64,000 nt of DNA from Nitrosopumilus sp. GTDB lineage: Archaea > Thermoproteota > Nitrososphaeria > Nitrososphaerales > Nitrosopumilaceae. The notes under the pieces were generated by a model that worked only from the letters and a program-made list of their open reading frames with translations, was not told where the DNA came from and made no database searches. The stretch is from contig CBDBLX010000002.1 of the NCBI GenBank assembly GCA_965207445.1, forward strand, positions 1,943,849 through 2,007,848, given 5' to 3'. Below, one piece after another: positions 1-64,000 of the stretch. A program made the translations under genes and the position numbers. Numbering within the stretch: the first letter of the stretch is position 1; the number at the start of each line of letters is the position of its first letter.

Positions 1-412
1 TGCCATTGGTGTAAAATATCTGAACATCGTCTCGTGTGATATCAGAGACAAAGACGTGCGTAGAGTTGGCAGCAATGCCAGTGGGGTTTCGGAACGTGCC
101 GTTGACAGTACCGGTGCCGCCGAACTTTTTGACAAATGCCCCAGTGTCGGCTCGGAACACATGGATGAGATCCCGCGCGTTGTCTGACACAAAGACAAAC
201 TCAGAGTTGGCCGCGATGGCAGTAGGGTTTTGGAACTGGCCATTTGCATTACCATGACTGCCAAACTTTGAGAGATAGTTGCCATTATAATCAAGTATTT
301 GCACGTCCCGGCGCTGAGAATCCAGCACAAATATCTTCTCAGCATTGGCCGTAATTGAGCGTATATTCTGGAACTGCCCTTCGCCATTACCCTTGATTAT
401 ATCCCCGGCAAA
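1..412. repeat. Intragenic duplication of the NHL block at 14132..14543
   Basis: tgccattggtgtaaaatatctgaacatcg... aligns almost base for base with 14132 onward over ~410 bp. Confidence 0.9.
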
Positions 413-3400
413 TGCGTGCGGATAGTTATCAAACACTCTGACCTCGTTGCCACCCCCAGTATCTGCCACAAATGTGTGGAACCTGACAGTTGCAACGCCC
501 GTCGGATCATACAGTTGTCCTGCGCCGGTGTGGTCTAGTGTGCCCACATAGTTTCCTGACAGGTCAAACAGCTGTACGTCTTTGCGGACGGTATCCATCA
601 CCGTGACGTGCAACGGGCTGACGGCTATGCCTGTCGGGTTTAGGAACTCTCCGGGTGCAGTACCGTTGCCGCCAAAACTTGATATGTGATTTCGCGTGCC
701 GGCATCAAATATGTGCACCTTGTTGTTCTCAGTGTCCGTCACAAAGACGTGCGTGGGACTGGCCGCGACTGCGTACGGCTTTCCCAAAGATGAGTTTGCA
801 AGGGCTCCAACAAATCTGCCGGCGTGTTCAAACACCTGCACATCATCCTGCCTGTTGTCAACTATAAACACGCGGTTTTCATTGGCCGCAATATTCAAGA
901 CCTCCCGAAATGCCCCATCAGGCGAGTCGCGTGTATCCAGGTTTATCGAAGGTATGTTCTTGCTGCGAATCTTACCCGAATCGGAGCCTAAATGATCATA
1001 CACATTAATCTCAGAGAATTGGTAGCCAATCTGAGCATTACCTATTCTGTTTGGAAGGTCGCGCGCCACAAACACTTTGTCTGAGGAGACTGCGATGTTG
1101 CGCGCGTTAGAAGCGGTGTCAAATTGATAGGTGGGCTGGCCGCGCTCGTCAAATATCTCGACACGTGTGTTATCCAGCACGAATACATGCGTAGAGTTGG
1201 ACCCCACGTCACGCGGGTTGTTAAATGTGTTGGCAGTGTCATTGACATTGTATGTAAATTTTGGTACTAACAGGGCAGGATCTGGAGAGTCAGGGCCTGG
1301 ACGTGACACTGGTATTGCAACATGTATTGTGTCAGTGCCGCCGGACCCGTCGTCTACTGTAAATTGTATAGTCTGGTCAACTACGGACCGGGGAGTCCAG
1401 GTGAACATGGCGGTCCTGTTATCCGTAGCAGTTATTGTACCCAAACTGCCAAAGCGCGTGTATGTCAAGGGGTCGGCCGGAATGTCTGGATCGGCGGCTG
1501 CCAGTACGAGGGTAAACTGCCTGCCAGATACTGCGTTTTGCGGTCCTATCTGTGAAAACATCGGACTCGTATTTGTCTCAGATACCATAATTATCAGATT
1601 ATGATATCCCACGTTGTTTACCGCATCGGTGGCAGATATTTCTATGTGGTATGTGTTGCCACCGTGCAGCTCTCCGGGCGTCCAGGATAACGTGTTGCCT
1701 GATATTATCGGTACGGACGTACCCGTCACGGTGTGCGATACGATGGCAAATGTGACGCCTGGTTCGTTTGCCATCAAGGTGTGGGTGCCCGCAGTATGCT
1801 CTGCAAACGTGATGGTGGCAGCAGACGTGACAGTCGGCGGTGTGGCATCGGCCGTGGCAAGAGGGGTGGCAGATACCGTATCAGATGCGGGTCCCGTGCC
1901 TGCCACGTTTGTGGCGTTGATGCGAAACTGGTACTGTATGCCGTTTGTCAGATTTGTGACGGTGGCATTAGTGTCAGTCGAGACGTCATCGGCAAATATA
2001 CGCCACGTTGTGCCGGCATCTGAGCTGTACTGTATAATGTAATCAGTTATTGCAGAGCCACCGTCATCTGTGGGTTCAGTCCACGTCAATACGACGCGCT
2101 CGTTGCCTATGGTAGCGGCAAGTGAGGTCGGGGCGCCCGGAGCGCCGCGCGGTGTTGAAGACACCACATTAGAGGCGGGGCCCGTGCCTGCCACGTTTGT
2201 GGCGTTGACGCGAAACTGGTACTGTATGCCGTTTGTCAGATTTGTGACGGTGGCATTAGTGTCAGTCGAGACGTCATCGGCAAATATACGCCACGTTGTG
2301 CCGGCATCTGAGCTGTACTGTATAATGTAATCAGTTATTGCAGAGCCACCGTCATCTGTGGGTTCAGTCCACGTCAATACGACGCGCTCGTTGCCTATGG
2401 TAGCGGCAAGTGAGGTCGGGGCGCCCGGAGCGCCGCGCGGTGTTGAAGACGCCACATTAGAGGCGGGGCCCGTGCCTGCCACGTTTGTGGCGTTGACGCG
2501 AAACTGGTATGATTGCTCTTTGGTCAGATTCCGTGACGGTGGCATTAGTGTCAGTCGAGACGTCATCGGCAAATATACGCCACGTTGTGCCGGCATCTGA
2601 GCTGTACTGTATAATGTAATCAGTTATTGCAGAGCCACCGTCATCTGTGGGTTCAGTCCACGTCAATACGACGCGCTCGTTGCCTATGGTAGCGGCAAGT
2701 GAGGTCGGGGCGCCCGGAGCGCCGCGCGGTGTTGAAGACGCCACATTAGAGGCGGGGCCCGTGCCTGCCGTGTTTGTGGCACTTGCTCGAAACTCGTACT
2801 GTATGCCATTTGTCAGATTTGTGACGGTGGCATTAGTGGTGCCGGTGACCGGATTGCCTGAAAACGTGGTCCACGAGGTGACTCCGCTTTGCTTGTACTC
2901 GACTACATAGCCAGTTATTGCAGAGCCGCCGACATCTGAGGGGGCAGTCCACGACAGCTCAACTTGCTCGTCGCCCGCTACGGCGGACAATCCTGTGGGC
3001 GGCGCGGGGGCAAGTGTCGGGAAGACCTCTAGTTCCAGTATGTTGGACTCGGCGCTCAATGTTCCACCGCCCCCTTGTGCTGAGCCTCCCGGTATGCTGA
3101 TGCTCAACAGTCCCGTCGCAGGATTGTGCACCTCAAAGGTATACACACCGCTGCCAAACACCTGGACGCGAGGGTTGCCATTTTCTGTCACGTATATACG
3201 ACCAAACTCATCAACTACGATTCCCTGAGGAGTAAAAAACTCTCCCAGATTCGAACCCGGATTAGAGTCAGTCGGACCTATACTCGTGCCACTAGGATCA
3301 AACATGAGAACTCGGTTCCTAGCGTCAATTACAAATACATGACCAGTTGAGTTTACGGCCACCCCGTATGGGATCCATATGCGAGGTTTGACAGACTCGC

Positions 3401-6400
3401 CAAGTAGACTGACAAATGTTCCATTTGGGTGAATTATCTGGATGCGATTGTTAGACTGATCAACTACCAAAAGACGGCCTGCAGGGTCTACGGCAACATC
3501 AACGGGTGCTCGGAACCGGCCGTTCTCTGTTCCCTGCGTGCCAATCGTCTCTAGATAATGGCCTGTCGAATTAAACACGGCAATGCGGTGTTCTCGTGAA
3601 TCTGCAACAAAAATGTGGCCAGTAGAGTTTATGTCAAGTCCCAGGGGGATGCCAAACGTATGGCCCCTGAGCTTGCCCAGATATGAGCCGTCGGGGGAAA
3701 ATATTTGGACATTTTTGTTGTCCCTGTCAGACACTAAAATGCGGTCAGTTGTGTTATCCACCGCAATGCCATAAGGATTATTGAATTCCCCGTTGCCCCT
3801 GCCTGTCTGGCCAAAGTAGCCAACGTATGATCCTGCCGAGTCATATATCAGAACACGGTCCGATGCCACTTCTGCGACAAACACGTGTCCCGTAGAGTTG
3901 ACTGCCACCCCGCGCGGATGGAGAATTCGTGGGGAGGTGTCATTTCCAAGCGTGTGCGTCTCTGGTGCTGCCAGGTTGTGCACGATGCCAGAAGATACAG
4001 ATATGTCAGATGCATCAAACCCCGTGACACGCTCGCTAAACCTGGCGCCTACCAATATTATATCCTTCTGGACTGGGCTCGTCACAGGGGTGAAGATAGA
4101 GACAAGAGGAGTGCTCTCAGGGTCATATACGGTTATAGTCACATGTTCGTGTGCCGTTCCTCCCGTCCGGCCGTCATCGACGGTGAATCTTATTGTGTGA
4201 TCTCCTAGATCAGTTATGGCGGGGGTCCACCTGAATGTGGCAGTCCGGTCAGATCCCGTTATCGTTCCCACAGTTCCGTCGTGCGACCAAGATAGCGTGT
4301 CAGCAGGCTCATCAATGTCCGTAGCAGACAGGGTTATGACAATCTCATGGTCGTATCCGATAAAACGATTCTCAATATTCGTAATTATAGGAGGGTCGTT
4401 TGTCTCCGATACTACAAGTGTCAGATTCTGAGCATCCATGTTATTAGACAGGTCAGTAGCAGTTATCTCCACGCCGTATATGTTGCCGCCATGCTGCTCT
4501 CCGGGCGTCCAGGATAACGTGCTGCCTGATATTACCGGTACATCATCATCATCATCATCAGCAACGGTGTCTGTTACATTGTGCGATACGATGGTAAATG
4601 TGACGGGCTCGTCTGCTTCCAAGGTGTGGGTGCCCTCAACGTGCTCAGTAAATGACAGAGAGGCAGCAGAAGATGTGATAGTCGGCGGGGTGATATCGGC
4701 CGTGGCAAGAGGGGTGGCAGATATCGTATCAGATGCAGGGCCCGTGCCTGCCACGTTTGTGGCGTTTATACGGAACATATATAACTGATCATTTGTCAGG
4801 TTTAAGACGGTAGCATCAGTGTCATTAGATATGCCGTCGTCAAATGTAATCCACGTTGTACCCGCATCTAAACTGTACTGTATAATATAATCAGTTATTG
4901 TAGAGCCACCGTCATCTGTGGGCGGTATCCACGTCAGTTTGACCTTTTCATTGCCGATATCGACAGACAAATCTGTGGGCGCGCCCGGCAAACCGCGCGG
5001 TGTTGAAGATATCACATCAGAGGCGGGGCCCGTGCCGATCACGTTTGTGGCATTTATGCGAAACAGGTGTTCGAGTTTGTTTGTCAAGCCCACGACTATA
5101 ACATAGGTGTCATCAGAGGTGCCGTCGGCAAATGTACGCCACGTAGTGCCGGCGTCTGAACTGTACTGTATAATGTAATCAGTTATTGTAAAGCCGCCGT
5201 CATGTATGGGCGGCATCCACGTCAATACGACGCGCTCGTTGCCCGGGATGGCGGCAAGCGAGGTCGGGGGGCCCGGAGCGCTGCGCGGGATGGCAGATGC
5301 CACATTAGAGGCAGGGCCCGTGCCTGCCACGTTTGTGGCGTTGACGCGAAACTCGTACGGTATACCGTTTGTCAGATTTGAGACGATAGTAGAGGTGGCG
5401 GGGCCCATGTCATCATCAAATGTAATCCACGTTGTGCCGGCGTCTGAACTGTACTGTATAGTATAATCAGTTATTGTAAAGCCGCCGTCATCTGTGGGCG
5501 CTGCCCATCTCAGTGTGACCCGCTCGTTGCCCGGGGTGGCGGCAAGCGAGGTCGGGGCGCCCGGAGCGCCACGCGGGACGGCAGATGCCACATTAGAGGC
5601 AGGGCCCGTGCCTGCCTCATTTACGGCTTTGATGCGAAATTCGTACGGTAGACTGTTTGTCAGATTTGAGACGGTGACAGTAGTGTCACTAGATATGTCA
5701 TCTACAAATACATCCCACAGAGCGGCGCTGCTCAGCTTGTACTCTACGGCATAATCCGTAATTGAAGATCCCCCGTCGTCTGTAGGTGCAGTCCACGTCA
5801 GTCTGGCGTGCGCGTCGCCGGCGACTGCAGATAGTCCCACAGGGGCAGCCGGGACCGTACGCGGCGTGGCAGATACCGTATCAGAGGCGGGGCCCGTGCC
5901 TGCCACGTTTGTGGCGTTTATGCGAAATTGGTATTCCTGCCTGTTTACCAGGCCCGTGACGTTTGCAAATGTGGCATCTGTAGGGTCGTCTGGATACAGG
6001 TTCCACGTAGAGCCGCCGTCATCACTGTATTCGATGGTATAGTCAATGACACGTGAGCCGCCGTTGTTTAAAGGCGCGCTCCACTCTAGCTCAACGTACG
6101 TATAGTCCGCAGTAGCAGTCAGCATTCTCGGGGCGTCTGGAATCGTCGCCATAGCGGCAACATCAGGTGCTTTAGATATTACATCAGATGCGGGGCCCGT
6201 GCCTGCCACGTTTGTTGCGTTTACACGAAATTCATATAAAACTCCGTTTGTGAGCTTTAAGACTGTGGCTTTGGTAAATGTGCTGATGCCATCATTAAAC
6301 AAGATCCACGTCGTGGCGTTGACTATTCTGTACTCTATGGTATAGTCAGTTATTGCAGATCCGCCGTCATCGCCACCACCATCAGCCCACATCAAGTCCA

Positions 6401-9400
6401 CCTGCCCGTTGCCTGCAGTAGCAGTCAGTCCAGTGGGCGCGCCCGGAGCGCCGCGCGGGGTGGCAGATGCCACATTAGAGGCAGGGCCCGTGCCTGCCTC
6501 ATTTGTGGCGTTGACGCGAAACTGGTACAGTATGCCGTTTGTCAGGCCCGTGACGGTTCCAGCGGGGAGGTCGCCGCTGCTCGGAAATATGTTCCATGTG
6601 GCTCCGCCGTCGTTGCTGCGCTCTATGACATAGTCAAAAATCACAGAGCCGCCGTCGTCACCAGCAGTCCACATCAGGTCCACTCGCCTGTCGCCTGCAG
6701 TAGCAGTCAGTTCGGTGGGTGCGTCAGGGAGTGTATGCGGGGTGGCAGATACCGTATCAGAGGCTGGGCCCGTGCCTGCCACACTTGTGGCGTTGACGCG
6801 AAACTCATACTGTATACCGTTTGTCAGGCCCGTGATGGTGGCAGTGGTGCCATCAAAGGGGCCACCAGTCAGATACTCTGACCATGCGCCACCAATCGGC
6901 CTGTACTCTAATGTATACTCAATAATGTCGGATGCTCCGGCGCCCATAGGTGCGCTCCACGCCAGCTCAACTTGCGCGTCTTCTGCAGTGACAGTCAGTT
7001 CTGTGGGCGCTCCGGGAATCATAGTCGGGGTGGCAGATGCCACATTAGATGCGGGGCCCGTGCCTGCCACATTTGTGGCGTTTACGCGAAACTCGTACGG
7101 TATACCGTTTGTCAGGTTTGATATAATGGTGTTAAGGCCGGCGCCGGCGCTCAGAAAAGTGTCCCATGCAGAGCCGCCGACTCTGCGATATTCTACAGTA
7201 TAATCAGTGATCGTAGAGCCGCCGTTGTCCTCAGGCGGATTCCATACGAGCTCAACTCTAGTGTCGCCCAGCAGGGCTCTCAGTTCCATGGGTGCGCCCG
7301 GAGTGCCGCGCGGGGTAGCAGATGCCACATTAGATGCGGGGCCCGTGCCTGCCACATTTGTGGCGTTGACGCGAAACTGGTACAGTATGCCGTTTGTCAG
7401 GCCCGTGACGGTAGTGTCAGTGCCGGCGCCTGCCACAGGGTGGGCGCGCCACGTGGCGCCCGCATTTGAGCTATATTCTACTATATAACCTGTTATTGCA
7501 GAGCCACCATCGTCACTACTAGCAGTCCACGACAGCTCAGCTTGCGCGTCTCCCGCAGTGACAGTCAATCCGGCAGGCGCGTCAGGTGTCGTGTATACCA
7601 TGACTGTCCGATGCACCTGCGGGGCCGAGTTGCCAGAGGCATCCTGACACGAGAACGTGACAGTATATGTCCCGGCAGTAGACGTATCAACAACGCCATC
7701 GCTACTGCTATCATCTGTTAATGTGGGGGCGTCATCAAAAGTATCAGTACATTCGGCACCCGAATCTGAATAGGCAGAGTCAGTTGGAATCAGGACTAGA
7801 GAGCTGCCCATCAGATTAATCACGGGCGCAGTCGTGTCGGCCACCAGGACGTACCTTATCACGCGGTCAGATCGCATGTCGTCGGAGTCAGTGCATATGT
7901 ATGAGACCTGGTATGTTCTGATTACATTTGGGTTGACTGCGTCACTACCCTCAACATCGGCAGGCTTGTCCGGATCTTTGTTATCCTCACACGTGGCGCC
8001 CTCCTCAGTGTACGTGCCCGTACCCGCCTCAACGCGGACAATTGACGATCCGCTGAGGATGACGACAGGCCTCAGAGTTTCATGTACGGTGATCTGTGCA
8101 TTCACAGAGTGGGTGCCACCCATGCCATCAGATACGCTGAACCGGATTATATGCTGCCCTATGTCGTCGTTGCCAGGCGTCCAGGTAAACGTGCTGCCCG
8201 TAATTGTACCGTTTGTGGCATTAGTAGAGTAGACTAGCACGTTGGCAGGAATGTCCTCGTCGCTTGCGTAAAGTGAGATTACACGCTCTTGGTCTACAGC
8301 TGCTGCCTGCTGTCCCGGACTGTCTATAACCGGGGGCCGGTTGACCTCGCGTGCAGTTACCTTGATTGTCTGATTGAGGCTTTCCCGGAAGAGATCCACT
8401 GCAGTGATAATCACGTCGTGTGTGTCACCGTGGCCGCCCTGAGATTCGGTGGCATTCCACACCAGCCGGCCGTCGTCTGATAGTGTGGGTAGCGGGCCGG
8501 TCCTGCCATTTTTGTTCTCTCCGGGGTCTGCAAGCGACAGATTGGCAAGTCTGTTGAGGGTGATGCGGTGCTGCAACTCGACATGCTCATCAACTGACGG
8601 TGTAGCAGACGATGTGAACGCTAGTTCGTTTCTGGAGGCCAAATTGCTAAAAAAGACCACCTCAAACGGCTTATCTGTCGCCTCGATCACGATTCCCGTC
8701 ACGTCTCGGAACGCTCCGCGCTCTACGCGAAGTACAACATCATCAAAGTCTCCGAGCTGCCACACCAGAGGCATCAATGACTCTGGTATGCGTATCTTGA
8801 TTGACAAAGAGTCAAAGTCTGTCACTATATCAAAGTTGTCAAATACGAGTTGCCCTCCAGTAGAGTTTGTAAATGACAGTAGCGTCAGGTCGATTTGTGA
8901 CACGTCGATTTTGTGTAAGAGCTCGTTTAGTGGGGGTCCGGCGTTCTCTTTAAAGTGTATCGTAAACGTCCCGTCCTGTACTATGTTGCCAAGCTCACGT
9001 ATCTCAGGCGCCATGGCAGTACGGCTGCCGACGTCGAGTTGTATCGTACTCTTTGCGATCGGGTTTCCTGCAAGATCTCTGAACGCGCCGCGCTCCACGC
9101 CTAGATATAACTCAGAGTCAGAGGAAAAGTCAAGGTTAAATATTTCAGTGGCCACGCTACTCGGGAGCTTTATGGCAACGTGTGCATCATCAGATGTCGT
9201 CACGAGTGTGCCGCGTGCGAGGCTTATCACGACGTGCGCAGAGTCCCCGGTTCCGTTTGATACGGACAGCCCGGCAAAGTCGGCCTCTGATACGTCTACT
9301 GTTTCATCAAAGTCAAGGAAGAGTGTTTGTGAACTTCTGTGCGCGTTTAATGCGGCGACTGTGAGGGATGGCGATTGTCCGTCATTAATGACGCTGATCG

Positions 9401-12400
9401 GCAGCGTCACGGCCGCTCCTGGCACGGCAGACGGGCTGACAAACGCCCCCTCCTGAACCCTGAGCAATATAATGTCCCCTAGGGCATCTATCTGTGAGAT
9501 CTGTGCAGGTGTAAGTGTGATTAAGACGCCCATACCACCACCCGTTGCTTGCGCCATCTCTGCGCCGCCAAGTGACACGTCCCGGCTCGTGTCATCTATA
9601 CTGTCGGTGACGGAGAGTTTTTCAAGGTTCGTCAACTCTGCAACGACTGCGTTGCTAAAGCTGACAAGCAGCGTGCGCACGGCGGGCGCCACGTTCATAG
9701 TGGCATTTGACGCATGGGGCGGCGGCGTGGTGATCTCTGCTGTGTCCAGTACGACGGAGGTTTTGTCCATAGGATTTCCTGACACGTCAGAAAACGTGCC
9801 CTCTGATGCTACCAAATACAACACGGACTGCCTCAGGTTCAATATGTCTCTGCGTTGCGTGTCGGTGATCTCCAACACCACGTCCTTGCCGTCAGATATA
9901 GTACGTATGGTGGAGTTGGCAAGCCCCACAGCAACCGTGCCATTGGAATCACCTGAGACTGCCAGTCCCCGTATTGCAGTAGCAGAGACGTCGACTGTTT
10001 CATCAAAGGAGATCAACAGAGTGCGTCCCTGTGTGTTTATGGTAGCGCCCGTAATTATAGGCGGGGCCGTGTCGTTGCGTATAATTATCGGGTTATTAAC
10101 GTCTTCTGCGCTCTCAATGCCATTTACAGTGATGACTGCGCCGGCATCCAAGTCGAGCTCAAGTGGGCGAGTCATATCAAGAACCTGTAGCCTCTGCTCT
10201 TCTGTCATCTCTATTACAAGGATTGGTCCGTCGTCTTGCGATGACGATACTGATGCCTCTGTCAACTGCACGCCGCCAGACGACGCGCCGCGCTCGCGTA
10301 TGTAAAACTTTGACGTGTCGACGTGATCAGCAGGCGTTGCATCAACTGCCACACTGAATGTAACACGGAGTTCTCGGCTGCCAGAGTCCAGATCAATGAC
10401 TGCCAGGTCAGCCTCTGTCGGCGTTATGTCCTCCACAGTTATCATAACAGACGCGTCCACCTTATTTTGCGCCATATCCGTAGCAGAGACCGTGACCGTG
10501 TGCGTGCCGGCCGCAAGTTGATGCGTGATGCTCATCTGGTTGTCATACTGTGGCAGTTCAGTGCCGTCTGCGCTCCAGGATATAGATGGTATCTCAATGT
10601 TGTCAGATATCTGGGCCTCAAACCGTATGGGCTGCAGCGAGTGGAATGAACCGTCGGCAGGCGATATGATGTCTACAGAAGGCAATATCCCGTCAACAGA
10701 TATAGTACTGGTAAACGCCAGCGGTCCGGACTTGCTAACAGGCGGCTGCGGGTTTATCTGCATTGTCAGCTCGGGGGGCGGGAGGTCAGGTAGTACGTCT
10801 CTGAATGGATGTGATGCTGCCTTTATGGCAGCACCGTCAGGAAACCTCAGCGAGTCAGCAGACACATAGTTGAGATCCATAGTATAGTCACCGTCTTGCA
10901 CCAAATATGAAAAGACGAGTTGCGCAGTACCGTTGCCACCATCATATCTGGCAGTTCGGTCAGCCGCGCCCGTCTCCAGATCTAGCACGGGTGTGCCCGT
11001 GACATGTACAGGCTCAGAAAAGTGAACATTAATGAACACCTGCCTGCCTGCGCCATACGTCTCCTCAGTCTGGGCGCCTGACACACCATAAGCAAGGATG
11101 TCTCTGTCCCAGAACAGCACGTACACGGCCCCCCTCGCGCCCACGGCAACCTCGGGGGCGCCGTCGCGGTCCAAGTCACCTATAACAGCAAAGGATAAGC
11201 CAAACTCGCGGACGTCATCGCCTATTGCATGCATCGCCCGGTTAATCTCATATGAGCCCTTTATACTCCCATCTGAGTTCAAAAGTAGCATGTGGACGGT
11301 ACCGGCGTTGTTCACACCATCTCTGTCTGCCCCAGGGGCCCCTACTGCGACATCCGGCGTCCCGTCGCCGTCCAGATCGCCCGCGGCCCCGACGGACAGT
11401 CCAAAGTCGTCGTTTGCCCGTATCGCCGGGGCATTTTCTGACGAGGCGTCTAGTTTTAGGACAGACTTTACAGATATCGTGCCGCCACCGCCACCACTGC
11501 GCTCAAGCAGTATTACATGCACGGCCTCATCGTACCCCGAGCTCACATTGTCGTGGTTAAAGGAGCTGTCCGAGGGATGCGATCCGGACACCAAATCTAT
11601 CATGCCATTACCGTCGATGTCACCGACGGCAGCAAGCGAGAATCCCAACCCTGCGCCGTCTGCGAGGTCAAAGCCGCGTGCGCTGTCGCGGTTTATCTCG
11701 GCCACGTGCTGCGCGCGCACCTGCTGGCCGCCTGACCCACGGTCCAGCGAAAGTATATGTATAGCGCCACTAGCACGGGGGCCGTCCCCGTTGGCTCCGA
11801 CTGCCACATAGACAGTCTTGTCAAAATCCAGGTCGCCCAGAACTGCCAGCGCGGACCCAAAGTTGTCGCTCACCCTTATGCGACCCTCCTGGCCCCGGAC
11901 GCTGGGATCAAGGCCTGCCAAATTCTGCGGGCCAAAAGAAGATGTATGGTTTACCGTGCCGTCTGGGTTTAGCAATCGCACCTGGATCTCTCCGCATGTG
12001 CCAGGATTGCATACGGGGTTACCAGCTTCCGGGACGCCCACCAATATATCCGTGGTGCCGTCACGGTTGATGTCTCCTATGTTGACAGCGGATCTTCCAA
12101 ACCCCGCAGAGTGAGTGGCTTGACCGACGCTGCTCTTGACTGTGCCGTTTGGGTTCATAAATGCGATGTGAAATCCAGAAGGCGTACGGTCAAAAATATT
12201 CCGAGTGCCGTACGATCCCACGGCAAGATCCGGGGTGCCGTCGCGGTTCAGGTCTCCTAGCCCAGCCACTGCCGTATTGTACACCGGAGCCCTTTTACAG
12301 ATATTTATGTCCAGGGAAAAGCATTCATACCCTCTATGATGTAGTATTCGGTGCACCTCAAACAGTTGTATCTCAGTGCTGTCGCCCAACTCTTCGCTGG

Positions 12401-15400
12401 GCCCCGGCTTTGGGGCATAAAGCGGGATCAAATGCACCACACCCAGTTTAGCGCCCGTATAATTGTACGTGGGCTCACTGACTACAAGGTCGGTCACACC
12501 GTCGCCGTTAAAGTCAGCGGCCGCTATCTCGGTGCCAAACCCGTCTCTCTGGTCCATTATCATGATGTGCTCTGTGTCGTTGTTGATTGTAATTGTGGAC
12601 TTTGGGACACCGTCGCCGCCGAGGTACACCAGATGTATCGAGTTGTCATCCACAGAGGTCGCTTCACCCGGAGCCCCCACGGCTATATCGTAGAATCCAT
12701 CGCCGTCCAGATCGCCCATTCCCGTCACAGAGCTGCCAAAGTTGGAACGAGAGGTCTGGCGCGGGCCAAACTCGTCGCTGCTAGTTATTTTGTGCAACAG
12801 GTTCAACGACGGGGAGCCGTTTGCATATCCTAGTGACAGTAAGAATACAGAGCCGTCCTTGCTTCCGTTGTGAGGTTCACCCGGTGCCCCTACTGCAATC
12901 TCCGTGGTGCCGTCGCCGTTGACATCACCCACGTTTGCAACTGACGTGCCAAATTTGATATCAGGTCCAGTAGTATCTCCACCCACCGATCTGTAGGTGA
13001 ACTTGTATGTAGATTTGATAGAGTTTGCGCTGTTCATTAAAATTACATGTATGGCGCCCTGATTTGCCACCGTCGAACCGAGCGGGTCATCAAAGTCATC
13101 ATTAGGGGTGCCCACCACCACATCAGGAACGCCGTTACCATCAATGTCGCCAGCAGACGCCACAGAGGCGCCAAATTCATCAAACTGTTCAAGGATGGGT
13201 CCTCCGTTCGCATTGTGTATCGCAAATGAGGACTTTAGTGTGCCGTTGCTGTGAAGCAGTACCACGTATACGGTGCCCGTATTAGGTCCACTATCGTCAT
13301 CTCCGGTAGCGCCCACCAGTATATCCATAACACCGTCGCCGTCCATGTCGCCGGCAGGTGCCACAGAGGTGCCAAAATAGTCATGTGAACCCCGGACCGG
13401 CTGCTTTTGGTCCAGTATGACTTGTACTGATTTTATAGCATACCCACCATCTTCCATCAGTATTATAAACACGGCGCCCTCGTTCTCATCACTACTGTCT
13501 TCAGTTGGGTCATAGTCCTTTGCCCCCACTGCAAAGTCAACGGCACCGTTGCCGTCTATGTCCCCTATGGATGCCACAGATGAGCCAAAGTCACTGCCCC
13601 TCTCAGTCGGAAAGAGAGAAGAGGACGTCACATTGATGGTAAACGTGCCGGCGGCAATAGGGGCGGCAATAGGGGCGGCAATAGGCACATATCTGGGCGG
13701 CGCGGTGTCTATTCCAAACTCCGAGAGTCCGACCTTGACTACATACGGAAGATCGCTGTCGGCCACAAGCACGTAATCACCAATAACTGCAATATCATAC
13801 GGGTCTCCGAACAGATCGAGTCCTGAGCCTTCATCTCCGAACTGCGAGATGAATAGTCCCGAGGGTGTAAACACCGACACCCGTTGGTTTGAGGAATCCA
13901 CGGCAAATACGCGCGATCCGTCAAATGCCATACCACGCACGGCGGCAAACTCACCTTGGCCGGTACCGCTACGACCAAACTCGGATATATAATCTCCAGA
14001 ATGATCAAACACCTGCACTATATCCCGGTCGCGGTCTGCCACGTAGATGTGCATATTGTTGACTGCAATGCCAGTGGGATTTCGGAACTGGCCGTTACCA
14101 AAGCCGTTGCCGCCGAACTTTGTGACAAAGGTGCCATTGGTGTAAAATATCTGAACATCGTTTCGCGTGATATCCGATACAAAGACATGCGTAGAGTTGG
14201 CAGCAATGCCAGTGGGGTTTCGGAACTGGCCGTTGACAGTACCGGTGCCGCCGAACTTTGTGACAAATGCCCCAGTGTCGGCTCGGAACACATGGATGAG
14301 ATCCCGCGCGTTGTCTGACACAAAGACAAACTCAGAGTTGGCCGCGATGGCAGTAGGGCTTCGGAACTGGCCATTTGCATTACCCTGACTGCCAAACTTT
14401 GAGAGATAGTTGCCGTTATAATCAAGTACTTGCACGTCCCGGCGCTGAGAATCCAGCACAAATATCTTCTCAGCATTGGCCGTAATTGAGCGTACAGTCT
14501 GGAACTGTCCATCGCCGCTACCCTTGATTATATCCCCGGCAAACGCATACGGATAATTGTTAAACACCCTGACCCTGTCGCCGCCCCCTGTATCTGCCAC
14601 AAAGGTGCGGAATTTGATAATTGTAATGCCAGTCGGATCGTGTAGTTGACTCGCGGTGCCGGCAGTATTGTTAAATGTGCGCACATATTTTCCGGACAGA
14701 TCAAATACCTGAACGTCGCCGCGGCCAGAGTCCATCACCATAATGTTCGCCGAGTCTACCTCGATGCCCGTGGGGTCTTGGAATTGGCCGTTAGCGGTGC
14801 CGGTGCTGCCAAAGCTCGAGAGATGTTTTCGCGTGTTGGCATCAAAGATGTGCACCATGTCGCCGGCGGTATCCGTCACAAAGACGTGAGTGGCGTTGGC
14901 CGCGACCGCGTGTGGATCGCGCAAGGAGGAGTGGGACAAAGTACCTGCCGATGATCGGATTTTATCTTCATTGTTGGTGGTTACGTCGAGTACCGTGACG
15001 TAGTCCCGTTGTGTGTCCGTCACAAAGATGTGCGTGCCGTTGGAGGCCATGCCTAGAACATCATTAAAGTAACCTCTCGGAGTCTCACCCGCCTTCTGTC
15101 CAATCTTTGGGTAAACGAACAGTTGTTTCCCTGAATGATCATATACTTCGAGCCGCTCATAAAGGACGAAATTGAAATTAAGTGCACTGTAGTCGGTCAT
15201 CACAAACACCTTATCGTGGGTGACTGTAAGGACTCGTGCTTGTGCAGAGACGTCAAACTCCGAGACGAGTGAATCGCGTTCGTCAAATATGAAGACTTTG
15301 CCGGTGGATTCTGTTTTGAGGGCATCTAGCACAAACACATGCGTTGAGTTGGAGTCAATATCCTGCAGGTTTTCAAAATTACGGACAAAGTTGTACTCAA

Positions 15401-15512
15401 ATGAGGATGCGTGCGCCTCATTACTACCACCACCACCACCACCAGTATCATCATACATTACAAACAGAGCAGACGTAATGATAATAACAGACATCATAAC
15501 TAAGAGACTCAT
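1..15512 (-). CDS. Giant modular cell-surface protein (N-terminal TM/signal, NHL beta-propeller repeats, FG-GAP/integrin-alpha-like repeats, Ig-like/cadherin-like and DUF5011-like domains, ~14 FN3 domains, further NHL blocks); +1 frameshift at ~2531; 3' end lies outside the window
   Basis: ORF 2457..15512 (4351 aa) shows GQFRNPTGIAANSTHVFVSD NHL repeats, FGxSVAxxGDxDGDGxxDxAVGA FG-GAP repeats and FN3 units ending YQFRVNATNVAGTGPAS. Removing one C at 2531-2532 restores ...TNLTKEQSYQFR and the same frame reads FVSDITRDDVQIFYTNG at position 2. Confidence 0.9.
1890..2765. repeat. Three near-identical tandem 288-bp FN3-coding units
   Basis: gtgggttcagtccacgtc recurs at 2070, 2358, 2647 (periods 288 and 289). 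Confidence 0.9.
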
Positions 15513-15642
15513 GACGCGCCTGACACAGTCCGATGTGTTGCCCAGTTCTAATCACCTTTTTCCCAACAGCATGCAAATATCCCACCAACTACATAGCATA
15601 ATATAGTCAGATGTATTACACATTTAGGTACACCTTCCATTT

Positions 15643-15655
15643 CCCCCCCCCCCCC
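15643..15655. repeat. C13 homopolymer ~130 bp upstream of the giant surface-protein gene
   Basis: ttcccccccccccccaac. Confidence 0.85.
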
Positions 15656-16066
15656 AACACACACATCCTATACAGACCAATTTGTTTAATAACATAAAAA
15701 GTCGTATATAAAATAACATTTCAATTTTTCTGTTTACTACAGATGTAAAATACATATAGTAAAATACTATACCCGAATTTTGCGAAAGTCGTATAATCAC
15801 CAACATAGTTGCTACCAAATTGTTTGTATTAATAAATACGCATAATTAACTGTCATGATTTTTAGATTCTCCAAAAGCACGAGCTCAGGTCAAATCAGAT
15901 ACATTGACATCCATACGTACCTGACCGCAAGACGTCAATAAGTGAAAAATAGAGTACAGTAATTCATAAATCATATACATACAAGTCACCGTATTGTACA
16001 ATGATGTACAATACACAAGAGTTTAATCATCAAAAACATGTAAACTTTAGAATTTGACTGATACAG

Positions 16067-16312
16067 TGGTAATACATCGAGGGTATGGCGGGTACCCATG
16101 TAGTATGGTTTCAGCGCGTGTCTCTTCGCTCTGGGGCATGGTAATACATCGGGGTTATGGGGTGTACCCATAGCTACAGAATGTGGTTGAAAAGGAGTGT
16201 GAACAGTTCAGTGTTATACTTGCAGAGTCACAGGTGATGATCTCTGCATGGACTCGGTGTGATCTGTATGGTAAACAGTTCAGTGCCATGCTGTAGAATC
16301 ACAGGTGTGATC
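16067..16312. repeat. Two adjacent imperfect direct-repeat pairs, each with 72-bp period
   Basis: tggtaatacatcg..gtacccat at 16067 and 16139; aacagttcagtg..tcacaggtg(a)tgatc at 16202 and 16274. Confidence 0.7.
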
Positions 16313-16712
16313 GAGATTCTAGAGGCATCCGGAGATATTTAGGGAAGTATTGTAGTAACAGTAACAGTAATAGTAGAATTTTGTAAAAACAAGACTTGAT
16401 CGATGTGTACAAACAGCGTGCAACAAGTATCAGTTCACTTGCAAACGCGGTTGATCGATGTTTATATGAACTTTTTATCTGAATTTAATATTTGAGGCTG
16501 AGAAAGTGTAAATTTTTAGTACTTTTTTGCGTGACTATGGCGGTAGTTTGGAATAGGGATACAGTTAGAGTTAGGATCAAAAAGACAAACGGGGTGGTTC
16601 ACCTTGAAGAAATTGTACTGTACGCCAAAAATGATAGTTTGATTTGGCATCAAAACACAAACAGATGTAGAGTGTTTGTATATATGATGTGTAATGTGCA
16701 GAGTCTGGCAAT

Positions 16713-18104
16713 TCAGGCAGAGGCACGTATGGATGCGTTTTGAATGAACGTTATCCAAGCATCACAACTATCTGCAAGATCAGAGTCTTTTACTGATATA
16801 ATGTCAATTTTAATTGCCTTGGCAGGCGTCATGTTGTTTTTGAGGCCTGTGTGTTTTCTAAAAAAATTATGATATACTATGATCAGACGTAAGAGTCCGG
16901 GGTCCTCTGATTTTAGTCCACGTACACACTTGAGTCTATCCTCAAATTCTCCATTGAGTCGTTCGTAGACGTTATTTTGATTAAAAAGATTCTGTATGTG
17001 TATCTCACGTATGTGTACAAACACCGATCCAGCCCGTCTAAAGAATACTTTTCTGGCAGGCTTTATGAACTCCTGCAGTCCATCACTTACAAGTATGCGT
17101 GGTAGCCTACACGTACGGGTAGCAGCCATTTGAAACAGGTTAGTGGGATCAGATCCCTTTTTCTTCTTGAGGATCTCGTGGGATAAAACAAATCGACTTG
17201 CGCCATCCATTACACCAAACAAATATCTGGTCTGTTTACGTATTTTAAATTCTAACTCGTCGACATGCCACTGAAACCATGCATCAAGACACAATAAACT
17301 TGAGAACCGTAGCATGATTCGCGAATACTCATCAGTCCACCCATGTATTGTAGATGGGTTTATGATGATCTCATCCATTGCAAGCTGCACACATACTTCT
17401 TCTGGAGACATTTTAGTTGCCATCATGGACAACGCTTTTGCTATTACGGATGCATCAAAATGCCGTCCCTTGAACCCTTCCATTCCAGAAAATGTACGGC
17501 CACATTTTTTGCACATGTATCGCCTCACAGATCTTTTTCTCTTACACTTGCGCTCTCCCCATCCTACCACATCTTTGGATCTGCATTTTGAATACTGACA
17601 TCTCAATTTTTTGCGCCTAATCTGTATCCTTTTTCTACGCCCACACCACCACTCTTTGTCTAAGAGCTTGTATACACCCACTACATGCTTGCATATCTTT
17701 TTTCCATTTTGATTGGCCTCACACTGACATCTCATTCCAAGTGAACTAAGCGACACCACATACAATAGACCTTGCACAGTTTGCGATGCGACTGTCCATT
17801 TAATCGAGCTTAGTGTAGTTATGGCACCTGCATACTAATATGATTAAAGATCCGATATTTTGATTGATATTCATCTCGAAGTTGAGCACATATTATGAAT
17901 ACAAAATATTAGAAAACTATCGGATCTTTAATGAAACTATTATGCAATGCATGCAATCTGAATGCCTGCTTTCCTAATTGCATCAATCTGAGCCTTGGAG
18001 CGCCTCTGCTTGCCATGCTTTGGGTTGTCATTTTCCAATGTTTTTGATCTTGATTGAGTAGTTTCGTCTACCACCTTTTCTTCCTGAACTGTTTTTTGTT
18101 TCAT
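16713..18104 (-). pseudogene. IS6-family DDE transposase with N-terminal SWIM and Zn-ribbon motifs, 5' part split by a 106-bp MITE
   Basis: CQC..CKH SWIM motif, CxxC ribbons, WHVDE / LVSDG / NNVYERLNGEF DDE motifs; removing the MITE joins MKQKTVQ...GIQIACIA to AGAITTLSSIKWTVASQTVQG in frame (~427 aa). Confidence 0.85.
17833..17942. mobile_element. MITE family A copy 1 (106 bp plus TA duplication)
   Basis: Inverted core attaaagatccgata...tatcggatctttaat, flanked by TA on both sides; 2 mismatches to the copy at 21817-21922. Confidence 0.85.
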
Positions 18105-18580
18105 TATACATATATCACCAATTGGATATATAAGCATTCGTGCGCAATTCTATGTCAGTGACGTTATAACGTTGTACTGAGAACAACAAACATGACTAAA
18201 TGGGCTGCCAATGCCACTGAATTCCAAGTATCCATAACCCACAACGTGAAAAGAGGTACCAGTTACTCATACATTCCAAAGCCGGTCCTTGCCAAACTTG
18301 GTAACCCAGAGGGTTTGAAGTTTATCATACGTGGCGACAAAATACTAGTTACGTGTCCGGATTGACTACAACGGTTCAAATCTGTATTAATTGCCCCCAA
18401 CCGCGTTTGCAGGAGAACCTGACAACAGAATACACATGTCACACAAGAATCAGGATGCATCCATACAGACAACGCCTATAAACCACCGCCATAAGACATA
18501 ACCATCGAAGAGTTGGAGAAGGATCTAAGATAGAATCTAAGAGCAAACTACTTACGAATAGAATAAGGGAGTAAAGATGT

Positions 18581-21049
18581 ATGTCGTACCAAAGTTTCGA
18601 TCTTTACAAAGAGATCATAAAAGACACGGACCACGATTATCACAAAAAACAGGTAAAGGATAGGTTAGAGCCATACCTGAAATATCTCCAATTGGTAACC
18701 AAACACTACAGAGAAAATCCCATAGTGTTTAATTACATATATGATCAACCTCAGGGAATCAAACCAAAGCGAAAGATACGACAGGACGAACCCGTATGGA
18801 TTCAACTGGGTGAAATGAGCGATGAAGATCGACGATATATTCTAGACGGGGACCATGTAAAACATGTGCATGAGGATGTGGACAAAGATCAGGATGATGA
18901 AGTAAAAATAAGTGTCATACAACGCGACGTTGCCGGAAGATTGCAGCTGGCGCGCAGGCCGAGAACTAAAAAGCTGAGAGTATATCGCATTATATACACG
19001 ATAATGACGCAGATAAAGGCCGTAAAGTCTTTGCTGCATCGACCAAAACCGGAGAATTCCCCTCTGCTAAAGCTCTTTTACGACAGAGACCACGTGGCGT
19101 TGGAAGACATGGAAGAACAACACATAGACAAATGGTTTGTTTTGGACGGGCGCGATGGCTCTGACCGGCAGAAGGAATTCGTGGAAAAGGCTCTCGCCAC
19201 TCCGGACTTTGGATTTTTGGAAGGGCCGCCAGGCTCGGGCAAAACTACCGTACTCTGCGAGCTGGTTCACCAGCTCGTGCATCAGGGAAAACGCGTGCTG
19301 TTCTGCGCGTCAACCCACATAGCGGTGGACAACCTGCTGGAAAAGATCACCAACGAGTACACAAGAAAACCTACAGACTCCAACATCATCCCACTGAGGG
19401 TGGGTGTCTCGGAAAAGATTTCCGACCTCGTACGCGGGTACACGTACGACACCTGCATAAAGACCATGCAAGAAAAGATATCCAACCATCTTGAGGACGT
19501 TTCCGACAAAAGCGAGGCGCAAAAGGCCCTGTATGAGCAGCTCCGATCGGACGATACTATAGGAAACATAGCACGTGACTGCGCAAACCTTGTGTGTGGT
19601 ACGACCATGGGCATACTCCAGCATCCCGACATCAAAAACGGCAACGCGGGTATGTTCGACGTCATGATAATTGACGAGGCCTCCAAGACCACGTTTCAGG
19701 AGTTTCTGGTTCCGGCTATGCACGCCAAGCGCTGGATAATAGTAGGCGATACCAAGCAGCTTGCACCCCACACAAGTTCGGAAGAGTTTGGCCTGCATGT
19801 CAACGCATGCATCGGGCGCGAGGAAGGTCAAGCGTGCCTCGACGCGTTTCTAGCCGCCAGTCAAGACCAACGCATCATAGCAACTGTGGAAAGCCAATCT
19901 GCAAAGAATGCCTACAGTCGCCAATGCGACAAACACGGGGTCGCCCTGCATGACGCCGATGACAAGCCGCCGGAGCGCGCATGGAAAGGAATCGTAGTGG
20001 GAACAGCAGATTCCATATCGAAGGCAGACGACGGATTTTTCCAAAGTGTCAATCCCAAGCGCGACATAATCCGAGGGTACGACGAGATACGTGCCCATTT
20101 AAATCGACAAAAGCGTAGAATACCGCGGGTGATACATCCTATGAAGAATGGTTTGGACAAAGACCTGACATGGGGGGCGCAGATGGCGTGGCGGATCATA
20201 TCACTGTCCGGACACGAGAGCGGCTCGGAACACTATGCCAGTCAAGCGATCGAAAAGCTCATGCCGGCAGACGACAAGGATACACGTCTCAGACTGGAAG
20301 ATGTCAAAAAGATCGCGCTACCGTCGATTTTACATCTGCTTCAGCATGGCTATGGGACAGGAGAGAATACGATCATGACGGAAGGTATTCCGGAACAAGA
20401 CTTTGCAAAACGGCACGTGCTTTTGCAGCAGCAGTACAGAATGCACCCGGAGATAGCAAAATTTCCCAGGACATACGTGTACAAGGGACGAGCGCTTGAG
20501 ACTCCAAAAGCAGTAGGATTCGAACGCGAATGGTCATACAGGGAATACGAAAAAAGATCCGTCTGGATCGACGTCAAGGATGCATCCCAGAACAGCTCTG
20601 AAGCCGAGGCCGAATGTATAATGAATGAGCTGGAAAAGTTTTACGGATTCGCGATCAAAACCAAGCCAGGCCGCGGCCTGCCGTGGGAGGTGGCAATATT
20701 GACGTTTTACACAAAGCAACAGCAAACCATACTGTCCCACATCAAAAAGATCGCTCGGGCCAAGAACGGGTACGAATTCGCGCTGATGGATGACAGGAAG
20801 GAGATCGTGACCGTCCAATGCCGCACGTTGGACTCCTTTCAGGGATACGAGGCCGACGTGGTTTTCTTGAGCATCGCAAACAACCACCCGACACTCTTTC
20901 TTGAAAATCCCAACCGCATCAACGTCGCGATAACAAGGGCACGGTACCAGAACGTGATCGTGGGGGACAAAAAAGCCATGAGTAGTTCGAGATCGTTGAT
21001 GGGCAGGTTTGCCATGAACACGCGTGTACACAGGGGCTGCAAATCATGA
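18581..21049 (+). CDS. Superfamily 1 helicase, UPF1/DNA2/NAM7-like (AAA_11/AAA_12)
   Basis: EGPPGSGKT Walker A, ASTHIAVDN, IIDEAS, IVGDTKQLAP, QYRMHPEI, TLDSFQGYEAD, NRINVAITRAR. Confidence 0.9.
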   Translation: MSYQSFDLYKEIIKDTDHDYHKKQVKDRLEPYLKYLQLVTKHYRENPIVFNYIYDQPQGIKPKRKIRQDEPVWIQLGEMSDEDRRYILDGDHVKHVHEDVDKDQDDEVKISVIQRDVAGRLQLARRPRTKKLRVYRIIYTIMTQIKAVKSLLHRPKPENSPLLKLFYDRDHVALEDMEEQHIDKWFVLDGRDGSDRQKEFVEKALATPDFGFLEGPPGSGKTTVLCELVHQLVHQGKRVLFCASTHIAVDNLLEKITNEYTRKPTDSNIIPLRVGVSEKISDLVRGYTYDTCIKTMQEKISNHLEDVSDKSEAQKALYEQLRSDDTIGNIARDCANLVCGTTMGILQHPDIKNGNAGMFDVMIIDEASKTTFQEFLVPAMHAKRWIIVGDTKQLAPHTSSEEFGLHVNACIGREEGQACLDAFLAASQDQRIIATVESQSAKNAYSRQCDKHGVALHDADDKPPERAWKGIVVGTADSISKADDGFFQSVNPKRDIIRGYDEIRAHLNRQKRRIPRVIHPMKNGLDKDLTWGAQMAWRIISLSGHESGSEHYASQAIEKLMPADDKDTRLRLEDVKKIALPSILHLLQHGYGTGENTIMTEGIPEQDFAKRHVLLQQQYRMHPEIAKFPRTYVYKGRALETPKAVGFEREWSYREYEKRSVWIDVKDASQNSSEAEAECIMNELEKFYGFAIKTKPGRGLPWEVAILTFYTKQQQTILSHIKKIARAKNGYEFALMDDRKEIVTVQCRTLDSFQGYEADVVFLSIANNHPTLFLENPNRINVAITRARYQNVIVGDKKAMSSSRSLMGRFAMNTRVHRGCKS

Positions 21050-21762
21050 ATAGGATAGAGATAGACACGGAGATCAATCTGAAATGCTACATAGTATATG
21101 CCGAGATATCCGTACCCGCACGCCGATATATTTTACCAGTGCTATTACATGTGAGGGATATGGAAGACGAAGCCGATGCAAAATCACTCTCATCTGAGCT
21201 CTTTCCTGGAATGGAGTCGGTAAGCAAGAGGCTACTCGAGATTTGCAAAAAGGAGAAGATGGTAGAAGAGTATGATGGTCAATACTCCATATCACGGGCA
21301 GGCGAGAATGCCATCGAAGACGACAAGGTCTTTGTACGTAGCCCGGGTCGGATGTACAAGATATACTATACCGACTCTACAATAATCCCGGAAGAAAGCA
21401 GAGTGGTTCGACTAGATACGGATCCGGAAGAGGCAGGATACGACCCGAACAAAACAGTAGGGGTGTGCGACCTACCGTGGCATCTGACAGATCTAAAATG
21501 CAGCATCCTAAAACCCCTGTTTGGGTGCATGCAGGGCGAGTTTAGAATCGATAGCATACACCACCGGGCCAAGGAACTGGAACCGGATCACATGACACTG
21601 TCGCTCCGCCTCGTGGATGACTCCGTGACGGGCCCTGATCTATATGAAAGAAGGAATGACCATAACATCTCCGGAAGATTCCACGTTTCGGCCAAGATGG
21701 CTGGGGAGACCCGCGAGATGTCCGACCGCGACGGATCTATTGTACTTCCCCCCACCCCATGA
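21046..21762 (+). CDS. Helicase-coupled hypothetical protein with possible winged-helix segment; C-terminus possibly disrupted
   Basis: ATGA overlap with helicase stop; ELFPG..KRLLEIC..KMV....YSISRAGE is wHTH-like; last codons run into a 24-bp repeat. Confidence 0.65.
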   Translation: MNRIEIDTEINLKCYIVYAEISVPARRYILPVLLHVRDMEDEADAKSLSSELFPGMESVSKRLLEICKKEKMVEEYDGQYSISRAGENAIEDDKVFVRSPGRMYKIYYTDSTIIPEESRVVRLDTDPEEAGYDPNKTVGVCDLPWHLTDLKCSILKPLFGCMQGEFRIDSIHHRAKELEPDHMTLSLRLVDDSVTGPDLYERRNDHNISGRFHVSAKMAGETREMSDRDGSIVLPPTP

Positions 21763-21795
21763 GGAGGCGTTCCCGCGAGATGTCCGACCGCGACG
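21710..21795. repeat. Perfect 24-bp direct repeat pair with 38-bp spacer
   Basis: cccgcgagatgtccgaccgcgacg at 21710 and 21772. Confidence 0.85.
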
Positions 21796-21814
21796 CTATC
21801 ATCTATCTGGTGCA

Positions 21815-21924
21815 TACTGATATGATTAAAGATCCGATATTTTGATTGATATTCATCTCGAAGTTGAGCATATATTATGAATACAAAATATTAGAAAACT
21901 ATCGGATCTTTAATGAAACTATTA
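21815..21924. mobile_element. MITE family A copy 2 (106 bp plus TA duplication)
   Basis: Same sequence and inverted ends as 17835-17940. Confidence 0.85.
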
Positions 21925-22243
21925 CGCACCAACCTCACGAAGACCACCTAAAGAGTAATGCGTCCAATTGTCAAATTAGAAGATGAACTGAGTTTTGAAG
22001 TAAAGGAATGCAACATAACCATCCCGATAGCAGCAACAACAACAACAACAACAAAAAGAAAAAGATAAACTAGTAATATAAAATCACATTATTTCTCAGG
22101 TACATCTTCTCTCAACATGGTTATCGCTACGTGTAAGTACACATCGTAGCCATCCATCTCAATCTTGAATTTTATTCCATTCTTTGGTGTATGATCGTAC
22201 ATATTGCAACACACCACCATAATTTTGAACATAAAAATACACA

Positions 22244-22351
22244 TATTGTGATCTCCTGTAACGTTTTCACAATTGGACTTTGCCACATGTGATTATTTCA
22301 GGCACGAAATCACAAAAATTCACTGTACAGAAATTTATGCCCGTCGCTATA
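22244..22351 (+). repeat. 108-bp dispersed repeat family B copy 1 (probable MITE)
   Basis: Reverse complement of 28378-28485 with 7 transition mismatches; begins and ends with TA. Confidence 0.8.
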
Positions 22352-22473
22352 CGCCCCATCCAGACCACAGAGTTGGCACGTTTGTTGATTGTTTAATCTG
22401 GTTTGTGAGACCGTCTAACTCTGATCCCGGCCCAAAGTCTGCAGGGCGGCAGAAGCGCCGCGGCGGTGAGATC

Positions 22474-22678
22474 CTAGTGGATGACGACGTTACTGACTGC
22501 GACCTGTCCAGCACAAGGCCGGGCACACCACCTGTGAAGTTTTTTGCGCGGCCAGCCAACCCTCTCCATTTCCTCGTCCAGATATGTGAACAGGTTTTTT
22601 CTACTGCGTCTCAGGCGCGCCGTGTTTATAACGATGAAGTGGACACCGGAATCAGCGTAGTGCCTGTTCCTCCTTCTG
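22474..22678 (-). pseudogene. 3' part of DUF559/Vsr-like endonuclease gene split by IS66
   Basis: Across the TSD the frame continues ...DRRRNRHYADSGVHFIVINTARLRRSRKNLFTYLDEEMERVG..., matching paralog RNGHYAKAGIPCVVLKS...LDRELERLG at 31470-31982. Confidence 0.85.
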
Positions 22679-23183
22679 GCAAGCGTTCACCCCCCCTCCC
22701 CCTAGCTAGGTACAGGGCAGCCACTTACGGTGAGCGAATGCGTGGCTATGCGTGCTCATGGCACGTAAGGTGGAAGAGAGGTTACGCGTGTGTCATTGCA
22801 GCTAGAATACGTAGGGTTTGATTGACTTGCAAATGTTCTCGACCCGATTGGTGGTGTAGTGGTGGTGTAGTTGTTGTGTAATTTGCCAGCTTGTCATACC
22901 CTATCAAAAATCTGTATGTTAGTGGATCTACAGTGCGCTTTGCACCCGGACAATTCCAATAAAATCGCTCATACTTAATAAATGTAACTGCGCTCTTACC
23001 AAAAGTTACATATAGGGCCATCCAAATGGAATTATTATGATTAGAACCAAGAGGATGACATTATGAATTTACTGAGGGCTGTTATCAATCTATTGTTTTC
23101 AAAAAAGCGAACCATTCAGTTTCAGAGGCGATGGGACATGCAGACAAGAAAGGCAGAGTTGCATGATATGACGATGAGAGGGT

Positions 23184-25325
23184 GTGAGTGTAATGAGTAA
23201 TGCTTCTGCCACCGCACGTGAGAATAAGATTTTACGCGATAAACTCGCGCACATGTGGAAGTTTGTAAACGTCATAATGGAAGCATGGGGGGAGCAGGCT
23301 GCCATGTTCATCGATGAGATCAAGAGACTTGAAGGCAAAGTCGAGAGTCTGAAAACATACTGTGATGAACTCAAAGAACAACTGCAAGATGCAAAAAGGC
23401 TTTTAGCAATGCATGAGAACTATAACAACCCCGACAGGGGGACGAAGACTGCCCATGATAGGCAGAAACACAGACAGGCGTTGAGAGTCGAGAGTGAAGA
23501 GAATGTGCAGTGCGCCATGGATGTGGAAAAGGAAAAAAGCAGTAGAAAATCCGGCCTGCGGCATCGCGGCGGCCAGCCCGGTTCAAAGGGCATGTCGTGT
23601 GGCCTAAAACCAGACAGGAAACTAGATGATTTATGCGCGCCCGAAACATGCGTCCGGTGCGGCAGAACTGACATCATACATTTAGGATTCCTATGGAAGA
23701 TGGTACTTGAAATACGCGAGTATGGCGACCGGTTCTGCACAGACCCAGGACCATTTGAGAATCCCAAAGAGATGGTGGAGAATTTGCACATGAACGGCGC
23801 ATTGTTTGCCTATATGGAGGCATCAGTTCCTGCAATCTGCTTGCAGTGTGAGGTGATCATCTACCCAGAGACGCCGTCGATCCCAGGATCGTCGTGCGGA
23901 CCGATCTTGCGCGAAAAGATCATGAACCTGCACGGGCAAGTGCCACCCGTGCAGCGCATACACAATATACTTGCCGCAAACCATCATACTGAGATCGGCA
24001 CAGGTACCATCTCAAAGTGCCTAAAGGCGATATCACAACACGCTACGCATGACTGTTTGTGGGTAAAGGCACCCCGTGATATGATCGAGGATGTAAAGGC
24101 GGCCTATGGTACTGATACAAAGAACTCAGAGACATCTACTAATGAAATGGTCGCATATACTGAACAAGATGATAATGGTACAGAGACAATCATAATGACT
24201 GCACACTCTGAGCCTCCTGTTGCCATGTTCTGTCAACAACCTGCAGCAGCAAAACCACCAAAACTAAAATCCGAAGACTCTCCCCTACCTGAGATGGCGC
24301 CTGTACCGGATACTATACCTGACACACACATGCACAGCGTCCTCCCGCCACTATTCACCCAGATATACGAGATGATCACAATGGCCCCCAATATTATGTG
24401 GGACGAGTCAAATGCAAAGGTAGCAGGACACCGTCGGCAGACGCTCGTACTGCTCTGTCCCGGAATTGCCACCCTGATAAAAATTACAGACAGTAAATCA
24501 AAAAATCTTATACAATACATGTTCCCGGATCTGCTTGGCAGACCTCTCCAGGCCGACATGTATCTTGCAGGCAATGCGTTTGATGGTGACATACAGACAT
24601 GCCGTGTACACTTGTGGCGTCGAGGCGAGTCGTTGGCAGTATTGCATGGCATCCACTCACCAGAGCAGACGTACTCTGAAGAGCATCTCAATATATTCAG
24701 ACTCTCAAAACGCGCAGGTGAACGCATAACCCAGCTGGCCGGCGGCCCGCTCACATCTATCTGCGAGGTTGACAGTGTGATTCGAGCCATACCTGGACTT
24801 TCACAAACAATAAGTGATGAGGTCGACGTACTAAACACCCGCATGCTCAAATTGATAGACGCGTACCGGTATGGTGAGGTCTCTGATGAAGACACGCGCA
24901 AATACGCCACCTCACTTGAGAACGCACTACCATACATGTTTACATTTCTGTGGCATCCGGGCATGCAAGGTCACACAAATGACATTGAGCGACTCATCAA
25001 GAAATGTAACGTATTGCCGCGCAAGATGCAAGGGGGGCTTCCAGACTGGACGGCTGCAAAAACGCAGGCCAACCTGCAGACCATACATGCAAACTCTGCC
25101 CTGTGGGGCGTATTCTCAGGACAATTGGTATCAGGATATCGCGGCAGTTGGAAGCCGCCGCCATCAAATTCAATCACAATAATGTCCCCGTCGTCGTCAC
25201 CATCACAGAGACCGCGTCCACATGTCACCGAAAAATGTATCACGAAATCATCTGATCCATTAATACAGGCACACGACCTCATCTGCATACCAAAATCACA
25301 AAATGTCAAGGTCGCTGCCGCATGA
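23184..25325 (+). CDS. IS66-family transposase (TnpC-like)
   Basis: N-terminal coiled coil, RGGQPGSKG, CVRCG..CLQC Zn finger, WDES, QTCRVHLWR, TNDIER motifs; uninterrupted ORF. Confidence 0.88.
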   Translation: MSVMSNASATARENKILRDKLAHMWKFVNVIMEAWGEQAAMFIDEIKRLEGKVESLKTYCDELKEQLQDAKRLLAMHENYNNPDRGTKTAHDRQKHRQALRVESEENVQCAMDVEKEKSSRKSGLRHRGGQPGSKGMSCGLKPDRKLDDLCAPETCVRCGRTDIIHLGFLWKMVLEIREYGDRFCTDPGPFENPKEMVENLHMNGALFAYMEASVPAICLQCEVIIYPETPSIPGSSCGPILREKIMNLHGQVPPVQRIHNILAANHHTEIGTGTISKCLKAISQHATHDCLWVKAPRDMIEDVKAAYGTDTKNSETSTNEMVAYTEQDDNGTETIIMTAHSEPPVAMFCQQPAAAKPPKLKSEDSPLPEMAPVPDTIPDTHMHSVLPPLFTQIYEMITMAPNIMWDESNAKVAGHRRQTLVLLCPGIATLIKITDSKSKNLIQYMFPDLLGRPLQADMYLAGNAFDGDIQTCRVHLWRRGESLAVLHGIHSPEQTYSEEHLNIFRLSKRAGERITQLAGGPLTSICEVDSVIRAIPGLSQTISDEVDVLNTRMLKLIDAYRYGEVSDEDTRKYATSLENALPYMFTFLWHPGMQGHTNDIERLIKKCNVLPRKMQGGLPDWTAAKTQANLQTIHANSALWGVFSGQLVSGYRGSWKPPPSNSITIMSPSSSPSQRPRPHVTEKCITKSSDPLIQAHDLICIPKSQNVKVAAA

Positions 25326-25486
25326 CTTTTTAATATAATCAGATTATTGTAAAACTTGCCCCATATTATGCCATTTTTGTACCGTCCACACACTCCCCAC
25401 CGTTGACACTACTAACACAATAAACAAACTGGCCGTGCCGCCACCATCCAATCCGATGTTTTTGCCTTGAACAACGTGACGCTGTA

Positions 25487-25521
25487 TGTTACCTGCATGT
25501 TACCTGCATGTTACCTGCATG
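25487..25521. repeat. 11-bp tandem repeat x3 inside IS66 3' region
   Basis: atgttacctgc atgttacctgc atgttacctgc. Confidence 0.8.
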
Positions 25522-25620
25522 GCCACCATATCACATACCATAACGCCTGTCCGATATCTGTCTAAGGTGGCAGCGTAAGTGGGTGAGAGTTGAGGGGAGG
25601 GGGAGGGGGTGAACGCTTGC

Positions 25621-25918
25621 TCCTTCTGTCCCTTGCCGCAACGTCCCTTGATTCATGTATGCTGCCGTCCAGCTCAATTATCAGAACCAGTTCTCCGTCT
25701 TGGTCGGTCACTACTATGTCTGGAGTGTGGATGAGGCGCGTTTTTGACAGGGCGGATATGTCTATGCGGTTCATGTGCTCCCCATGTATCTTACGGCCGC
25801 GGCGGGTAAACTCCACGGTACACTCTTGTCTTATCTGACCCATCCGTATTCTGTAGTATTTCCTAAGATGCTTTACAATGGCGAATATGGGGCCGCTGTC
25901 ACTGTATCTCTCATCCAC
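25621..25918 (-). pseudogene. 5' part of DUF559/Vsr-like PD-(D/E)XK endonuclease gene directly downstream of viperin (probable GTG start 25918)
   Basis: HTPDIVV..LIIELDGSIHES motif; aligns with 31470-31982; truncated at IS66 right end. Confidence 0.8.
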
Positions 25919-25946
25919 GTGCGCGTCGCGTGTGCGCTTGTTCCTC

Positions 25947-26816
25947 CTAGTCCCAGTCGTAAAGACCCCCCCTTTCCTCAAATTTGTTTGTGTCGATCCT
26001 CACGTCCTTCAGGGCATCGGCTATTCCGACTTCCAAAATCGGGCGACTGTACGAGTACCTGCCGTCCACGTTGTCAAAGAACCGCCCCAATGGATCTACC
26101 ATAGCATAGCTGCCAGTCATCATGTCGTTGTCCTCCGGTATGACTACTATGCCCTCCCGTTCTATCCGCCTGTGCCGTTCCACATACGCCTTGAACTGGT
26201 TCGCTGTTACTTGGAAGCTGTGCATGGACTCGTCGTTCTGTCCCGCCACCGTCAACGCTTGCATGATCTTCCACCTTTCTGGCTCTGCTGCCCTGATGAA
26301 CCCGGACATGTCCTCCTCGTGGTTGTATAATGTGACCACGGTGTTGATCTTTAACCTGACTCCGTGCATCTTTATGGATCTGGCAGTCCAGAGGTACTCT
26401 TCTGCAGTTATGGAGCCCAGACTCGTGGCGCGTCCGGACATCTCATTTGTTACGGGCCTGATACTGTCTACACTGAGCGCAACCCAGTCCAAGCATCGGT
26501 GCATGCTTTTAAGCCAGTCCTCCGTCATCCTGCTCCCGTTGGTAACTATGGATGTGGTCATGCCACCGTACTTGGCTTCCTTGATTAGATCATCCAGCCC
26601 GGGATACAGCATAGGCTCTCCACCTGCAAAGTTGATCTTTTCATATCCCGCGTCTGCAAGCAATCTGACGATCTCCACGACCTCTTCTGATCCGAGATTC
26701 TTGTGTGACAGATTCGCGGCATAGCAGTGGCCGCAGCTCATGTTGCATGCTTGCAACAGATGATAGTTTACCGACGGAATTGCCACTGTTGTCCGGTCGG
26801 ATATCTTTTTATTCAT
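25947..26816 (-). CDS. Viperin-family antiviral radical SAM enzyme (prokaryotic viperin, RSAD2-like)
   Basis: SVNYHL..CNMSCGHC, KINFAGGEP, TSIVTNGS, LSVDS, LKINTVV, PERWK..Q, GQND, EDNDMMTGSYAMVDPLGRFFDN, YSRPILEVG, F.ERGGLYDW. Confidence 0.95.
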   Translation of the reverse strand: MNKKISDRTTVAIPSVNYHLLQACNMSCGHCYAANLSHKNLGSEEVVEIVRLLADAGYEKINFAGGEPMLYPGLDDLIKEAKYGGMTTSIVTNGSRMTEDWLKSMHRCLDWVALSVDSIRPVTNEMSGRATSLGSITAEEYLWTARSIKMHGVRLKINTVVTLYNHEEDMSGFIRAAEPERWKIMQALTVAGQNDESMHSFQVTANQFKAYVERHRRIEREGIVVIPEDNDMMTGSYAMVDPLGRFFDNVDGRYSYSRPILEVGIADALKDVRIDTNKFEERGGLYDWD

Positions 26817-26850
26817 ACATGATATCTAACACATACAGCTTGATGTATAT

Positions 26851-26960
26851 TCTCAAGTGGGCCACATAGTGTAAAATCGTGCGGAACTTGTATACCTGTT
26901 CATTTGACCCGCACCGCAATTATCTCAAGTGGGGCCACATAGTGTAAAATCGTGCTGAAC
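26851..26960. repeat. 37/38-bp direct repeat pair with 35-bp spacer (mini-CRISPR-like or operator) in viperin promoter region
   Basis: tctcaagtggg(g)ccacatagtgtaaaatcgtgc(g/t)gaac at 26851 and 26923. Confidence 0.8.
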
Positions 26961-27050
26961 GGCAAATTTGCCCAATCCAAGTTGCGCTGAGGCGCTTGTC
27001 TGTATTCGTCACAGTCAGACTCTAAGCCTACTACCCGTGTGTACGGATTG

Positions 27051-27155
27051 GAATGTGCCGTGTGTGCCAGAGTTATTTCTACAACCCCAAGCAGACGAGG
27101 CCGCGACCATGAAGAACAACTGAGAATGTGCTATGTATGCCAGAGTTATTTCTAC
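27051..27155. repeat. 32-bp direct repeat pair (3 mismatches), 73-bp period
   Basis: gaatgtgc..tgt.tgccagagttatttctac at 27051 and 27124. Confidence 0.75.
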
Positions 27156-27325
27156 GAGGGTGTTGTACTACAGGCTGTCAACCATGTGGTTGTCGCGTAA
27201 TTCGCCTCCATACTGACTGTGGTGGCTTTACATCCGGGCCGCTGAAACCAGTCTGAAGGCATCTTACGTACCGGCCTTACCAATATCGTAAAATTTTTAG
27301 ATGCTGCGAATCTGGCAATGGTGTA

Positions 27326-28369
27326 ATGGATGAGTCTCCCGCATATTATGACCATATAATGGAATTGCTGAAAACGCATGATGAACATCTGACCGTAGCC
27401 GACATCGTAAAACTGGCCGACAAGAATACCTTTTCAACTCGCAGGGCACTTAAGCGATTAATAAAAGACGGCATAGTTATGCGTGAGAGAATAGGCAAAA
27501 CAGATCATTACTACCCGGCGGAAGATTCTGCCGTCGAGATGGACAAATTTAATAACCTGATGAAAAAGCTAGATGATACTGTAGAAAACCTGAAGAAAGA
27601 TTTTCCAACATATCCTTCCAACATGTTGTATTTCATAAACGAGATAAGCTCTTCCGGTGTTACCAAGATAGAATCCATAAAAGACCATGTGAAGGTTGTA
27701 ACAACCGGTTACAAAGAACAACGGATAATATATGAAAAAGTCACTAGAGACATCAGATCTATGTGTCATAGGCACGTAAAAAATCCTCTTCTGATGAAGC
27801 GTCTGCTCTCATACGAGTCCGACGCCTACCAAGTCTTTCAAGAAACCGTCAAAAAGCGCCTAAGATTGGCAAAGAAACGAGACAATCTACACGCAAGTTC
27901 CCGAAAAAAAATCGCGAATCATATCGAAAAACTAGCCTACATAATGGACACGTTGGTTTATGATGCAGATCATGTAAAAGAATGCTTGGAGTTTGGTGAG
28001 GAAGTTCCCTACGACTACAAAGACTCGCGTGATGAATCAAGGGGAATACTGATCAACCTTGAACAAAAACGCGACATGCTCCGAGACAGTCTAGAGTCTG
28101 CAAAGCGATGGACAACTGCCTACAGGAAGGGCCACTCCGATGCAGTATTGGAAAACAAGCATCCGTCAAGTGAATTTGATGAAGCGGCCGGAAAACTGTC
28201 GGAGATGCAACAAGGCTTGAGAGACCTTGACATACTGATCCGGACAGGTATTGAGAAATCCATAGCGGAGGAAAAGGATTACGAATTGAGCGCTGTGCTC
28301 ACGGAAGTAGAGAAAAATCTGCAGGAATATAAGCGGAACTTGAGAGAGATTGCAGACGATACCGGTTAA
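27326..28369 (+). CDS. N-terminal winged-helix DNA-binding protein with long helical C-terminus, divergent from viperin
   Basis: IMELLK..LTVADIVKLADKNTFSTRRALKRLIKDGIVMRERIGKTDHYY wHTH pattern. Confidence 0.75.
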   Translation: MDESPAYYDHIMELLKTHDEHLTVADIVKLADKNTFSTRRALKRLIKDGIVMRERIGKTDHYYPAEDSAVEMDKFNNLMKKLDDTVENLKKDFPTYPSNMLYFINEISSSGVTKIESIKDHVKVVTTGYKEQRIIYEKVTRDIRSMCHRHVKNPLLMKRLLSYESDAYQVFQETVKKRLRLAKKRDNLHASSRKKIANHIEKLAYIMDTLVYDADHVKECLEFGEEVPYDYKDSRDESRGILINLEQKRDMLRDSLESAKRWTTAYRKGHSDAVLENKHPSSEFDEAAGKLSEMQQGLRDLDILIRTGIEKSIAEEKDYELSAVLTEVEKNLQEYKRNLREIADDTG

Positions 28370-28377
28370 AACCCAGT

Positions 28378-28485
28378 TATAGCGACAGGTATAAGTTTCC
28401 GTACAGTGAATTTTTGTGATTTCGTGCCCGAAATAATCACATGTGGCAAAGTCCAATTGTGAAAGCGTTACAGGAAATCACAATA
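28378..28485 (-). repeat. 108-bp dispersed repeat family B copy 2 (inverted relative to copy 1)
   Basis: tatagcgac...atcacaata = reverse complement of 22244-22351. Confidence 0.8.
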
Positions 28486-28486
28486 A

Positions 28487-29864
28487 CAGTAATTCGCAAT
28501 GTATTTTATATGATTTTATTTGAATAATCTACAATGTCGTTAAACGTTGATGATCATACTTGATCAGATCAAATAGAAAGTATAATATGTGGGAACATTT
28601 TAGTACCTCTGATTAAGTATGAAAAATGAGATACTAGAACATCAATATGAATTAGGACAAGTAAATTATAAAGTTTTACGAAAACGATTCAACGATCTCG
28701 GATTAAACATATCAACCAGATATAACCGCAAGTATGTGGTGGATGATTATCTTGGTACTTACTACCTTGTCGCTCAACAACATGTGCGTAAATGCAACAA
28801 CTCACAAAAGAAAACGCGATAAAACTAACTGTTTTAGAAAAAACGAGCGTATAAGCATACCATCTGAAAATACTGTGCTCAAATGCCTAAAGAGTGCAGA
28901 TCTAGAGCAAGTAAAACAATGGAGTGACGAGAACGTCAAAACTGTTTAACAATGCCAGAAAACACAACATGCTCAAAAAAGGCAGGCACTATTGTAATTG
29001 ATATGGCCGGATAAAAATATTATGGCAAGGCACTCAAACCTGAGATGCTAAAAACAAAGCCCAAAAATGGCACCGCGATTTCATTCATTTATGACAACAC
29101 AAATGCCAAATCAAGCAGGTAATTGTTTGCGCATCGTGTGACCAGTAATGACAAAATGGTCACAATTATGCGTAAAATCATTGAAAAATTAATTCGAGAG
29201 GATGCACGTCCGGAACTTGGCCTCTTTGATCGAGGTTTTTACAACGTTGCATGCATAGATGAACTTTTGCGCCTGCGCCTGTCTTTCATAATGTGGGCAA
29301 TCAAAAATAAGCGCATACAAAAACACATTTTAAAAGTTCACAACAAAAAGAGAAAAACTGCATCCGTCATTGAGATGCGTGACAAAAACAAAAAAGCAGT
29401 CAAATTTACATTACTTGTCGTCAAGAAAAAAAATAATGCCAAAAAAACTGATGACATAGTTGATCAGTATGTAGCATTTGCCACAAATATGAAAATCACT
29501 AGCAAAAGCAAACTCATCAAAACCATCCCAGAGACTTATTGTAGGCGTCAGATAATAGAGACGAGACATAGTGATAAAAAACACGACTTCAAAGACAACT
29601 AGCAACGCCTTGCAGCTTCGATTACTGTTGATATTTTTTGAATGTTATTATATGGTTTATGGGTAATGGCAATGTACGAAAATTACGGCTGACTTGTAGA
29701 TGAAAAATTATTCACAATGGATTATTTATGGATTCAATTGCCGGATCAATCAGAAGACTGCTTCGGCGGGAATTGGAGCACGGTGGTTCCTTGCCATTGT
29801 AAATCTATCGCACTGCATAATTAGAAATAAGATCATTAAAAATTGAGCACATTGCGAACTACTG
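28487..29864 (+). mobile_element. Decayed ISH3/IS4-like insertion sequence (~1.38 kb)
   Basis: TIRs cagtaattcgcaatgt (28487) and acattgcgaactactg (29849-29864), 15/16 match. Confidence 0.8.
28619..29691 (+). pseudogene. Fragmented ISH3/IS4-like DDE transposase
   Basis: Several frameshifted pieces; LFDRGFY, YVAFATN, Y..R..IET motifs. Confidence 0.8.
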
Positions 29865-29946
29865 ACATACAAAACTAGAATACTCGTTTGGGGGCAAACT
29901 ACATAATGCGGCGCCAGACCTGTTTACATTTGTCAAATATCCGGGC

Positions 29947-30210
29947 ATGCCACCTACCAACAACAAATTCGAACGAACACTGCGGTGGCGCGTCGTGATT
30001 CACAAAAAGATTCGTCAGATGTTTCGCAGTACAACAGGAATGGAAGTTTATGGCATATTGATGTCGTGCATGATGACAGGTTATTATCAGGACAAGGATC
30101 TTGTAAATAATATCCATGACATTATCATGGCAAGCTAAATCATTCACCAAATTTCATCACATAGCAGTAGATGTGTGTCGAGGTGTACATGTAGGGGGTT
30201 TAACTGTTAC
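29947..30210 (+). mobile_element. IS66-family 3' remnant (transposase C-terminus plus right end)
   Basis: PPTNNKFERTLR...KKIRQMFRS..GM motif; right end gggggtttaactgttac resembles the IS66 TIRs in this window. Confidence 0.7.
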
Positions 30211-30228
30211 GATCTAAAGCAGAGTACA

Positions 30229-31467
30229 TCAGATCAGACTTGAGGCAATATCTGCCATTCTAGAATGTTCACTACGCGAGAACCAGCTGCTCTCCACGAC
30301 TATAGGGATGCGCGCCCCTGTAGACTCGACGTACCCCCATTTCTCCCGTTCTGTGTGGATTTTTGTGCCCCGAAGTAGCATCAGCGGCCATGCGCGCACC
30401 TTGGGCACTCCCCGTTCCAAGCACCACTCTACAGAGTCACGAAAGCGCTCCACCGTCTGGAAGGGAAGCCCGTAGATCAGGGAGACCTCGTAAGGTATCC
30501 GCCGCCCGTTCAGTTTTGTGATGACATTCTCCACCGAGTCCATGTTGTTTGGCCTGCCGACGGCCCACGCCTCGTCGTCATGAACCGTCTGCAGGCCGAA
30601 CTCAAGCGTGACATCAAGCGGTTCGACCGCGTCCAGAAAGACGTCGGTAACCAGCTCAAAGCGACACTGTAGCGACAGATGAGCCCTAATGCGAATTTCC
30701 TTCAGACAGTCCAGTAGTTCCATCGCTCGCTTGACATCTGTGTTGAAGATCGGATCCAGCACGGCAATCTTGCGCGTCCCGGCATCGCGAAACGCGGACA
30801 TCTCGCGCCGCAGGCGTCCCGTCGCCAGATTTGCGTTGCGAAGGCGGGCTCCGGGCTGCTTGTGCTGGCAGAACGTGCAGGTAAACAGACAACCGCGCTG
30901 AGTCTCCCACCGTACAAAGTCGCTTATCGGAGAGGTGCCGTCAAGGTGCGGCGAGTGCAACGCGTTTAGCGGAAAGTCGGCCCTAGTGCAAAGGTCTGGC
31001 ATTCCTGCAACATGGATTCCATGCAAGCCATTCTCCGCGTGTCCTACGGCCAGCGACACCATCGCAAGCTCTCCGTTCCCGCGTACAAAATAGCGGGCTC
31101 CGGGATACAGTTGCTCAAGTCGTCCCGGCCCTGTGTATGAGACCTGCGGCCCCCCGAGCACCACGTCGACCTTGGGGCAAAGTGCGCGCAAAAGCACATG
31201 TACCTCCGGCTCGCACCACACAAAGGCACTGATTCCGACCAAGACTTGGGCCCCAACCTCAGAGATGGCTTCCGTGACGCGGTCGAGGAAGGTATTCATA
31301 GAGAATTCCGGTTTATTTACCGCGTCCGTGACGATCCTGACATAACTCCCATAGGCACGGAGGGACGAAGCGATCGATGCGGCGCCCAGTCCGAAGGGTG
31401 GATCCCCTTTCCTCAACCAGTCCAGTGAGACCAGAATAACCGGACGCGGTGGCACTGATCGTGGCAC
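30229..31467 (-). CDS. Cobalamin-binding (class B) radical SAM enzyme (probable GTG start 31467, ~412 aa)
   Basis: B12-binding part (LGAASIAS..VGISAFVW..VVLGGPQVS..GNGE), WETQRGCLFTCTFC CxxxCxxC, LEFGLQT, LIYGLPFQT; GGAGG 10 nt before GTG, 2 nt after upstream stop. Confidence 0.88.
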   Translation of the reverse strand: MPRSVPPRPVILVSLDWLRKGDPPFGLGAASIASSLRAYGSYVRIVTDAVNKPEFSMNTFLDRVTEAISEVGAQVLVGISAFVWCEPEVHVLLRALCPKVDVVLGGPQVSYTGPGRLEQLYPGARYFVRGNGELAMVSLAVGHAENGLHGIHVAGMPDLCTRADFPLNALHSPHLDGTSPISDFVRWETQRGCLFTCTFCQHKQPGARLRNANLATGRLRREMSAFRDAGTRKIAVLDPIFNTDVKRAMELLDCLKEIRIRAHLSLQCRFELVTDVFLDAVEPLDVTLEFGLQTVHDDEAWAVGRPNNMDSVENVITKLNGRRIPYEVSLIYGLPFQTVERFRDSVEWCLERGVPKVRAWPLMLLRGTKIHTEREKWGYVESTGARIPIVVESSWFSRSEHSRMADIASSLI

Positions 31468-31469
31468 TG

Positions 31470-31982
31470 TCAGGGTCCTCCTGTTCGGTTTGACCTGGCC
31501 CGGGCGAGAATGGACTGGATGTGCAGTCCAGCCGGTTTTCTCATTCCGAGCCTTTCCAACTCCCGGTCCAATCTCTCGGCCATGCACGTCCGGCTTGAAC
31601 GTATCTCGGAGCTCTTCAGGACGACGCACGGAATGCCGGCCTTGGCGTAGTGGCCGTTCCGTAGTCTGTTCCTTATTGCAAGAGCCGCCGACTCGTGTAT
31701 CATGCCGTCCTGCTCTACCACGAAGAGTAGTCCACCCGCGCCGTCAGTCACCGCGAGGTCGGGGGTGTGGACTAGCCCTTTTATCCACTCGGTCTGTCCG
31801 ATCTTGTGCGTTCCGAGCAGCTTGTAACCTCCGGCACGAAACAGTACACGGCATTCGATCAGTATTTGGGAGGCCCGTATCTTGTGCTCCTTTCTCAGGT
31901 ACTTCTTGATCTTGAAGACTATGTCAGAGTCGAGTCGTTCGCCACCCAATCCGTTCCGAAATTTCTTTGGATTGACCTTCAT
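31470..31982 (-). CDS. DUF559/Vsr-like PD-(D/E)XK endonuclease, intact paralog of the viperin-linked gene
   Basis: HTPDLAV..VVEQDGMIHES..RNGHYAKAGIPCVVL. Confidence 0.78.
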   Translation of the reverse strand: MKVNPKKFRNGLGGERLDSDIVFKIKKYLRKEHKIRASQILIECRVLFRAGGYKLLGTHKIGQTEWIKGLVHTPDLAVTDGAGGLLFVVEQDGMIHESAALAIRNRLRNGHYAKAGIPCVVLKSSEIRSSRTCMAERLDRELERLGMRKPAGLHIQSILARARSNRTGGP

Positions 31983-32294
31983 TCACGCCTTGCCCTCCGT
32001 TGCTCAATGCGGAATTCTGGCCGAGCCAAAGCCGATGGGTCCGGCATATCTAGTGAGGGCCGGCGTCGGAACAGAAACCTGTTTTCCTGTGATGTGTGGT
32101 GTGTGGGGAGGCAGACGTGAATCAACGCCACAAGGTTGATTTCGGGATTCATGACATTATTTACACCCTGCTTTATTAAAGAAAAACGGACAGTTGACAA
32201 TTTAGTTTGAGCTTGGGTAGTCTTACGTATGTGCCATTCTCGGTTCAAACTGTCCGGCTTTCTTATATACGAGATGCACTAGTATTCTTAGATA

Positions 32295-33545
32295 ATGAAG
32301 GACCACAATTGGGACGATTCAACGCCGTTCGAGGCTACGATCTCCAAAGCTGCCGCTCGGAAGATTAAGTTTAGCAGCAAATGGGACGATTCAACGCCGT
32401 TCGAGGCTGAAACGTACGTGGATCAACCGTACGGTCAGCGGGTGAAGCAGGGCCTTACGATTGACAGAAGCAGTAACAATTCTAACGCTTACGACGATAT
32501 GATTCTCTTAGAGATGAGTGATGGCAAGATGCCCCTGGATCGTCTGTCCCTGCTATCAGGACCATTATACAGATTGCGCCGCAAGAATGACTGGAACACT
32601 AAGCGGTGGGCCAATGCCCAAATGGCAAAGCAAACCAATGCTGACAAACATATGATTGATCTCTTTACACCAATCCTGCTTGACATGTTGTCGTATGATC
32701 CGCCCACGGCAAGGGACTGGAAGAACGTATCCGAGAAAAATGAAAAACAGGTACGACGGACGGAGGAATATTATCAGCACATGATAAGCAAACCGAATAG
32801 TGGGATACGGTTGATACTCTGGGAAAAGGATGGGAGCATTTCCACATACCCCAAAAGGATCGTTCGGGATGATGTCTGCGACTCCCGCGTCGCCGAAATT
32901 GCCACACCATATTCCAGTCCCACAGTTAGCGACGCGTCATTTGATCCAAGGGTGTTTGTCGACGAGATATATGTCAGGAGAGAAAGGCGGTTCTGGAAGA
33001 ATGCCTTGCGTGTGCTGTCCAGATGGCTGGAAGGAGGGGGCCGCATGCGACCACAAAAAGCAGGGTGGCTCCCGTACCATATCGTAAACAACGACATCGG
33101 ATTACACGTCCTCTTTGACAATCTTTCTGTGGAGTACGAATCGCGCTGGCTGAATACTCTAGGCGCAAAGTCTCAAGCCGAGTTTTGCAACGGAAGCATA
33201 CGAATCTTCGGCGAGGACATGTATCTGGGCGGGACAGTTCCGGATCCCTACGGCCTGGACAATGCGAAGAAGGCAGTCGAAGAGCACGAGTCTTTTCTTG
33301 CCGACTTTGGGAAAGAGGTGCCCGAAAACCTCCAACATTTTATGATTCCTCAAGACAAGATGAGTGAGCGCATACGCGATCTGATCATGGAAGCCGCCGT
33401 CGAACTAAAGCCACAGCGGGTCGAGCCGGACAGGGTTTTCGATGTCCGACGGCTTTGTTCTCGAACTGCCTCTGCAGACGAGTGGGATCTTGTCTGCATG
33501 GCTCTTGCATCCAGCAGTCTGCAGTCGAAGAAACTAGAAAGTTGA
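32295..33545 (+). CDS. Hypothetical protein (416 aa) with duplicated N-terminal WDDSTPFEA motif
   Basis: Long ORF, upstream TATA-like cttatata; 27-bp perfect repeat at 32310 and 32382. Confidence 0.65.
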   Translation: MKDHNWDDSTPFEATISKAAARKIKFSSKWDDSTPFEAETYVDQPYGQRVKQGLTIDRSSNNSNAYDDMILLEMSDGKMPLDRLSLLSGPLYRLRRKNDWNTKRWANAQMAKQTNADKHMIDLFTPILLDMLSYDPPTARDWKNVSEKNEKQVRRTEEYYQHMISKPNSGIRLILWEKDGSISTYPKRIVRDDVCDSRVAEIATPYSSPTVSDASFDPRVFVDEIYVRRERRFWKNALRVLSRWLEGGGRMRPQKAGWLPYHIVNNDIGLHVLFDNLSVEYESRWLNTLGAKSQAEFCNGSIRIFGEDMYLGGTVPDPYGLDNAKKAVEEHESFLADFGKEVPENLQHFMIPQDKMSERIRDLIMEAAVELKPQRVEPDRVFDVRRLCSRTASADEWDLVCMALASSSLQSKKLES

Positions 33546-33843
33546 CGTGATTCGACTTTCTTGGGAAACACCGGGGGCGGACCTGCGATTCTTTTTGTCG
33601 CAACCGTACACCCTGCTCGGAAGCGACTAGTGGGCCTTGAGGCGCCTCCAACTTCTTTAGTCTCCCTGTTTGTATTTGCAAGTAGTTTTTGGATGCTTTT
33701 ATTTCATCATGTACGATTCTAGTAATGAGAAACTGAAACGGGCCCTCCAGTATTAAGTTGAGCAAGGCCGGGCAAGTGATGTCATCTAAGAAACAGATGT
33801 AGAAACTACTGTCTGCTATTACGCAGGGTGCCGTGTTGCTCAA
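33385..33843 (-). pseudogene. PIN-domain toxin-like gene, apparently truncated after ~65 codons
   Basis: VIADSSFYI...ITRIVHDEI PIN N-terminal motif; rest overlaps opposite-strand ORF and looks non-coding. Confidence 0.6.
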
Positions 33844-34372
33844 TTTCTTAGCTCGTTATATCTTTCTTCGGTGACTAGTCCCTTGGAGAACAGTGAGTTG
33901 GCTAGCCTGTCCGGTTTTCCCTGTTACCGACCAGTTCGTCATAAATATTAGATGTATCAGCATAATCCGGATACGTCATATATATCAGAAACAGCAGCTC
34001 CTCCCATCCCAGTTTATCATATACGTTCCGGGTCAGTTTCAGAGCTTGGAGCAAATTTGCAAACCTCTCGTTTCCCTTGTATTGATCGACGATCTTGTTA
34101 AAATAATCCCTGCCGTATTGAGTTATGCTTATGGTTCCATCCCGTCGCACCTTATACGCGTTGTCAAGGTGCAGGGGATCCTCCGTTACCTCTTGGAGTG
34201 TTTGGGAGTATGGACCATGGTAGTGTTTTTCAAAGCCAAAGATCTCGTTTATCTTTGGGACTGCCCGAGATGCGATGAACATCTCTTTTTGCAGATGCCA
34301 CATCGACGGTATCGGGTTGTCTTTGACCCCTAGTAGCAGAGCTATGTATCTCTCGGATTCCTCGCCCAACAT
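33840..34372 (-). pseudogene. SocA/Panacea (DUF4065)-like or YwgA-like antitoxin, frameshifted near the 3' end
   Basis: HLQKEMF..FEKHYHGPYS motif; shifted frame gives RLANSLFSKGLVTEERYNELRN* overlapping the PIN TTG start. Confidence 0.6.
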
Positions 34373-34529
34373 TATCCCTCCTGTGCGTTTTATTTTTGGA
34401 TATTTAAAGAAACGACGTTGGGCTCAAAAAGTGGCAAGTCGACGTTATGACATACGGTGACTAATCAGGTGTGTCCTGCTGTAACGCCTCGTTTTACAAC
34501 AGAATACATGATAACATCCCTCGATATCG

Positions 34530-34655
34530 TATAATGATGAATCAACCCCTAGTGGTTTATGGGACACGATCCCTTGCAACAGAATGGGGCAATTCAAGCT
34601 GCCGTATAATTGGGCTGCGAGCCCCGATAGGAGTATGCAGCTTCTGTTTCATCAA
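34530..34655 (+). ncRNA. Putative IS110 bridge/seek RNA-like structured non-coding end
   Basis: Two stem-internal-loop-hairpin modules: cccc/gggg enclosing ggga-cacga-tccc, and aagctgc/gcagctt enclosing gggct-gcg-agccc; outer tgatgaa/ttcatca pairing; directly upstream of IS110 ORF. Confidence 0.55.
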
Positions 34656-34685
34656 ATACATCCAAAAGGAGGTGAGAGAAAAAGG

Positions 34686-34871
34686 ATGAAGACATACATT
34701 GGAATCGACATTGGAAAGAAAAATGTGATTACTGCATAGTTGGAAGTAGAGGTAAGACTCTTGAACGTGAACAATACAATAACAACAGAGAGGATGCAAA
34801 GCAATTTGCAAATCAAATATTGAAAAAATATGGTACGAACAACCAGTGCACAACAGCATGCGAAACTACTG
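34686..34871 (+). pseudogene. IS110-family (DEDD RuvC-like) transposase N-terminal remnant
   Basis: aggaggtga RBS; MKTYIGIDIGKK then frameshift to CDYCIVGSRGKTLEREQYNN...ACETT; cut off by IS6 end. Confidence 0.75.
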
Positions 34872-34961
34872 ACGTGGCGACAAAATACTAGGTACGTGTC
34901 CGGATTGACTGCAACGGTTCAAATCTGTATTAAATTACCACCAACCGCGTTTGCAAGAGTC
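34872..34961. mobile_element. Solo IS6-family end, direct copy of 18329-18419
   Basis: acgtggcgacaaaatactag.tacgtgtccggattgact.caacggttcaaatctgtatta...caaccgcgtttgca. Confidence 0.8.
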
Positions 34962-34991
34962 ATTGAGAACATTTTTTCTCATCACAACACA

Positions 34992-37073
34992 CTATTGTAC
35001 AACAATACCAAGATCATCTTGTATCTCTTTGATTGCTCTGATTCCGTATATGTCTCGAACCTGTTGCATGTGCAGTGACTCTTTGAGTATCTTGACACCT
35101 ACACTCTTCTTTATTGTATCATACACGTCTGCAAATCGCACCTCCCATCTATCTGCACAATCAAACATTTTACTCAATGCCCATCTTTTCACATCTTGTG
35201 GTAAATCGTTTACTCTGTTTGACATTACATCTGCTACATGATTTACCGTTGTTTGGCCACCCTTTGCTTCTTGTTCACTGGAATTGTCTTTTGACATTAT
35301 TGTTGTGTCTCTTTCAAAAAGTACTATGATCTCTGCTGTTCGTCTTGCCATCTCTTTTATTACTGATATGTCTCCGTACTTTGACTCTGCATTCATTCTG
35401 ATTGCAGATTGATACTCTGAGAGTTTGAGCAACCTCGTGGATTCTGTAATTGAATCTTGTGCCACCCTTCCTGTTGCACCTCTTAGATCTTGTATATGGG
35501 TATATATGTTATCTATCTTTTTGTATACATTTGTAGTATCACTCTCTTGTCTTTGCAGTGCATCTGATGTATTGTGTAATTGTTGGTTTAGTTGCTGTAT
35601 GTTATCTTTAATATCTGTCTTTAATGTTGCCATGTCATCTTGTATTGTCTTGAGTCCTTTGTCTATCAGGTCGGTTGCATCTGCTCTTTGTACAAGTGAT
35701 TGTATCTCTGAGCGCATCTGCTTAATCTTCTCAGATATGGTCTGATATGCAACAATAGTTGACTTTGTTGTTGATTCATGTTTTGATACAATTTCGTTGA
35801 TTTGCGCTTGTAGTAAATCTGCATCTTGATTCATCTTATCCATATGTGATGTAATGTTTACTATACTATCACTTAGATTTCTTATATCCTGTGCGCCAAT
35901 GGCGCTCTGCGCAATCCCATCTACTGTGCTCGTAATCTTTTCAACTTTGTCTTGTAGTTGTTCTGCTAGAGTAGATTTAGACTCTACAATCTTGGTGAGT
36001 TCTTCTCTAAGTGACTTTATATTTACATCTGACTGTGCAATCCCATCTACTGTGCTCGTAATCTTTTCAACTTTGTCTTGTAGTTGTTCTGCTAGAGTAG
36101 ATTTAGACTCTACAATCTTGGTGAGTTCTTCTCTAAGTGACTTTATATCTACATCTGACTGTGTAATTTTTCCAACCGCATTTTTGATCTTTTCAATATC
36201 ATTTCTCAGTATATTTATTGTAGAACCTGATTGAGTCACATCAGTCATCTTTGATATCTCTGATCTCAGTGCGTCAATCTCTGCACTAGTTCCTGCAGCA
36301 GACGCTGATCGTGCAGCAACTATCTTTATCTCTTTTCTCACCGCATCTACTGCTTGTGAGAGGTTTGCTATTGCATCTGTACTCTCTTTGATCGTTTTCA
36401 CACCATCGCTGATCTTTTTTGTGATTGTCTTTGTGTTAGATGAGTTCTGTGCTTTTACATTTGTAGTAGATAATGCGGCAACGTCTTTTATCTGTTCTTG
36501 AAACTCAAGTACACGTTTTTCGAGTTTTTTGATTGCCTTTGATTGACCTCCGATCTCCTCTAGTCCAGAGAATAACCCTTGCGTCTCTTTCTTTAAATTT
36601 GATATCTGACGGGATTGTTTTTGAATCTGCAATAGTACTGCTGCTAGTGACTCAGACATGCCACTTATCGATGACATTCTCTTTTGATTGCCAGCAAATG
36701 TCTTTGAGATTGATTTTATCTCATTACGTAACTCTTCATTTAACTCCGTAATAGAGTTTATTTTCGATAGTACCTCAGGTGTTATTGTCTCTGTCTTTTG
36801 TGCTTGTTTTGTATTTTTTGTTTTTGTGGGCTTGCTGTGTTTTTTTGTCAAATCTTTATTTTTTTCTTGTGGTGTGTTTTTTTTATTATCTTGTTTTATT
36901 TTACTAGACTTGTTTTTTGTTGTCGCATTTATTCTTGTCTTTTTTGTTGTAGATGTTTGTGCAGTTGCATGTTTTGCATCATTTTTATTTTTGGCTGTAT
37001 TTGATGTACTCTTTTTCACTATCACTCGTGTTGTCATGATCTGTATTTTCAATTTGATTTTAAAAACATGCAC
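34992..37073 (-). CDS. Long coiled-coil protein with Lys/Thr-rich N-terminus (conserved thaumarchaeal type; start may be ATG ~37037)
   Basis: Heptad-rich sequence; C-terminal SEYQSAIRMNAESKYG...VKRWALSKMFDCADRWEVRF. Confidence 0.75.
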   Translation of the reverse strand: MHVFKIKLKIQIMTTRVIVKKSTSNTAKNKNDAKHATAQTSTTKKTRINATTKNKSSKIKQDNKKNTPQEKNKDLTKKHSKPTKTKNTKQAQKTETITPEVLSKINSITELNEELRNEIKSISKTFAGNQKRMSSISGMSESLAAVLLQIQKQSRQISNLKKETQGLFSGLEEIGGQSKAIKKLEKRVLEFQEQIKDVAALSTTNVKAQNSSNTKTITKKISDGVKTIKESTDAIANLSQAVDAVRKEIKIVAARSASAAGTSAEIDALRSEISKMTDVTQSGSTINILRNDIEKIKNAVGKITQSDVDIKSLREELTKIVESKSTLAEQLQDKVEKITSTVDGIAQSDVNIKSLREELTKIVESKSTLAEQLQDKVEKITSTVDGIAQSAIGAQDIRNLSDSIVNITSHMDKMNQDADLLQAQINEIVSKHESTTKSTIVAYQTISEKIKQMRSEIQSLVQRADATDLIDKGLKTIQDDMATLKTDIKDNIQQLNQQLHNTSDALQRQESDTTNVYKKIDNIYTHIQDLRGATGRVAQDSITESTRLLKLSEYQSAIRMNAESKYGDISVIKEMARRTAEIIVLFERDTTIMSKDNSSEQEAKGGQTTVNHVADVMSNRVNDLPQDVKRWALSKMFDCADRWEVRFADVYDTIKKSVGVKILKESLHMQQVRDIYGIRAIKEIQDDLGIVVQ
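35911..36162. repeat. 126-bp in-frame tandem duplication (42 aa = 6 heptads)
   Basis: gcaatcccatctactgtgctcg at 35911 and 36037. Confidence 0.85.
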
Positions 37074-37345
37074 ATTGCAAACGATTTGAACTCTTCTTGC
37101 ACACTTTACTGATGTAATATCTCAAACATCATGTTCAGCATCATCATAATGCAAGAAATAACTGTTGGTTTAACATCTCAAAATCTTTGGGCATTGATAC
37201 ATCCAAGACATTAGCATCTACCATGGACTTTATTGTATTTGATCAAATATATATTATACTATATTTATCCGTGAGTGTTTGTATAATTACTGACTGTTAA
37301 AATATTTTATCTATCTGACTTTGTAATCATTGCAAAAAATGTAAA

Positions 37346-38377
37346 TTGGAACTTTATACCCACAATGTGTTGGAATTTGAGATAATGTTACATGTTGCAG
37401 CTATTATTATTGCATCTGCAGTTGCCTTTGCAATTGTGCGTTTCATAACACCACTATTGATAAACCATCTTCAAAAGACCAGAAGCGTTGTGGTTGATGT
37501 GATGAAGCCAGATAAAGCAATGGTTGCACGACCTGCAGGTCCTGTTCTAATAATTGCTGTCTTGGCAGCAAGTTTTGTTTTGTATGCATTTTTTGAGTCA
37601 ATGGATATTCTTGCAGTACTACTAGTCACATTTGCCTGCTTTGTAATTGGATATATAGATGACAAAAAGGTGATGGGTGGATGGTTCAAGCCTTTGGCAC
37701 TTTTAGTTGCTGCTATTCCGATACTTGTCTTGGGTACATATGACTCTAATTTGTCATTTCCAATATTTGGAGACACACACATTCCATTACTGTATCTGAT
37801 TTTAGCACCTCTGATAATATGCATCACTGCTAACACTGCAAATTCCATTGATGTGATGAATGGCCTGCTTAGTGGATTTATGGCAATTACAGGTTTGGCA
37901 TTGACAATATCACTGTTCATACTCCAAAACTATGAGATGGCCATAATGTCATTGGTACTTGTGACTATATCACTTTCTTATTACAAGTATCACAAGATAC
38001 CCTGTAAAATATTTCCTGGCGACTCTGGCTCTCTGTTGTTTGGTGGAATGTATGGTGCAATTGCAATATGTGGAGGTGTGGAAATTATTGCAGCAGTGGC
38101 ACTATTGCCTGCAATAGTTAACTCTTTTTTGTTTCTTGCAAGTGTAAAAAAGATAGTCGATCACAGAAAAGTTGAGAAACAATCAACCATACTATCTGAT
38201 GATTACAAGATAAAGTGCTCACCAGAAAAGGGGGCATCAATAAGCTTGGTAGGACTAGTCACAGGATCTACATTTCATACAGAAAAACAAGTCGTCTTTG
38301 CAATATTCAAGCTTGCCGCATTATCTGGATGTTTAGCTGTTCTGAGTGCTATTTTGAGTGTATGGGGTTTTTGGTAG
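37346..38377 (+). CDS. MraY/GPT family (glycosyltransferase family 4) UDP-GlcNAc-1-phosphate transferase, AglH-like (start may be ATG 37385)
   Basis: IGYIDD, NTANSIDVMNGL, KIFPGDSGSL, multiple TM helices. Confidence 0.85.
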   Translation: MELYTHNVLEFEIMLHVAAIIIASAVAFAIVRFITPLLINHLQKTRSVVVDVMKPDKAMVARPAGPVLIIAVLAASFVLYAFFESMDILAVLLVTFACFVIGYIDDKKVMGGWFKPLALLVAAIPILVLGTYDSNLSFPIFGDTHIPLLYLILAPLIICITANTANSIDVMNGLLSGFMAITGLALTISLFILQNYEMAIMSLVLVTISLSYYKYHKIPCKIFPGDSGSLLFGGMYGAIAICGGVEIIAAVALLPAIVNSFLFLASVKKIVDHRKVEKQSTILSDDYKIKCSPEKGASISLVGLVTGSTFHTEKQVVFAIFKLAALSGCLAVLSAILSVWGFW

Positions 38378-38413
38378 ATTGATGAATGTTATCGATTCAG
38401 ATGATTATGTATA

Positions 38414-38701
38414 TTGTTGTACATTTTACATGTCAGTATATTCATATATGGTGAGATGATAGTACAGATGACAAACCTCAAGCCTCTTGTTATGTTTATT
38501 ATAATAATGTGGGCACTTATGCTAGTAGGTGGTGGCATATTGGTAATGTTGGTGGCACCAATTCAGATAGATTGTTGCAATGAACATGGACCACTTGCAT
38601 CATCCATACTCAAAGCTATAATAACTCTAGGACTAGTGATATTGTGGATCATTGTACTAGTCTGGATGAAGAGAATAATCTTGCATAGGACAGTGACATA
38701 G
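38414..38701 (+). CDS. Small two-TM membrane protein (start probably 38468)
   Basis: Two hydrophobic helices. Confidence 0.6.
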   Translation: MLYILHVSIFIYGEMIVQMTNLKPLVMFIIIMWALMLVGGGILVMLVAPIQIDCCNEHGPLASSILKAIITLGLVILWIIVLVWMKRIILHRTVT

Positions 38702-38895
38702 TTGTTAAGAAATGTGCAGTCAGATACCCCAGGTCTCTCTTTCTACATTACATTCAGCTGACCTGCTCATCATCCTGCAGTTATGTTGTTGTTTATTCTT
38801 GTCTTAAAGAGCGTTGTTTTGTTGTTGCTGCTACACAACTTTAAAATCTACAAAAAGACCACGATATTTTTAAATCTGTACAGTGATGTTATTAT

Positions 38896-40428
38896 GTGCT
38901 AAATCATCCACTCGTTACCGATACCACAAATGCAGATGAATCATCGGGATTTTTGAGCACTGCAATTGATCATCTCACACCTGATCTCATACACGTTAAC
39001 TTTGTAACTGACCTTGCAATTATAATGATAGTTGGAGCTGTAATCACACTTGCGTTTTTTAAGATACGTCAACCTTTGATTATTGGGTATCTGTTTGCAG
39101 GCATGCTGATAGGTCCATTGTCACCGTTTTGGTCTTGGGTACTGCCTGATGTAGTTGATACGTCTCATCTACAAGATGGTGGTGGTCCGGTTCAACTAGT
39201 TGGGCTAGTAGCTGACATCTCTGCGCTTAATCTGTTTGCTGAAATCGGAGTTATACTGTTATTGTTTGTAATTGGAATGGAGTTTCCATATGCCAAGATC
39301 AAGACCATGGGACGCTCTGCTGTTGGAATTGGCTCATTGGGACTTTTATCGACACTAGGCGTAGTATTCTTTGCAGCCACCTCACTTGGAATGGTCTTTA
39401 TGGATGCACTATTTTTAGCTGCTGCACTCTCAATATCAAGTACTGCTGTGATAGTCAAGTTATTTGAGGAGATGGGGCGCATAAAAGAAGAATCATCTGT
39501 ATTGGTTTTGGGCATATTGATTGTAGAGGATGTAATTGCTGTAATTTTGATATCTTCTTTGCAGTCAGTTGCACTTGTGGGCTCTGTATCCATAGAGTCA
39601 ATTATTGTAGTGGTCCTTGTTGCAACGGGCTTAATTGCAGGAACATTGTTGGTTGGAACGCGCATCATACCACACATGATAGACCGTGTGGCAGCAATTG
39701 AAAATCGTGAAATATTATTACTCAGTCTACTTGGCATCTGTTTTGGGTATGCATTATTTTCAAACTTGATGGGATTATCAGTTGCAATTGGAGCATTTCT
39801 TGCAGGTGTGTTGGTGGCAGAATCAAAGTCAGCAGAGGTGGCGCGCGTACTGTCAAATCCGATCAAAGACATGTTTGTTGCAATATTTTTCATATCTGTA
39901 GGTGCACTGATGGACATATCACAACTCAACGACTACATATGGTTAGCAATAGGACTCATTGCAGTTTCAATAGGTATGAAGTTTGGCGCTAATTTGGCAG
40001 GCAATATGATGTTTAGAATGAAGCGCAAAAAAGCACTGCGTTCGGCATTTATGCTTGCATCCCCACGTGGTGAGTTTTCTATTGTTATTGTAAAGGTTGG
40101 TGTGGATATAGGTGCAGTGAGTGCATTTGTGTTTCCTCTAATAGGGTTGATATCTATTGTGACATCTTTTTTGGCCCCATTCATTGTAAAAATTGGAGAC
40201 ATGATAGTATCAAAGACTGCAACTAGTGATGATGATGAAAAAGAGGATATTTCTGGTGATGGTGATGACTCTGATCAGACTATAACATCAATGCCCAGTG
40301 ATAATTATGCCGATCATGATGATCATAAAAAAGCAGAAAGTGAAAATAATATCACATCACATACAGATGCAGAGCCCATATACTCTGATGATGAATCTAG
40401 TGACACTAGTACTGTAAAAGGATCCTGA
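38896..40428 (+). CDS. Cation:proton antiporter (CPA2/KefB-like) with acidic tail
   Basis: IRQPLIIGYLFAGMLIGP, AEIGVILLLFVIG, SISSTAV, LIVEDV, GAFLAG, PRGEFS. Confidence 0.9.
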   Translation: MLNHPLVTDTTNADESSGFLSTAIDHLTPDLIHVNFVTDLAIIMIVGAVITLAFFKIRQPLIIGYLFAGMLIGPLSPFWSWVLPDVVDTSHLQDGGGPVQLVGLVADISALNLFAEIGVILLLFVIGMEFPYAKIKTMGRSAVGIGSLGLLSTLGVVFFAATSLGMVFMDALFLAAALSISSTAVIVKLFEEMGRIKEESSVLVLGILIVEDVIAVILISSLQSVALVGSVSIESIIVVVLVATGLIAGTLLVGTRIIPHMIDRVAAIENREILLLSLLGICFGYALFSNLMGLSVAIGAFLAGVLVAESKSAEVARVLSNPIKDMFVAIFFISVGALMDISQLNDYIWLAIGLIAVSIGMKFGANLAGNMMFRMKRKKALRSAFMLASPRGEFSIVIVKVGVDIGAVSAFVFPLIGLISIVTSFLAPFIVKIGDMIVSKTATSDDDEKEDISGDGDDSDQTITSMPSDNYADHDDHKKAESENNITSHTDAEPIYSDDESSDTSTVKGS

Positions 40429-40433
40429 TTGCA

Positions 40434-41024
40434 ATGTCACACAGAGACTCTGATGATAATTTTACTTTTGATTATCCTTACTCAAAAAGTGAATTTGCAA
40501 ATGACTATGTTGATATACCTGTTGAGTGGAAAGAATATCTTTGTGGTATTGGTAAGAATGTTGGTGATAAAGTTGGCGATGCTATACTTGTTGACTATAT
40601 GCCAGATGTACGAGTTCCATGTATAGTAATTGATGATTACAAGTATCGCTCGATTAACCGCGTATTGTGTGAGAACTCTGCTCGAATTGGTGTTGATCTG
40701 AATATATTTGATAATCATCGAGGAGTTGTGTTTGTAGAGATAGTTATGGACACGCCTCACTTTGCATCAACAAATCATGATGGAAAGTTTGATGCAAATG
40801 ACCTACATTTTGTTCAAGAGCACTTTATCTTAAATGCTAGAGAACACTTTTCATTTTTTAAGGCAATGGCAAATAGTATAATGATTGGGCTTTTGCCTCT
40901 GCATATGGATGACCCTGATGAGCAGACTGCCATAATGATCCAGTTTCCACGACCTGATCGTATAGCAAATTCGTTGGATTTGATAAAAAAGGGGTTAGGT
41001 AGGCGTAGAGATGAAACATTGTGA
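40434..41024 (+). CDS. Hypothetical protein
   Basis: 196-aa ORF directly after antiporter, normal codon composition. Confidence 0.65.
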   Translation: MSHRDSDDNFTFDYPYSKSEFANDYVDIPVEWKEYLCGIGKNVGDKVGDAILVDYMPDVRVPCIVIDDYKYRSINRVLCENSARIGVDLNIFDNHRGVVFVEIVMDTPHFASTNHDGKFDANDLHFVQEHFILNAREHFSFFKAMANSIMIGLLPLHMDDPDEQTAIMIQFPRPDRIANSLDLIKKGLGRRRDETL

Positions 41025-41043
41025 TGATGATGATGTGGGGTGT

Positions 41044-41164
41044 GTGATTGTAAATGGTGATTGTAAATGGTGATTGTAAATGGTGATTGTAAATGGTGAT
41101 TGTAAATGGTGATTGTAAATGGTGATTGTAAATGGTGATTGTAAATGGTGATTGTAAATGGTGA
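41044..41164. repeat. 13-bp minisatellite x9 downstream of tRNA-Gly
   Basis: gtgattgtaaatg repeated without spacers. Confidence 0.95.
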
Positions 41165-41189
41165 CTGTGGACAATTTCTTGATTTACAA

Positions 41190-41263
41190 TGCAGTTACCG
41201 GGATTCGAACCCGGGTCGCGAACTTGGCAAGCTCGTATACTAACCAAACTATACTACAACTGC
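41190..41263 (-). tRNA. tRNA-Gly (GCC)
   Basis: GCAGTTG acceptor, TAGTATAGTTTGGTTAGTATA D arm, CGAGC-TTGCCAA-GTTCG anticodon arm, CCGGG-TTCGAAT-CCCGG T arm; no encoded CCA. Confidence 0.95.
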
Positions 41264-41612
41264 AATATTTCACTTTAAATGATTATTACTATTAAATTCT
41301 TTCAGAGAAAGATATCATTGCGTTAATTGGGTAAAAGTTACACCTTCTATGCATCCGGTCATCACAACACATGGATTCCATTCATAGACACGCCAGACTA
41401 GTTTAACCGTTCAACCCCCCGTGTGTACATGCGCCAGACGCTACGGTAAATTTGTGCCTAAATTTAAAATGAGTTGAACTTATGAAAGCAACGACTCTGA
41501 TAAAATCATGATTTTATGTGTTTTAATTACCCATGTACAAATGTACTAAATTGTCATTAGAATGGATAATAGTAATTAAAAAATAAAAAACAACAACGAC
41601 ACAATATCAGAA

Positions 41613-41858
41613 TTATTGTTGATCTTCAGAGTCAAGTATCGAGACCATTAATATATTATCACCGCGCAACAGTACAGAATCAAGTTTGTCAGAAACAACA
41701 CTGCCATCTTGCAACGTCTGACTGACAGAATCAAGTTTCATAGTCATATGTATATCAAAATCTCGCAACACACCCCTAACTACATTACCATTTCGCAATT
41801 TTATCATTAGCCTGTGATCTTTTTGACTCTCAAGTAGTGCAGTTATATCATCAGTCAA
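41613..41858 (-). CDS. Sm-like (Lsm) RNA-binding protein
   Basis: IKLRNG..VRGVLRDFDIHM..L ... VLLRGDNILMV Sm1/Sm2 motifs. Confidence 0.9.
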   Translation of the reverse strand: MTDDITALLESQKDHRLMIKLRNGNVVRGVLRDFDIHMTMKLDSVSQTLQDGSVVSDKLDSVLLRGDNILMVSILDSEDQQ

Positions 41859-41898
41859 TCAATCATCACACTACCATGTAACTCAAAAACAACAATAA

Positions 41899-44800
41899 TT
41901 ACCGTTTCTTGCTCACCTGCATGTACAAATCCACAGTACCGCTTCCAATCGGTATGTTACTACCCACAATAACATTTTCTGTAATTCCCTTTAATTGCTC
42001 AATCTCACCACCCAATGCAGCGTGTGCAATTGTAGGTACAGTAATCTCAAATGCTGCGCGTGCAAGCACACTATCCTTTGTACCGGCAATGCCGTGTCGT
42101 CCAATCTGCTGCAAATAACCCCTAGAACACATCAAATCAGATACAAGCATGATATAACGATTATCAACCTCCAAACCTTGGTCTTCTAGTGTATTTTGTA
42201 GCTCAATTATTAGCGCATTTCGTGCAGCCTCAATACCAAGTGTCCCTGCAATATCAAATACATTATTAGTTCTAACTTTACGTTTGTTCACACCATCGAC
42301 TTTTAACAAATCAGACATATTAGAGCCAGTAGTCTGTATAATCCACTCACCACTCTTTTGCACCAAAGATACTCGCTCAACATCAGGCACACCCTTTACA
42401 GTCACCTTTCGTATCTTGTTTCGTAATTCAATTACCTTTTCAGTATTTGACTCTTCAACCAATTTTAAAACAAGCATATTTGCAGTAGTTTCGATCTTGA
42501 ATTTTTTGTTAGATGACAATACTGCCTCTACATCACCAATAGAACATCCACGAGATGCCATCTTTTGCTCATTGAGCACTAGTCTGATCTGAGTCAGATA
42601 ATCAGTGTCATGAGTCTCAAGTATATCATCTATTTTAGTTTGTAGTACATTCTTTGCTACCTCAATTGCACCCTCCCGTGAGTTTTTGTTCTCATCATCA
42701 AGATAGATATCCATAGTAGGCGTTACAGGCTTTTTACGAGCATCAACTAACTCTATGAGTCGTGGTAGACCCAGCGTGACGTTACGTTCTCTGATTCCTG
42801 CAAAGTGAAACGTTCGAAGCGTCATCTGTGTACCAGGCTCACCTATTGACTGTGCAGTTACGATACCAACTGCCTGTCCTGGCTCTACTTTGGCATTATT
42901 ATACAACATCAATCCCTTTTTACATACATCTTCTGCTCCAGATTTGCTCAGACCAGAACTATACAGTGCATCAGATACGAGTGATTTTAAACGTGGATTA
43001 AACGTCTTTGTATACTTTGCAATCAATGCTTCCAACTCTGACTTTTTGGCCTTGGCTCCAGTATCAACAATAGTCTGAGATTCAGTCAGCCTATGTGCGT
43101 TGAATGCCTCACCATGATCACTCTTTGCCACATCAATACCATCCTCACCATATAGGAACTGTATAATATGACCATGCGGATCCCTGACAGTACCATCATA
43201 CTCTAGTCGGATATGCTCAAGTGCATTTATGAGTCGACGCTGCATATATCCACTTTGTTGTGTACGAACAGCAGTGTCCACCAGCCCTTCACGTCCACCC
43301 ATTGCATGAAAGAAGAACTCTAGTGCAGAGAGTCCGTCTCTATAATTTGATTTGACAAATCCGTGTGCATCAGGATTGTTGTCATGACGTCTAAAGTGAG
43401 GCAATGCCCTATCACTATACCCGTCATTGAGTCTATTCCCACGCCTAGACTGTTGTCCCAAAGCACCTGCCATCTGTCCTACATTAAGTGACGAGCCACG
43501 AGCACCCGTAGTTGCCATTATCTTTCCAGCATTATCAGGTGCAAGTGAGTCATTTGCAGAAGAACCAGCACGATCACGTGCCTTGCCAAGCTCATTTACG
43601 ATATAGGCCTCAAGTGCCTCTTCAGGCTTCATGCCGCGAGTGACCTTTAAGGTACCATCGTTGTACTGATCAATGAAATCACTTACAGTACCATACGTCT
43701 GCTCTATATCACTCAATATGTTCTGACGGTCATCCTCAGGTACCTCCAAATCTCCCAACCCATAGCTAAATCCATAATGAGTGATAAACTGCTTTACCAT
43801 AATCAAAATAGAGTTCAAAAACTGCTTGCCAGTCTCATTGCCATAATCTTTGGCAATTCTATGCAACACACTCTCTGGCTCTTCTGCACCAATAGAGGTC
43901 TTGTCAATAACACCGCTTATCAACTCACCATTCTTAATCACAACATCATTTTGCTTGCCCTTTGTGCCTTTTGACCACTTTGAGGTCATGACATAATTAA
44001 AGTCTCGAGGCAAAAATAGTGAAAACAACTGCTTGCCAGTATACATCGAAGTCTTTTTGCCATCTGAGGTCTTTATGTTATCAACGGGTTTTGGTAATTT
44101 TCCTGTATAACCACCTAACATTGCAAGATTTGAGAATTCTTGTTTTGTGAGTAGTGTGTCGTCTTTTGTCATCAGATACGCGCCAGTCACAAAATCCCTC
44201 AGAGCTCCAATTATAGGACCGCCATATCTAGGGGATATCAATTGGTCTTGAACTCTCATTAATAGTATGGCCTCAGCACGTGCCTCTTCGCTCTGGGGCA
44301 CATGAAGATTCATTTCATCACCATCAAAATCAGCATTATATGGTGGACACACAGAAGGATGTAATCTGAACGTCTTACCAGGTAACACCTTTACATAATG
44401 TGCCATTATTGACATTTGGTGTAGCGACGGCTGCCTGTTGAACATTACGATATCACCATCAGACAAGTGACGCTCTACTCTGAATCCACGCTCCAAAGAT
44501 TCTGCAATTCCACTACGATCATCAACAAAGTCAAGTCGTATCTTTACTCCATCAGGTCTTACAATATAGTTAACACCAGGAAACTTTTCAGGGCCATTTA
44601 TAACCAGTTTACGTATATTCTCAATGTTCCATTCTGTGACTATTTCAGGTATTGTAAGCTTCATAGCAACACTCTCAGGAACTCCTACCTCCGATAGATC
44701 CAGATTCGGATCAGGGGATATTACAGTACGACTTGAAAAGTCCACACGTTTACCTGACAATGAGCCTCTAAACCTCCCCTCTTTTCCCTTTAGGCGTTGT

Positions 44801-45705
44801 GTTAGTGTCTTCAATGGTCTACCAGAGCGATGGTGTGCTTGCGGGATGCCAGACACCTCATTATCAAAGTATGTAGTAACATGATACTGCAACAAGTCTA
44901 CTAAATCTTGTACGATAAGTGGTGGCGTACCTGCCTCTTTGCTCTCTTTGAGTCGCTGATTTACTCTGATTATATCGACCATCTTGTGAGTCAGGTCATC
45001 TTCTGATCGTATACCAGTCTCCAAGATTATTGATGGTCTTACAGTAACTGGCGGTACAGGTAGTGCCTGCAATACAAACCATTCTGGGCGTGCAGTAGCA
45101 GGGTCATATGATAATAGTTCCAAATCCTCATCAGGTATCTGTGAGAATCGCTCACGAATTGTAATTGGTAATAGTCTGTGCTCACCTATCTCAGTCTTTT
45201 CGACAAAGATTGTAGGCTTTGTAAATATAAGGTCATACTGGGCCTTGCCACAATGTGGACATTCTTTTGCCTTGCGAGCTTTTTCAATTATTCTCTCAGG
45301 AATTCTTTTTTGGGACACTACAGTGTGTGCTGCATTTTTGAGTTTTATTGCCCTGTATGCATCTAGCTCTTCTTGTGGAACCTTTAATCGCCCGCAAGAA
45401 CGGCATGTTGACAGCAGTAATTTGTGAATATTATCAATAAATGCAATATGTAGTACAGGTTCTGCTAGTTCGATGTGCCCAAAGTGTCCAGGACATCTTG
45501 CAGCAGTATTTCCACATGTAAGGCATTTTTGTCCAGCCTCTAGTGTACCTAGTCTACCATCCATCAGTCCACCTTGAACCGGAAGACCATCCTCATCATA
45601 GGTCTCAGGGGCAGTAATTTCGGTCACAGAGTATTTACGCACCTCAGCAGGTGACCATACAGAAAAACGTATACCATCTATGATCTTTACAGTCTCAACT
45701 GACAT
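41899..45705 (-). CDS. rpoA: DNA-directed RNA polymerase largest subunit, unsplit A'+A''
   Basis: NADFDGDEMN catalytic motif; QSIGEPGTQMTLRTFH in same ORF. Confidence 0.98.
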   Translation of the reverse strand: MSVETVKIIDGIRFSVWSPAEVRKYSVTEITAPETYDEDGLPVQGGLMDGRLGTLEAGQKCLTCGNTAARCPGHFGHIELAEPVLHIAFIDNIHKLLLSTCRSCGRLKVPQEELDAYRAIKLKNAAHTVVSQKRIPERIIEKARKAKECPHCGKAQYDLIFTKPTIFVEKTEIGEHRLLPITIRERFSQIPDEDLELLSYDPATARPEWFVLQALPVPPVTVRPSIILETGIRSEDDLTHKMVDIIRVNQRLKESKEAGTPPLIVQDLVDLLQYHVTTYFDNEVSGIPQAHHRSGRPLKTLTQRLKGKEGRFRGSLSGKRVDFSSRTVISPDPNLDLSEVGVPESVAMKLTIPEIVTEWNIENIRKLVINGPEKFPGVNYIVRPDGVKIRLDFVDDRSGIAESLERGFRVERHLSDGDIVMFNRQPSLHQMSIMAHYVKVLPGKTFRLHPSVCPPYNADFDGDEMNLHVPQSEEARAEAILLMRVQDQLISPRYGGPIIGALRDFVTGAYLMTKDDTLLTKQEFSNLAMLGGYTGKLPKPVDNIKTSDGKKTSMYTGKQLFSLFLPRDFNYVMTSKWSKGTKGKQNDVVIKNGELISGVIDKTSIGAEEPESVLHRIAKDYGNETGKQFLNSILIMVKQFITHYGFSYGLGDLEVPEDDRQNILSDIEQTYGTVSDFIDQYNDGTLKVTRGMKPEEALEAYIVNELGKARDRAGSSANDSLAPDNAGKIMATTGARGSSLNVGQMAGALGQQSRRGNRLNDGYSDRALPHFRRHDNNPDAHGFVKSNYRDGLSALEFFFHAMGGREGLVDTAVRTQQSGYMQRRLINALEHIRLEYDGTVRDPHGHIIQFLYGEDGIDVAKSDHGEAFNAHRLTESQTIVDTGAKAKKSELEALIAKYTKTFNPRLKSLVSDALYSSGLSKSGAEDVCKKGLMLYNNAKVEPGQAVGIVTAQSIGEPGTQMTLRTFHFAGIRERNVTLGLPRLIELVDARKKPVTPTMDIYLDDENKNSREGAIEVAKNVLQTKIDDILETHDTDYLTQIRLVLNEQKMASRGCSIGDVEAVLSSNKKFKIETTANMLVLKLVEESNTEKVIELRNKIRKVTVKGVPDVERVSLVQKSGEWIIQTTGSNMSDLLKVDGVNKRKVRTNNVFDIAGTLGIEAARNALIIELQNTLEDQGLEVDNRYIMLVSDLMCSRGYLQQIGRHGIAGTKDSVLARAAFEITVPTIAHAALGGEIEQLKGITENVIVGSNIPIGSGTVDLYMQVSKKR

Positions 45706-45706
45706 T

Positions 45707-48700
45707 TTACACCCTCTCCTTTATGAGTAGCCTAGGGGCTACATTTAGGCTCTGCATCTCTTGTAATAATAGTTTAAACGCATATGCAACTGATACTGAT
45801 GAGACCTTTGCCTTGTCACCACACACACGACACACATATTTGCGATGTCGTGCATCATAATACGCAACCAATCCACACCGCTCACACACAAACACATCAG
45901 ACTTGTCAGACTCATCTAAGAGTCTGTCCTTTAGTATCATAGATGCACCATACGCAATAAGACAGTCACGCTCCATCTCTCCGAATCGCAGTCCACCACC
46001 ACGTGCTCGTCCCTCTGTAGGTTGCTTTGTGAGCATCTGGACTTGTCCGCGTGCCCTTGCATGTATCTTATCAGATACCATATGGTGTAGTTTTTGATAA
46101 TATACAACACCCATAAACACATCAACTGGAAATGCTTGGCCTGTGCGCCCATCATACATGATCTCTTTGCCAGAGTACTTGAACCCATGAGCATCCATCA
46201 CCTCTTTGACCTCATCCATCTTTTCACCCACAAATGCAGAACCATCAAACCGTTTTCCACGCAGAGCAGCGGCTTTGCCACATATGGACTCCATCATCAT
46301 ACCAACTGTCATACGTGATGGAAATGCATGCGGGTTAATCAGCACATCAGGGGACATTCCTTGTGCAGTGTATGGAAGATCTTCGGCGTTTGCCAATATT
46401 CCCAAGACACCCTTTTGTCCATGACGGGATGCAAACTTGTCACCTATTTCAGGAATTCTCATATCACGTACGCGTATCTTGTACATGCGGCCACCTTCAT
46501 TTGACTGAGTCATTACAACAGTATCCACAACACCATTCTCAGACGGCCTAACACCAACTGATGTGTCGCGTCTAAATTCACCACTAGAACCAAACTCACC
46601 TCTAAACTCTTCCATAAATCTAGGTGGAGATGACTTTGCAATCAAGATATCACCACCCTTTACTGTAGATTCAGTAGATATCACTCCATCATCTTCCAAC
46701 AAACGATATGCCCGAGAACCCTTGTATCCACGCAAGTTGTCATCCTCACTTGGAATCTCAAACTTGTCTCGTGCACCACCAGGGTACTGTTTTGCCTCTG
46801 CATCATATATACGGTAAAAGAATGTGCGTCCGAGTCCTCTATCAACTGAAGCCTTGTTCAGTACAATGGCATCTTCAATATTATATCCATCAAATGGCAA
46901 GACTGCAACCACACAATTCTGCCCTGCAGGTCTATCCTCCAATCCAAGTAGCTTCATAGCCTTTGTGTTCACTATTGGAGACTGTGGATAAAGCATAAAA
47001 TGCTGTCTTACATATGTGCTCGTATTCATCATAGGTGTTGAAAAACCCAATGACTGTTTTGCCATGGCAGACTCGTATGTATTCCTTGGGGATTGGTTGT
47101 GTTCAGGATATGGTATTATAGATGCACCCGCACCTAGTATCGCAGATGGGAATACCTCTAGGTGAGTATGTTGTTTAGTTGCACCATCTTCATTCATCGT
47201 AATGTAACAGTTCTCCTCTTCGTTTGCATCAATGAGTTCTAGTACACCATCTTGTAATAGATCAGTCCAGTTTTTGATACGTTTTGTAACCTTTTCTAGT
47301 AATTCAGATGAGAGTCTAGACTTGCCATTCTCAACTACTACAAGTGGACGCAATACACGACCTGCATTGCAATTTACATACAGCCGCTTTGTTGCATCAT
47401 CCACAGAAGACTCTTGGAAAGACACGCCGATATGAGGGTGAATCTTTGTACTTCGTCGCTGTATGCGCATATTGTTTGCAAGATCAGCGCCATCTTTTAC
47501 ATAACCTATCAATCGGCCATCAACAAACACACGTGTTCCACGTTTTAGATCATCTTTTGCATCGAAAAAGTGAACAACACCCATATCGTATAGTTTCTGC
47601 ACAATATCTTCAGAAGGTACATTGATCGAGATTATACCAGACAAAGCGAGATTCTTTACCAGTCCACAGTTTGAGCCTTCTGGAGTCTCACTAGGACATA
47701 TGCGGCCAAAGTGCGTAGAGTGAAGATCTCTTGCCTCAAAGTTTGGCTGTGTGCGACTCAACGGAGATTGAATACGACGTAGATGACTGATCGTAGACAA
47801 GTAGTTGGTACGATCTAATAGTTGCGTGACACCAACTCTTCCCCTACCCCAATTGCCAGTAGCAATGGCATTATTTAGCTTGTCAGAGATTATACCAGGT
47901 CGTATTGCAGCAGCTACGGCGTTGATGCCGCGCTTTTGTCCTGAGCGTTCTAGCTGGTACTTCATATCACGAATAAGGTTCTTAAATGCAGTTCTAAAGA
48001 GATCAGCTAACATTTGACCAGCAAACTTTATCACTTTGTTGCCATAGTGATCCTTGTCATCAGGTGTGATCCATCCGAGTCGAAGTTCCAATAGTTTGCA
48101 TGCTGCCTCACCAAGAAATTGTGCCTTTTCTTTGCGATGCTCCGGATGCTTGCCCAAGTGCGGTAATAGACCCCAGTCAAGTAGTGTCTCGGCGCGTTTG
48201 ATTTGAAACTCTTCGAGCATGCCAGGTGCAATACGTTTACTTATATACACAATTGCATCTTTTGATGTGGATACATCACCAGACTTTTCAAAAGAGACCT
48301 CTAGTTCATCTTGTATAGTATCGACCAAAGATACAACACTTGCAATGTCTTTATCAGATTCCAAACCCAATGCCCGCATCAAAGTGACTACGGGTATATC
48401 AACAGGTGAGCCAGGTATACGTGCTACAATCAATCCATCATTTTTCATTACCAATTCTAGTTTTGCCCTATAACCGACTATTGAAGAGTAGACTTTGGCC
48501 TTGTATACAATATTACCACTTAAAATCTCCTTGTCAACGATAATCTTGTTGTATGAGAGGTCTTCTAGTCCAACTATAACACGCTCAGACCCATTTATGA
48601 TAAAATACCCACCAGGGTCATTTTTGTCCTCACCTTTTTCTACCAATTTTTTATCACTACAGTTACGTAGTATACACTTTGAGGATTTGATCATAACAGG

Positions 48701-49057
48701 TATGTCCCCAACATGGATAAACCTCGATTCAAGTATCTTGTTATCCTCTACCACCTTTGCTTCCACATACATGGGGGCAGCATACGAGACGTTTCGCAGA
48801 CGTGCCTCTCCAGGTGAGATATGGGTTATAGAACCATCTAGCTCCATCATACGTGGTTTTTCTATCTTTACCTTTCCTAGTTGGATTTTGTAAGGATATT
48901 CGGCATTCTCTATATCAATATGATCAGTCTCATCTATTATACTCTGCAGACCAATATCAAAAAATTCATCAAAAGAGTTAAGATGTTGACGTGCTATACC
49001 TTCACGTTTGAGAATATCCTCAATTATGGGCCATCGCTTTACAGACGGGTCAGCCAT
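45707..49057 (-). CDS. rpoB: DNA-directed RNA polymerase subunit B
   Basis: GDKFASRHGQKG, GGLRFGEMERD. Confidence 0.98.
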   Translation of the reverse strand: MADPSVKRWPIIEDILKREGIARQHLNSFDEFFDIGLQSIIDETDHIDIENAEYPYKIQLGKVKIEKPRMMELDGSITHISPGEARLRNVSYAAPMYVEAKVVEDNKILESRFIHVGDIPVMIKSSKCILRNCSDKKLVEKGEDKNDPGGYFIINGSERVIVGLEDLSYNKIIVDKEILSGNIVYKAKVYSSIVGYRAKLELVMKNDGLIVARIPGSPVDIPVVTLMRALGLESDKDIASVVSLVDTIQDELEVSFEKSGDVSTSKDAIVYISKRIAPGMLEEFQIKRAETLLDWGLLPHLGKHPEHRKEKAQFLGEAACKLLELRLGWITPDDKDHYGNKVIKFAGQMLADLFRTAFKNLIRDMKYQLERSGQKRGINAVAAAIRPGIISDKLNNAIATGNWGRGRVGVTQLLDRTNYLSTISHLRRIQSPLSRTQPNFEARDLHSTHFGRICPSETPEGSNCGLVKNLALSGIISINVPSEDIVQKLYDMGVVHFFDAKDDLKRGTRVFVDGRLIGYVKDGADLANNMRIQRRSTKIHPHIGVSFQESSVDDATKRLYVNCNAGRVLRPLVVVENGKSRLSSELLEKVTKRIKNWTDLLQDGVLELIDANEEENCYITMNEDGATKQHTHLEVFPSAILGAGASIIPYPEHNQSPRNTYESAMAKQSLGFSTPMMNTSTYVRQHFMLYPQSPIVNTKAMKLLGLEDRPAGQNCVVAVLPFDGYNIEDAIVLNKASVDRGLGRTFFYRIYDAEAKQYPGGARDKFEIPSEDDNLRGYKGSRAYRLLEDDGVISTESTVKGGDILIAKSSPPRFMEEFRGEFGSSGEFRRDTSVGVRPSENGVVDTVVMTQSNEGGRMYKIRVRDMRIPEIGDKFASRHGQKGVLGILANAEDLPYTAQGMSPDVLINPHAFPSRMTVGMMMESICGKAAALRGKRFDGSAFVGEKMDEVKEVMDAHGFKYSGKEIMYDGRTGQAFPVDVFMGVVYYQKLHHMVSDKIHARARGQVQMLTKQPTEGRARGGGLRFGEMERDCLIAYGASMILKDRLLDESDKSDVFVCERCGLVAYYDARHRKYVCRVCGDKAKVSSVSVAYAFKLLLQEMQSLNVAPRLLIKERV

Positions 49058-49308
49058 TATTCATCCACCACATACCTATAATAGATACTATGACCAGCAG
49101 TAGGGCTAGTCCTTGTAATTTTAATCATATCACCTGGCTTTACTCCAAGCCCAACAATAGCGCGATCAGTTGCAAATATGAGGGGCAGTTCTGTAGGCTG
49201 GCAGTTGTACTGTTCTAGTACTTTTTCTGCCTCTTCTTTTGATATTATCTCATGCTTTGGAACCAAATCATGATCAGGTACCAATATAGGTATTCTTTTG
49301 CCTGTTAT
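49057..49308 (-). CDS. rpoH: DNA-directed RNA polymerase subunit H (Rpo5); probable ATA start at 49308 (first canonical start TTG 49284)
   Basis: HDLVPKHEI...LP.I...D...GVKPGDMIKITR.SPTAG..IYYRYVV; GGAGGTG 6 nt upstream of ATA. Confidence 0.93.
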   Translation of the reverse strand: MTGKRIPILVPDHDLVPKHEIISKEEAEKVLEQYNCQPTELPLIFATDRAIVGLGVKPGDMIKITRTSPTAGHSIYYRYVVDE

Positions 49309-49405
49309 AATCTACACCTCCCGTAAATACCACTCAAGTAATTATTTGTATACAAACAGTCGACACTCTTGTAGAGACTAATATATATCTAGACAGCGAT
49401 AATTG

Positions 49406-49503
49406 GTAACCGTTCAGGTAAGCGTTCACCAACTCATTCTCAAGTTTAGACACAGATTCATCGCCTAACTTTTAGTACAGGTAACCGTGGGTTGAACGGT
49501 TAC
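49406..49503. mobile_element. 98-bp IS66-derived MITE
   Basis: TIR gtaaccgttca...tgaacggttac; perfect 8-bp TSD gataattg (49398-49405, 49504-49511). Confidence 0.88.
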
Positions 49504-49708
49504 GATAATTGCGTCATCACTTTGACACAACATAAAAATAAAATGCAGACATACAGTATGCAGACATACAGTATGCAGACATGATAATCAGACATATAGT
49601 GATCAACACACATCCTTCAAATATACACAAAACAACTATATATGTACAATGAGTAATTTGGGAAACTTTTCACAAGGTTAAATAGTCAATTTATAAGACT
49701 AAAGGTAT

Positions 49709-50673
49709 ATGAAATCCCAACTTTCGGTGTTTGCATTATCTGCAATTTTAGTAGCTAGTCTTAGCACAGCACCGATATACGGACAAATGATGGATGGCAT
49801 GCCCATAAATGCTCCAATTGTTGTTTCCACGGACAAGTCAACGTATGAGACAGGCGACAAAATAGTGATAAACGGCAAAGTAGCAAGAGCAGGAGACGGA
49901 TTTGAGACAGATTGTTGTTTCCACGGACAAGTCAACGTATGAGACAGGCGACAAAATAGTGATAAACGGCAAAGTAGCAAGAGCAGGAGACGGAGCTGTC
50001 ACCATACAGATAGTTGGACCAGATGATTCTCAGAACCGTGTGGGTATCAATCAGGTAAACGTTGTTGCAGTTTGTTGCAGGGGGACCGTTGATGAGTCGT
50101 GACGGTACATATACAGTAAAGGCGCAATATGGTTCGTCTGCAATATCAGAGGCCACTGCAACCTTTGAACTGATTGTAGGTGAGATGCCACCGGACACAA
50201 CACCAGAGACAGAAGAACCACAATCACCAAATAGTAACATAGGAGAAGACACCATTACAATTGATGATGTTGATGACACCATAAGTTATGAGATAAATGG
50301 TGGAAGAATACTCAGTGTTGTACCTGATGTCGAGTCCAAATCATTGGTCATAACCATAGAGACGACAAGTGACGGAGATCTGACAATGACCATACCAAGA
50401 ACAATATTAGACGCCAAGGTCAATGACAGTGACGAAGACGATGATTTGTTTGTTCTAGTAGATCTAGAAGAGGCAATATTTGATGAGACAAGAACCGATG
50501 TGGATAGAACTGTGACAGTCGAGTTTGCGCACGGAGCCGAAGAGATCGAGATAATCGGTACATGGGTAATTCCTGAATTCGGTGTAATTGCGGTCATGAT
50601 TCTTGCAGTAGCAATAATCTCAATTATTGCCATATCGTCAAGAACAAGACTAAGTATAGTTCCAAGAATTTGA
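49709..50673 (+). pseudogene. PEFG-CTERM surface protein disrupted by an 84-bp duplication and a second frameshift
   Basis: Signal peptide at 49709; 49817-49900 duplicated at 49911-49994; three frames; C-terminal VIPEFGVIAVMILAVAII. Confidence 0.8.
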
Positions 50674-50991
50674 CCACATTTTTTATTTTTAATTTGATTG
50701 CCACTAGGTAAAGCCTATGCATGATATAATCATGCATATATAAAAATAAAATAATTCATTGTAACATAAAAGGAGTAAAATAAAATGCATATTCACAACA
50801 CAGATTATAATTTAATGTATAGTTTGCATAATTGAAATGTATTGTTATTTGATTTTGAAAATATCACTCAGACTAAATTAAACAATGCCGTAAGTTTGAC
50901 ATATATGTTAAATATGTATAGATAATATGTATAGATAATTATGTTCTCATGCACACACATAAAGCATTTAGTCTACTTGAGATGGGATGTC

Positions 50992-51086
50992 TAAGATATG
51001 ATGTTTAAGATATGATGTTTAAGATATGATGTTTAAGATATGATGTTTAAGATATGATGTTTAAGATATGATGTTTAAGATATGAT
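50992..51086. repeat. 14-bp minisatellite x~6.8
   Basis: taagatatgatgtt repeated without spacers. Confidence 0.9.
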
Positions 51087-51457
51087 TTGTAGCGCAAGTG
51101 AATCATGCATCACATGACACAATACAAACACACTAAAAAATACACTAATTAAATATGCTCAAATATAAAAAAGAAGAATGGTACAGAATATTTTAATCAA
51201 GGTGGCGATATTTTTGAAAAATAGATCAAAAATTAGATATGGCAAAGTTCAGGAAGTTTCATTTTACTAAATTATCACAGTACTTTAGATGTATTATATC
51301 AAACATCAACTACGACAAAATACAAGTTTAAAATTTGCAAGAATGGTAAATTTTTAAAATTGAACTGAAATCGCTGTAAATCTCTGAAAATGTCACAGTT
51401 GCCAAGTTTGAATTATTGTTATAAATACATAAATAAGAACAAGAGTTCAGAGATTTA

Positions 51458-52330
51458 ATGAAAACACGATCATTAACATCTATAGCAGTAGTACTAGTTG
51501 CAATATCACTTGCAATGACAATGCCACTTAATGCATTTGCGCAAATCGGCAATCAACAAGGCATGGAGATGGTAGTAGTAGCAGAGGAGGGATCCAAGGT
51601 AATCACCGTTACGGGAACCATAGTAAAGACACTTCCAACAGATATTACATTCAAAGTCACTAGTCCCAATGGACTCAATACAGTTGCAATAGACCAGAAA
51701 ACACCAATTGACGGTACATTTGAGACTGTATTTACAATAGGTGAGAATTGGACAGAAGATGGAAGTTATCGAATTACAGCCACAAGTGGACCAGCACAAG
51801 ACAACTCACTATACACAATAACTCTACCAGTAATGGTAATTGGTGGCATGGCACAAGATACGATGCAATCAGACGGAAATTTGGAAAGATTGATAGTCTA
51901 TAAACCCATGACAGAACCCAATGCACCAACAGGAATCACAATAGAGGCAACAGGTGATGTAGGCTCAGACATAATCATGGTATCTGGCGATACTGACAAG
52001 TTGGGTGAGGATATCACTTTGAAAGTTATTGCACCAAACGGCAACATTGCAAGTGTAGAACAAGTGTCTCCTGAGCTAGACGGCACATATGGCGCTATTA
52101 TAACCACAGGTGGTGACTTTTGGAAAGAAGACGGCATGTACACTGTAACTGCACAACAAAATGATGATGAGTTGTATATGGCATCAGCACAGATAGAGAT
52201 TGCAGATGGGTTAGTTGTACCAGAGTTTGGTACGATTGCTGCCATGATTTTAGCAGTAGCTATAATCTCAATAATTGTTGTATCTGCACGATCAAGACTG
52301 AGTATAGTCCAAACAGCTACAACTCATTAA
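51458..52330 (+). CDS. PEFG-CTERM sorting-domain surface protein
   Basis: Signal peptide; VVPEFGTIAAMILAVAIISII..RSR tail. Confidence 0.9.
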   Translation: MKTRSLTSIAVVLVAISLAMTMPLNAFAQIGNQQGMEMVVVAEEGSKVITVTGTIVKTLPTDITFKVTSPNGLNTVAIDQKTPIDGTFETVFTIGENWTEDGSYRITATSGPAQDNSLYTITLPVMVIGGMAQDTMQSDGNLERLIVYKPMTEPNAPTGITIEATGDVGSDIIMVSGDTDKLGEDITLKVIAPNGNIASVEQVSPELDGTYGAIITTGGDFWKEDGMYTVTAQQNDDELYMASAQIEIADGLVVPEFGTIAAMILAVAIISIIVVSARSRLSIVQTATTH

Positions 52331-52368
52331 GCAATTTTTTATTTTTAAATACATAAATAGAGATACAT

Positions 52369-53295
52369 GTGCATCTCATTAAGATGAATATTAGTACATC
52401 TTTTGCGCTACTTGCTGTTTTGGCAGCAGTTAGTACAGTAACCATCTCATCAGCATATGCTCAAACGGAATTCACGAATCAAGGACTTCCAGATGCATGT
52501 GTTGGGTGTAATGCCGAAGATTCCATTACAACAGCAGATAAGATATTGCAAGATGCAATACCCATATCAGTGTGGGTGGACAAGGACGAATACACACATG
52601 AGGACATTATAATGCTGACTGGCTATGTAGCAAATCCAGATACGGCAGGAACTGGAGAATCTCAAGTTACTGTCATGGTGAGAAACTCTATTGGCAGTAT
52701 AGTCACTATAGATCAGGTAAAGGTCAACGATGATAAAACATTTGAAACTTCCCTGAATACTGCAGGTAGACTGTGGATATACGATGGCGTGTATACAATA
52801 TATGTACAGCAAGGCCAAAACTCAAACAAGATACAAGTTGAACTTGTTGAAGGTGAGAAGAAACCCACAATGCAAAGAGAACCCATGGATAAAGAATGTG
52901 CATCAAATGAGCTTGTAGTCATAGGTATGTGTGTTCCATACACCATCGAAGGCGGAGCTGTGACAGGAGCAACAGTCAACACAGATGACATGTCACTTGT
53001 CATTGCAATTGATGCTACAGACAATGGGGTATTGACACTTGAGCCTACAAGTGATGTCATTGACGGAATCTTTATGGTACTAGTTGATGGTCAAGAGTCC
53101 AATGATTATATGATAACAGAGGACAACACGATCATCACGCCATTTGAGCCCACAACTGAGATCATTGAAGTGATCGGTACATATGTTATACCAGAATTTG
53201 GTACTATTGCAATAATGATATTGGCAATAGCCATAGTCTCAATAATTGTCATGTCATCGAGAACAAGACTCGGCATGGTAATGCCAAGAGTATAA
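52369..53295 (+). CDS. PEFG-CTERM sorting-domain surface protein (start probably ATG 52384)
   Basis: Signal peptide; VIPEFGTIAIMILAIAIVSII tail. Confidence 0.9.
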   Translation: MHLIKMNISTSFALLAVLAAVSTVTISSAYAQTEFTNQGLPDACVGCNAEDSITTADKILQDAIPISVWVDKDEYTHEDIIMLTGYVANPDTAGTGESQVTVMVRNSIGSIVTIDQVKVNDDKTFETSLNTAGRLWIYDGVYTIYVQQGQNSNKIQVELVEGEKKPTMQREPMDKECASNELVVIGMCVPYTIEGGAVTGATVNTDDMSLVIAIDATDNGVLTLEPTSDVIDGIFMVLVDGQESNDYMITEDNTIITPFEPTTEIIEVIGTYVIPEFGTIAIMILAIAIVSIIVMSSRTRLGMVMPRV

Positions 53296-53402
53296 GCTCA
53301 CGTACTTTTTTATTATTATTTTTTCATTTTGTTATAAAATCAATTGAGATAGCATTATATTGCTTTTTAAATAGGAGGCATAAGATCTAAAATCAAGTTA
53401 AA

Positions 53403-54335
53403 ATGCTTCACATTCGGAGATTTCACACAGGCACATCTCTGGCATTGCTCATAATATGCACAGGTATATTGATCGCAGTTGTAGGTAGTGTCAATATAAT
53501 ATCAGAGTATGCATTTGCACAAGAGAGTTCTCTGACTCGTCAAAAATCAAACATATCAGTTACAACAGACAAATCAGAGTATGCAATAGGTGACGTGATT
53601 ATAGTATCAGGTAATATAACCACAAGTTTGGCAGATACACCAGTAATATTACAGATATTCAGAGATGGTAATCCAATTCACATAAACCAGATCACTCCTG
53701 CACAAGACAACACGTACTGGGAGATAGTCAAGACTGAAGGGAGTAGATGGAGCAAAGTGGGCGAGTATGAAGTGAATATAAGATATGGTAAAGATGGCAA
53801 GGCAGCAACAAGTTTTACCCTTGTAGATAGTCAAGAAAAAGAAAAAGATACACCAACAGAGTCATCAGGGAGTATAGAAGTAAAAGTAGGAAATGAGACT
53901 TTTGATGTAGCATATACAATTACAGGAGGCAACGTAATAGACATGACACTTGACTGGAGGGACTTTACACTTATTGTAGATATAGAGACAACAGAAGAGT
54001 TTGGATCAATTACCATAGATATGCCTCGAGATTATATCGGAGCAGAGGATACAAGTAGACCTACGGCATCAGATGACATATTCATAGTGCAGATCGACGG
54101 CACCCAAGTCGATTATAATGAAGTGAATAATGCAGACCGAAGCATTAGGAGTATCAGTATAGCATTTTTAGAAGATGATGCAGAGATAAGGATAATTGGA
54201 ACTTATGCAGTACCAGAATTCTCACACTATGTAATAATAATGATGTCAATAATAGGTATCATGGTAATGGTGATCGTTTTGTCAAAAACAAAAAAATACT
54301 CAAATGTAATGCACGTCTATAAAATGACTAAATAA
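53403..54335 (+). CDS. PEFG-CTERM-like surface protein (PEFS variant)
   Basis: VTTDKSEY.IGD motif; AVPEFS + TM + basic tail. Confidence 0.85.
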   Translation: MLHIRRFHTGTSLALLIICTGILIAVVGSVNIISEYAFAQESSLTRQKSNISVTTDKSEYAIGDVIIVSGNITTSLADTPVILQIFRDGNPIHINQITPAQDNTYWEIVKTEGSRWSKVGEYEVNIRYGKDGKAATSFTLVDSQEKEKDTPTESSGSIEVKVGNETFDVAYTITGGNVIDMTLDWRDFTLIVDIETTEEFGSITIDMPRDYIGAEDTSRPTASDDIFIVQIDGTQVDYNEVNNADRSIRSISIAFLEDDAEIRIIGTYAVPEFSHYVIIMMSIIGIMVMVIVLSKTKKYSNVMHVYKMTK

Positions 54336-54364
54336 ATATTAAAATTGACAAGGTTGGTTCTACG

Positions 54365-55588
54365 TCAATTAAATTCATACTTTGATTTAAAAGGAGATAC
54401 CATACGCAGCTCATGTACAATTTTTTTAAGTGTGTCAACTGTATAATCTACATCATCCAAAGTATTGAATTCGCCAAATGAAAGTCGAAGAGATCCTGCA
54501 ATCTGCTCGTGTGTAAATCCCATAGCTTTGAGAACATGTGACTCTTTTTGTTTATTCATTGTACATGCAGAACCAGTTGATGCGGCAATTCCATGTTCAT
54601 CTAGTTTGACAAGTAGATCTTCACCATTTACTCCAAGAAATGTGAAATGAACATTTCCAAAAAGGCGTGTATTTAAGGGCCCATTAAGAACACAATTTGG
54701 TATATTATCTAGTATTTTAGAAATTAATGTATCTCGTAGCTTTTTGATACAAATCACGTTGTCATTCATCTTTTGGCGTGCAATATTACATGCAGTGCCA
54801 AATCCTACAATGCCCATGACGTTTTCAGTGCCAGAGCGCACACCACGCTCTTGTCCGCCTCCGAGCATTTTTGGCATTAATTTTATACCATCACGTACAT
54901 ACAAAGCACCAATACCTTTTGGACCATGAATTTTGTGAGATGAAATAGACATCATGTCGACTTGAATCTCACGTACATCAATGGGCATCTTTCCCACTGC
55001 CTGAACTGCATCGGTATGAAATATGGCACCAGCATCATGACACATCTGAACAATCTTTTGTATAGGTTGCACAGATCCGACCTCGTTGTTTGCATACATT
55101 ATAGAGACAAGGGCGGGTTTTGATTGTAATAAATCAGATTGATCATTATGTTGTAAATCATATGCGCTCAATAATTTTTTGAGCTCGTCGATGTCGACTG
55201 TTCCATACTTGTCAACTGAAAGATAATGTACATGTGCCATTTGTGTATCGTGTAAGTTACGGCAGGGCTCGAGCACAGCATCGTGTTCTATAGAAGATGT
55301 AATAATATTACAAGAATGTGTAGAGTGAGAATAATTGTTTACAAATCCGTACAATGCTAAATTGTTGGATTCGGTACCACCAGATGTAAAAAATATCTCA
55401 GAGGGGTGAGCATTTATCAAGAGTGCTATTTGTTTGCGTGCATTTTGTATTGCTTTTTTTGCTATTCTGCCACTGCGGTGTATAGATGAGGGGTTTCCAT
55501 AGTGTTCTTTGAGAAAAGGTAACATCGCATCATATACTTTAGGATGTATGGGTGTCGATGCGGCATTATCAAGATATATGGTATTCAA
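54365..55588 (-). CDS. iscS: Cysteine desulfurase (IscS/NifS family)
   Basis: IYLDNAAST, YGNPSS, FTSGGTESNN, HTDAVQ, SSHKIHGPKG, STGSAC. Confidence 0.93.
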   Translation of the reverse strand: MNTIYLDNAASTPIHPKVYDAMLPFLKEHYGNPSSIHRSGRIAKKAIQNARKQIALLINAHPSEIFFTSGGTESNNLALYGFVNNYSHSTHSCNIITSSIEHDAVLEPCRNLHDTQMAHVHYLSVDKYGTVDIDELKKLLSAYDLQHNDQSDLLQSKPALVSIMYANNEVGSVQPIQKIVQMCHDAGAIFHTDAVQAVGKMPIDVREIQVDMMSISSHKIHGPKGIGALYVRDGIKLMPKMLGGGQERGVRSGTENVMGIVGFGTACNIARQKMNDNVICIKKLRDTLISKILDNIPNCVLNGPLNTRLFGNVHFTFLGVNGEDLLVKLDEHGIAASTGSACTMNKQKESHVLKAMGFTHEQIAGSLRLSFGEFNTLDDVDYTVDTLKKIVHELRMVSPFKSKYEFN

Positions 55589-56547
55589 TCCAAAATCACA
55601 TCATTTAATTTTCCTGTTCTGTATCCTTGTGGATCAAGTATAACGTCATTGAACCCGATCATCTTTAGTCTATCTGTTATAGCATCCAAGAGGTTCGTGT
55701 GTCCACTTTTACTGTTACTGTCACTACCATTATCATGATTAACATCACTGCTAATACCACTAACAACGTTACCGTCACCGCACATTATACAATTGTCAGG
55801 TTTATTGATATCATATGTGATAGAATTACACTCAGAATTACACTCAGAATCATCAAACACATGAAGAATCTCAGGCTCCACCTCTATGCGAGCAGACCCA
55901 TCAATATCCCTCACTCTTACTTGCTTTGCACCAGATAATTGACGCACAATTCTTTCACCTAGTTCAATGCGCGTGAGCTTTTCAGCAGTAATTCGTACAC
56001 CCCAGGGTATGCGAGATGCTAAACAGGAATTAGATGGTCTATCATATATGGAGAGTCCCGTATTCTGTGCAACGGTACGTACATCATGTTTTGTAAACTG
56101 CACATCGATCAATGGACTGTATATGTGATTCTCCCTCATAGCTGTAATGCCGGGCCTATAATCACCAAGGTCATCTAGATGGGTGCCATCAACTACGATC
56201 CATAAACCAGGCATATTTTTTGCCATCTCAGCCAAGCGTCCACCAAGTTCGGTTCTACAGTGATAACAGCGGGTATTATCATTTATGACAAAATTATCAT
56301 TCTCAAGCTCATTGTACTCTAGCATGATATGTTGTATTCCAATCTCGGCGCATATTGACTTTGCAGTATCTAATTCTTCTTGAGACAGTGTTCGATAGTC
56401 AGCAGTGATGGCAATTGCTTTGTGCTCACCAAGAGCAGAAAATGCAGCATACGCAACCAAAGCGCTATCTACACCACCAGATAGTGCAATCAAAGCACCC
56501 TCATCACGTTTTTGAAACCACTCTAAAAGATTATCAAATTTCGTTAT
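55585..56547 (-). CDS. larE: LarE-type ATP-dependent sulfur transferase (nickel-pincer cofactor); probable ATA start at 56547
   Basis: ALSGGVDS PP-loop, RCYHCR, DGTHLDDLGDYRPG, SCLASRIPWG, QVRVRD, GYRTGKLN. Confidence 0.9.
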   Translation of the reverse strand: MTKFDNLLEWFQKRDEGALIALSGGVDSALVAYAAFSALGEHKAIAITADYRTLSQEELDTAKSICAEIGIQHIMLEYNELENDNFVINDNTRCYHCRTELGGRLAEMAKNMPGLWIVVDGTHLDDLGDYRPGITAMRENHIYSPLIDVQFTKHDVRTVAQNTGLSIYDRPSNSCLASRIPWGVRITAEKLTRIELGERIVRQLSGAKQVRVRDIDGSARIEVEPEILHVFDDSECNSECNSITYDINKPDNCIMCGDGNVVSGISSDVNHDNGSDSNSKSGHTNLLDAITDRLKMIGFNDVILDPQGYRTGKLNDVILD

Positions 56548-56764
56548 ATTCGCTCAACTCCATTTATTGTATATACATATATTATCACATTGTATATTGT
56601 ATATGGTATTATACGTAACGTCACTAGTATATGTAGACATCACGCACAGCATCACATAAACCATTACATCATGTACTGTGCTCTCATAAGAAAAGGTTGG
56701 TGTGTATGGTAGATTGTTATAATGCATAGCACCTAGTATGTTATATGTACTAGTATTAAAATTG

Positions 56765-58162
56765 TTATTTACCATCACCATTATTACCATCACCATTATT
56801 ACCATCACCATTATTACCATCACCATTATTACCATCACCATTATTACCATCACAGTTATCAAAATTCAAAGTATTTGATGACAATCCACCATTGTCCATA
56901 TTTACAATCATATCTCGTAAGATGGGTTCTATCTTTAAAATAGGCATGCCAACTGCATCAGATACCTTTAGCAAATCATCAAACTCAATCTTAAATCCAA
57001 AATTAGTAGGTGTGTTGTCATCATCATCTGTAAATATATCACGAGTCTTGTACCTTATCTCAAATCGTTTGTCAAATAACACCAAATTTACAACATGTTG
57101 TTTTCTGGGTACTGTAACTCGTTTGGACTCTGATACTCTTACACCAAGTGTGCCAGTCTCACTCATCAATAAATCGGTTAATTTTTCAGACATGTCTACA
57201 TCGCACATAACAGAGATCATATTAACCGGCCTGTTCTTTTTTGTGAGTCCTTGAAACACAGAGACGTCCTTTGCACCGGCATTCATGATCTTGTTGATTG
57301 TATTGCCAATTATCTCACCTGTTGCATCATCAACATTAGTCTCCAGTACACAAACACGCTCAATTGCATTATTTTTTGTATGTATCAGAGATTCAGAACC
57401 ACATACTAGTTTGAGTACATTTGCAAACTTGTCAAAGTTTTTGCACCCTGCACCATACCCAACAGAGTCAATCAGTAAGGGTGGATAAAAGCTAGTTGTA
57501 TGGGGTTGCAATGCAGCAAGTATACATGCACCAGTAGGTGTGACAAGCTCAGAATCAACATCTGCACCATGAATCAATATGTGGTATTTTTTAAAGATCT
57601 CAAGTACCGCATATGCAGGATTGGAAGATATACCATGGGAGAATGAGACAGTACCACCCCCAACACACACAGGCATACACACAATACGATGATCAAAAAG
57701 ATCTAAACTATCAAGTGCAATCGCAGTCCCTATGATATCTACAAGCGTATCCACACCAGATGCTTCATGAAACACGACTGAATTTTTTGATACTCCATGC
57801 ACTTTGGACTCAGAATCTAAAAGTATATTGATACACCGAGATGCAAAAATAGATGCAGCATTAGATAGTAAAATATTTGTAGATGCATTAGATATTGCAT
57901 CAACCAAATCAGTGCCTTTGCGTTCTTTGTGACCAGTATTCAAAGTGTCATGTGCATTTAACAATAATTTGGTTGCTGATATACCGTTTTTGCGAGTTTG
58001 TTCAAACTTTATCTCATTTATAGCAACACCATCACCAAGAAATTTTGCAGAGGTTTTAACTCCACGTATAATGTCATCTTTATTTGCACCTAGGTCAACT
58101 AGTGCGCACAAAAACATGTCACCGGAAATTCCTGCAACTTGTGCATCTATAACAAGAACCAT
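56765..58162 (-). CDS. larC: LarC nickel insertase with C-terminal (GNNGD)n repeat tail
   Basis: AGISGDMFL.AL, VFHEASGVDTLVDI, ELVTPTGA, GYGAG, LETNVDD, ETGTLGVR. Confidence 0.92.
   Translation of the reverse strand: MVLVIDAQVAGISGDMFLCALVDLGANKDDIIRGVKTSAKFLGDGVAINEIKFEQTRKNGISATKLLLNAHDTLNTGHKERKGTDLVDAISNASTNILLSNAASIFASRCINILLDSESKVHGVSKNSVVFHEASGVDTLVDIIGTAIALDSLDLFDHRIVCMPVCVGGGTVSFSHGISSNPAYAVLEIFKKYHILIHGADVDSELVTPTGACILAALQPHTTSFYPPLLIDSVGYGAGCKNFDKFANVLKLVCGSESLIHTKNNAIERVCVLETNVDDATGEIIGNTINKIMNAGAKDVSVFQGLTKKNRPVNMISVMCDVDMSEKLTDLLMSETGTLGVRVSESKRVTVPRKQHVVNLVLFDKRFEIRYKTRDIFTDDDDNTPTNFGFKIEFDDLLKVSDAVGMPILKIEPILRDMIVNMDNGGLSSNTLNFDNCDGNNGDGNNGDGNNGDGNNGDGNNGDGK
56769..56852. repeat. 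15-bp tandem repeat x~5.5 forming the larC 3' end
   Basis: ttaccatcaccatta repeats. Confidence 0.9.
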
Positions 58163-58848
58163 ACATCATTGTAATCAAAAAATGAATATAAATTATATAA
58201 CAACAAAAAATCCAGATCAATACAAGTTAAATATTTTCATATTATTTTGAATACACTTATTATTAAATAAGTACATATTCGCATCTAATCAATACTTGAA
58301 TCATCTCAGATGTAATTTTAATTAGATATAACGACGCTCACAAGTTCTAGCACAAATTAAAGCCACGAATCAGTTGCAAATTGACCTGTGAGTTACTTTC
58401 GATAAACGTCCGACATAGTCACAAATGCGGCGCGTAACTGCTCCTTTGGGGGAAAAGTCAAAAATACATTCATTTATTAGTATACAAAAATTGAACAACT
58501 AAAAAAGTATACAAAAATTGAACAACTAAAAAAATACGCAGGTCCGAAAAGATGAGGTGTATTACGCGCAGGCTATCTATGTTATAACCGTTCAATTTCT
58601 TCCCAAATTCAGGCACAAATTCACCAATTATATCTGGCGCAAACACACAAGAGTTAAACAGTTGCGTTTGGGTTTTCTCAGAATTAAATTCAACATATTA
58701 CAAATTATAACAAAATATATGATATACAAGGTTTAAGGTTGTCTTACACATCATAACAAAAAATTACACATTATTTTTTTGTATAATTTGAGATGAGTTT
58801 TGCATTTACAATGATCTAGCTTTATTTATCGAACATTTTCCACCATAA

Positions 58849-59766
58849 ATGATGATTACCATAATAGGGTCAGGCAAAGTAGGCGGAGATGCCGCACTAT
58901 TCTCTGCACTAAAGCAGCTTGATGATGAAATATTACTACTTGATGTTGTAAATGGACTTCCTCAAGGCGAAGCTATGGATATCAACCATGCACTTGCAGA
59001 GCTTGGAATTGATGTAAACGTCACAGGCTCAAATGACTATTCAGACATGAAAGGCTCAAAAGTTGTCGTAGTGGTAGCAGGATCTGGTCGAAAGCCAGGT
59101 ATGACTAGAATGGACTTGTTAAAGATTAACTCTTCGATAGTAAAGAGTGTTGTAACAGAGATAAAGAGATATGCAGATGACTCTATACTCATACCAGTCA
59201 CAAATCCACTTGATCCCATGGCATACATAGCATACAAAGTATCAGGGTTTGAGCGAAATCGAATATGTGGAATGGGTGGAATGCTTGACTTGTCAAGATT
59301 TAATCAATTTATACACAAAGCGACAGGGCATTCACGTGATTCGATAAGGGCTCTAGTGATAGGAGAGCATGGGGAGAATATGCTTCCTCTCCCAAGATTT
59401 TCAACAGTATCAGGAATACCACTCAACAGCATATTGGATGAAAATGAAACAGAGAAGATCACAGCAGATACAAAACAAGTGGCAGCAAAGGTAATAGAAT
59501 TAAAAGGTGCAACAGTTCATGCACCTGGAAATGCCATATCCTCAATAATTGAATCAATTGTAAGAGACAAAAAACGGATAATGCCAGTATCAACACCACT
59601 TGACGGAGAGTATGGTTATTCAGATATAACTATTGGAATACCAGCAGTAATTGGTAAGAGAGGGGTTGAGAAGATAATAGAGCTTGACTTGAATGAGAAA
59701 GAAAAAGAGTCTTTTTCAAAATCAGTAGAGTCTATAAAAAATGCAATATCAACACTAGATGTATAG
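58849..59766 (+). CDS. mdh: Malate dehydrogenase (LDH-like)
   Basis: [36 protein letters not shown]. Confidence 0.93.
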
Positions 59767-59962
59767 TACGACTCAGAATTCACATCGATTCGACAACTAG
59801 GTAGCAACCGTTTGTTGCACCCAATGTCCCATAAATAGTGCCGTCTTGAATGTTTGTATAGGTATAGTCATAATAATAATAATAATTATCAATGTTAGTA
59901 ATTTCACCTTGAGATCCAACGGACAAACGTCACATTTTTTTAGCCATGTCAAAGTCACAAAT

Positions 59963-60775
59963 TTGTTGGAGTTAGATGACATATTACAATCACTGAAAGC
60001 AGGTAGTATCGATATTACAAAAGCAAAAAATTTACTTTCCATATACGCAATCGAACAAATAAAAGATTATGCAAAGATTGATGTGAATCGCAACATGCGC
60101 AAAGGCATACCAGAGATAGTGTTTGCAGAATCCAAAAAAAGAGACGAGATAAAAGAGATCATGAAATCCATATTGTATAAGAACAAACTAGTAGTTGTAT
60201 CACGCATCAAAGAGGAAGACTATCAAGATATTGCATCATATGCAACAGATCAGTTAAATGCAAAGATAACAATGGGTAGAAATTCCACTACCATACTTGT
60301 ACACACAGACAAGCTAAAATTCAAAAACAGTACAATAGGTATACTTGCAGCAGGAACATCAGATGTCGGGGTTGCAGAAGAGGCAAGACTAGTCTGCGAA
60401 TCCATGGAATGTAAATGCATCACAGGATATGATGTTGGTATTGCAGGATTGCAACGTATATTCCCCATACTAAATGATATGATCAAATCAGATGTTGGAT
60501 GTATTATAGTGGTGGCAGGAATGGAAGGTGCACTTGCCACACTAGTCTCATCACTAGTTGGAATCCCAGTAATTGGTGTGCCAACATCAGTAGGATATGG
60601 ATACGGACAAAAAGGAATAGCCGCACTAGCATCTATGCTTCAGAGCTGCTCATTAGGTATGGCAGTTGTGAATATTGACAATGGAGTTGCAGCAGGCGCC
60701 ATTGCAGCAAATATTGCAAATAGGAGATTAGAATCGGCAACCATAACACAAGATGTAATTGAATCAAAGCAGTAA
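59963..60775 (+). CDS. larB: LarB (AIR-carboxylase-like) nickel-pincer biosynthesis protein (probable TTG start ~59963)
   Basis: AKID..R..RKGIPEIVF, AGTSDVGVAEEA, DVGIAGLQR, AGMEGAL, VPTSVGYG, VVNIDNG. Confidence 0.92.
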   Translation: MLELDDILQSLKAGSIDITKAKNLLSIYAIEQIKDYAKIDVNRNMRKGIPEIVFAESKKRDEIKEIMKSILYKNKLVVVSRIKEEDYQDIASYATDQLNAKITMGRNSTTILVHTDKLKFKNSTIGILAAGTSDVGVAEEARLVCESMECKCITGYDVGIAGLQRIFPILNDMIKSDVGCIIVVAGMEGALATLVSSLVGIPVIGVPTSVGYGYGQKGIAALASMLQSCSLGMAVVNIDNGVAAGAIAANIANRRLESATITQDVIESKQ

Positions 60776-60945
60776 CAAAGTAATAGTCAATAAACCACAT
60801 ACACCATTACAAATACCAAATAATTACACATAAACAAATACAAAGAATTCCCAAAAAATGATGAAAACCAACATTTTAGTGCAAAAAAATACAGCATGAT
60901 GATCTTCTAGTAAATCATAAATACGCACAAAGCAAAACCAACCAT

Positions 60946-62532
60946 ATGAGTAATAATGGCAGACGCATAGTGCTAACTGCTGATCGAAGTTTGATGACCA
61001 ACTATCGAGGTAACTTTTTGTACGGATTTATTGCATGTGGCCCATACGAAGTGCTTCCAGAATGGGTCTTTGACAAGGTATTTTGCCCATCAGTTGAGAC
61101 CGATCCAATCACAGGAGAGGCCAAAGTAGCTCAAATAGGCCTTCGCAGAGTCGAGAGTGCCCTGTTGCAAGGTGATTATAACAGAGAAGATGTATTTGTA
61201 GCACACCCAGAGATGCTTGAAAAATGCATAGGCCCAGACACCAATGTAGTTGGGATCAATGTTATGGATCCACTAGGTATGGCTCCCGTAACTACCACAA
61301 TGTCCCCGGAAAAGCTCTCATATGTTGCAATGAAGTTCAAAAAAATGTGTGCAAATATAATACAATTAAAGAAAAAATATGATTTCAAAGTAGTAGTAGG
61401 TGGTAATGGGGCATGGGAGCTTGCAAAGACAGATCGCATGAGAATACATGGAATCGACACTGTAGTGACAGGTGAGGCAGATGAGTTAGCAGTTGACCTG
61501 TTTCATGACTTGGAAAAGGGAGATGCCCCAGAACTTATGCATTGTTTTGTGAGAAATATACAGAACATTCCAGTTATAGAATCCCCGACCATAAATTCAC
61601 TTATCGAGGCCATGAGGGGATGCGGCAGAGGGTGTGATTTTTGTGATGTTAATAAGAGATCCAAAAAGGATTTGCCACTAGAAAGACTACAACGTGAGGC
61701 AAAGGTAAACTTGGATTATGGATTTGACTCTATATGGTTGCACTCAGATGAGATGTTGTTATATGGATGTGACAATCGAGACATGCGTCCGAACAGTGAT
61801 GCAATTACAGAGTTGTGGAGAGGTCTCAAGAACCTAGGCGCAAATTTTGTAGGCACGACACACATGACATTTTCAGCAGTGGCAGCAGATCCAGACTTGA
61901 TGCGCGATATAGCAAACATCAATAAACAACACGAGACTGGAAGGTGGCTTGCTACAAATCTTGGAATCGAGACGGTATCGCCTGCAATGGTCAAAAAACA
62001 CCTAGGTGTTAAGACGCGTCCATTCTCAACTGATGAGTGGGGAAGTGTTGTGAGGGAGGGTGCGCGTATACTAAATGAGAATCACTGGTTCCCAGCAGCA
62101 ACAATAATTATTGGATGGCCTGATGAGACTCCAGATGACATACAATATACCATAGACATGATGGCAGACTTTAGGGAGATGGACTTTAGGGGACTAGTGG
62201 CACCACTACTATACCAAGACTTTAGTGAAAAGAACTCGATGCACTTTGGAAATCTCAACGAGGCACAATTCACGCTGTTTTGGAAGTGTTGGGAGAACAA
62301 CTTGCACGTGATAAATGATATTATACCCATCATACTACGAAACAAGACGTATGGTCCGCCAATGAAGGTCTTTATGTACGGAATGCTAAAGGCAGGCACA
62401 TGGGCAATAATGAGATACCTGCGTGGGCTGTGCAAGGATCTGTTCAATGGTAGAATGCCAGATGAGATTGTTGCCAAATATGCAAAGAGTAGATCAGTTT
62501 CCATGCCAAAGATACAAACAAAGAAACTTTAA
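60946..62532 (+). CDS. B12-binding radical SAM protein, probable GDGT ring synthase (Grs-like)
   Basis: IVLTADRSLMTNY N-terminus, GLRRVE.AL, VMDPLG, VVVGG.GAW, IEAMRGCGRGCDFC. Confidence 0.7.
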   Translation: MSNNGRRIVLTADRSLMTNYRGNFLYGFIACGPYEVLPEWVFDKVFCPSVETDPITGEAKVAQIGLRRVESALLQGDYNREDVFVAHPEMLEKCIGPDTNVVGINVMDPLGMAPVTTTMSPEKLSYVAMKFKKMCANIIQLKKKYDFKVVVGGNGAWELAKTDRMRIHGIDTVVTGEADELAVDLFHDLEKGDAPELMHCFVRNIQNIPVIESPTINSLIEAMRGCGRGCDFCDVNKRSKKDLPLERLQREAKVNLDYGFDSIWLHSDEMLLYGCDNRDMRPNSDAITELWRGLKNLGANFVGTTHMTFSAVAADPDLMRDIANINKQHETGRWLATNLGIETVSPAMVKKHLGVKTRPFSTDEWGSVVREGARILNENHWFPAATIIIGWPDETPDDIQYTIDMMADFREMDFRGLVAPLLYQDFSEKNSMHFGNLNEAQFTLFWKCWENNLHVINDIIPIILRNKTYGPPMKVFMYGMLKAGTWAIMRYLRGLCKDLFNGRMPDEIVAKYAKSRSVSMPKIQTKKL

Positions 62533-62651
62533 TCTAATGTATGAAAAACTAGTCTAAAATTCAACTAGTTGAATAACGATAACAACCACCAAGCAAATAG
62601 CAACATATAGTTATAAAATATGAATATATAAAATAGATTAAAGTGTGGCAG

Positions 62652-62975
62652 TTAGATATTCTTGAGTGCTTCATCTGCAAGTGTATTGCGTTTTGGTCTT
62701 AGCACTACAAAGTAAAATTTGTCAGCGCGCTCTACTTGTTCTACAAGTTTGTAAGTTCTAGTCGGTAGGTCAAACTCATACAGTCCAGGCTCAAAGTCTT
62801 GTTTTACATATACGACTAAAAACGAGTCTGCACCAGATCCACCAAGAGGTACAAATGACATCAAATATCCTTTGTAAGAGCTAATTGGTAGTGTGTTTTT
62901 CATAGGAGAGATTGCAGATGTAATATACATAAAAAAGTCATCAGTCGTCTCAAACTCTTCGTATTCAATATGCAT
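62652..62975 (-). CDS. Conserved hypothetical protein
   Basis: 107-aa ORF in AT-rich intergenic context. Confidence 0.65.
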   Translation of the reverse strand: MHIEYEEFETTDDFFMYITSAISPMKNTLPISSYKGYLMSFVPLGGSGADSFLVVYVKQDFEPGLYEFDLPTRTYKLVEQVERADKFYFVVLRPKRNTLADEALKNI

Positions 62976-63267
62976 GAATTACGTAAAGATTTCGTTGTAT
63001 AATAATGATGCGTGTACAAAGATCTGTAAACAAAAATATACATTTAAATTTTATAATCATATTATTAATACAAATATTAAAACAAAACACTCAAGCAAAA
63101 TTATGTTCAAACCATGAGTAGCAGATACAATTGGCATACTAGAAAATTATTAGAAAAATCGAAAAAATACATTATCTGCATTTTTGGAATTTTAGTAACG
63201 AAACAAGATTGATGTCAAAATTTCCAAGTTATTAAAACTAGTACTAGAAACTAGAAAATAATGAATA

Positions 63268-64000
63268 TCAAGTGTTTGGATTTCTTCTTGATTTGATGTA
63301 CTTGTGTGTACCAATACCAACAAGAGTTGGTGCTGCAATGTATATTGCCAAATTAAGAATAATTACAGATATTCCCAATCCCAACACTTGTGCCTCAGAG
63401 CCAGGTTCTGCAAGGGTCATTATAGAGAGCGTTGATATCATCGGAGTTATTGCAGTACGTACTACATCTCTAAACACTGGACTATCTCGCTCAAAGTCTG
63501 CAACTGTAGGTGAGAAACTATAGTACACTTGGTTAAAGCCCGTCATAAATGATGTGCCAGAGCCAGTACTAAGCAGTGTATTATCTCGAACCTCTCTGAG
63601 GAACTGAACCTGTGGTGCTAGTTCTGTACCATATGCTGCAGTTGCAATCAGACAGCCACCACTACTACCAGTATTATCATCAGCCGGCGGTGTTGGTGGA
63701 GGGGCAGGTGTTTCAGGTTCAACTACCTGACATACCCCATTAACCAATTCTGTTCCGGGTCCACATACGGGATCAGTTGTGGGTGGAGGAGTATCATCAA
63801 TGGGAGGTGGAGGAGGAGGGGGTGGTGGAGGAGTGGGTGGTGGGGGTGGTGGGGGTGGTGTATCAACAATATCATCATCAACAGTTGGAGGCGGATCTGT
63901 CTCTAGTGGCGTAGTAGGTGAAGGGTCTGTAGATGGACTTGACCCAACATCTGCATCCTCGTCGGGTGCAGATACTCTATCATCAAATAAATTGGTATTG
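63268..64000 (-). CDS. CFI-box-CTERM surface protein, 5' partial, with Pro-rich linker
   Basis: GGCLIATAAYGTELAPQVQFLREVRDN...FNQVYYSFSP, C-terminal TM; CGPGTELVNGVC; frame continues to the window edge. Confidence 0.85.
   Translation of the reverse strand, partial: NTNLFDDRVSAPDEDADVGSSPSTDPSPTTPLETDPPPTVDDDIVDTPPPPPPPPTPPPPPPPPPPIDDTPPPTTDPVCGPGTELVNGVCQVVEPETPAPPPTPPADDNTGSSGGCLIATAAYGTELAPQVQFLREVRDNTLLSTGSGTSFMTGFNQVYYSFSPTVADFERDSPVFRDVVRTAITPMISTLSIMTLAEPGSEAQVLGLGISVIILNLAIYIAAPTLVGIGTHKYIKSRRNPNT

Follow-up and report, generated by a model that had tools for sequence, protein, structure and literature searches.

Two separate gene pairs, each joining a radical SAM gene to one of two paralogous small nuclease-like genes, lie in a defence-type island of the thaumarchaeon Nitrosopumilus sp. 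(GCA_965207445.1, contig CBDBLX010000002.1; coordinates are positions in the 64,000-nt window, the whole stretch of DNA that was analysed). One pair contains a prokaryotic viperin (pVip) and the other a B12-type radical SAM enzyme, and both modules are archaeal variants of known or candidate defence modules. All four genes lie on the minus strand in the arrangement that a first-pass annotation of the sequence had described, with 3.4 kb between the pairs (Table 1). On balance, the evidence leans towards an explanation in which the viperin and PDC-M51A pairs are separate and the B12-type enzyme is likely a second kind of viperin-like enzyme.

Table 1. Features of the two radical SAM modules and their surroundings in the window
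Feature	Position	Strand	Basis or remark
SF1 helicase matching Mokosh MkoA	18581..21049	+	PADLOC MkoA 6.2e-84, 281 bits; AAA_11, AAA_12; island context
Small Vsr-type gene copy 1, C-terminal part, displaced by IS	22474..22678	-	family HMM positions 106-148, E 4.6e-8; translation
8-bp target duplication TCCTTCTG	22671-22678 and 25621-25628		
IS66-like insertion, 2,942 bp, splitting copy 1	22679..25620	.	inverted repeats, target duplication, in-silico excision
IS66-like terminal inverted repeats, 22 nt	22679-22700 and 25599-25620		91% complementary
Transposase ORF of the IS66-like element	23184-25325	+	
Small Vsr-type nuclease-fold gene copy 1, N-terminal part to IS boundary	25621..25981	-	HTPD...ELDGxxH motif; family HMM positions 1-109
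Prokaryotic viperin (pVip), 289 aa	25947..26816	-	NF038283, PADLOC pVip, Pfam Radical_SAM
HTH and coiled-coil protein between the modules	27326..28369	+	weak HTH matches; weak PDC-M05A, 23.6 bits
Decayed DDE transposase fragments between the modules	28619..29602	+	ORF list; DDE_Tnp_1 25 bits for 29123-29602
B12-type (class B-like) radical SAM enzyme, 412 aa, GTG start	30229..31467	-	archaeal form of PADLOC PDC-M51A
Small Vsr-type nuclease-fold gene copy 2, intact, 170 aa	31470..31982	-	directly upstream of B12-type radical SAM gene
416-aa protein, no known family	32295..33545	+	divergent from small gene copy 2

By profile HMM, the viperin of the window is a full member of the pVip family. It passes the cut-off of NCBIfam NF038283 (297.9 bits, cut-off 180, profile positions 2-280 of 281), also matches PADLOC pVip (E 2.3e-87) and Pfam Radical_SAM (77.9 bits, 1.4e-21), and carries the CxxxCxxC cluster motif as CNMSCGHC. 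The small gene at its 3' end is interrupted, which was not visible to the first-pass annotation. The listed ORF for copy 1 (25562-25981) shares 35 nt with the viperin gene at its stop and runs on into an insertion element, its last ~20 codons being the end of the IS, and the two halves of the gene now lie 2.95 kb apart. In-silico removal of the IS together with one copy of the target duplication yields a 185-aa frame that spans HMM positions 1-148 with 184 bits. An 8-bp target duplication is typical of IS66; the element is nevertheless named IS66-like only, because its transposase scores 58.1 bits against NF033517 IS66, below the 180 cut-off. A second copy of the element, at 96% identity, is present elsewhere in the genome. 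Because the viperin-side small gene is broken in this genome, viperin can evidently persist without it, and expression of a pVip alone protects E. coli.

The second small gene is intact and ends in TGA, with 2 nt separating this stop from the GTG at which the B12-type gene starts. The proteins of copies 1 and 2 share 44% identity over 105 residues (E 2e-22), so that their paralogy is not a matter of chance. The first-pass annotation had called them DUF559-like, a description that stands at the level of fold and motif, whereas no window protein reaches Pfam DUF559 (PF04480). Copy 2 has no Pfam match at all, and the only match of the small genes is that of copy 1 to DUF2726 (PF10881), which at 18.9 bits falls below the cut-off of 24.7; the same model is precomputed for 11 of the 28 clusters of the small-gene family. 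Against PDB sequences no match was found at E <= 1. The best fold match of the AF2 model of copy 2 (pLDDT 75.5) is the catalytic domain of the homing endonuclease I-Bth0305I (3r3p; Z 9.0, rmsd 3.1, 96 residues aligned), followed by Vsr (1cw0; Z 7.0) and NGO0050 (3hrl; Z 6.9). These Z values are near the background of 7-8 stated for the tool, and the nuclease-fold call therefore leans on the motif too, in which HTPD (D75), E90, D92 and H96 are invariant across 18 small-gene sequences. Modelled fold and conserved acidic and His residues together indicate a predicted nuclease with a restriction-endonuclease-like fold. The 'PD ... ExDGxxH' pattern of Vsr, DUF559 and I-Bth0305I, all of the PD-(D/E)xK superfamily, is conserved in the small gene, and the small-gene family HMM reaches one protein that Pfam calls DUF559. 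Unlike those relatives, the small genes make up a narrow family of stand-alone proteins restricted to thaumarchaea, whose distinctive N-terminal helix bears a DS...LRK motif that is invariant.

The B12-type enzyme matches PADLOC PDC-M51A (PDLC04689) over nearly its full length (7e-144, 477.7 bits, positions 5-411 of 420). It has the class B layout of an N-terminal B12-binding domain (PF02310, 33.0 bits, cut-off 32.1) and a radical SAM core (PF04055, 44.6 bits), and C193, C197 and C200 of its CxxxCxxC motif are invariant in 25 sequences of the enzyme. The best sequence matches in profile searches are TokK (E 8e-22) and CysS (E 2e-25), which are also the nearest folds (TokK E 1e-22, TMq 0.77; CysS TMq 0.78). 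With these class B C-methylases (7kdx and 9n1b, respectively) the window enzyme has the B12-binding Rossmann domain and radical SAM barrel in common, but identity is only 19-20%, their C-terminal domain is absent, leaving it ~240 residues shorter (412 vs ~650 aa), and its family sits beside a kinase or nuclease, not in an antibiotic cluster. That these nearest solved relatives make antibiotics, not nucleotides, is a point against a viperin-like role. OxsB of oxetanocin synthesis (5ul2-5ul4) has the same overall architecture (Foldseek E 2e-12, TMq 0.70-0.73), but is more distant than TokK, CysS, TsrM, AprD4 and MgmA and absent from the profile-search matches at E <= 0.001. OxsB, whose partner is the HD-domain protein OxsA, acts on deoxyadenosine phosphates, and on that account it is a precedent for nucleotide chemistry in the class. 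Homology to pVip is confined to the radical SAM core (viperins at E ~5e-6, TMq 0.4), the N-terminal B12-binding domain being a feature of the B12-type enzyme. Use of cobalamin is probable rather than certain, because the B12-binding score is marginal and AprD4, a B12-independent relative with a B12-binding-type domain, is among the fold matches. A CobS gene in the same genome (145.5 bits) makes the cofactor plausibly available.

The first-pass annotation presented the system as a candidate new one, which for the B12 enzyme was overstated, as PADLOC already lists the family as candidate PDC-M51A. The guilt-by-embedding study 10.1101/2024.01.29.577857 draws its PDC candidates, according to the passages that deal with them, from within BREX, DISARM and type I RM systems, and one of its figure legends gives the names 'SAM' and 'dNK'; literature searches found no experiment on PDC-M51. 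The family crosses phyla, patchily, at 40-67% identity to the archaeal protein. In 37 of 80 other loci of the enzyme, the next gene downstream, in the same orientation, is a PDC-M51B-like kinase, the usual partner in bacteria; some of the 43 loci without the kinase end at a contig edge. These kinases match Pfam Thymidylate_kin/dNK and also the PADLOC model for VakA, the viperin-linked kinase, which is listed beside the pVip models; viperin-kinase linkage is documented in passages of 10.1101/2023.09.13.557418. A kinase partner that matches a viperin-linked model speaks for a nucleotide as the substrate and for a role akin to that of viperin. Furthermore, a HicA-like gene is present as well at six loci in Pseudomonas, and the PADLOC model that it matches has a number within the pVip series. 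Thus, the B12-type enzyme resembles pVip in its radical SAM core, its thymidylate-kinase-like partner, the occasional HicA-like gene and its occurrence in defence islands.

The archaeal loci depart from this plan. The A protein (the radical SAM enzyme) is matched at full length and bacterial relatives carry B (the kinase), but six-frame translations of the window and of five archaeal loci revealed no B kinase or remnant (PDLC04690); the loci were L001, L002, L007, L052 and L080 (best E 2.9). Elsewhere in the window's genome the kinase model has weak, housekeeping-level matches (55 bits), of a kind that it also has in 13 of 14 control genomes. In place of a kinase, the thaumarchaeal enzyme has the Vsr-type gene, which lies upstream of all four thaumarchaeal PDC-M51A genes found (the window, L001, L002, which is in genome G227, and L007, in G207), at 2-51 nt or overlapping. 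On the viperin side, it lies downstream of two of six sampled thaumarchaeal viperins (those of the window and G336, which are 58% identical) and is missing from the other four; the two viperin-linked small proteins are not sisters in the tree, which counts against the favoured explanation. The pairing of nuclease and radical SAM gene proposed at first pass does recur. The 416-aa protein divergent from copy 2 turns up repeatedly as a further neighbour of small genes, with homologues beside them in L007 and L085 (60% identity), L104 and L105 (38%) and L106 (40%); it has no match in Pfam, NCBIfam, PADLOC, PHROGs or Atlas.

The small gene could instead be selfish or of addiction type, resembling a homing endonuclease or a toxin, and could move between mobile and defence islands, landing by radical SAM genes without taking any part in their mechanism, an account that is unlikely. 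In its favour, the best fold match is a homing endonuclease catalytic domain, and the family, whose members stand alone, is very small: a set of 1.84 billion proteins yields 125 representatives at E <= 0.001. The window's genome, G117 (where two copies are 99.6% identical) and G336 each have two to three copies of the gene, and the majority of the sampled viperins do without it. In nine of 14 close-family places it adjoins genes other than radical SAM genes, among them type IIG RM, C5 methylase, TIR, HNH, transposases and unknown proteins. Yet wherever it adjoins a radical SAM gene, the two share a strand and either overlap or are no more than 51 nt apart, and this position is kept at every thaumarchaeal PDC-M51A locus even though the enzymes have diverged to 69-76% identity. 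The PDC-M51A-linked small proteins, moreover, form one clade (94/97 support), searches of viral contigs and PHROGs did not find the gene, and in other lineages PIN and HicA-like genes hold the equivalent place by pVip or PDC-M51A; a PIN-domain gene, for instance, overlaps the pVip start in G135 and G350.

Doubt may also attach to the B12-type enzyme itself, which might be a metabolic or tailoring methylase of a natural product, cofactor, lipid or peptide, its defence context being incidental. Its nearest solved relatives are antibiotic-pathway enzymes, its best NCBIfam matches, none of which comes near its cut-off, are to KedN5, lipid and PhpK-type methylases, and six of 16 scanned bacterial loci have no other defence match. 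We regard this as improbable. The first-pass annotation had said that its reading would be refuted if the nuclease proved a promiscuous neighbour of many genes and the B12 enzyme a member of metabolic or tailoring clusters; the small gene does have varied neighbours, but no biosynthetic cluster recurs around the enzyme, and a nucleotide kinase is the one gene widely conserved beside it. The missing C-terminal domain, the patchy distribution across phyla at high identity, and the PADLOC candidacy, which in the source passages derives from genes embedded in defence systems, all argue against a metabolic role. The remaining ten of the 16 bacterial loci have other PADLOC defence families within 7 kb, including LeoA, retron RT, Iet, JukA and SoFic, although this is a raw count without a baseline rate. 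A defence-type, nucleotide-acting B12 enzyme, as the first reading had it, is therefore probably correct, given the PDC-M51A match, the kinase neighbour and these loci.

What finds no support is the suggestion that the product of viperin is further modified by the B12 enzyme and that the two pairs make one pathway. They are close together on the same strand and have a paralogous accessory in common, but viperin is within 7 kb of none of the 80 other loci of the B12 enzyme. The other two genomes with PDC-M51A in the family sample, G227 and G207, have no viperin at E <= 1e-30, and the viperin genomes G336, G135, G350, G186 and G320 have no PDC-M51A orthologue. Between the pairs of the window, furthermore, lie the HTH gene and the decayed transposase fragments, the latter in a region (28-30 kb) with a GC of 0.387. 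A single pathway is thus largely refuted by distribution and very improbable indeed.

Gene identities, arrangement, the IS break, the repeated occurrence of both pairings, the kinase link in bacteria and the folds are observations; substrate, chemistry, antiviral effect and the part played by the nuclease are inferences. If the two pairs are separate and the B12-type enzyme is viperin-like, a mechanism can be proposed. The enzyme, through a [4Fe-4S]/SAM site and probably cobalamin, would alter a cellular nucleotide at carbon, and addition of a methyl group to the sugar is the most likely change, because the nearest solved relatives are C-methylases. The product would poison viral polymerases. 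In bacteria, the adjacent kinase would supply the nucleotide or phosphorylate it, the part that kinases play for viperin; in thaumarchaea, where the kinase is missing, the small nuclease would be coupled to the enzyme instead and would probably cut nucleic acid as a second, toxin-like effector. Since viperin uses the same accessory, the accessory would be swappable and the two radical SAM enzymes alternative cores. It is possible, if still doubtful, that PDC-M51A represents a second, independently evolved lineage of viperin-like antiviral nucleotide synthases, one whose cobalamin-type radical chemistry would yield a nucleotide modified at carbon (for instance, C-methylated on the sugar) and able to block viral polymerases, and that both lineages draw on shared, swappable accessories, which may be a kinase acting on nucleotides or a small nuclease of the Vsr, PIN or HicA kind, with the thaumarchaeal Vsr-type nuclease serving as a working second effector.

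Four minus-strand genes lying between 25.5 and 32 kb of the window form two pairs, in each of which a radical SAM gene adjoins a small gene of a single Vsr-type nuclease-fold family. The viperin is an ordinary one, which also matches PADLOC pVip at E 2.3e-87. The second enzyme, referred to here as the B12-type enzyme, has two Pfam domains, B12-binding at 33.0 bits (against a cut-off of 32.1) and Radical_SAM at 44.6 bits; the longer ORF listed with a start at 31629 reflects an in-frame GTG upstream and is an artefact, because homologues of 408-418 aa cover the 412-aa form in full. The proteins of the two small genes are 44% identical over 105 residues (E 2e-22), and both pairs stand as the first-pass annotation observed them, viperin with a small gene and a paralogue of that gene immediately before the B12-type gene.

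Features of the two radical SAM gene pairs and of the element that interrupts one of them (window positions)
Feature	Position	Strand	Description
IS66-like element	22679-25620		2,942 bp between two copy 1 pieces; 22-nt terminal inverted repeats
Small gene copy 1 ORF	25562-25981	-	139 aa; 35-nt overlap with viperin stop
Prokaryotic viperin	25947-26816	-	289 aa; NCBIfam NF038283 297.9 bits (cut-off 180), end-to-end coverage
B12-type radical SAM gene	30229-31467	-	412 aa; GTG start at 31467, 2 nt past copy 2 stop
Small gene copy 2	31470-31982	-	170 aa; TGA stop

The viperin-side small gene is broken by an IS66-like insertion. The match of copy 1 to the family profile ends at position 109 and is followed by a proline-rich tail, and a profile search of the genome located a third family match, covering profile positions 106-148, at window 22549-22677. 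The transposase ORF of the element scores 58 bits to the IS66 model, under the family cut-off, an 8-bp direct duplication (TCCTTCTG) flanks the element on both sides, and a second full copy, 96% identical, is found elsewhere in the genome. In-silico excision of the element together with one copy of the duplication yields a 185-aa frame that matches profile positions 1-148 at 184 bits, versus 136 bits for the truncated ORF. In one contig (run X1; one of four runs, one sample), 22669 is followed directly by 25620, and the 2,950 missing bases correspond exactly to the element with one copy of the duplication, a weak hint, because the shorter side of the contig spans only 25 letters, that some cells in the sample may carry an uninterrupted viperin-nuclease pair. 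An ~80-nt segment of the element (window 22978-23057; IS positions 300-379) is found again, at 74-86% identity, at 20 or more further genomic sites outside the full IS copies and could represent a small repeat or a MITE-like element, and three tandem 11-nt-spaced repeats (CTGCATGTTACCTGCATG) lie at window 25482-25521, just inside the right end. In the wider island, at window 18581-21762, an SF1 helicase matching Mokosh MkoA (281 bits) precedes and overlaps a 238-aa ORF without a known family, and no PLD-type MkoB was seen.

The small-protein family is narrow: it comprises 28 clusters when grouped at 90% identity, and a search of 1.84 billion proteins gives 125 representatives at E <= 0.001, almost all of which stand alone and are 130-210 aa long. 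An alignment of 18 members conserves DS...LRK in the N-terminal helix, HTPD, E90-x-D92-G-x-x-H96 and an RN-HY-AGIP stretch. Foldseek with the AlphaFold model (pLDDT 75.5) gave no match at E <= 0.001. Exhaustive structure alignment placed the catalytic domain of the homing endonuclease I-Bth0305I first (Z 9.0, rmsd 3.1, 96 residues), followed by Vsr (Z 7.0) and the DUF559-type NGO0050 (Z 6.9) among many other PD-(D/E)xK nucleases; because these Z values are near the aligner's stated background, the assignment rests on fold and motif jointly. The label DUF559/Vsr-like that the first-pass annotation had applied is thus fair at the level of fold but does not extend to membership in the Pfam family, Pfam matches being sub-threshold; the small-family profile does reach a protein labelled DUF559 by Pfam. 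A PDB sequence search with the profile returned nothing at E <= 1, and scans with the small-protein alignment gave 176 pattern matches in metagenome contigs and 83 in viral contigs, none of which was confirmed.

The B12-type enzyme is an already listed PADLOC candidate, matching PDC-M51A at 477.7 bits (positions 5-411 of 420). The available portion of the preprint on the PDC systems presents 145 phage defence candidates, identified as genes that lie inside BREX, DISARM and type I RM loci, and one of its figure legends includes 'SAM' and 'dNK' in its examples of more than one gene (10.1101/2024.01.29.577857). The enzyme family is large (1,026 proteins at E <= 1e-10 among 7,995 candidates scored) and crosses phyla, with members in Pseudomonas, Myxococcota, Planctomycetota, Poseidoniales and others that are 38-67% identical to the archaeal protein. 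CysS (2e-25) and TokK (8e-22) head a profile search of PDB sequences, and the folds nearest to the enzyme model (pLDDT 90.8) are TokK (E 1e-22, TMq 0.77) and CysS (TMq 0.78), with further matches to TsrM, AprD4, MgmA and OxsB (for OxsB, E 2e-12, TMq 0.70-0.73). On this ranking, with TokK and CysS first, the predicted architecture is that of a class B radical SAM C-methylase with putative use of cobalamin, although the enzyme lacks the C-terminal domain of those C-methylases. A CobS gene is present in the window's genome. Five pattern matches were obtained in a scan of viral contigs with the B12-enzyme alignment, none of them confirmed.

The neighbours of the enzyme were surveyed in 80 loci from species-representative genomes, with ORFs called mechanically by a simple script that is noisy in GC-rich bacteria; the genomes compared here and below are samples whose members are related to one another. 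A same-strand kinase lies directly downstream of the enzyme in 37 of the 80 loci, as judged with a profile made from four downstream ORFs, and these ORFs match PDC-M51B (up to 254 bits), which is the kinase partner of PDC-M51A, as well as Pfam Thymidylate_kin and dNK and PADLOC VakA. We read VakA as a viperin-associated kinase from the name of the model and its number, which adjoins those of the pVip models; a literature search on VakA with viperin returned unrelated papers only. Linkage of viperin to a kinase is documented in the accessible part of a preprint (10.1101/2023.09.13.557418). All-against-all clustering of neighbours across the 80 loci found no widely shared partner aside from the kinase, the other large clusters being antisense shadows of the enzyme and kinase. 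Six Pseudomonas loci (L011-L015 and L072, ~4470-8790) share a four-gene cassette of a 730-aa ankyrin-repeat protein, a HicA-like gene (90-113 aa; PADLOC 'HicA-like', 78 bits), the B12-type enzyme and the kinase.

Other defence genes were sought among 113 flanking ORFs of 16 bacterial loci, every second of the 34 with full 7-kb flanks (L072 and one ORF were left out). Ten of the 16 loci had one or more further PADLOC families at E <= 1e-10 and the other six had none, a raw count that is consistent with residence in defence islands but is not a measure of enrichment. The families include LeoA (583 bits), retron RT-Toprim (732 bits), IetA/IetS, JukA, SoFic, PbeA and others. A longer, near-identical cassette, in which the enzyme and kinase are joined by a gene with a ParE-like toxin domain and by three unknowns upstream, occurs at four loci in Pseudomonas, Halopseudomonas and Sphingopyxis (L016-L019, ~5237-9640), suggesting a mobile unit that crosses genera. 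The bacterial enzymes closest to the archaeal ones (66-67% identity), from a Gammaproteobacteria MAG (L003) and a Pseudomonadales MAG (L004), are without a kinase, and their upstream genes are differing unknowns of 732 aa and 80 aa.

The small gene is found in only three of the 80 loci, the thaumarchaeal-type ones, and always directly upstream of the enzyme; neither a kinase nor a kinase remnant is present at these three loci or in the window. A small-gene match occurs in 20 of 401 genomes of the class sample (28 places), and the close subfamily (E <= 1e-25) in nine of 401 genomes of the family sample (14 places). True PDC-M51A orthologues (>460 bits) are present in three genomes of the family sample, each with the small gene upstream, and in 14 other genomes the sole B12 enzymes are distant ones of ~650 aa. 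Viperins are found in six genomes of that sample, and the small gene is directly downstream of two of them, in the window's genome and in G336 (viperin 58% identical). In G135 and G350, a PIN-domain gene (L121:2321-2746 (-) and L122:2321-2650 (-)) overlaps the start of viperin (1483-2328) by 8 nt, the G350 copy having a 31-residue internal deletion, and with this gene a further type of small nuclease is coupled to pVip; the viperins of G186 and G320 adjoin neither a small gene nor a PIN-domain gene. In a tree of the small proteins, the B12-linked members form one clade (94/97 support) and the two viperin-linked members are not sisters. From the locus, genome-sample and tree results together, the small gene is therefore tied tightly and stably to the thaumarchaeal B12-type enzyme, and loosely and repeatedly to viperin. 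A contig labelled as a Poribacteria MAG (L001) carries the thaumarchaeal-type small gene with a B12 enzyme 79% identical to that of the window; mis-binning of the contig would explain this, as would transfer of the pair from one sponge-associated lineage to another.

Elsewhere, the small gene often turns up among mobile and defence genes. Its other nine close-family places have a type IIG restriction enzyme, a C5 methylase, TIR, HNH, transposases and several unknown proteins as neighbours, and distant family members sit near PolB and GINS genes. It could be a selfish or addiction-type gene, a reading that we regard as rather unlikely yet deserving of real weight as the rival to an effector role. 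Homologues of a 416-aa ORF in the window (32295-33545) adjoin small genes in G207, G117 and G336; the ORF itself has no family match in Pfam, NCBIfam, PADLOC or PHROGs, and its best ESM Atlas score, 0.77, offers no lead. PHROGs gave no match for seven window proteins or for two of three locus proteins scanned, the third, a 652-aa HTH protein (L116), having only weak HTH-type matches. A 475-aa homologue of the 416-aa ORF occurs with a small gene in two copies, 97-99.6% identical, in G117 (L104 and L105, G117:C1:810989 and 2673305), and the pair seems to belong to a mobile unit that is repeated.

The proposal that the viperin and B12-enzyme pairs make up one system did not survive this comparison. 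No viperin lies within 7 kb of the enzyme at any of the 80 other loci, viperin and PDC-M51A co-occur within the family sample only in the window's genome, and the two pairs are separated there by an HTH gene and decayed transposase fragments. They are two systems. The notion of a new antiviral system holds in part: the viperin is nothing unusual and the B12-type enzyme was in PADLOC beforehand, but the archaeal form, with a nuclease replacing the kinase, is new, as are the nuclease accessory common to the enzyme and viperin, and the broader recurrence of small nuclease-type partners, whether Vsr-type, PIN or HicA-like, next to radical SAM enzymes that putatively modify nucleotides. A literature search on PDC-M51 and the B12-type radical SAM family in anti-phage defence found no paper testing the family. 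Among reported systems, Ophion (radical SAM, PHP and PRTase), as described in the excerpt available, differs in architecture; the accessible text of the DefensePredictor preprint contains no radical SAM system that we could find; the radical SAM protein of a P. aeruginosa hotspot study is a flanking core gene; and HXS, in the portion available, employs a peptide-maturing radical SAM enzyme, and no peptide gene recurs at the B12-enzyme loci.

To our knowledge, viperin is the sole enzyme family that defends cells by means of chain-terminating nucleotides. The chief reason to propose that the B12-type enzyme acts on a nucleotide and plays a part like that of viperin is the accessory repertoire that the two have in common. 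The data show what the genes are, how they are arranged, the IS break, the repeated pairings, the link to the kinase and the folds, and the scheme that follows is inferred from them. Enzymes of the B12 radical SAM type typically methylate unactivated carbon. The enzyme would turn a cellular nucleotide into a carbon-modified analogue, most likely by C-methylation on the analogy of its nearest relatives, or else by AprD4-like dehydration or OxsB-like rearrangement, and the analogue would poison viral polymerases. In bacteria, the kinase would feed or phosphorylate the nucleotide, and in thaumarchaea the Vsr-type protein would be a second effector that cuts nucleic acid, which is the weakest step of the scheme.

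Beyond the bare PADLOC listing, the analysis adds an archaeal form of the candidate and an accessory gene common to the B12-type enzyme and viperin in one lineage. Because of that common gene, and because the same accessory kinds (kinase and HicA-like) accompany both enzymes in bacteria, the context evidence points to the two as functional counterparts. It also raises the question of why makers of nucleotide poisons should so frequently be coupled to a small nuclease. Viperin products are leads for antiviral drugs, and synthetic antivirals already include C-methyl nucleotides as a proven class. If the proposal is true, a second, chemically different radical SAM family with the job of viperin would extend what is known of the chemistry by which antiviral nucleotides arise in nature.

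What the first reader, a model, noticed from the sequence alone, without database searches (positions are those of the whole stretch)
34530..34871. Bridge-RNA-like two-loop structure upstream of an archaeal IS110 remnant
Seen: module 1 cccc[11 nt]ggga-cacga-tccc[12 nt]gggg (34546-34589); module 2 aagctgc[9 nt]gggct-gcg-agccc[12 nt]gcagctt (34596-34643); outer tgatgaa/ttcatca stem; the left loop of module 2 (cgtataat) equals the sequence at 34528-34535 near the presumed left junction; then RBS and YIGIDIGK DEDD N-terminus. Established: IS110 elements encode bridge RNAs with target- and donor-binding loops in the non-coding end. Inference: thaumarchaeal bridge RNA, possibly still usable in trans.
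Basis: partly seen in the sequence, partly recalled or inferred. Interest (0 to 1): 0.7.

Follow-up and report, generated by a model that had tools for sequence, protein, structure and literature searches.

The report
Archaeal bridge RNA in IS110 relic
This is the guide ("bridge") RNA gene of an RNA-guided jumping gene in an ammonia-oxidising archaeon, still intact in a copy that has lost its enzyme gene; the mechanism is known from bacteria, so it is a well-supported new example and not a new kind of system.

Summary
They are not chance. In 31 distinct relatives from Nitrosopumilaceae and allied genomes, 91.6% of pair cells form standard pairs, 23 of 29 pairs show compensatory changes, and 0 of 500 shuffles reach this.

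All four loop halves track DNA:
- The 3' side of loop 1 copies the left flank plus a core dinucleotide.
- The 5' side of loop 1 is the reverse complement of core plus right flank.
- The 3' side of loop 2 copies the element's right end plus core.
- The 5' side of loop 2 pairs with the left end.
In each permutation test run, 0 of 10,000-20,000 permutations reached the observed value.

So this is a genuine bridge/seek RNA. The window copy "W" is a relic: left end, RNA gene and 62 frameshifted codons, joined at 34871|34872 to the tip of an IS6-like element.

The family combines a guide order and 12-14 bp subterminal repeats like IS1111 with an upstream RNA position like IS110. Expression and action in trans are untested.

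Earlier notes of this scan (unchecked) report archaeal bridge RNAs of the IS1111 type on other genomes. Verdict: new member of a known kind.

The parts
34496..34500 (+). Left half of the insertion target (LT), ACAAC. It is read by the 3' side of the target loop (GCAAC, 4 of 5).
34501..34502 (+). Core dinucleotide AG at the left junction. The same AG stands at position 8-9 of both 3' loop sides.
   Evidence: core concordance in loops and junctions. Most relatives have TG; W/A/B/C/L035 have AG.
34503..34534 (+). Left end of the element up to the RNA. It contains the subterminal inverted repeat ATGATAAC...
   Evidence: the inverted copy of the repeat abuts the right end in intact copies.
34533..34658 (+). 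Bridge (seek) RNA as delimited by covariance model R1 (124 bits). The outer stem P1 is 34535-44 with 34645-54.
   Evidence: W was one of the 16 seed sequences, so its own score is by construction.
34546..34589 (+). Target-binding module. P2 is 34546-49 with 34586-89. The 5' loop side 34550-60 (TAGTGGTTTAT) predicts a right target half (A)ACCACTA. Hairpin P3 is 34561-64 with 34570-73. The 3' loop side 34574-85 (TTGCAACAGAAT) reads LT + core + the first 3 nt of the left end.
34597..34642 (+). Donor-binding module. P4 is 34597-602 with 34637-42. The 5' loop side is 34603-11 (CGTATAATT). Hairpin P5 is 34612-16 with 34620-24. In the 3' loop side 34625-36 (CGATAGGAGTAT), ATAGG+AG equals the right end + core of copies A/B/C.
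34667..34675 (+). Shine-Dalgarno-like AGGAGGTGA, conserved in nearly all relatives upstream of the recombinase start.
34686..34871 (+). Remnant of the DEDD recombinase gene, about 62 codons (MKTYIGIDIGKK...ACETT). It holds the first D and the E of DEDD. One base is missing after the A-run at about 34723 relative to copy A, which gives a TAG stop at 34737-39.
   Evidence: The intact sister is 364 aa with PF01548 + PF02371.
34872..34962 (+). Terminal ~90 bp of an unrelated ~1.88-kb IS6-like element. It is not part of the bridge-RNA element and marks where the relic is cut off.
   Evidence: The joint is bridged by contigs in 4 runs of one sample.

Best explanation
Positions 34533-34658 encode the bridge (seek) RNA of an IS110-family insertion sequence of about 1.41 kb.

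In intact sister copies (A and B in the same genome) the layout is: left end with a subterminal repeat, the RNA, a Shine-Dalgarno site, a 364-aa DEDD recombinase, a 133-nt right end, and the core dinucleotide repeated at both junctions.

The RNA folds into an outer stem enclosing two stem/internal-loop/hairpin modules.
- Module 1 reads the target. [quoted passage not shown] - Module 2 reads the donor in the same way. Its 3' side reads right end + core. Its 5' side pairs with nt 2-6 of the left end.

By analogy with IS621 and ISEc11, the recombinase then exchanges strands at the shared core (AG in this clade, TG in most relatives).

Shown here: the structure with covariation, all four guide-DNA correspondences, and the core concordance. 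Inferred: transcription, binding to the recombinase, and catalysis.

The window copy W is a relic. It keeps the left junction, the left end, a structurally intact RNA gene and 62 frameshifted codons. The rest was lost in a deletion that joined it to the tip of an IS6-like element. W cannot move by itself and is most likely a decaying remnant.
For: - Own-genome copies: A and B are intact, C is frameshifted, D/E/F are partial.
- Recombinase: PF01548 at 97 bits and PF02371 at 70 bits. It is a distant homologue of the ISCro4 (E 1.3e-9) and IS621 (E 2.1e-7) structures. D, E, D, D and SG motifs lie at residues 8, 60, 99, 102 and 265-266.
- Stems: 23 of 29 pairs compensatory in 31 distinct sequences, 0 of 500 shuffles.
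- 3' target guide vs left flank, with the register set independently of the loop (27 elements): 12 at 5/5, 11 at 4/5, 4 at 2/5 or less. Non-cognate mean 1.36. 0 of 20,000 permutations.
- 5' target guide vs right flank (17 elements): mean 4.41 of 7 against 2.14 for non-cognate pairs, 0 of 20,000.
- 3' donor guide: exact 7/7 to the sequence just after the inverted copy of the subterminal repeat in 16 of 19 elements with an intact ORF; 6/7 in one and 5/7 in two.
- 5' donor guide vs left end: mean 4.43 of 5 against 3.51, 0 of 20,000.
- Core: identical in both loops and at both junctions wherever both were found, except the right junction of L034.
- Natural one-base reprogramming: copy C has guide GTAT and flank gtat, while A/B have GCAT and gcat.
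- W: 28 of 29 pairs intact, and a 9-nt loop-junction identity seen in 34 of 100,000 shuffles.
- G-U cells outnumber A-C cells 47 to 23, which favours the recombinase-sense strand.
- The truncation joint is bridged by contigs.
Against: - There is no expression data.
- The W fold is not thermodynamically exceptional (z = -1.19).
- No Rfam 15 family matches. The best hit is a chance-level CRISPR-DR36 match on the other strand, E 0.41.
- W's right end, right flank and recombinase are gone, so only two of its four guides can be checked against its own DNA (left guide 4/5 + core 2/2 + 3/3; 5' donor guide 4/5).
- W's 5' target loop carries UU where its clade has CU opposite the AG core. This is wobble-compatible, not Watson-Crick.
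- Right-flank matches are poor for some copies: L039 0/7; A, C and L034 3/7.
- Right ends were located with the donor loop itself. Their constant position next to the inverted repeat is the independent support.
- Alignment A2 was fitted to the model, which favours the structure.
Confidence: 0.87

Rival explanations
1. W is a live orphan guide. It is still transcribed, is loaded by the recombinase of the intact copies A/B, and steers their circles (or recombination between sites) to its own target ..CAAC AG (A)ACCACTA. On this reading the genome's several left-end relics (W, D, E, F) are guide-only satellites and not debris.
For: - The W scaffold is intact: 28 of 29 pairs.
- Its donor guides fit A/B's ends. 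ATAGG+AG is identical to their right end + core (7/7), and CGTAT pairs with 4 of 5 bases of their left-end ATACA.
- It keeps the left-end A/T-rich repeat about 27 nt upstream of the outer stem, where an archaeal TATA box would sit (inference only).
- Siddiquee et al. showed a seekRNA can be supplied in trans (PMC11187229, section 12, read).
Against: - W and A/B are only 74% identical in DNA.
- The core complement in W's 5' target loop is UU.
- No perfect predicted target exists in the genome. The 4 sites with one mismatch compare with about 0.8 expected from my own arithmetic.
- Relics of this kind also arise by simple decay, and D and F are cut inside the RNA itself.
Confidence: 0.1
2. The structure is a 5'-UTR element that regulates translation or stability of the recombinase mRNA. 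It is not a DNA guide, and the loop-DNA identities are by-products.
For: - It lies directly upstream of a conserved Shine-Dalgarno site and start codon.
- No separate terminator is evident between the RNA and the gene.
Against: - A regulatory leader gives no reason for loop sequences to change together with the flanking DNA of each insertion site and with the far right end of the element.
- The architecture and the shared core match the experimentally characterised bridge/seek RNAs (PMC11208160 passages; PMC11187229 sections 9, 12).
Confidence: 0.02
3. Chance inverted repeats in A/T-rich intergenic DNA, with no conserved element.
For: The MFE z-score is only -1.19.
Against: - 32 model matches next to homologous recombinase genes.
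- Compensatory changes in 23 of 29 pairs.
Confidence: 0.01

Closest known systems
IS621 bridge RNA (IS110 group; Durrant et al. 2024, PMC11208160; Hiraizumi et al. 2024, PMC11208158)
   Same: - Non-coding RNA in the left end, upstream of and in the same sense as a DEDD recombinase.
- Two internal loops, the first for the target and the second for the donor.
[quoted passage not shown] - Extra bases beyond the core on one guide match the other DNA partner (handshake-like).
   Different: - Guide order is reversed. Here the 5' loop side pairs with the top strand (right half) and the 3' side with the bottom strand (left half). In IS621 the 5' side pairs with the bottom strand (passage read).
- The core is TG or AG, not CT.
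- Subterminal repeats are 12-14 bp, against 2-3 bp.
- The recombinase is only distantly related (E 2.1e-7).
- The host is archaeal.
seekRNAs of IS1111-family elements ISEc11, ISPa11, ISKpn4 (Siddiquee et al. 2024, PMC11187229, sections 6, 9, 12 read)
   Same: - The match complementary to the top strand lies 5' of the bottom-strand match.
- Subterminal inverted repeats are of IS1111-like length.
- Insertion is site-specific and duplicates nothing beyond the core.
   Different: - In those elements the RNA lies downstream of the recombinase gene. Here it lies upstream.
- The recombinase is 364 aa, against 330-350 aa stated for IS1111 transposases.
Exceptions listed by Siddiquee et al.: ISMtsp17 (IS1111 relative with an upstream NCR); ISHvo10 and ISAcp5 (long NCRs on both sides)
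   Same: - IS1111-like features combined with an upstream non-coding region.
- This family also has a sizeable right-end NCR (133 nt in copy A).
- A haloarchaeal plasmid relative (29% identity) has an upstream NCR with similar loop motifs.
   Different: No sequence of those named elements was compared here, so kinship is not tested. In the text read, their RNAs are not described in detail.
[quoted passage not shown]
   Same: The sister copy D sits in the terminal inverted repeat of an IS6-like element, and its guide spells that repeat. W's guides differ from that site by one base in the left half.
   Different: - The host element is different (IS6-like, archaeal).
- W itself is not in such a repeat (the flank alignment is no better than shuffles).

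Membership tests
IS110-family bridge/seek-RNA elements (IS110 + IS1111 groups) | [quoted passage not shown] | tested here: met
   Sister copy A: 97.1 and 70 bits, both over the cut-offs. W keeps only the first ~62 codons, with the first D and the E.
IS110-family bridge/seek-RNA elements (IS110 + IS1111 groups) | Conserved structured non-coding RNA with two internal loops in a non-coding end | tested here: met
   29 pairs in P1-P5, 91.6% paired, 23 of 29 compensatory, 0 of 500 shuffles. For the seed alone, 14 of 29.
IS110-family bridge/seek-RNA elements (IS110 + IS1111 groups) | First loop covaries with the insertion target on both sides of the core | tested here: met
   Left: 23 of 27 at 4/5 or better with a register independent of the loop, 0 of 20,000 permutations. 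Right: mean 4.41/7 against 2.14, 0 of 20,000, n = 17. For W only the left side is testable (4/5 + core + 3/3).
IS110-family bridge/seek-RNA elements (IS110 + IS1111 groups) | Second loop matches the element's own joined ends (donor) | tested here: met
   Right end + core is 7/7 in 16 of 19 elements. Left end: mean 4.43/5, 0 of 20,000. W has no right end. Its loop equals the right end of A/B/C.
IS110-family bridge/seek-RNA elements (IS110 + IS1111 groups) | The same core dinucleotide in both loops and at both junctions | tested here: met
   29 of 31 elements agree at loop 1, loop 2 and the left junction. The exceptions are L031 and L060, which have no recognisable left end. 16 of 17 also agree at the right junction.
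IS110-family bridge/seek-RNA elements (IS110 + IS1111 groups) | The RNA is expressed, binds the recombinase and is needed for recombination | not testable with these tools
   No RNA run is listed for this DNA.
IS1111 group | Subterminal inverted repeats of 7-17 bp (Durrant, passage) | tested here: met
   A: ATGATAACCCCC with GGGAGTTATCAT, 11 of 12. L038: 13 of 14. They lie 5 nt and 3 nt inside the ends.
IS1111 group | Guide complementary to the top strand lies 5' of the bottom-strand guide (Siddiquee, section 9) | tested here: met
IS1111 group | Guide RNA in the right end, downstream of the recombinase gene | tested here: not met
   The RNA lies 28-100 nt upstream of the start codon in every relative with a model hit. 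Siddiquee section 6 lists rare exceptions of this kind.
IS1111 group | Recombinase falls in the IS1111 clade | not tested
   No labelled reference sequences were on hand. The best plasmid hits are under 32% identity and named only 'IS110 family'. A motif search of Durrant's Supplementary Table 1, which was cut when stored, found nothing.
IS110 group (IS621, ISEc21 type) | Guide RNA in the left end, upstream of the recombinase | tested here: met
IS110 group (IS621, ISEc21 type) | 5' loop side pairs with the bottom strand and 3' side with the top strand | tested here: not met
   The order is reversed here (set against the passages).
IS110 group (IS621, ISEc21 type) | Only a very short (2-3 bp) subterminal repeat | tested here: not met
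   12-14 bp here.

The most novel reading that the evidence does not exclude
This archaeal clade is a natural hybrid. It has guide polarity and long subterminal repeats like IS1111, but the RNA sits upstream as in IS110. That would make it a living intermediate of the RNA translocation between element ends that Durrant et al. postulated. In addition, its left-end relics such as W would persist as guide-only satellites that recruit the recombinase of intact copies in trans and redirect them to new sites, among them the ends of other insertion sequences.
Probability: 0.1. Interest if true: 0.7.

Novelty: new member of a known kind. Interest (0 to 1): 0.4.

Why it matters
Bridge/seek RNAs were described in 2024 from bacterial elements. 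Searches for 'bridge RNA' with Thaumarchaeota (0 papers), IS110 with Nitrosopumilus and bridge recombinase with archaeal found no paper describing this archaeal family. Archaeal IS110 recombinases do appear in large surveys (passages).

Here all four guides can be read against real junctions in ammonia-oxidising archaea. The data include a natural one-base retargeting and a switch of the core dinucleotide.

The mix of IS1111-type guide order with an upstream RNA adds to the short list of exceptions. It could help work out how the RNA moved between element ends.

For this genome, it explains a non-coding structured stretch as transposon debris. It also shows that the IS110-type elements here land in the ends of IS6-like elements.

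Tried and rejected
- Rfam 15 at E up to 10 gave only chance-level hits: CRISPR-DR36 on the minus strand (E 0.41) and two lncRNA fragments. I rejected a CRISPR reading, since there is no repeat array.
- Single-sequence folding did not recover the covarying structure as the MFE and gave z = -1.19.
- No RNA holder was listed for this stretch, so expression could not be examined. The 4 DNA runs come from one sample and were used only to check the 34871|34872 joint.
- Model R1 found nothing significant in the haloarchaeal (L073) and Rhizobium (L072) relatives. The best E was 0.88 with filters off, so the family's reach beyond Nitrososphaeria is unsettled.
- Seven of 36 relatives' loci gave no R1 hit at E <= 0.01: L044, L050, L058, L061, L063, L064 and L065. 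By eye, L058, L064 and L065 show similar loops.
- Placing the recombinase in the IS110 or IS1111 clade failed. Plasmid hits carry no group names, and motif searches in Durrant's Supplementary Table 1 found nothing.
- W's left flank is not a diverged IS6-like end. The local alignment scores 14, against a shuffled mean of 16.5.
- Genome scans for the predicted targets gave no perfect W site and no clear enrichment.
It occurs in 2% of shuffles, so its origin stays open.
- L031 and L060 lack a recognisable left end. L032/L033 lack a recognisable right end within 330 nt of the stop codon. These were left out of the respective counts, as stated.

Full report
OBSERVATION. There are two stem/internal-loop/hairpin modules (34546-34589 and 34596-34643) inside an outer stem (34535-41 with 34648-54). 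They are followed by AGGAGGTGA (34667-75) and an ORF starting MKTYIGIDIGKK at 34686. Folding the single sequence is uninformative: the MFE is -45.3 kcal/mol, z = -1.19, and the covarying structure is only partly recovered. Rfam 15 has nothing above chance here.

COPIES IN THE SAME GENOME. The window is G000:C2:1943849-2007848. The genome carries archaeal amoA.
- A DNA search found two full-length relatives at 74% identity (A at C2:1276155-1276526 and B at C2:2064223-2064604, both on the minus strand). It also found C (76%), a 92-nt fragment D (91%), a more distant E, and 17 hits to the last 29 bases of the query only.
- Pfam PF01548 rings at 9 places in the genome.
- Aligning A, B and C with flanks defines an element of about 1.41 kb. 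Its layout is: flank | AG | AATACATGATAACC... RNA, SD, 364-aa ORF, 133-nt tail ...GTTATCATAGG | AG | flank.
- The ORF has PF01548 (97 bits) and PF02371 (70 bits). It is remotely similar to the solved ISCro4 and IS621 recombinases.
- The ends carry a subterminal inverted repeat (ATGATAACCCCC with GGGAGTTATCAT).

RELATIVES.
- The search for related loci returned 6 loci in Nitrosopumilaceae/Thaumarchaeota MAGs at 53-74% identity.
- A protein search of 401 genomes of the order found matches at E <= 1e-20 in 62 genomes, in 25 of 82 genera.
- Upstream regions of 33 of these plus W were extracted.
- Sixteen were aligned (A1). The structure I wrote from that alignment has 29 pairs in P1 (outer), P2/P3 (module 1) and P4/P5 (module 2).
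- On A1, 91.6% of 464 cells pair, 14 pairs change on both sides, and 0 of 500 shuffles reach any of four measures. Partners slid by 1-3 columns give 35-49%.
- A covariance model R1 finds 6 places in the own genome: W, A, B, C, E and a partial F. It finds 29 places in 36 relatives' loci.
- On the 32-row model alignment A2 (31 distinct rows), 91.6% of 889 cells pair, 23 of 29 pairs are compensatory, and 0 of 500 shuffles reach this. Slid controls give 29-44%. A2 is fitted to the model, which favours it. A1 was a plain MAFFT alignment.
- G-U cells outnumber A-C cells 47 to 23. This modestly favours the recombinase-sense strand.

LOOPS AGAINST DNA. I call the loop sides T5 and T3 (module 1) and D5 and D3 (module 2).
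- T3. Positions 3-7 copy the five bases left of the element, positions 8-9 are the core, and positions 10-12 copy the first bases of the left end. Examples: W has GCAAC-AG-AAT against flank ACAAC-AG-AAT. L043 has GTTGG-TG-AAT against GTTGG-TG-AAT. L049 has GGTTC-TG-ACT against GGTTC-TG-ACT.
   - When both cognate and non-cognate loops were free to choose their register, cognate pairs scored 4.66 of 7 against 3.45 (29 elements; B and L033 dropped as duplicates, F because it lacks the loop). 0 of 10,000 permutations reached this.
   - With the register fixed by the ATG of the subterminal repeat, independent of the loop, 12 of 27 elements score 5/5, 11 score 4/5 and 4 score 2/5 or less. Three of the low four have a second ATG nearby that misplaced the anchor. 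The non-cognate mean is 1.36, with 0 of 20,000 permutations.
- D3. Positions 3-9 are found exactly (7/7) downstream of the stop codon in 16 of 19 elements with an ORF of 250 aa or more, at 6/7 in L034 and 5/7 in L032/L033. In each case they lie directly after the inverted copy of the subterminal repeat. That fixes the right end.
- T5. The bases that follow the right end match the reverse complement of T5, e.g. L049 TG-TTAACTC, L043 TG-CGTAAT, B AG-TGATT. The mean is 4.41 of 7 against 2.14 for non-cognate pairs, with 0 of 20,000 permutations, n = 17. Poor cases are L039 (0/7) and A, C and L034 (3/7).
- D5. Its first five bases pair with bases 2-6 of the left end: mean 4.43 of 5 counting wobble, against 3.51, with 0 of 20,000.
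- Core. The core is the same in T3, in D3 and at the junctions. It is TG in most elements and AG in W, A, B, C and L035.
- Copy C differs from A/B by one base in T3, and its flank differs in the same way.

COMPARISON WITH WHAT IS KNOWN.
- Durrant et al. (PMC11208160, passages read) describe IS621. Its first loop reads the target and its second the donor. [quoted passage not shown]
- Hiraizumi et al. (PMC11208158, passages) add handshake bases beyond the core.
- Siddiquee et al. (PMC11187229, sections 6, 9, 12 read) report that in IS1111-family seekRNAs the top-strand match lies 5' of the bottom-strand match. The reverse holds in the IS110-type ISEc21. [quoted passage not shown]
- In the family found here the top-strand guide is 5' and the subterminal repeats are 12-14 bp, as in IS1111. 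Yet the RNA is upstream of the gene, as in IS110.
- If the element is read on the opposite strand, the pairing geometry is that of IS621, including a 3-nt extension of the 3' guide into the other DNA partner.
- I could not place the recombinase in either clade.
- R1 does not score a haloarchaeal plasmid relative or a Rhizobium relative. By eye, the former has an upstream NCR with similar loop motifs.

THE WINDOW COPY.
- W has the left junction (LT 34496-500, core 34501-02), the left end, and an RNA gene in which 28 of 29 pairs are standard.
- It keeps 62 codons of the recombinase, with a one-base deletion near 34723 and a stop at 34737-39.
- At 34872 the sequence switches to the last ~90 bp of a ~1.88-kb element. 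That element is present in 7 full-length and at least 13 partial copies. Its 471-aa ORF matches DDE_Tnp_IS240 at 28.7 bits, just over the cut-off of 27.
- Contigs in four runs of one sample, probably the source of the assembly, bridge the joint at single-copy depth.
- W's right end and right flank are therefore lost. From T5 its right target half would read (A)ACCACTA.
- Its donor guides fit the ends of A/B (D3 7/7, D5 4/5), so action in trans is conceivable. It is untested, and no RNA data exist.
It is absent from all other copies, so I do not count it as guide logic.

LITERATURE AND EARLIER NOTES.
- Searches found no description of this archaeal family.
- Archaeal IS110 recombinases do figure in surveys: Vaysset et al. 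preprint (passages); Durrant Supplementary Table 1 has one Thaumarchaeota row with an unrelated sequence; and a 2026 preprint mines RNAs next to bridge recombinases at scale (passages).
- Earlier AI notes of this scan (unchecked by me) report archaeal bridge RNAs of the IS1111 type on other genomes, among them one upstream relic. This kind has therefore been seen before in the scan.

VERDICT. This is a new, well-resolved archaeal member of the bridge/seek-RNA insertion sequences. It has an unusual but not unprecedented layout, and it is preserved here as a relic.

Noticed in passing
window 34872-34962; another copy at about window 16433-18419; G000:C2:1912962-1914834 as reference: An abundant ~1.88-kb IS6-like insertion sequence. 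Its 471-aa ORF matches PF13610 at 28.7 bits. There are 7 full-length and at least 13 partial copies at 88-98% identity. Its tip is what cuts off the IS110 relic.
   Followed up: partly
G000:C2:2066028-2066119 (outside the window): Copy D is 91% identical to W and broken inside the target loop. It sits in the terminal inverted repeat of an IS6-like copy (..GCGTTTGCAAG|AT|AATACACG). Its 3' guide GCAAG-AG spells that repeat, so this subfamily targets the ends of another insertion sequence.
   Followed up: partly
window 34955-34975: The IS6-like fragment beside W ends ..GTTTGCAAGAG then TCATTGAGAAC. Other copies read ..GTTTGCAGGAGAACC. The extra bases start exactly at the predicted crossover point of the W/D-type guide. 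The cause is unknown.
   Followed up: no
loops and junctions of W, A, B, C, L035 versus all other relatives: The core dinucleotide switches from TG to AG in one clade. The change appears together in both loops and at both junctions.
   Followed up: yes
G000:C2:469236 and C2:1004807 (minus strand): A perfect unoccupied 14-nt site for the copy-B guides (about 0.02 expected by chance, from my own arithmetic) and a one-mismatch twin with similar flanks. This is possibly a repeated natural landing site.
   Followed up: no
G000:C2:1750036, 1284550, 1401710, 1189009: A second IS110-family lineage with recombinases of about 410 aa, 28% identical to the 364-aa one. One copy lies about 65 nt from an IS6-like end. 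Its guide RNA was not examined.
   Followed up: no
G000:C2:1088818-1088965 (E) and C2:1502056-1502154 (F): Further left-end relics of the same RNA family. E has a full two-loop RNA with a longer hairpin but no recombinase gene after the start codon. F lacks the target loop.
   Followed up: partly
L073:780-900 (Natrarchaeobaculum plasmid NZ_CP024046.1): A haloarchaeal relative (29% identity) has a ~195-nt upstream non-coding stretch. It contains CTGACTGG and ATAGGTGAAT, motifs like the 3' loop sides of this family. The covariance model does not score it.
   Followed up: partly
window 34992-37073 (minus strand): A 693-aa low-complexity, coiled-coil-like ORF with an exact internal direct repeat of about 126 nt (visible at 35925-36050 and 36040-36165).
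   Followed up: no
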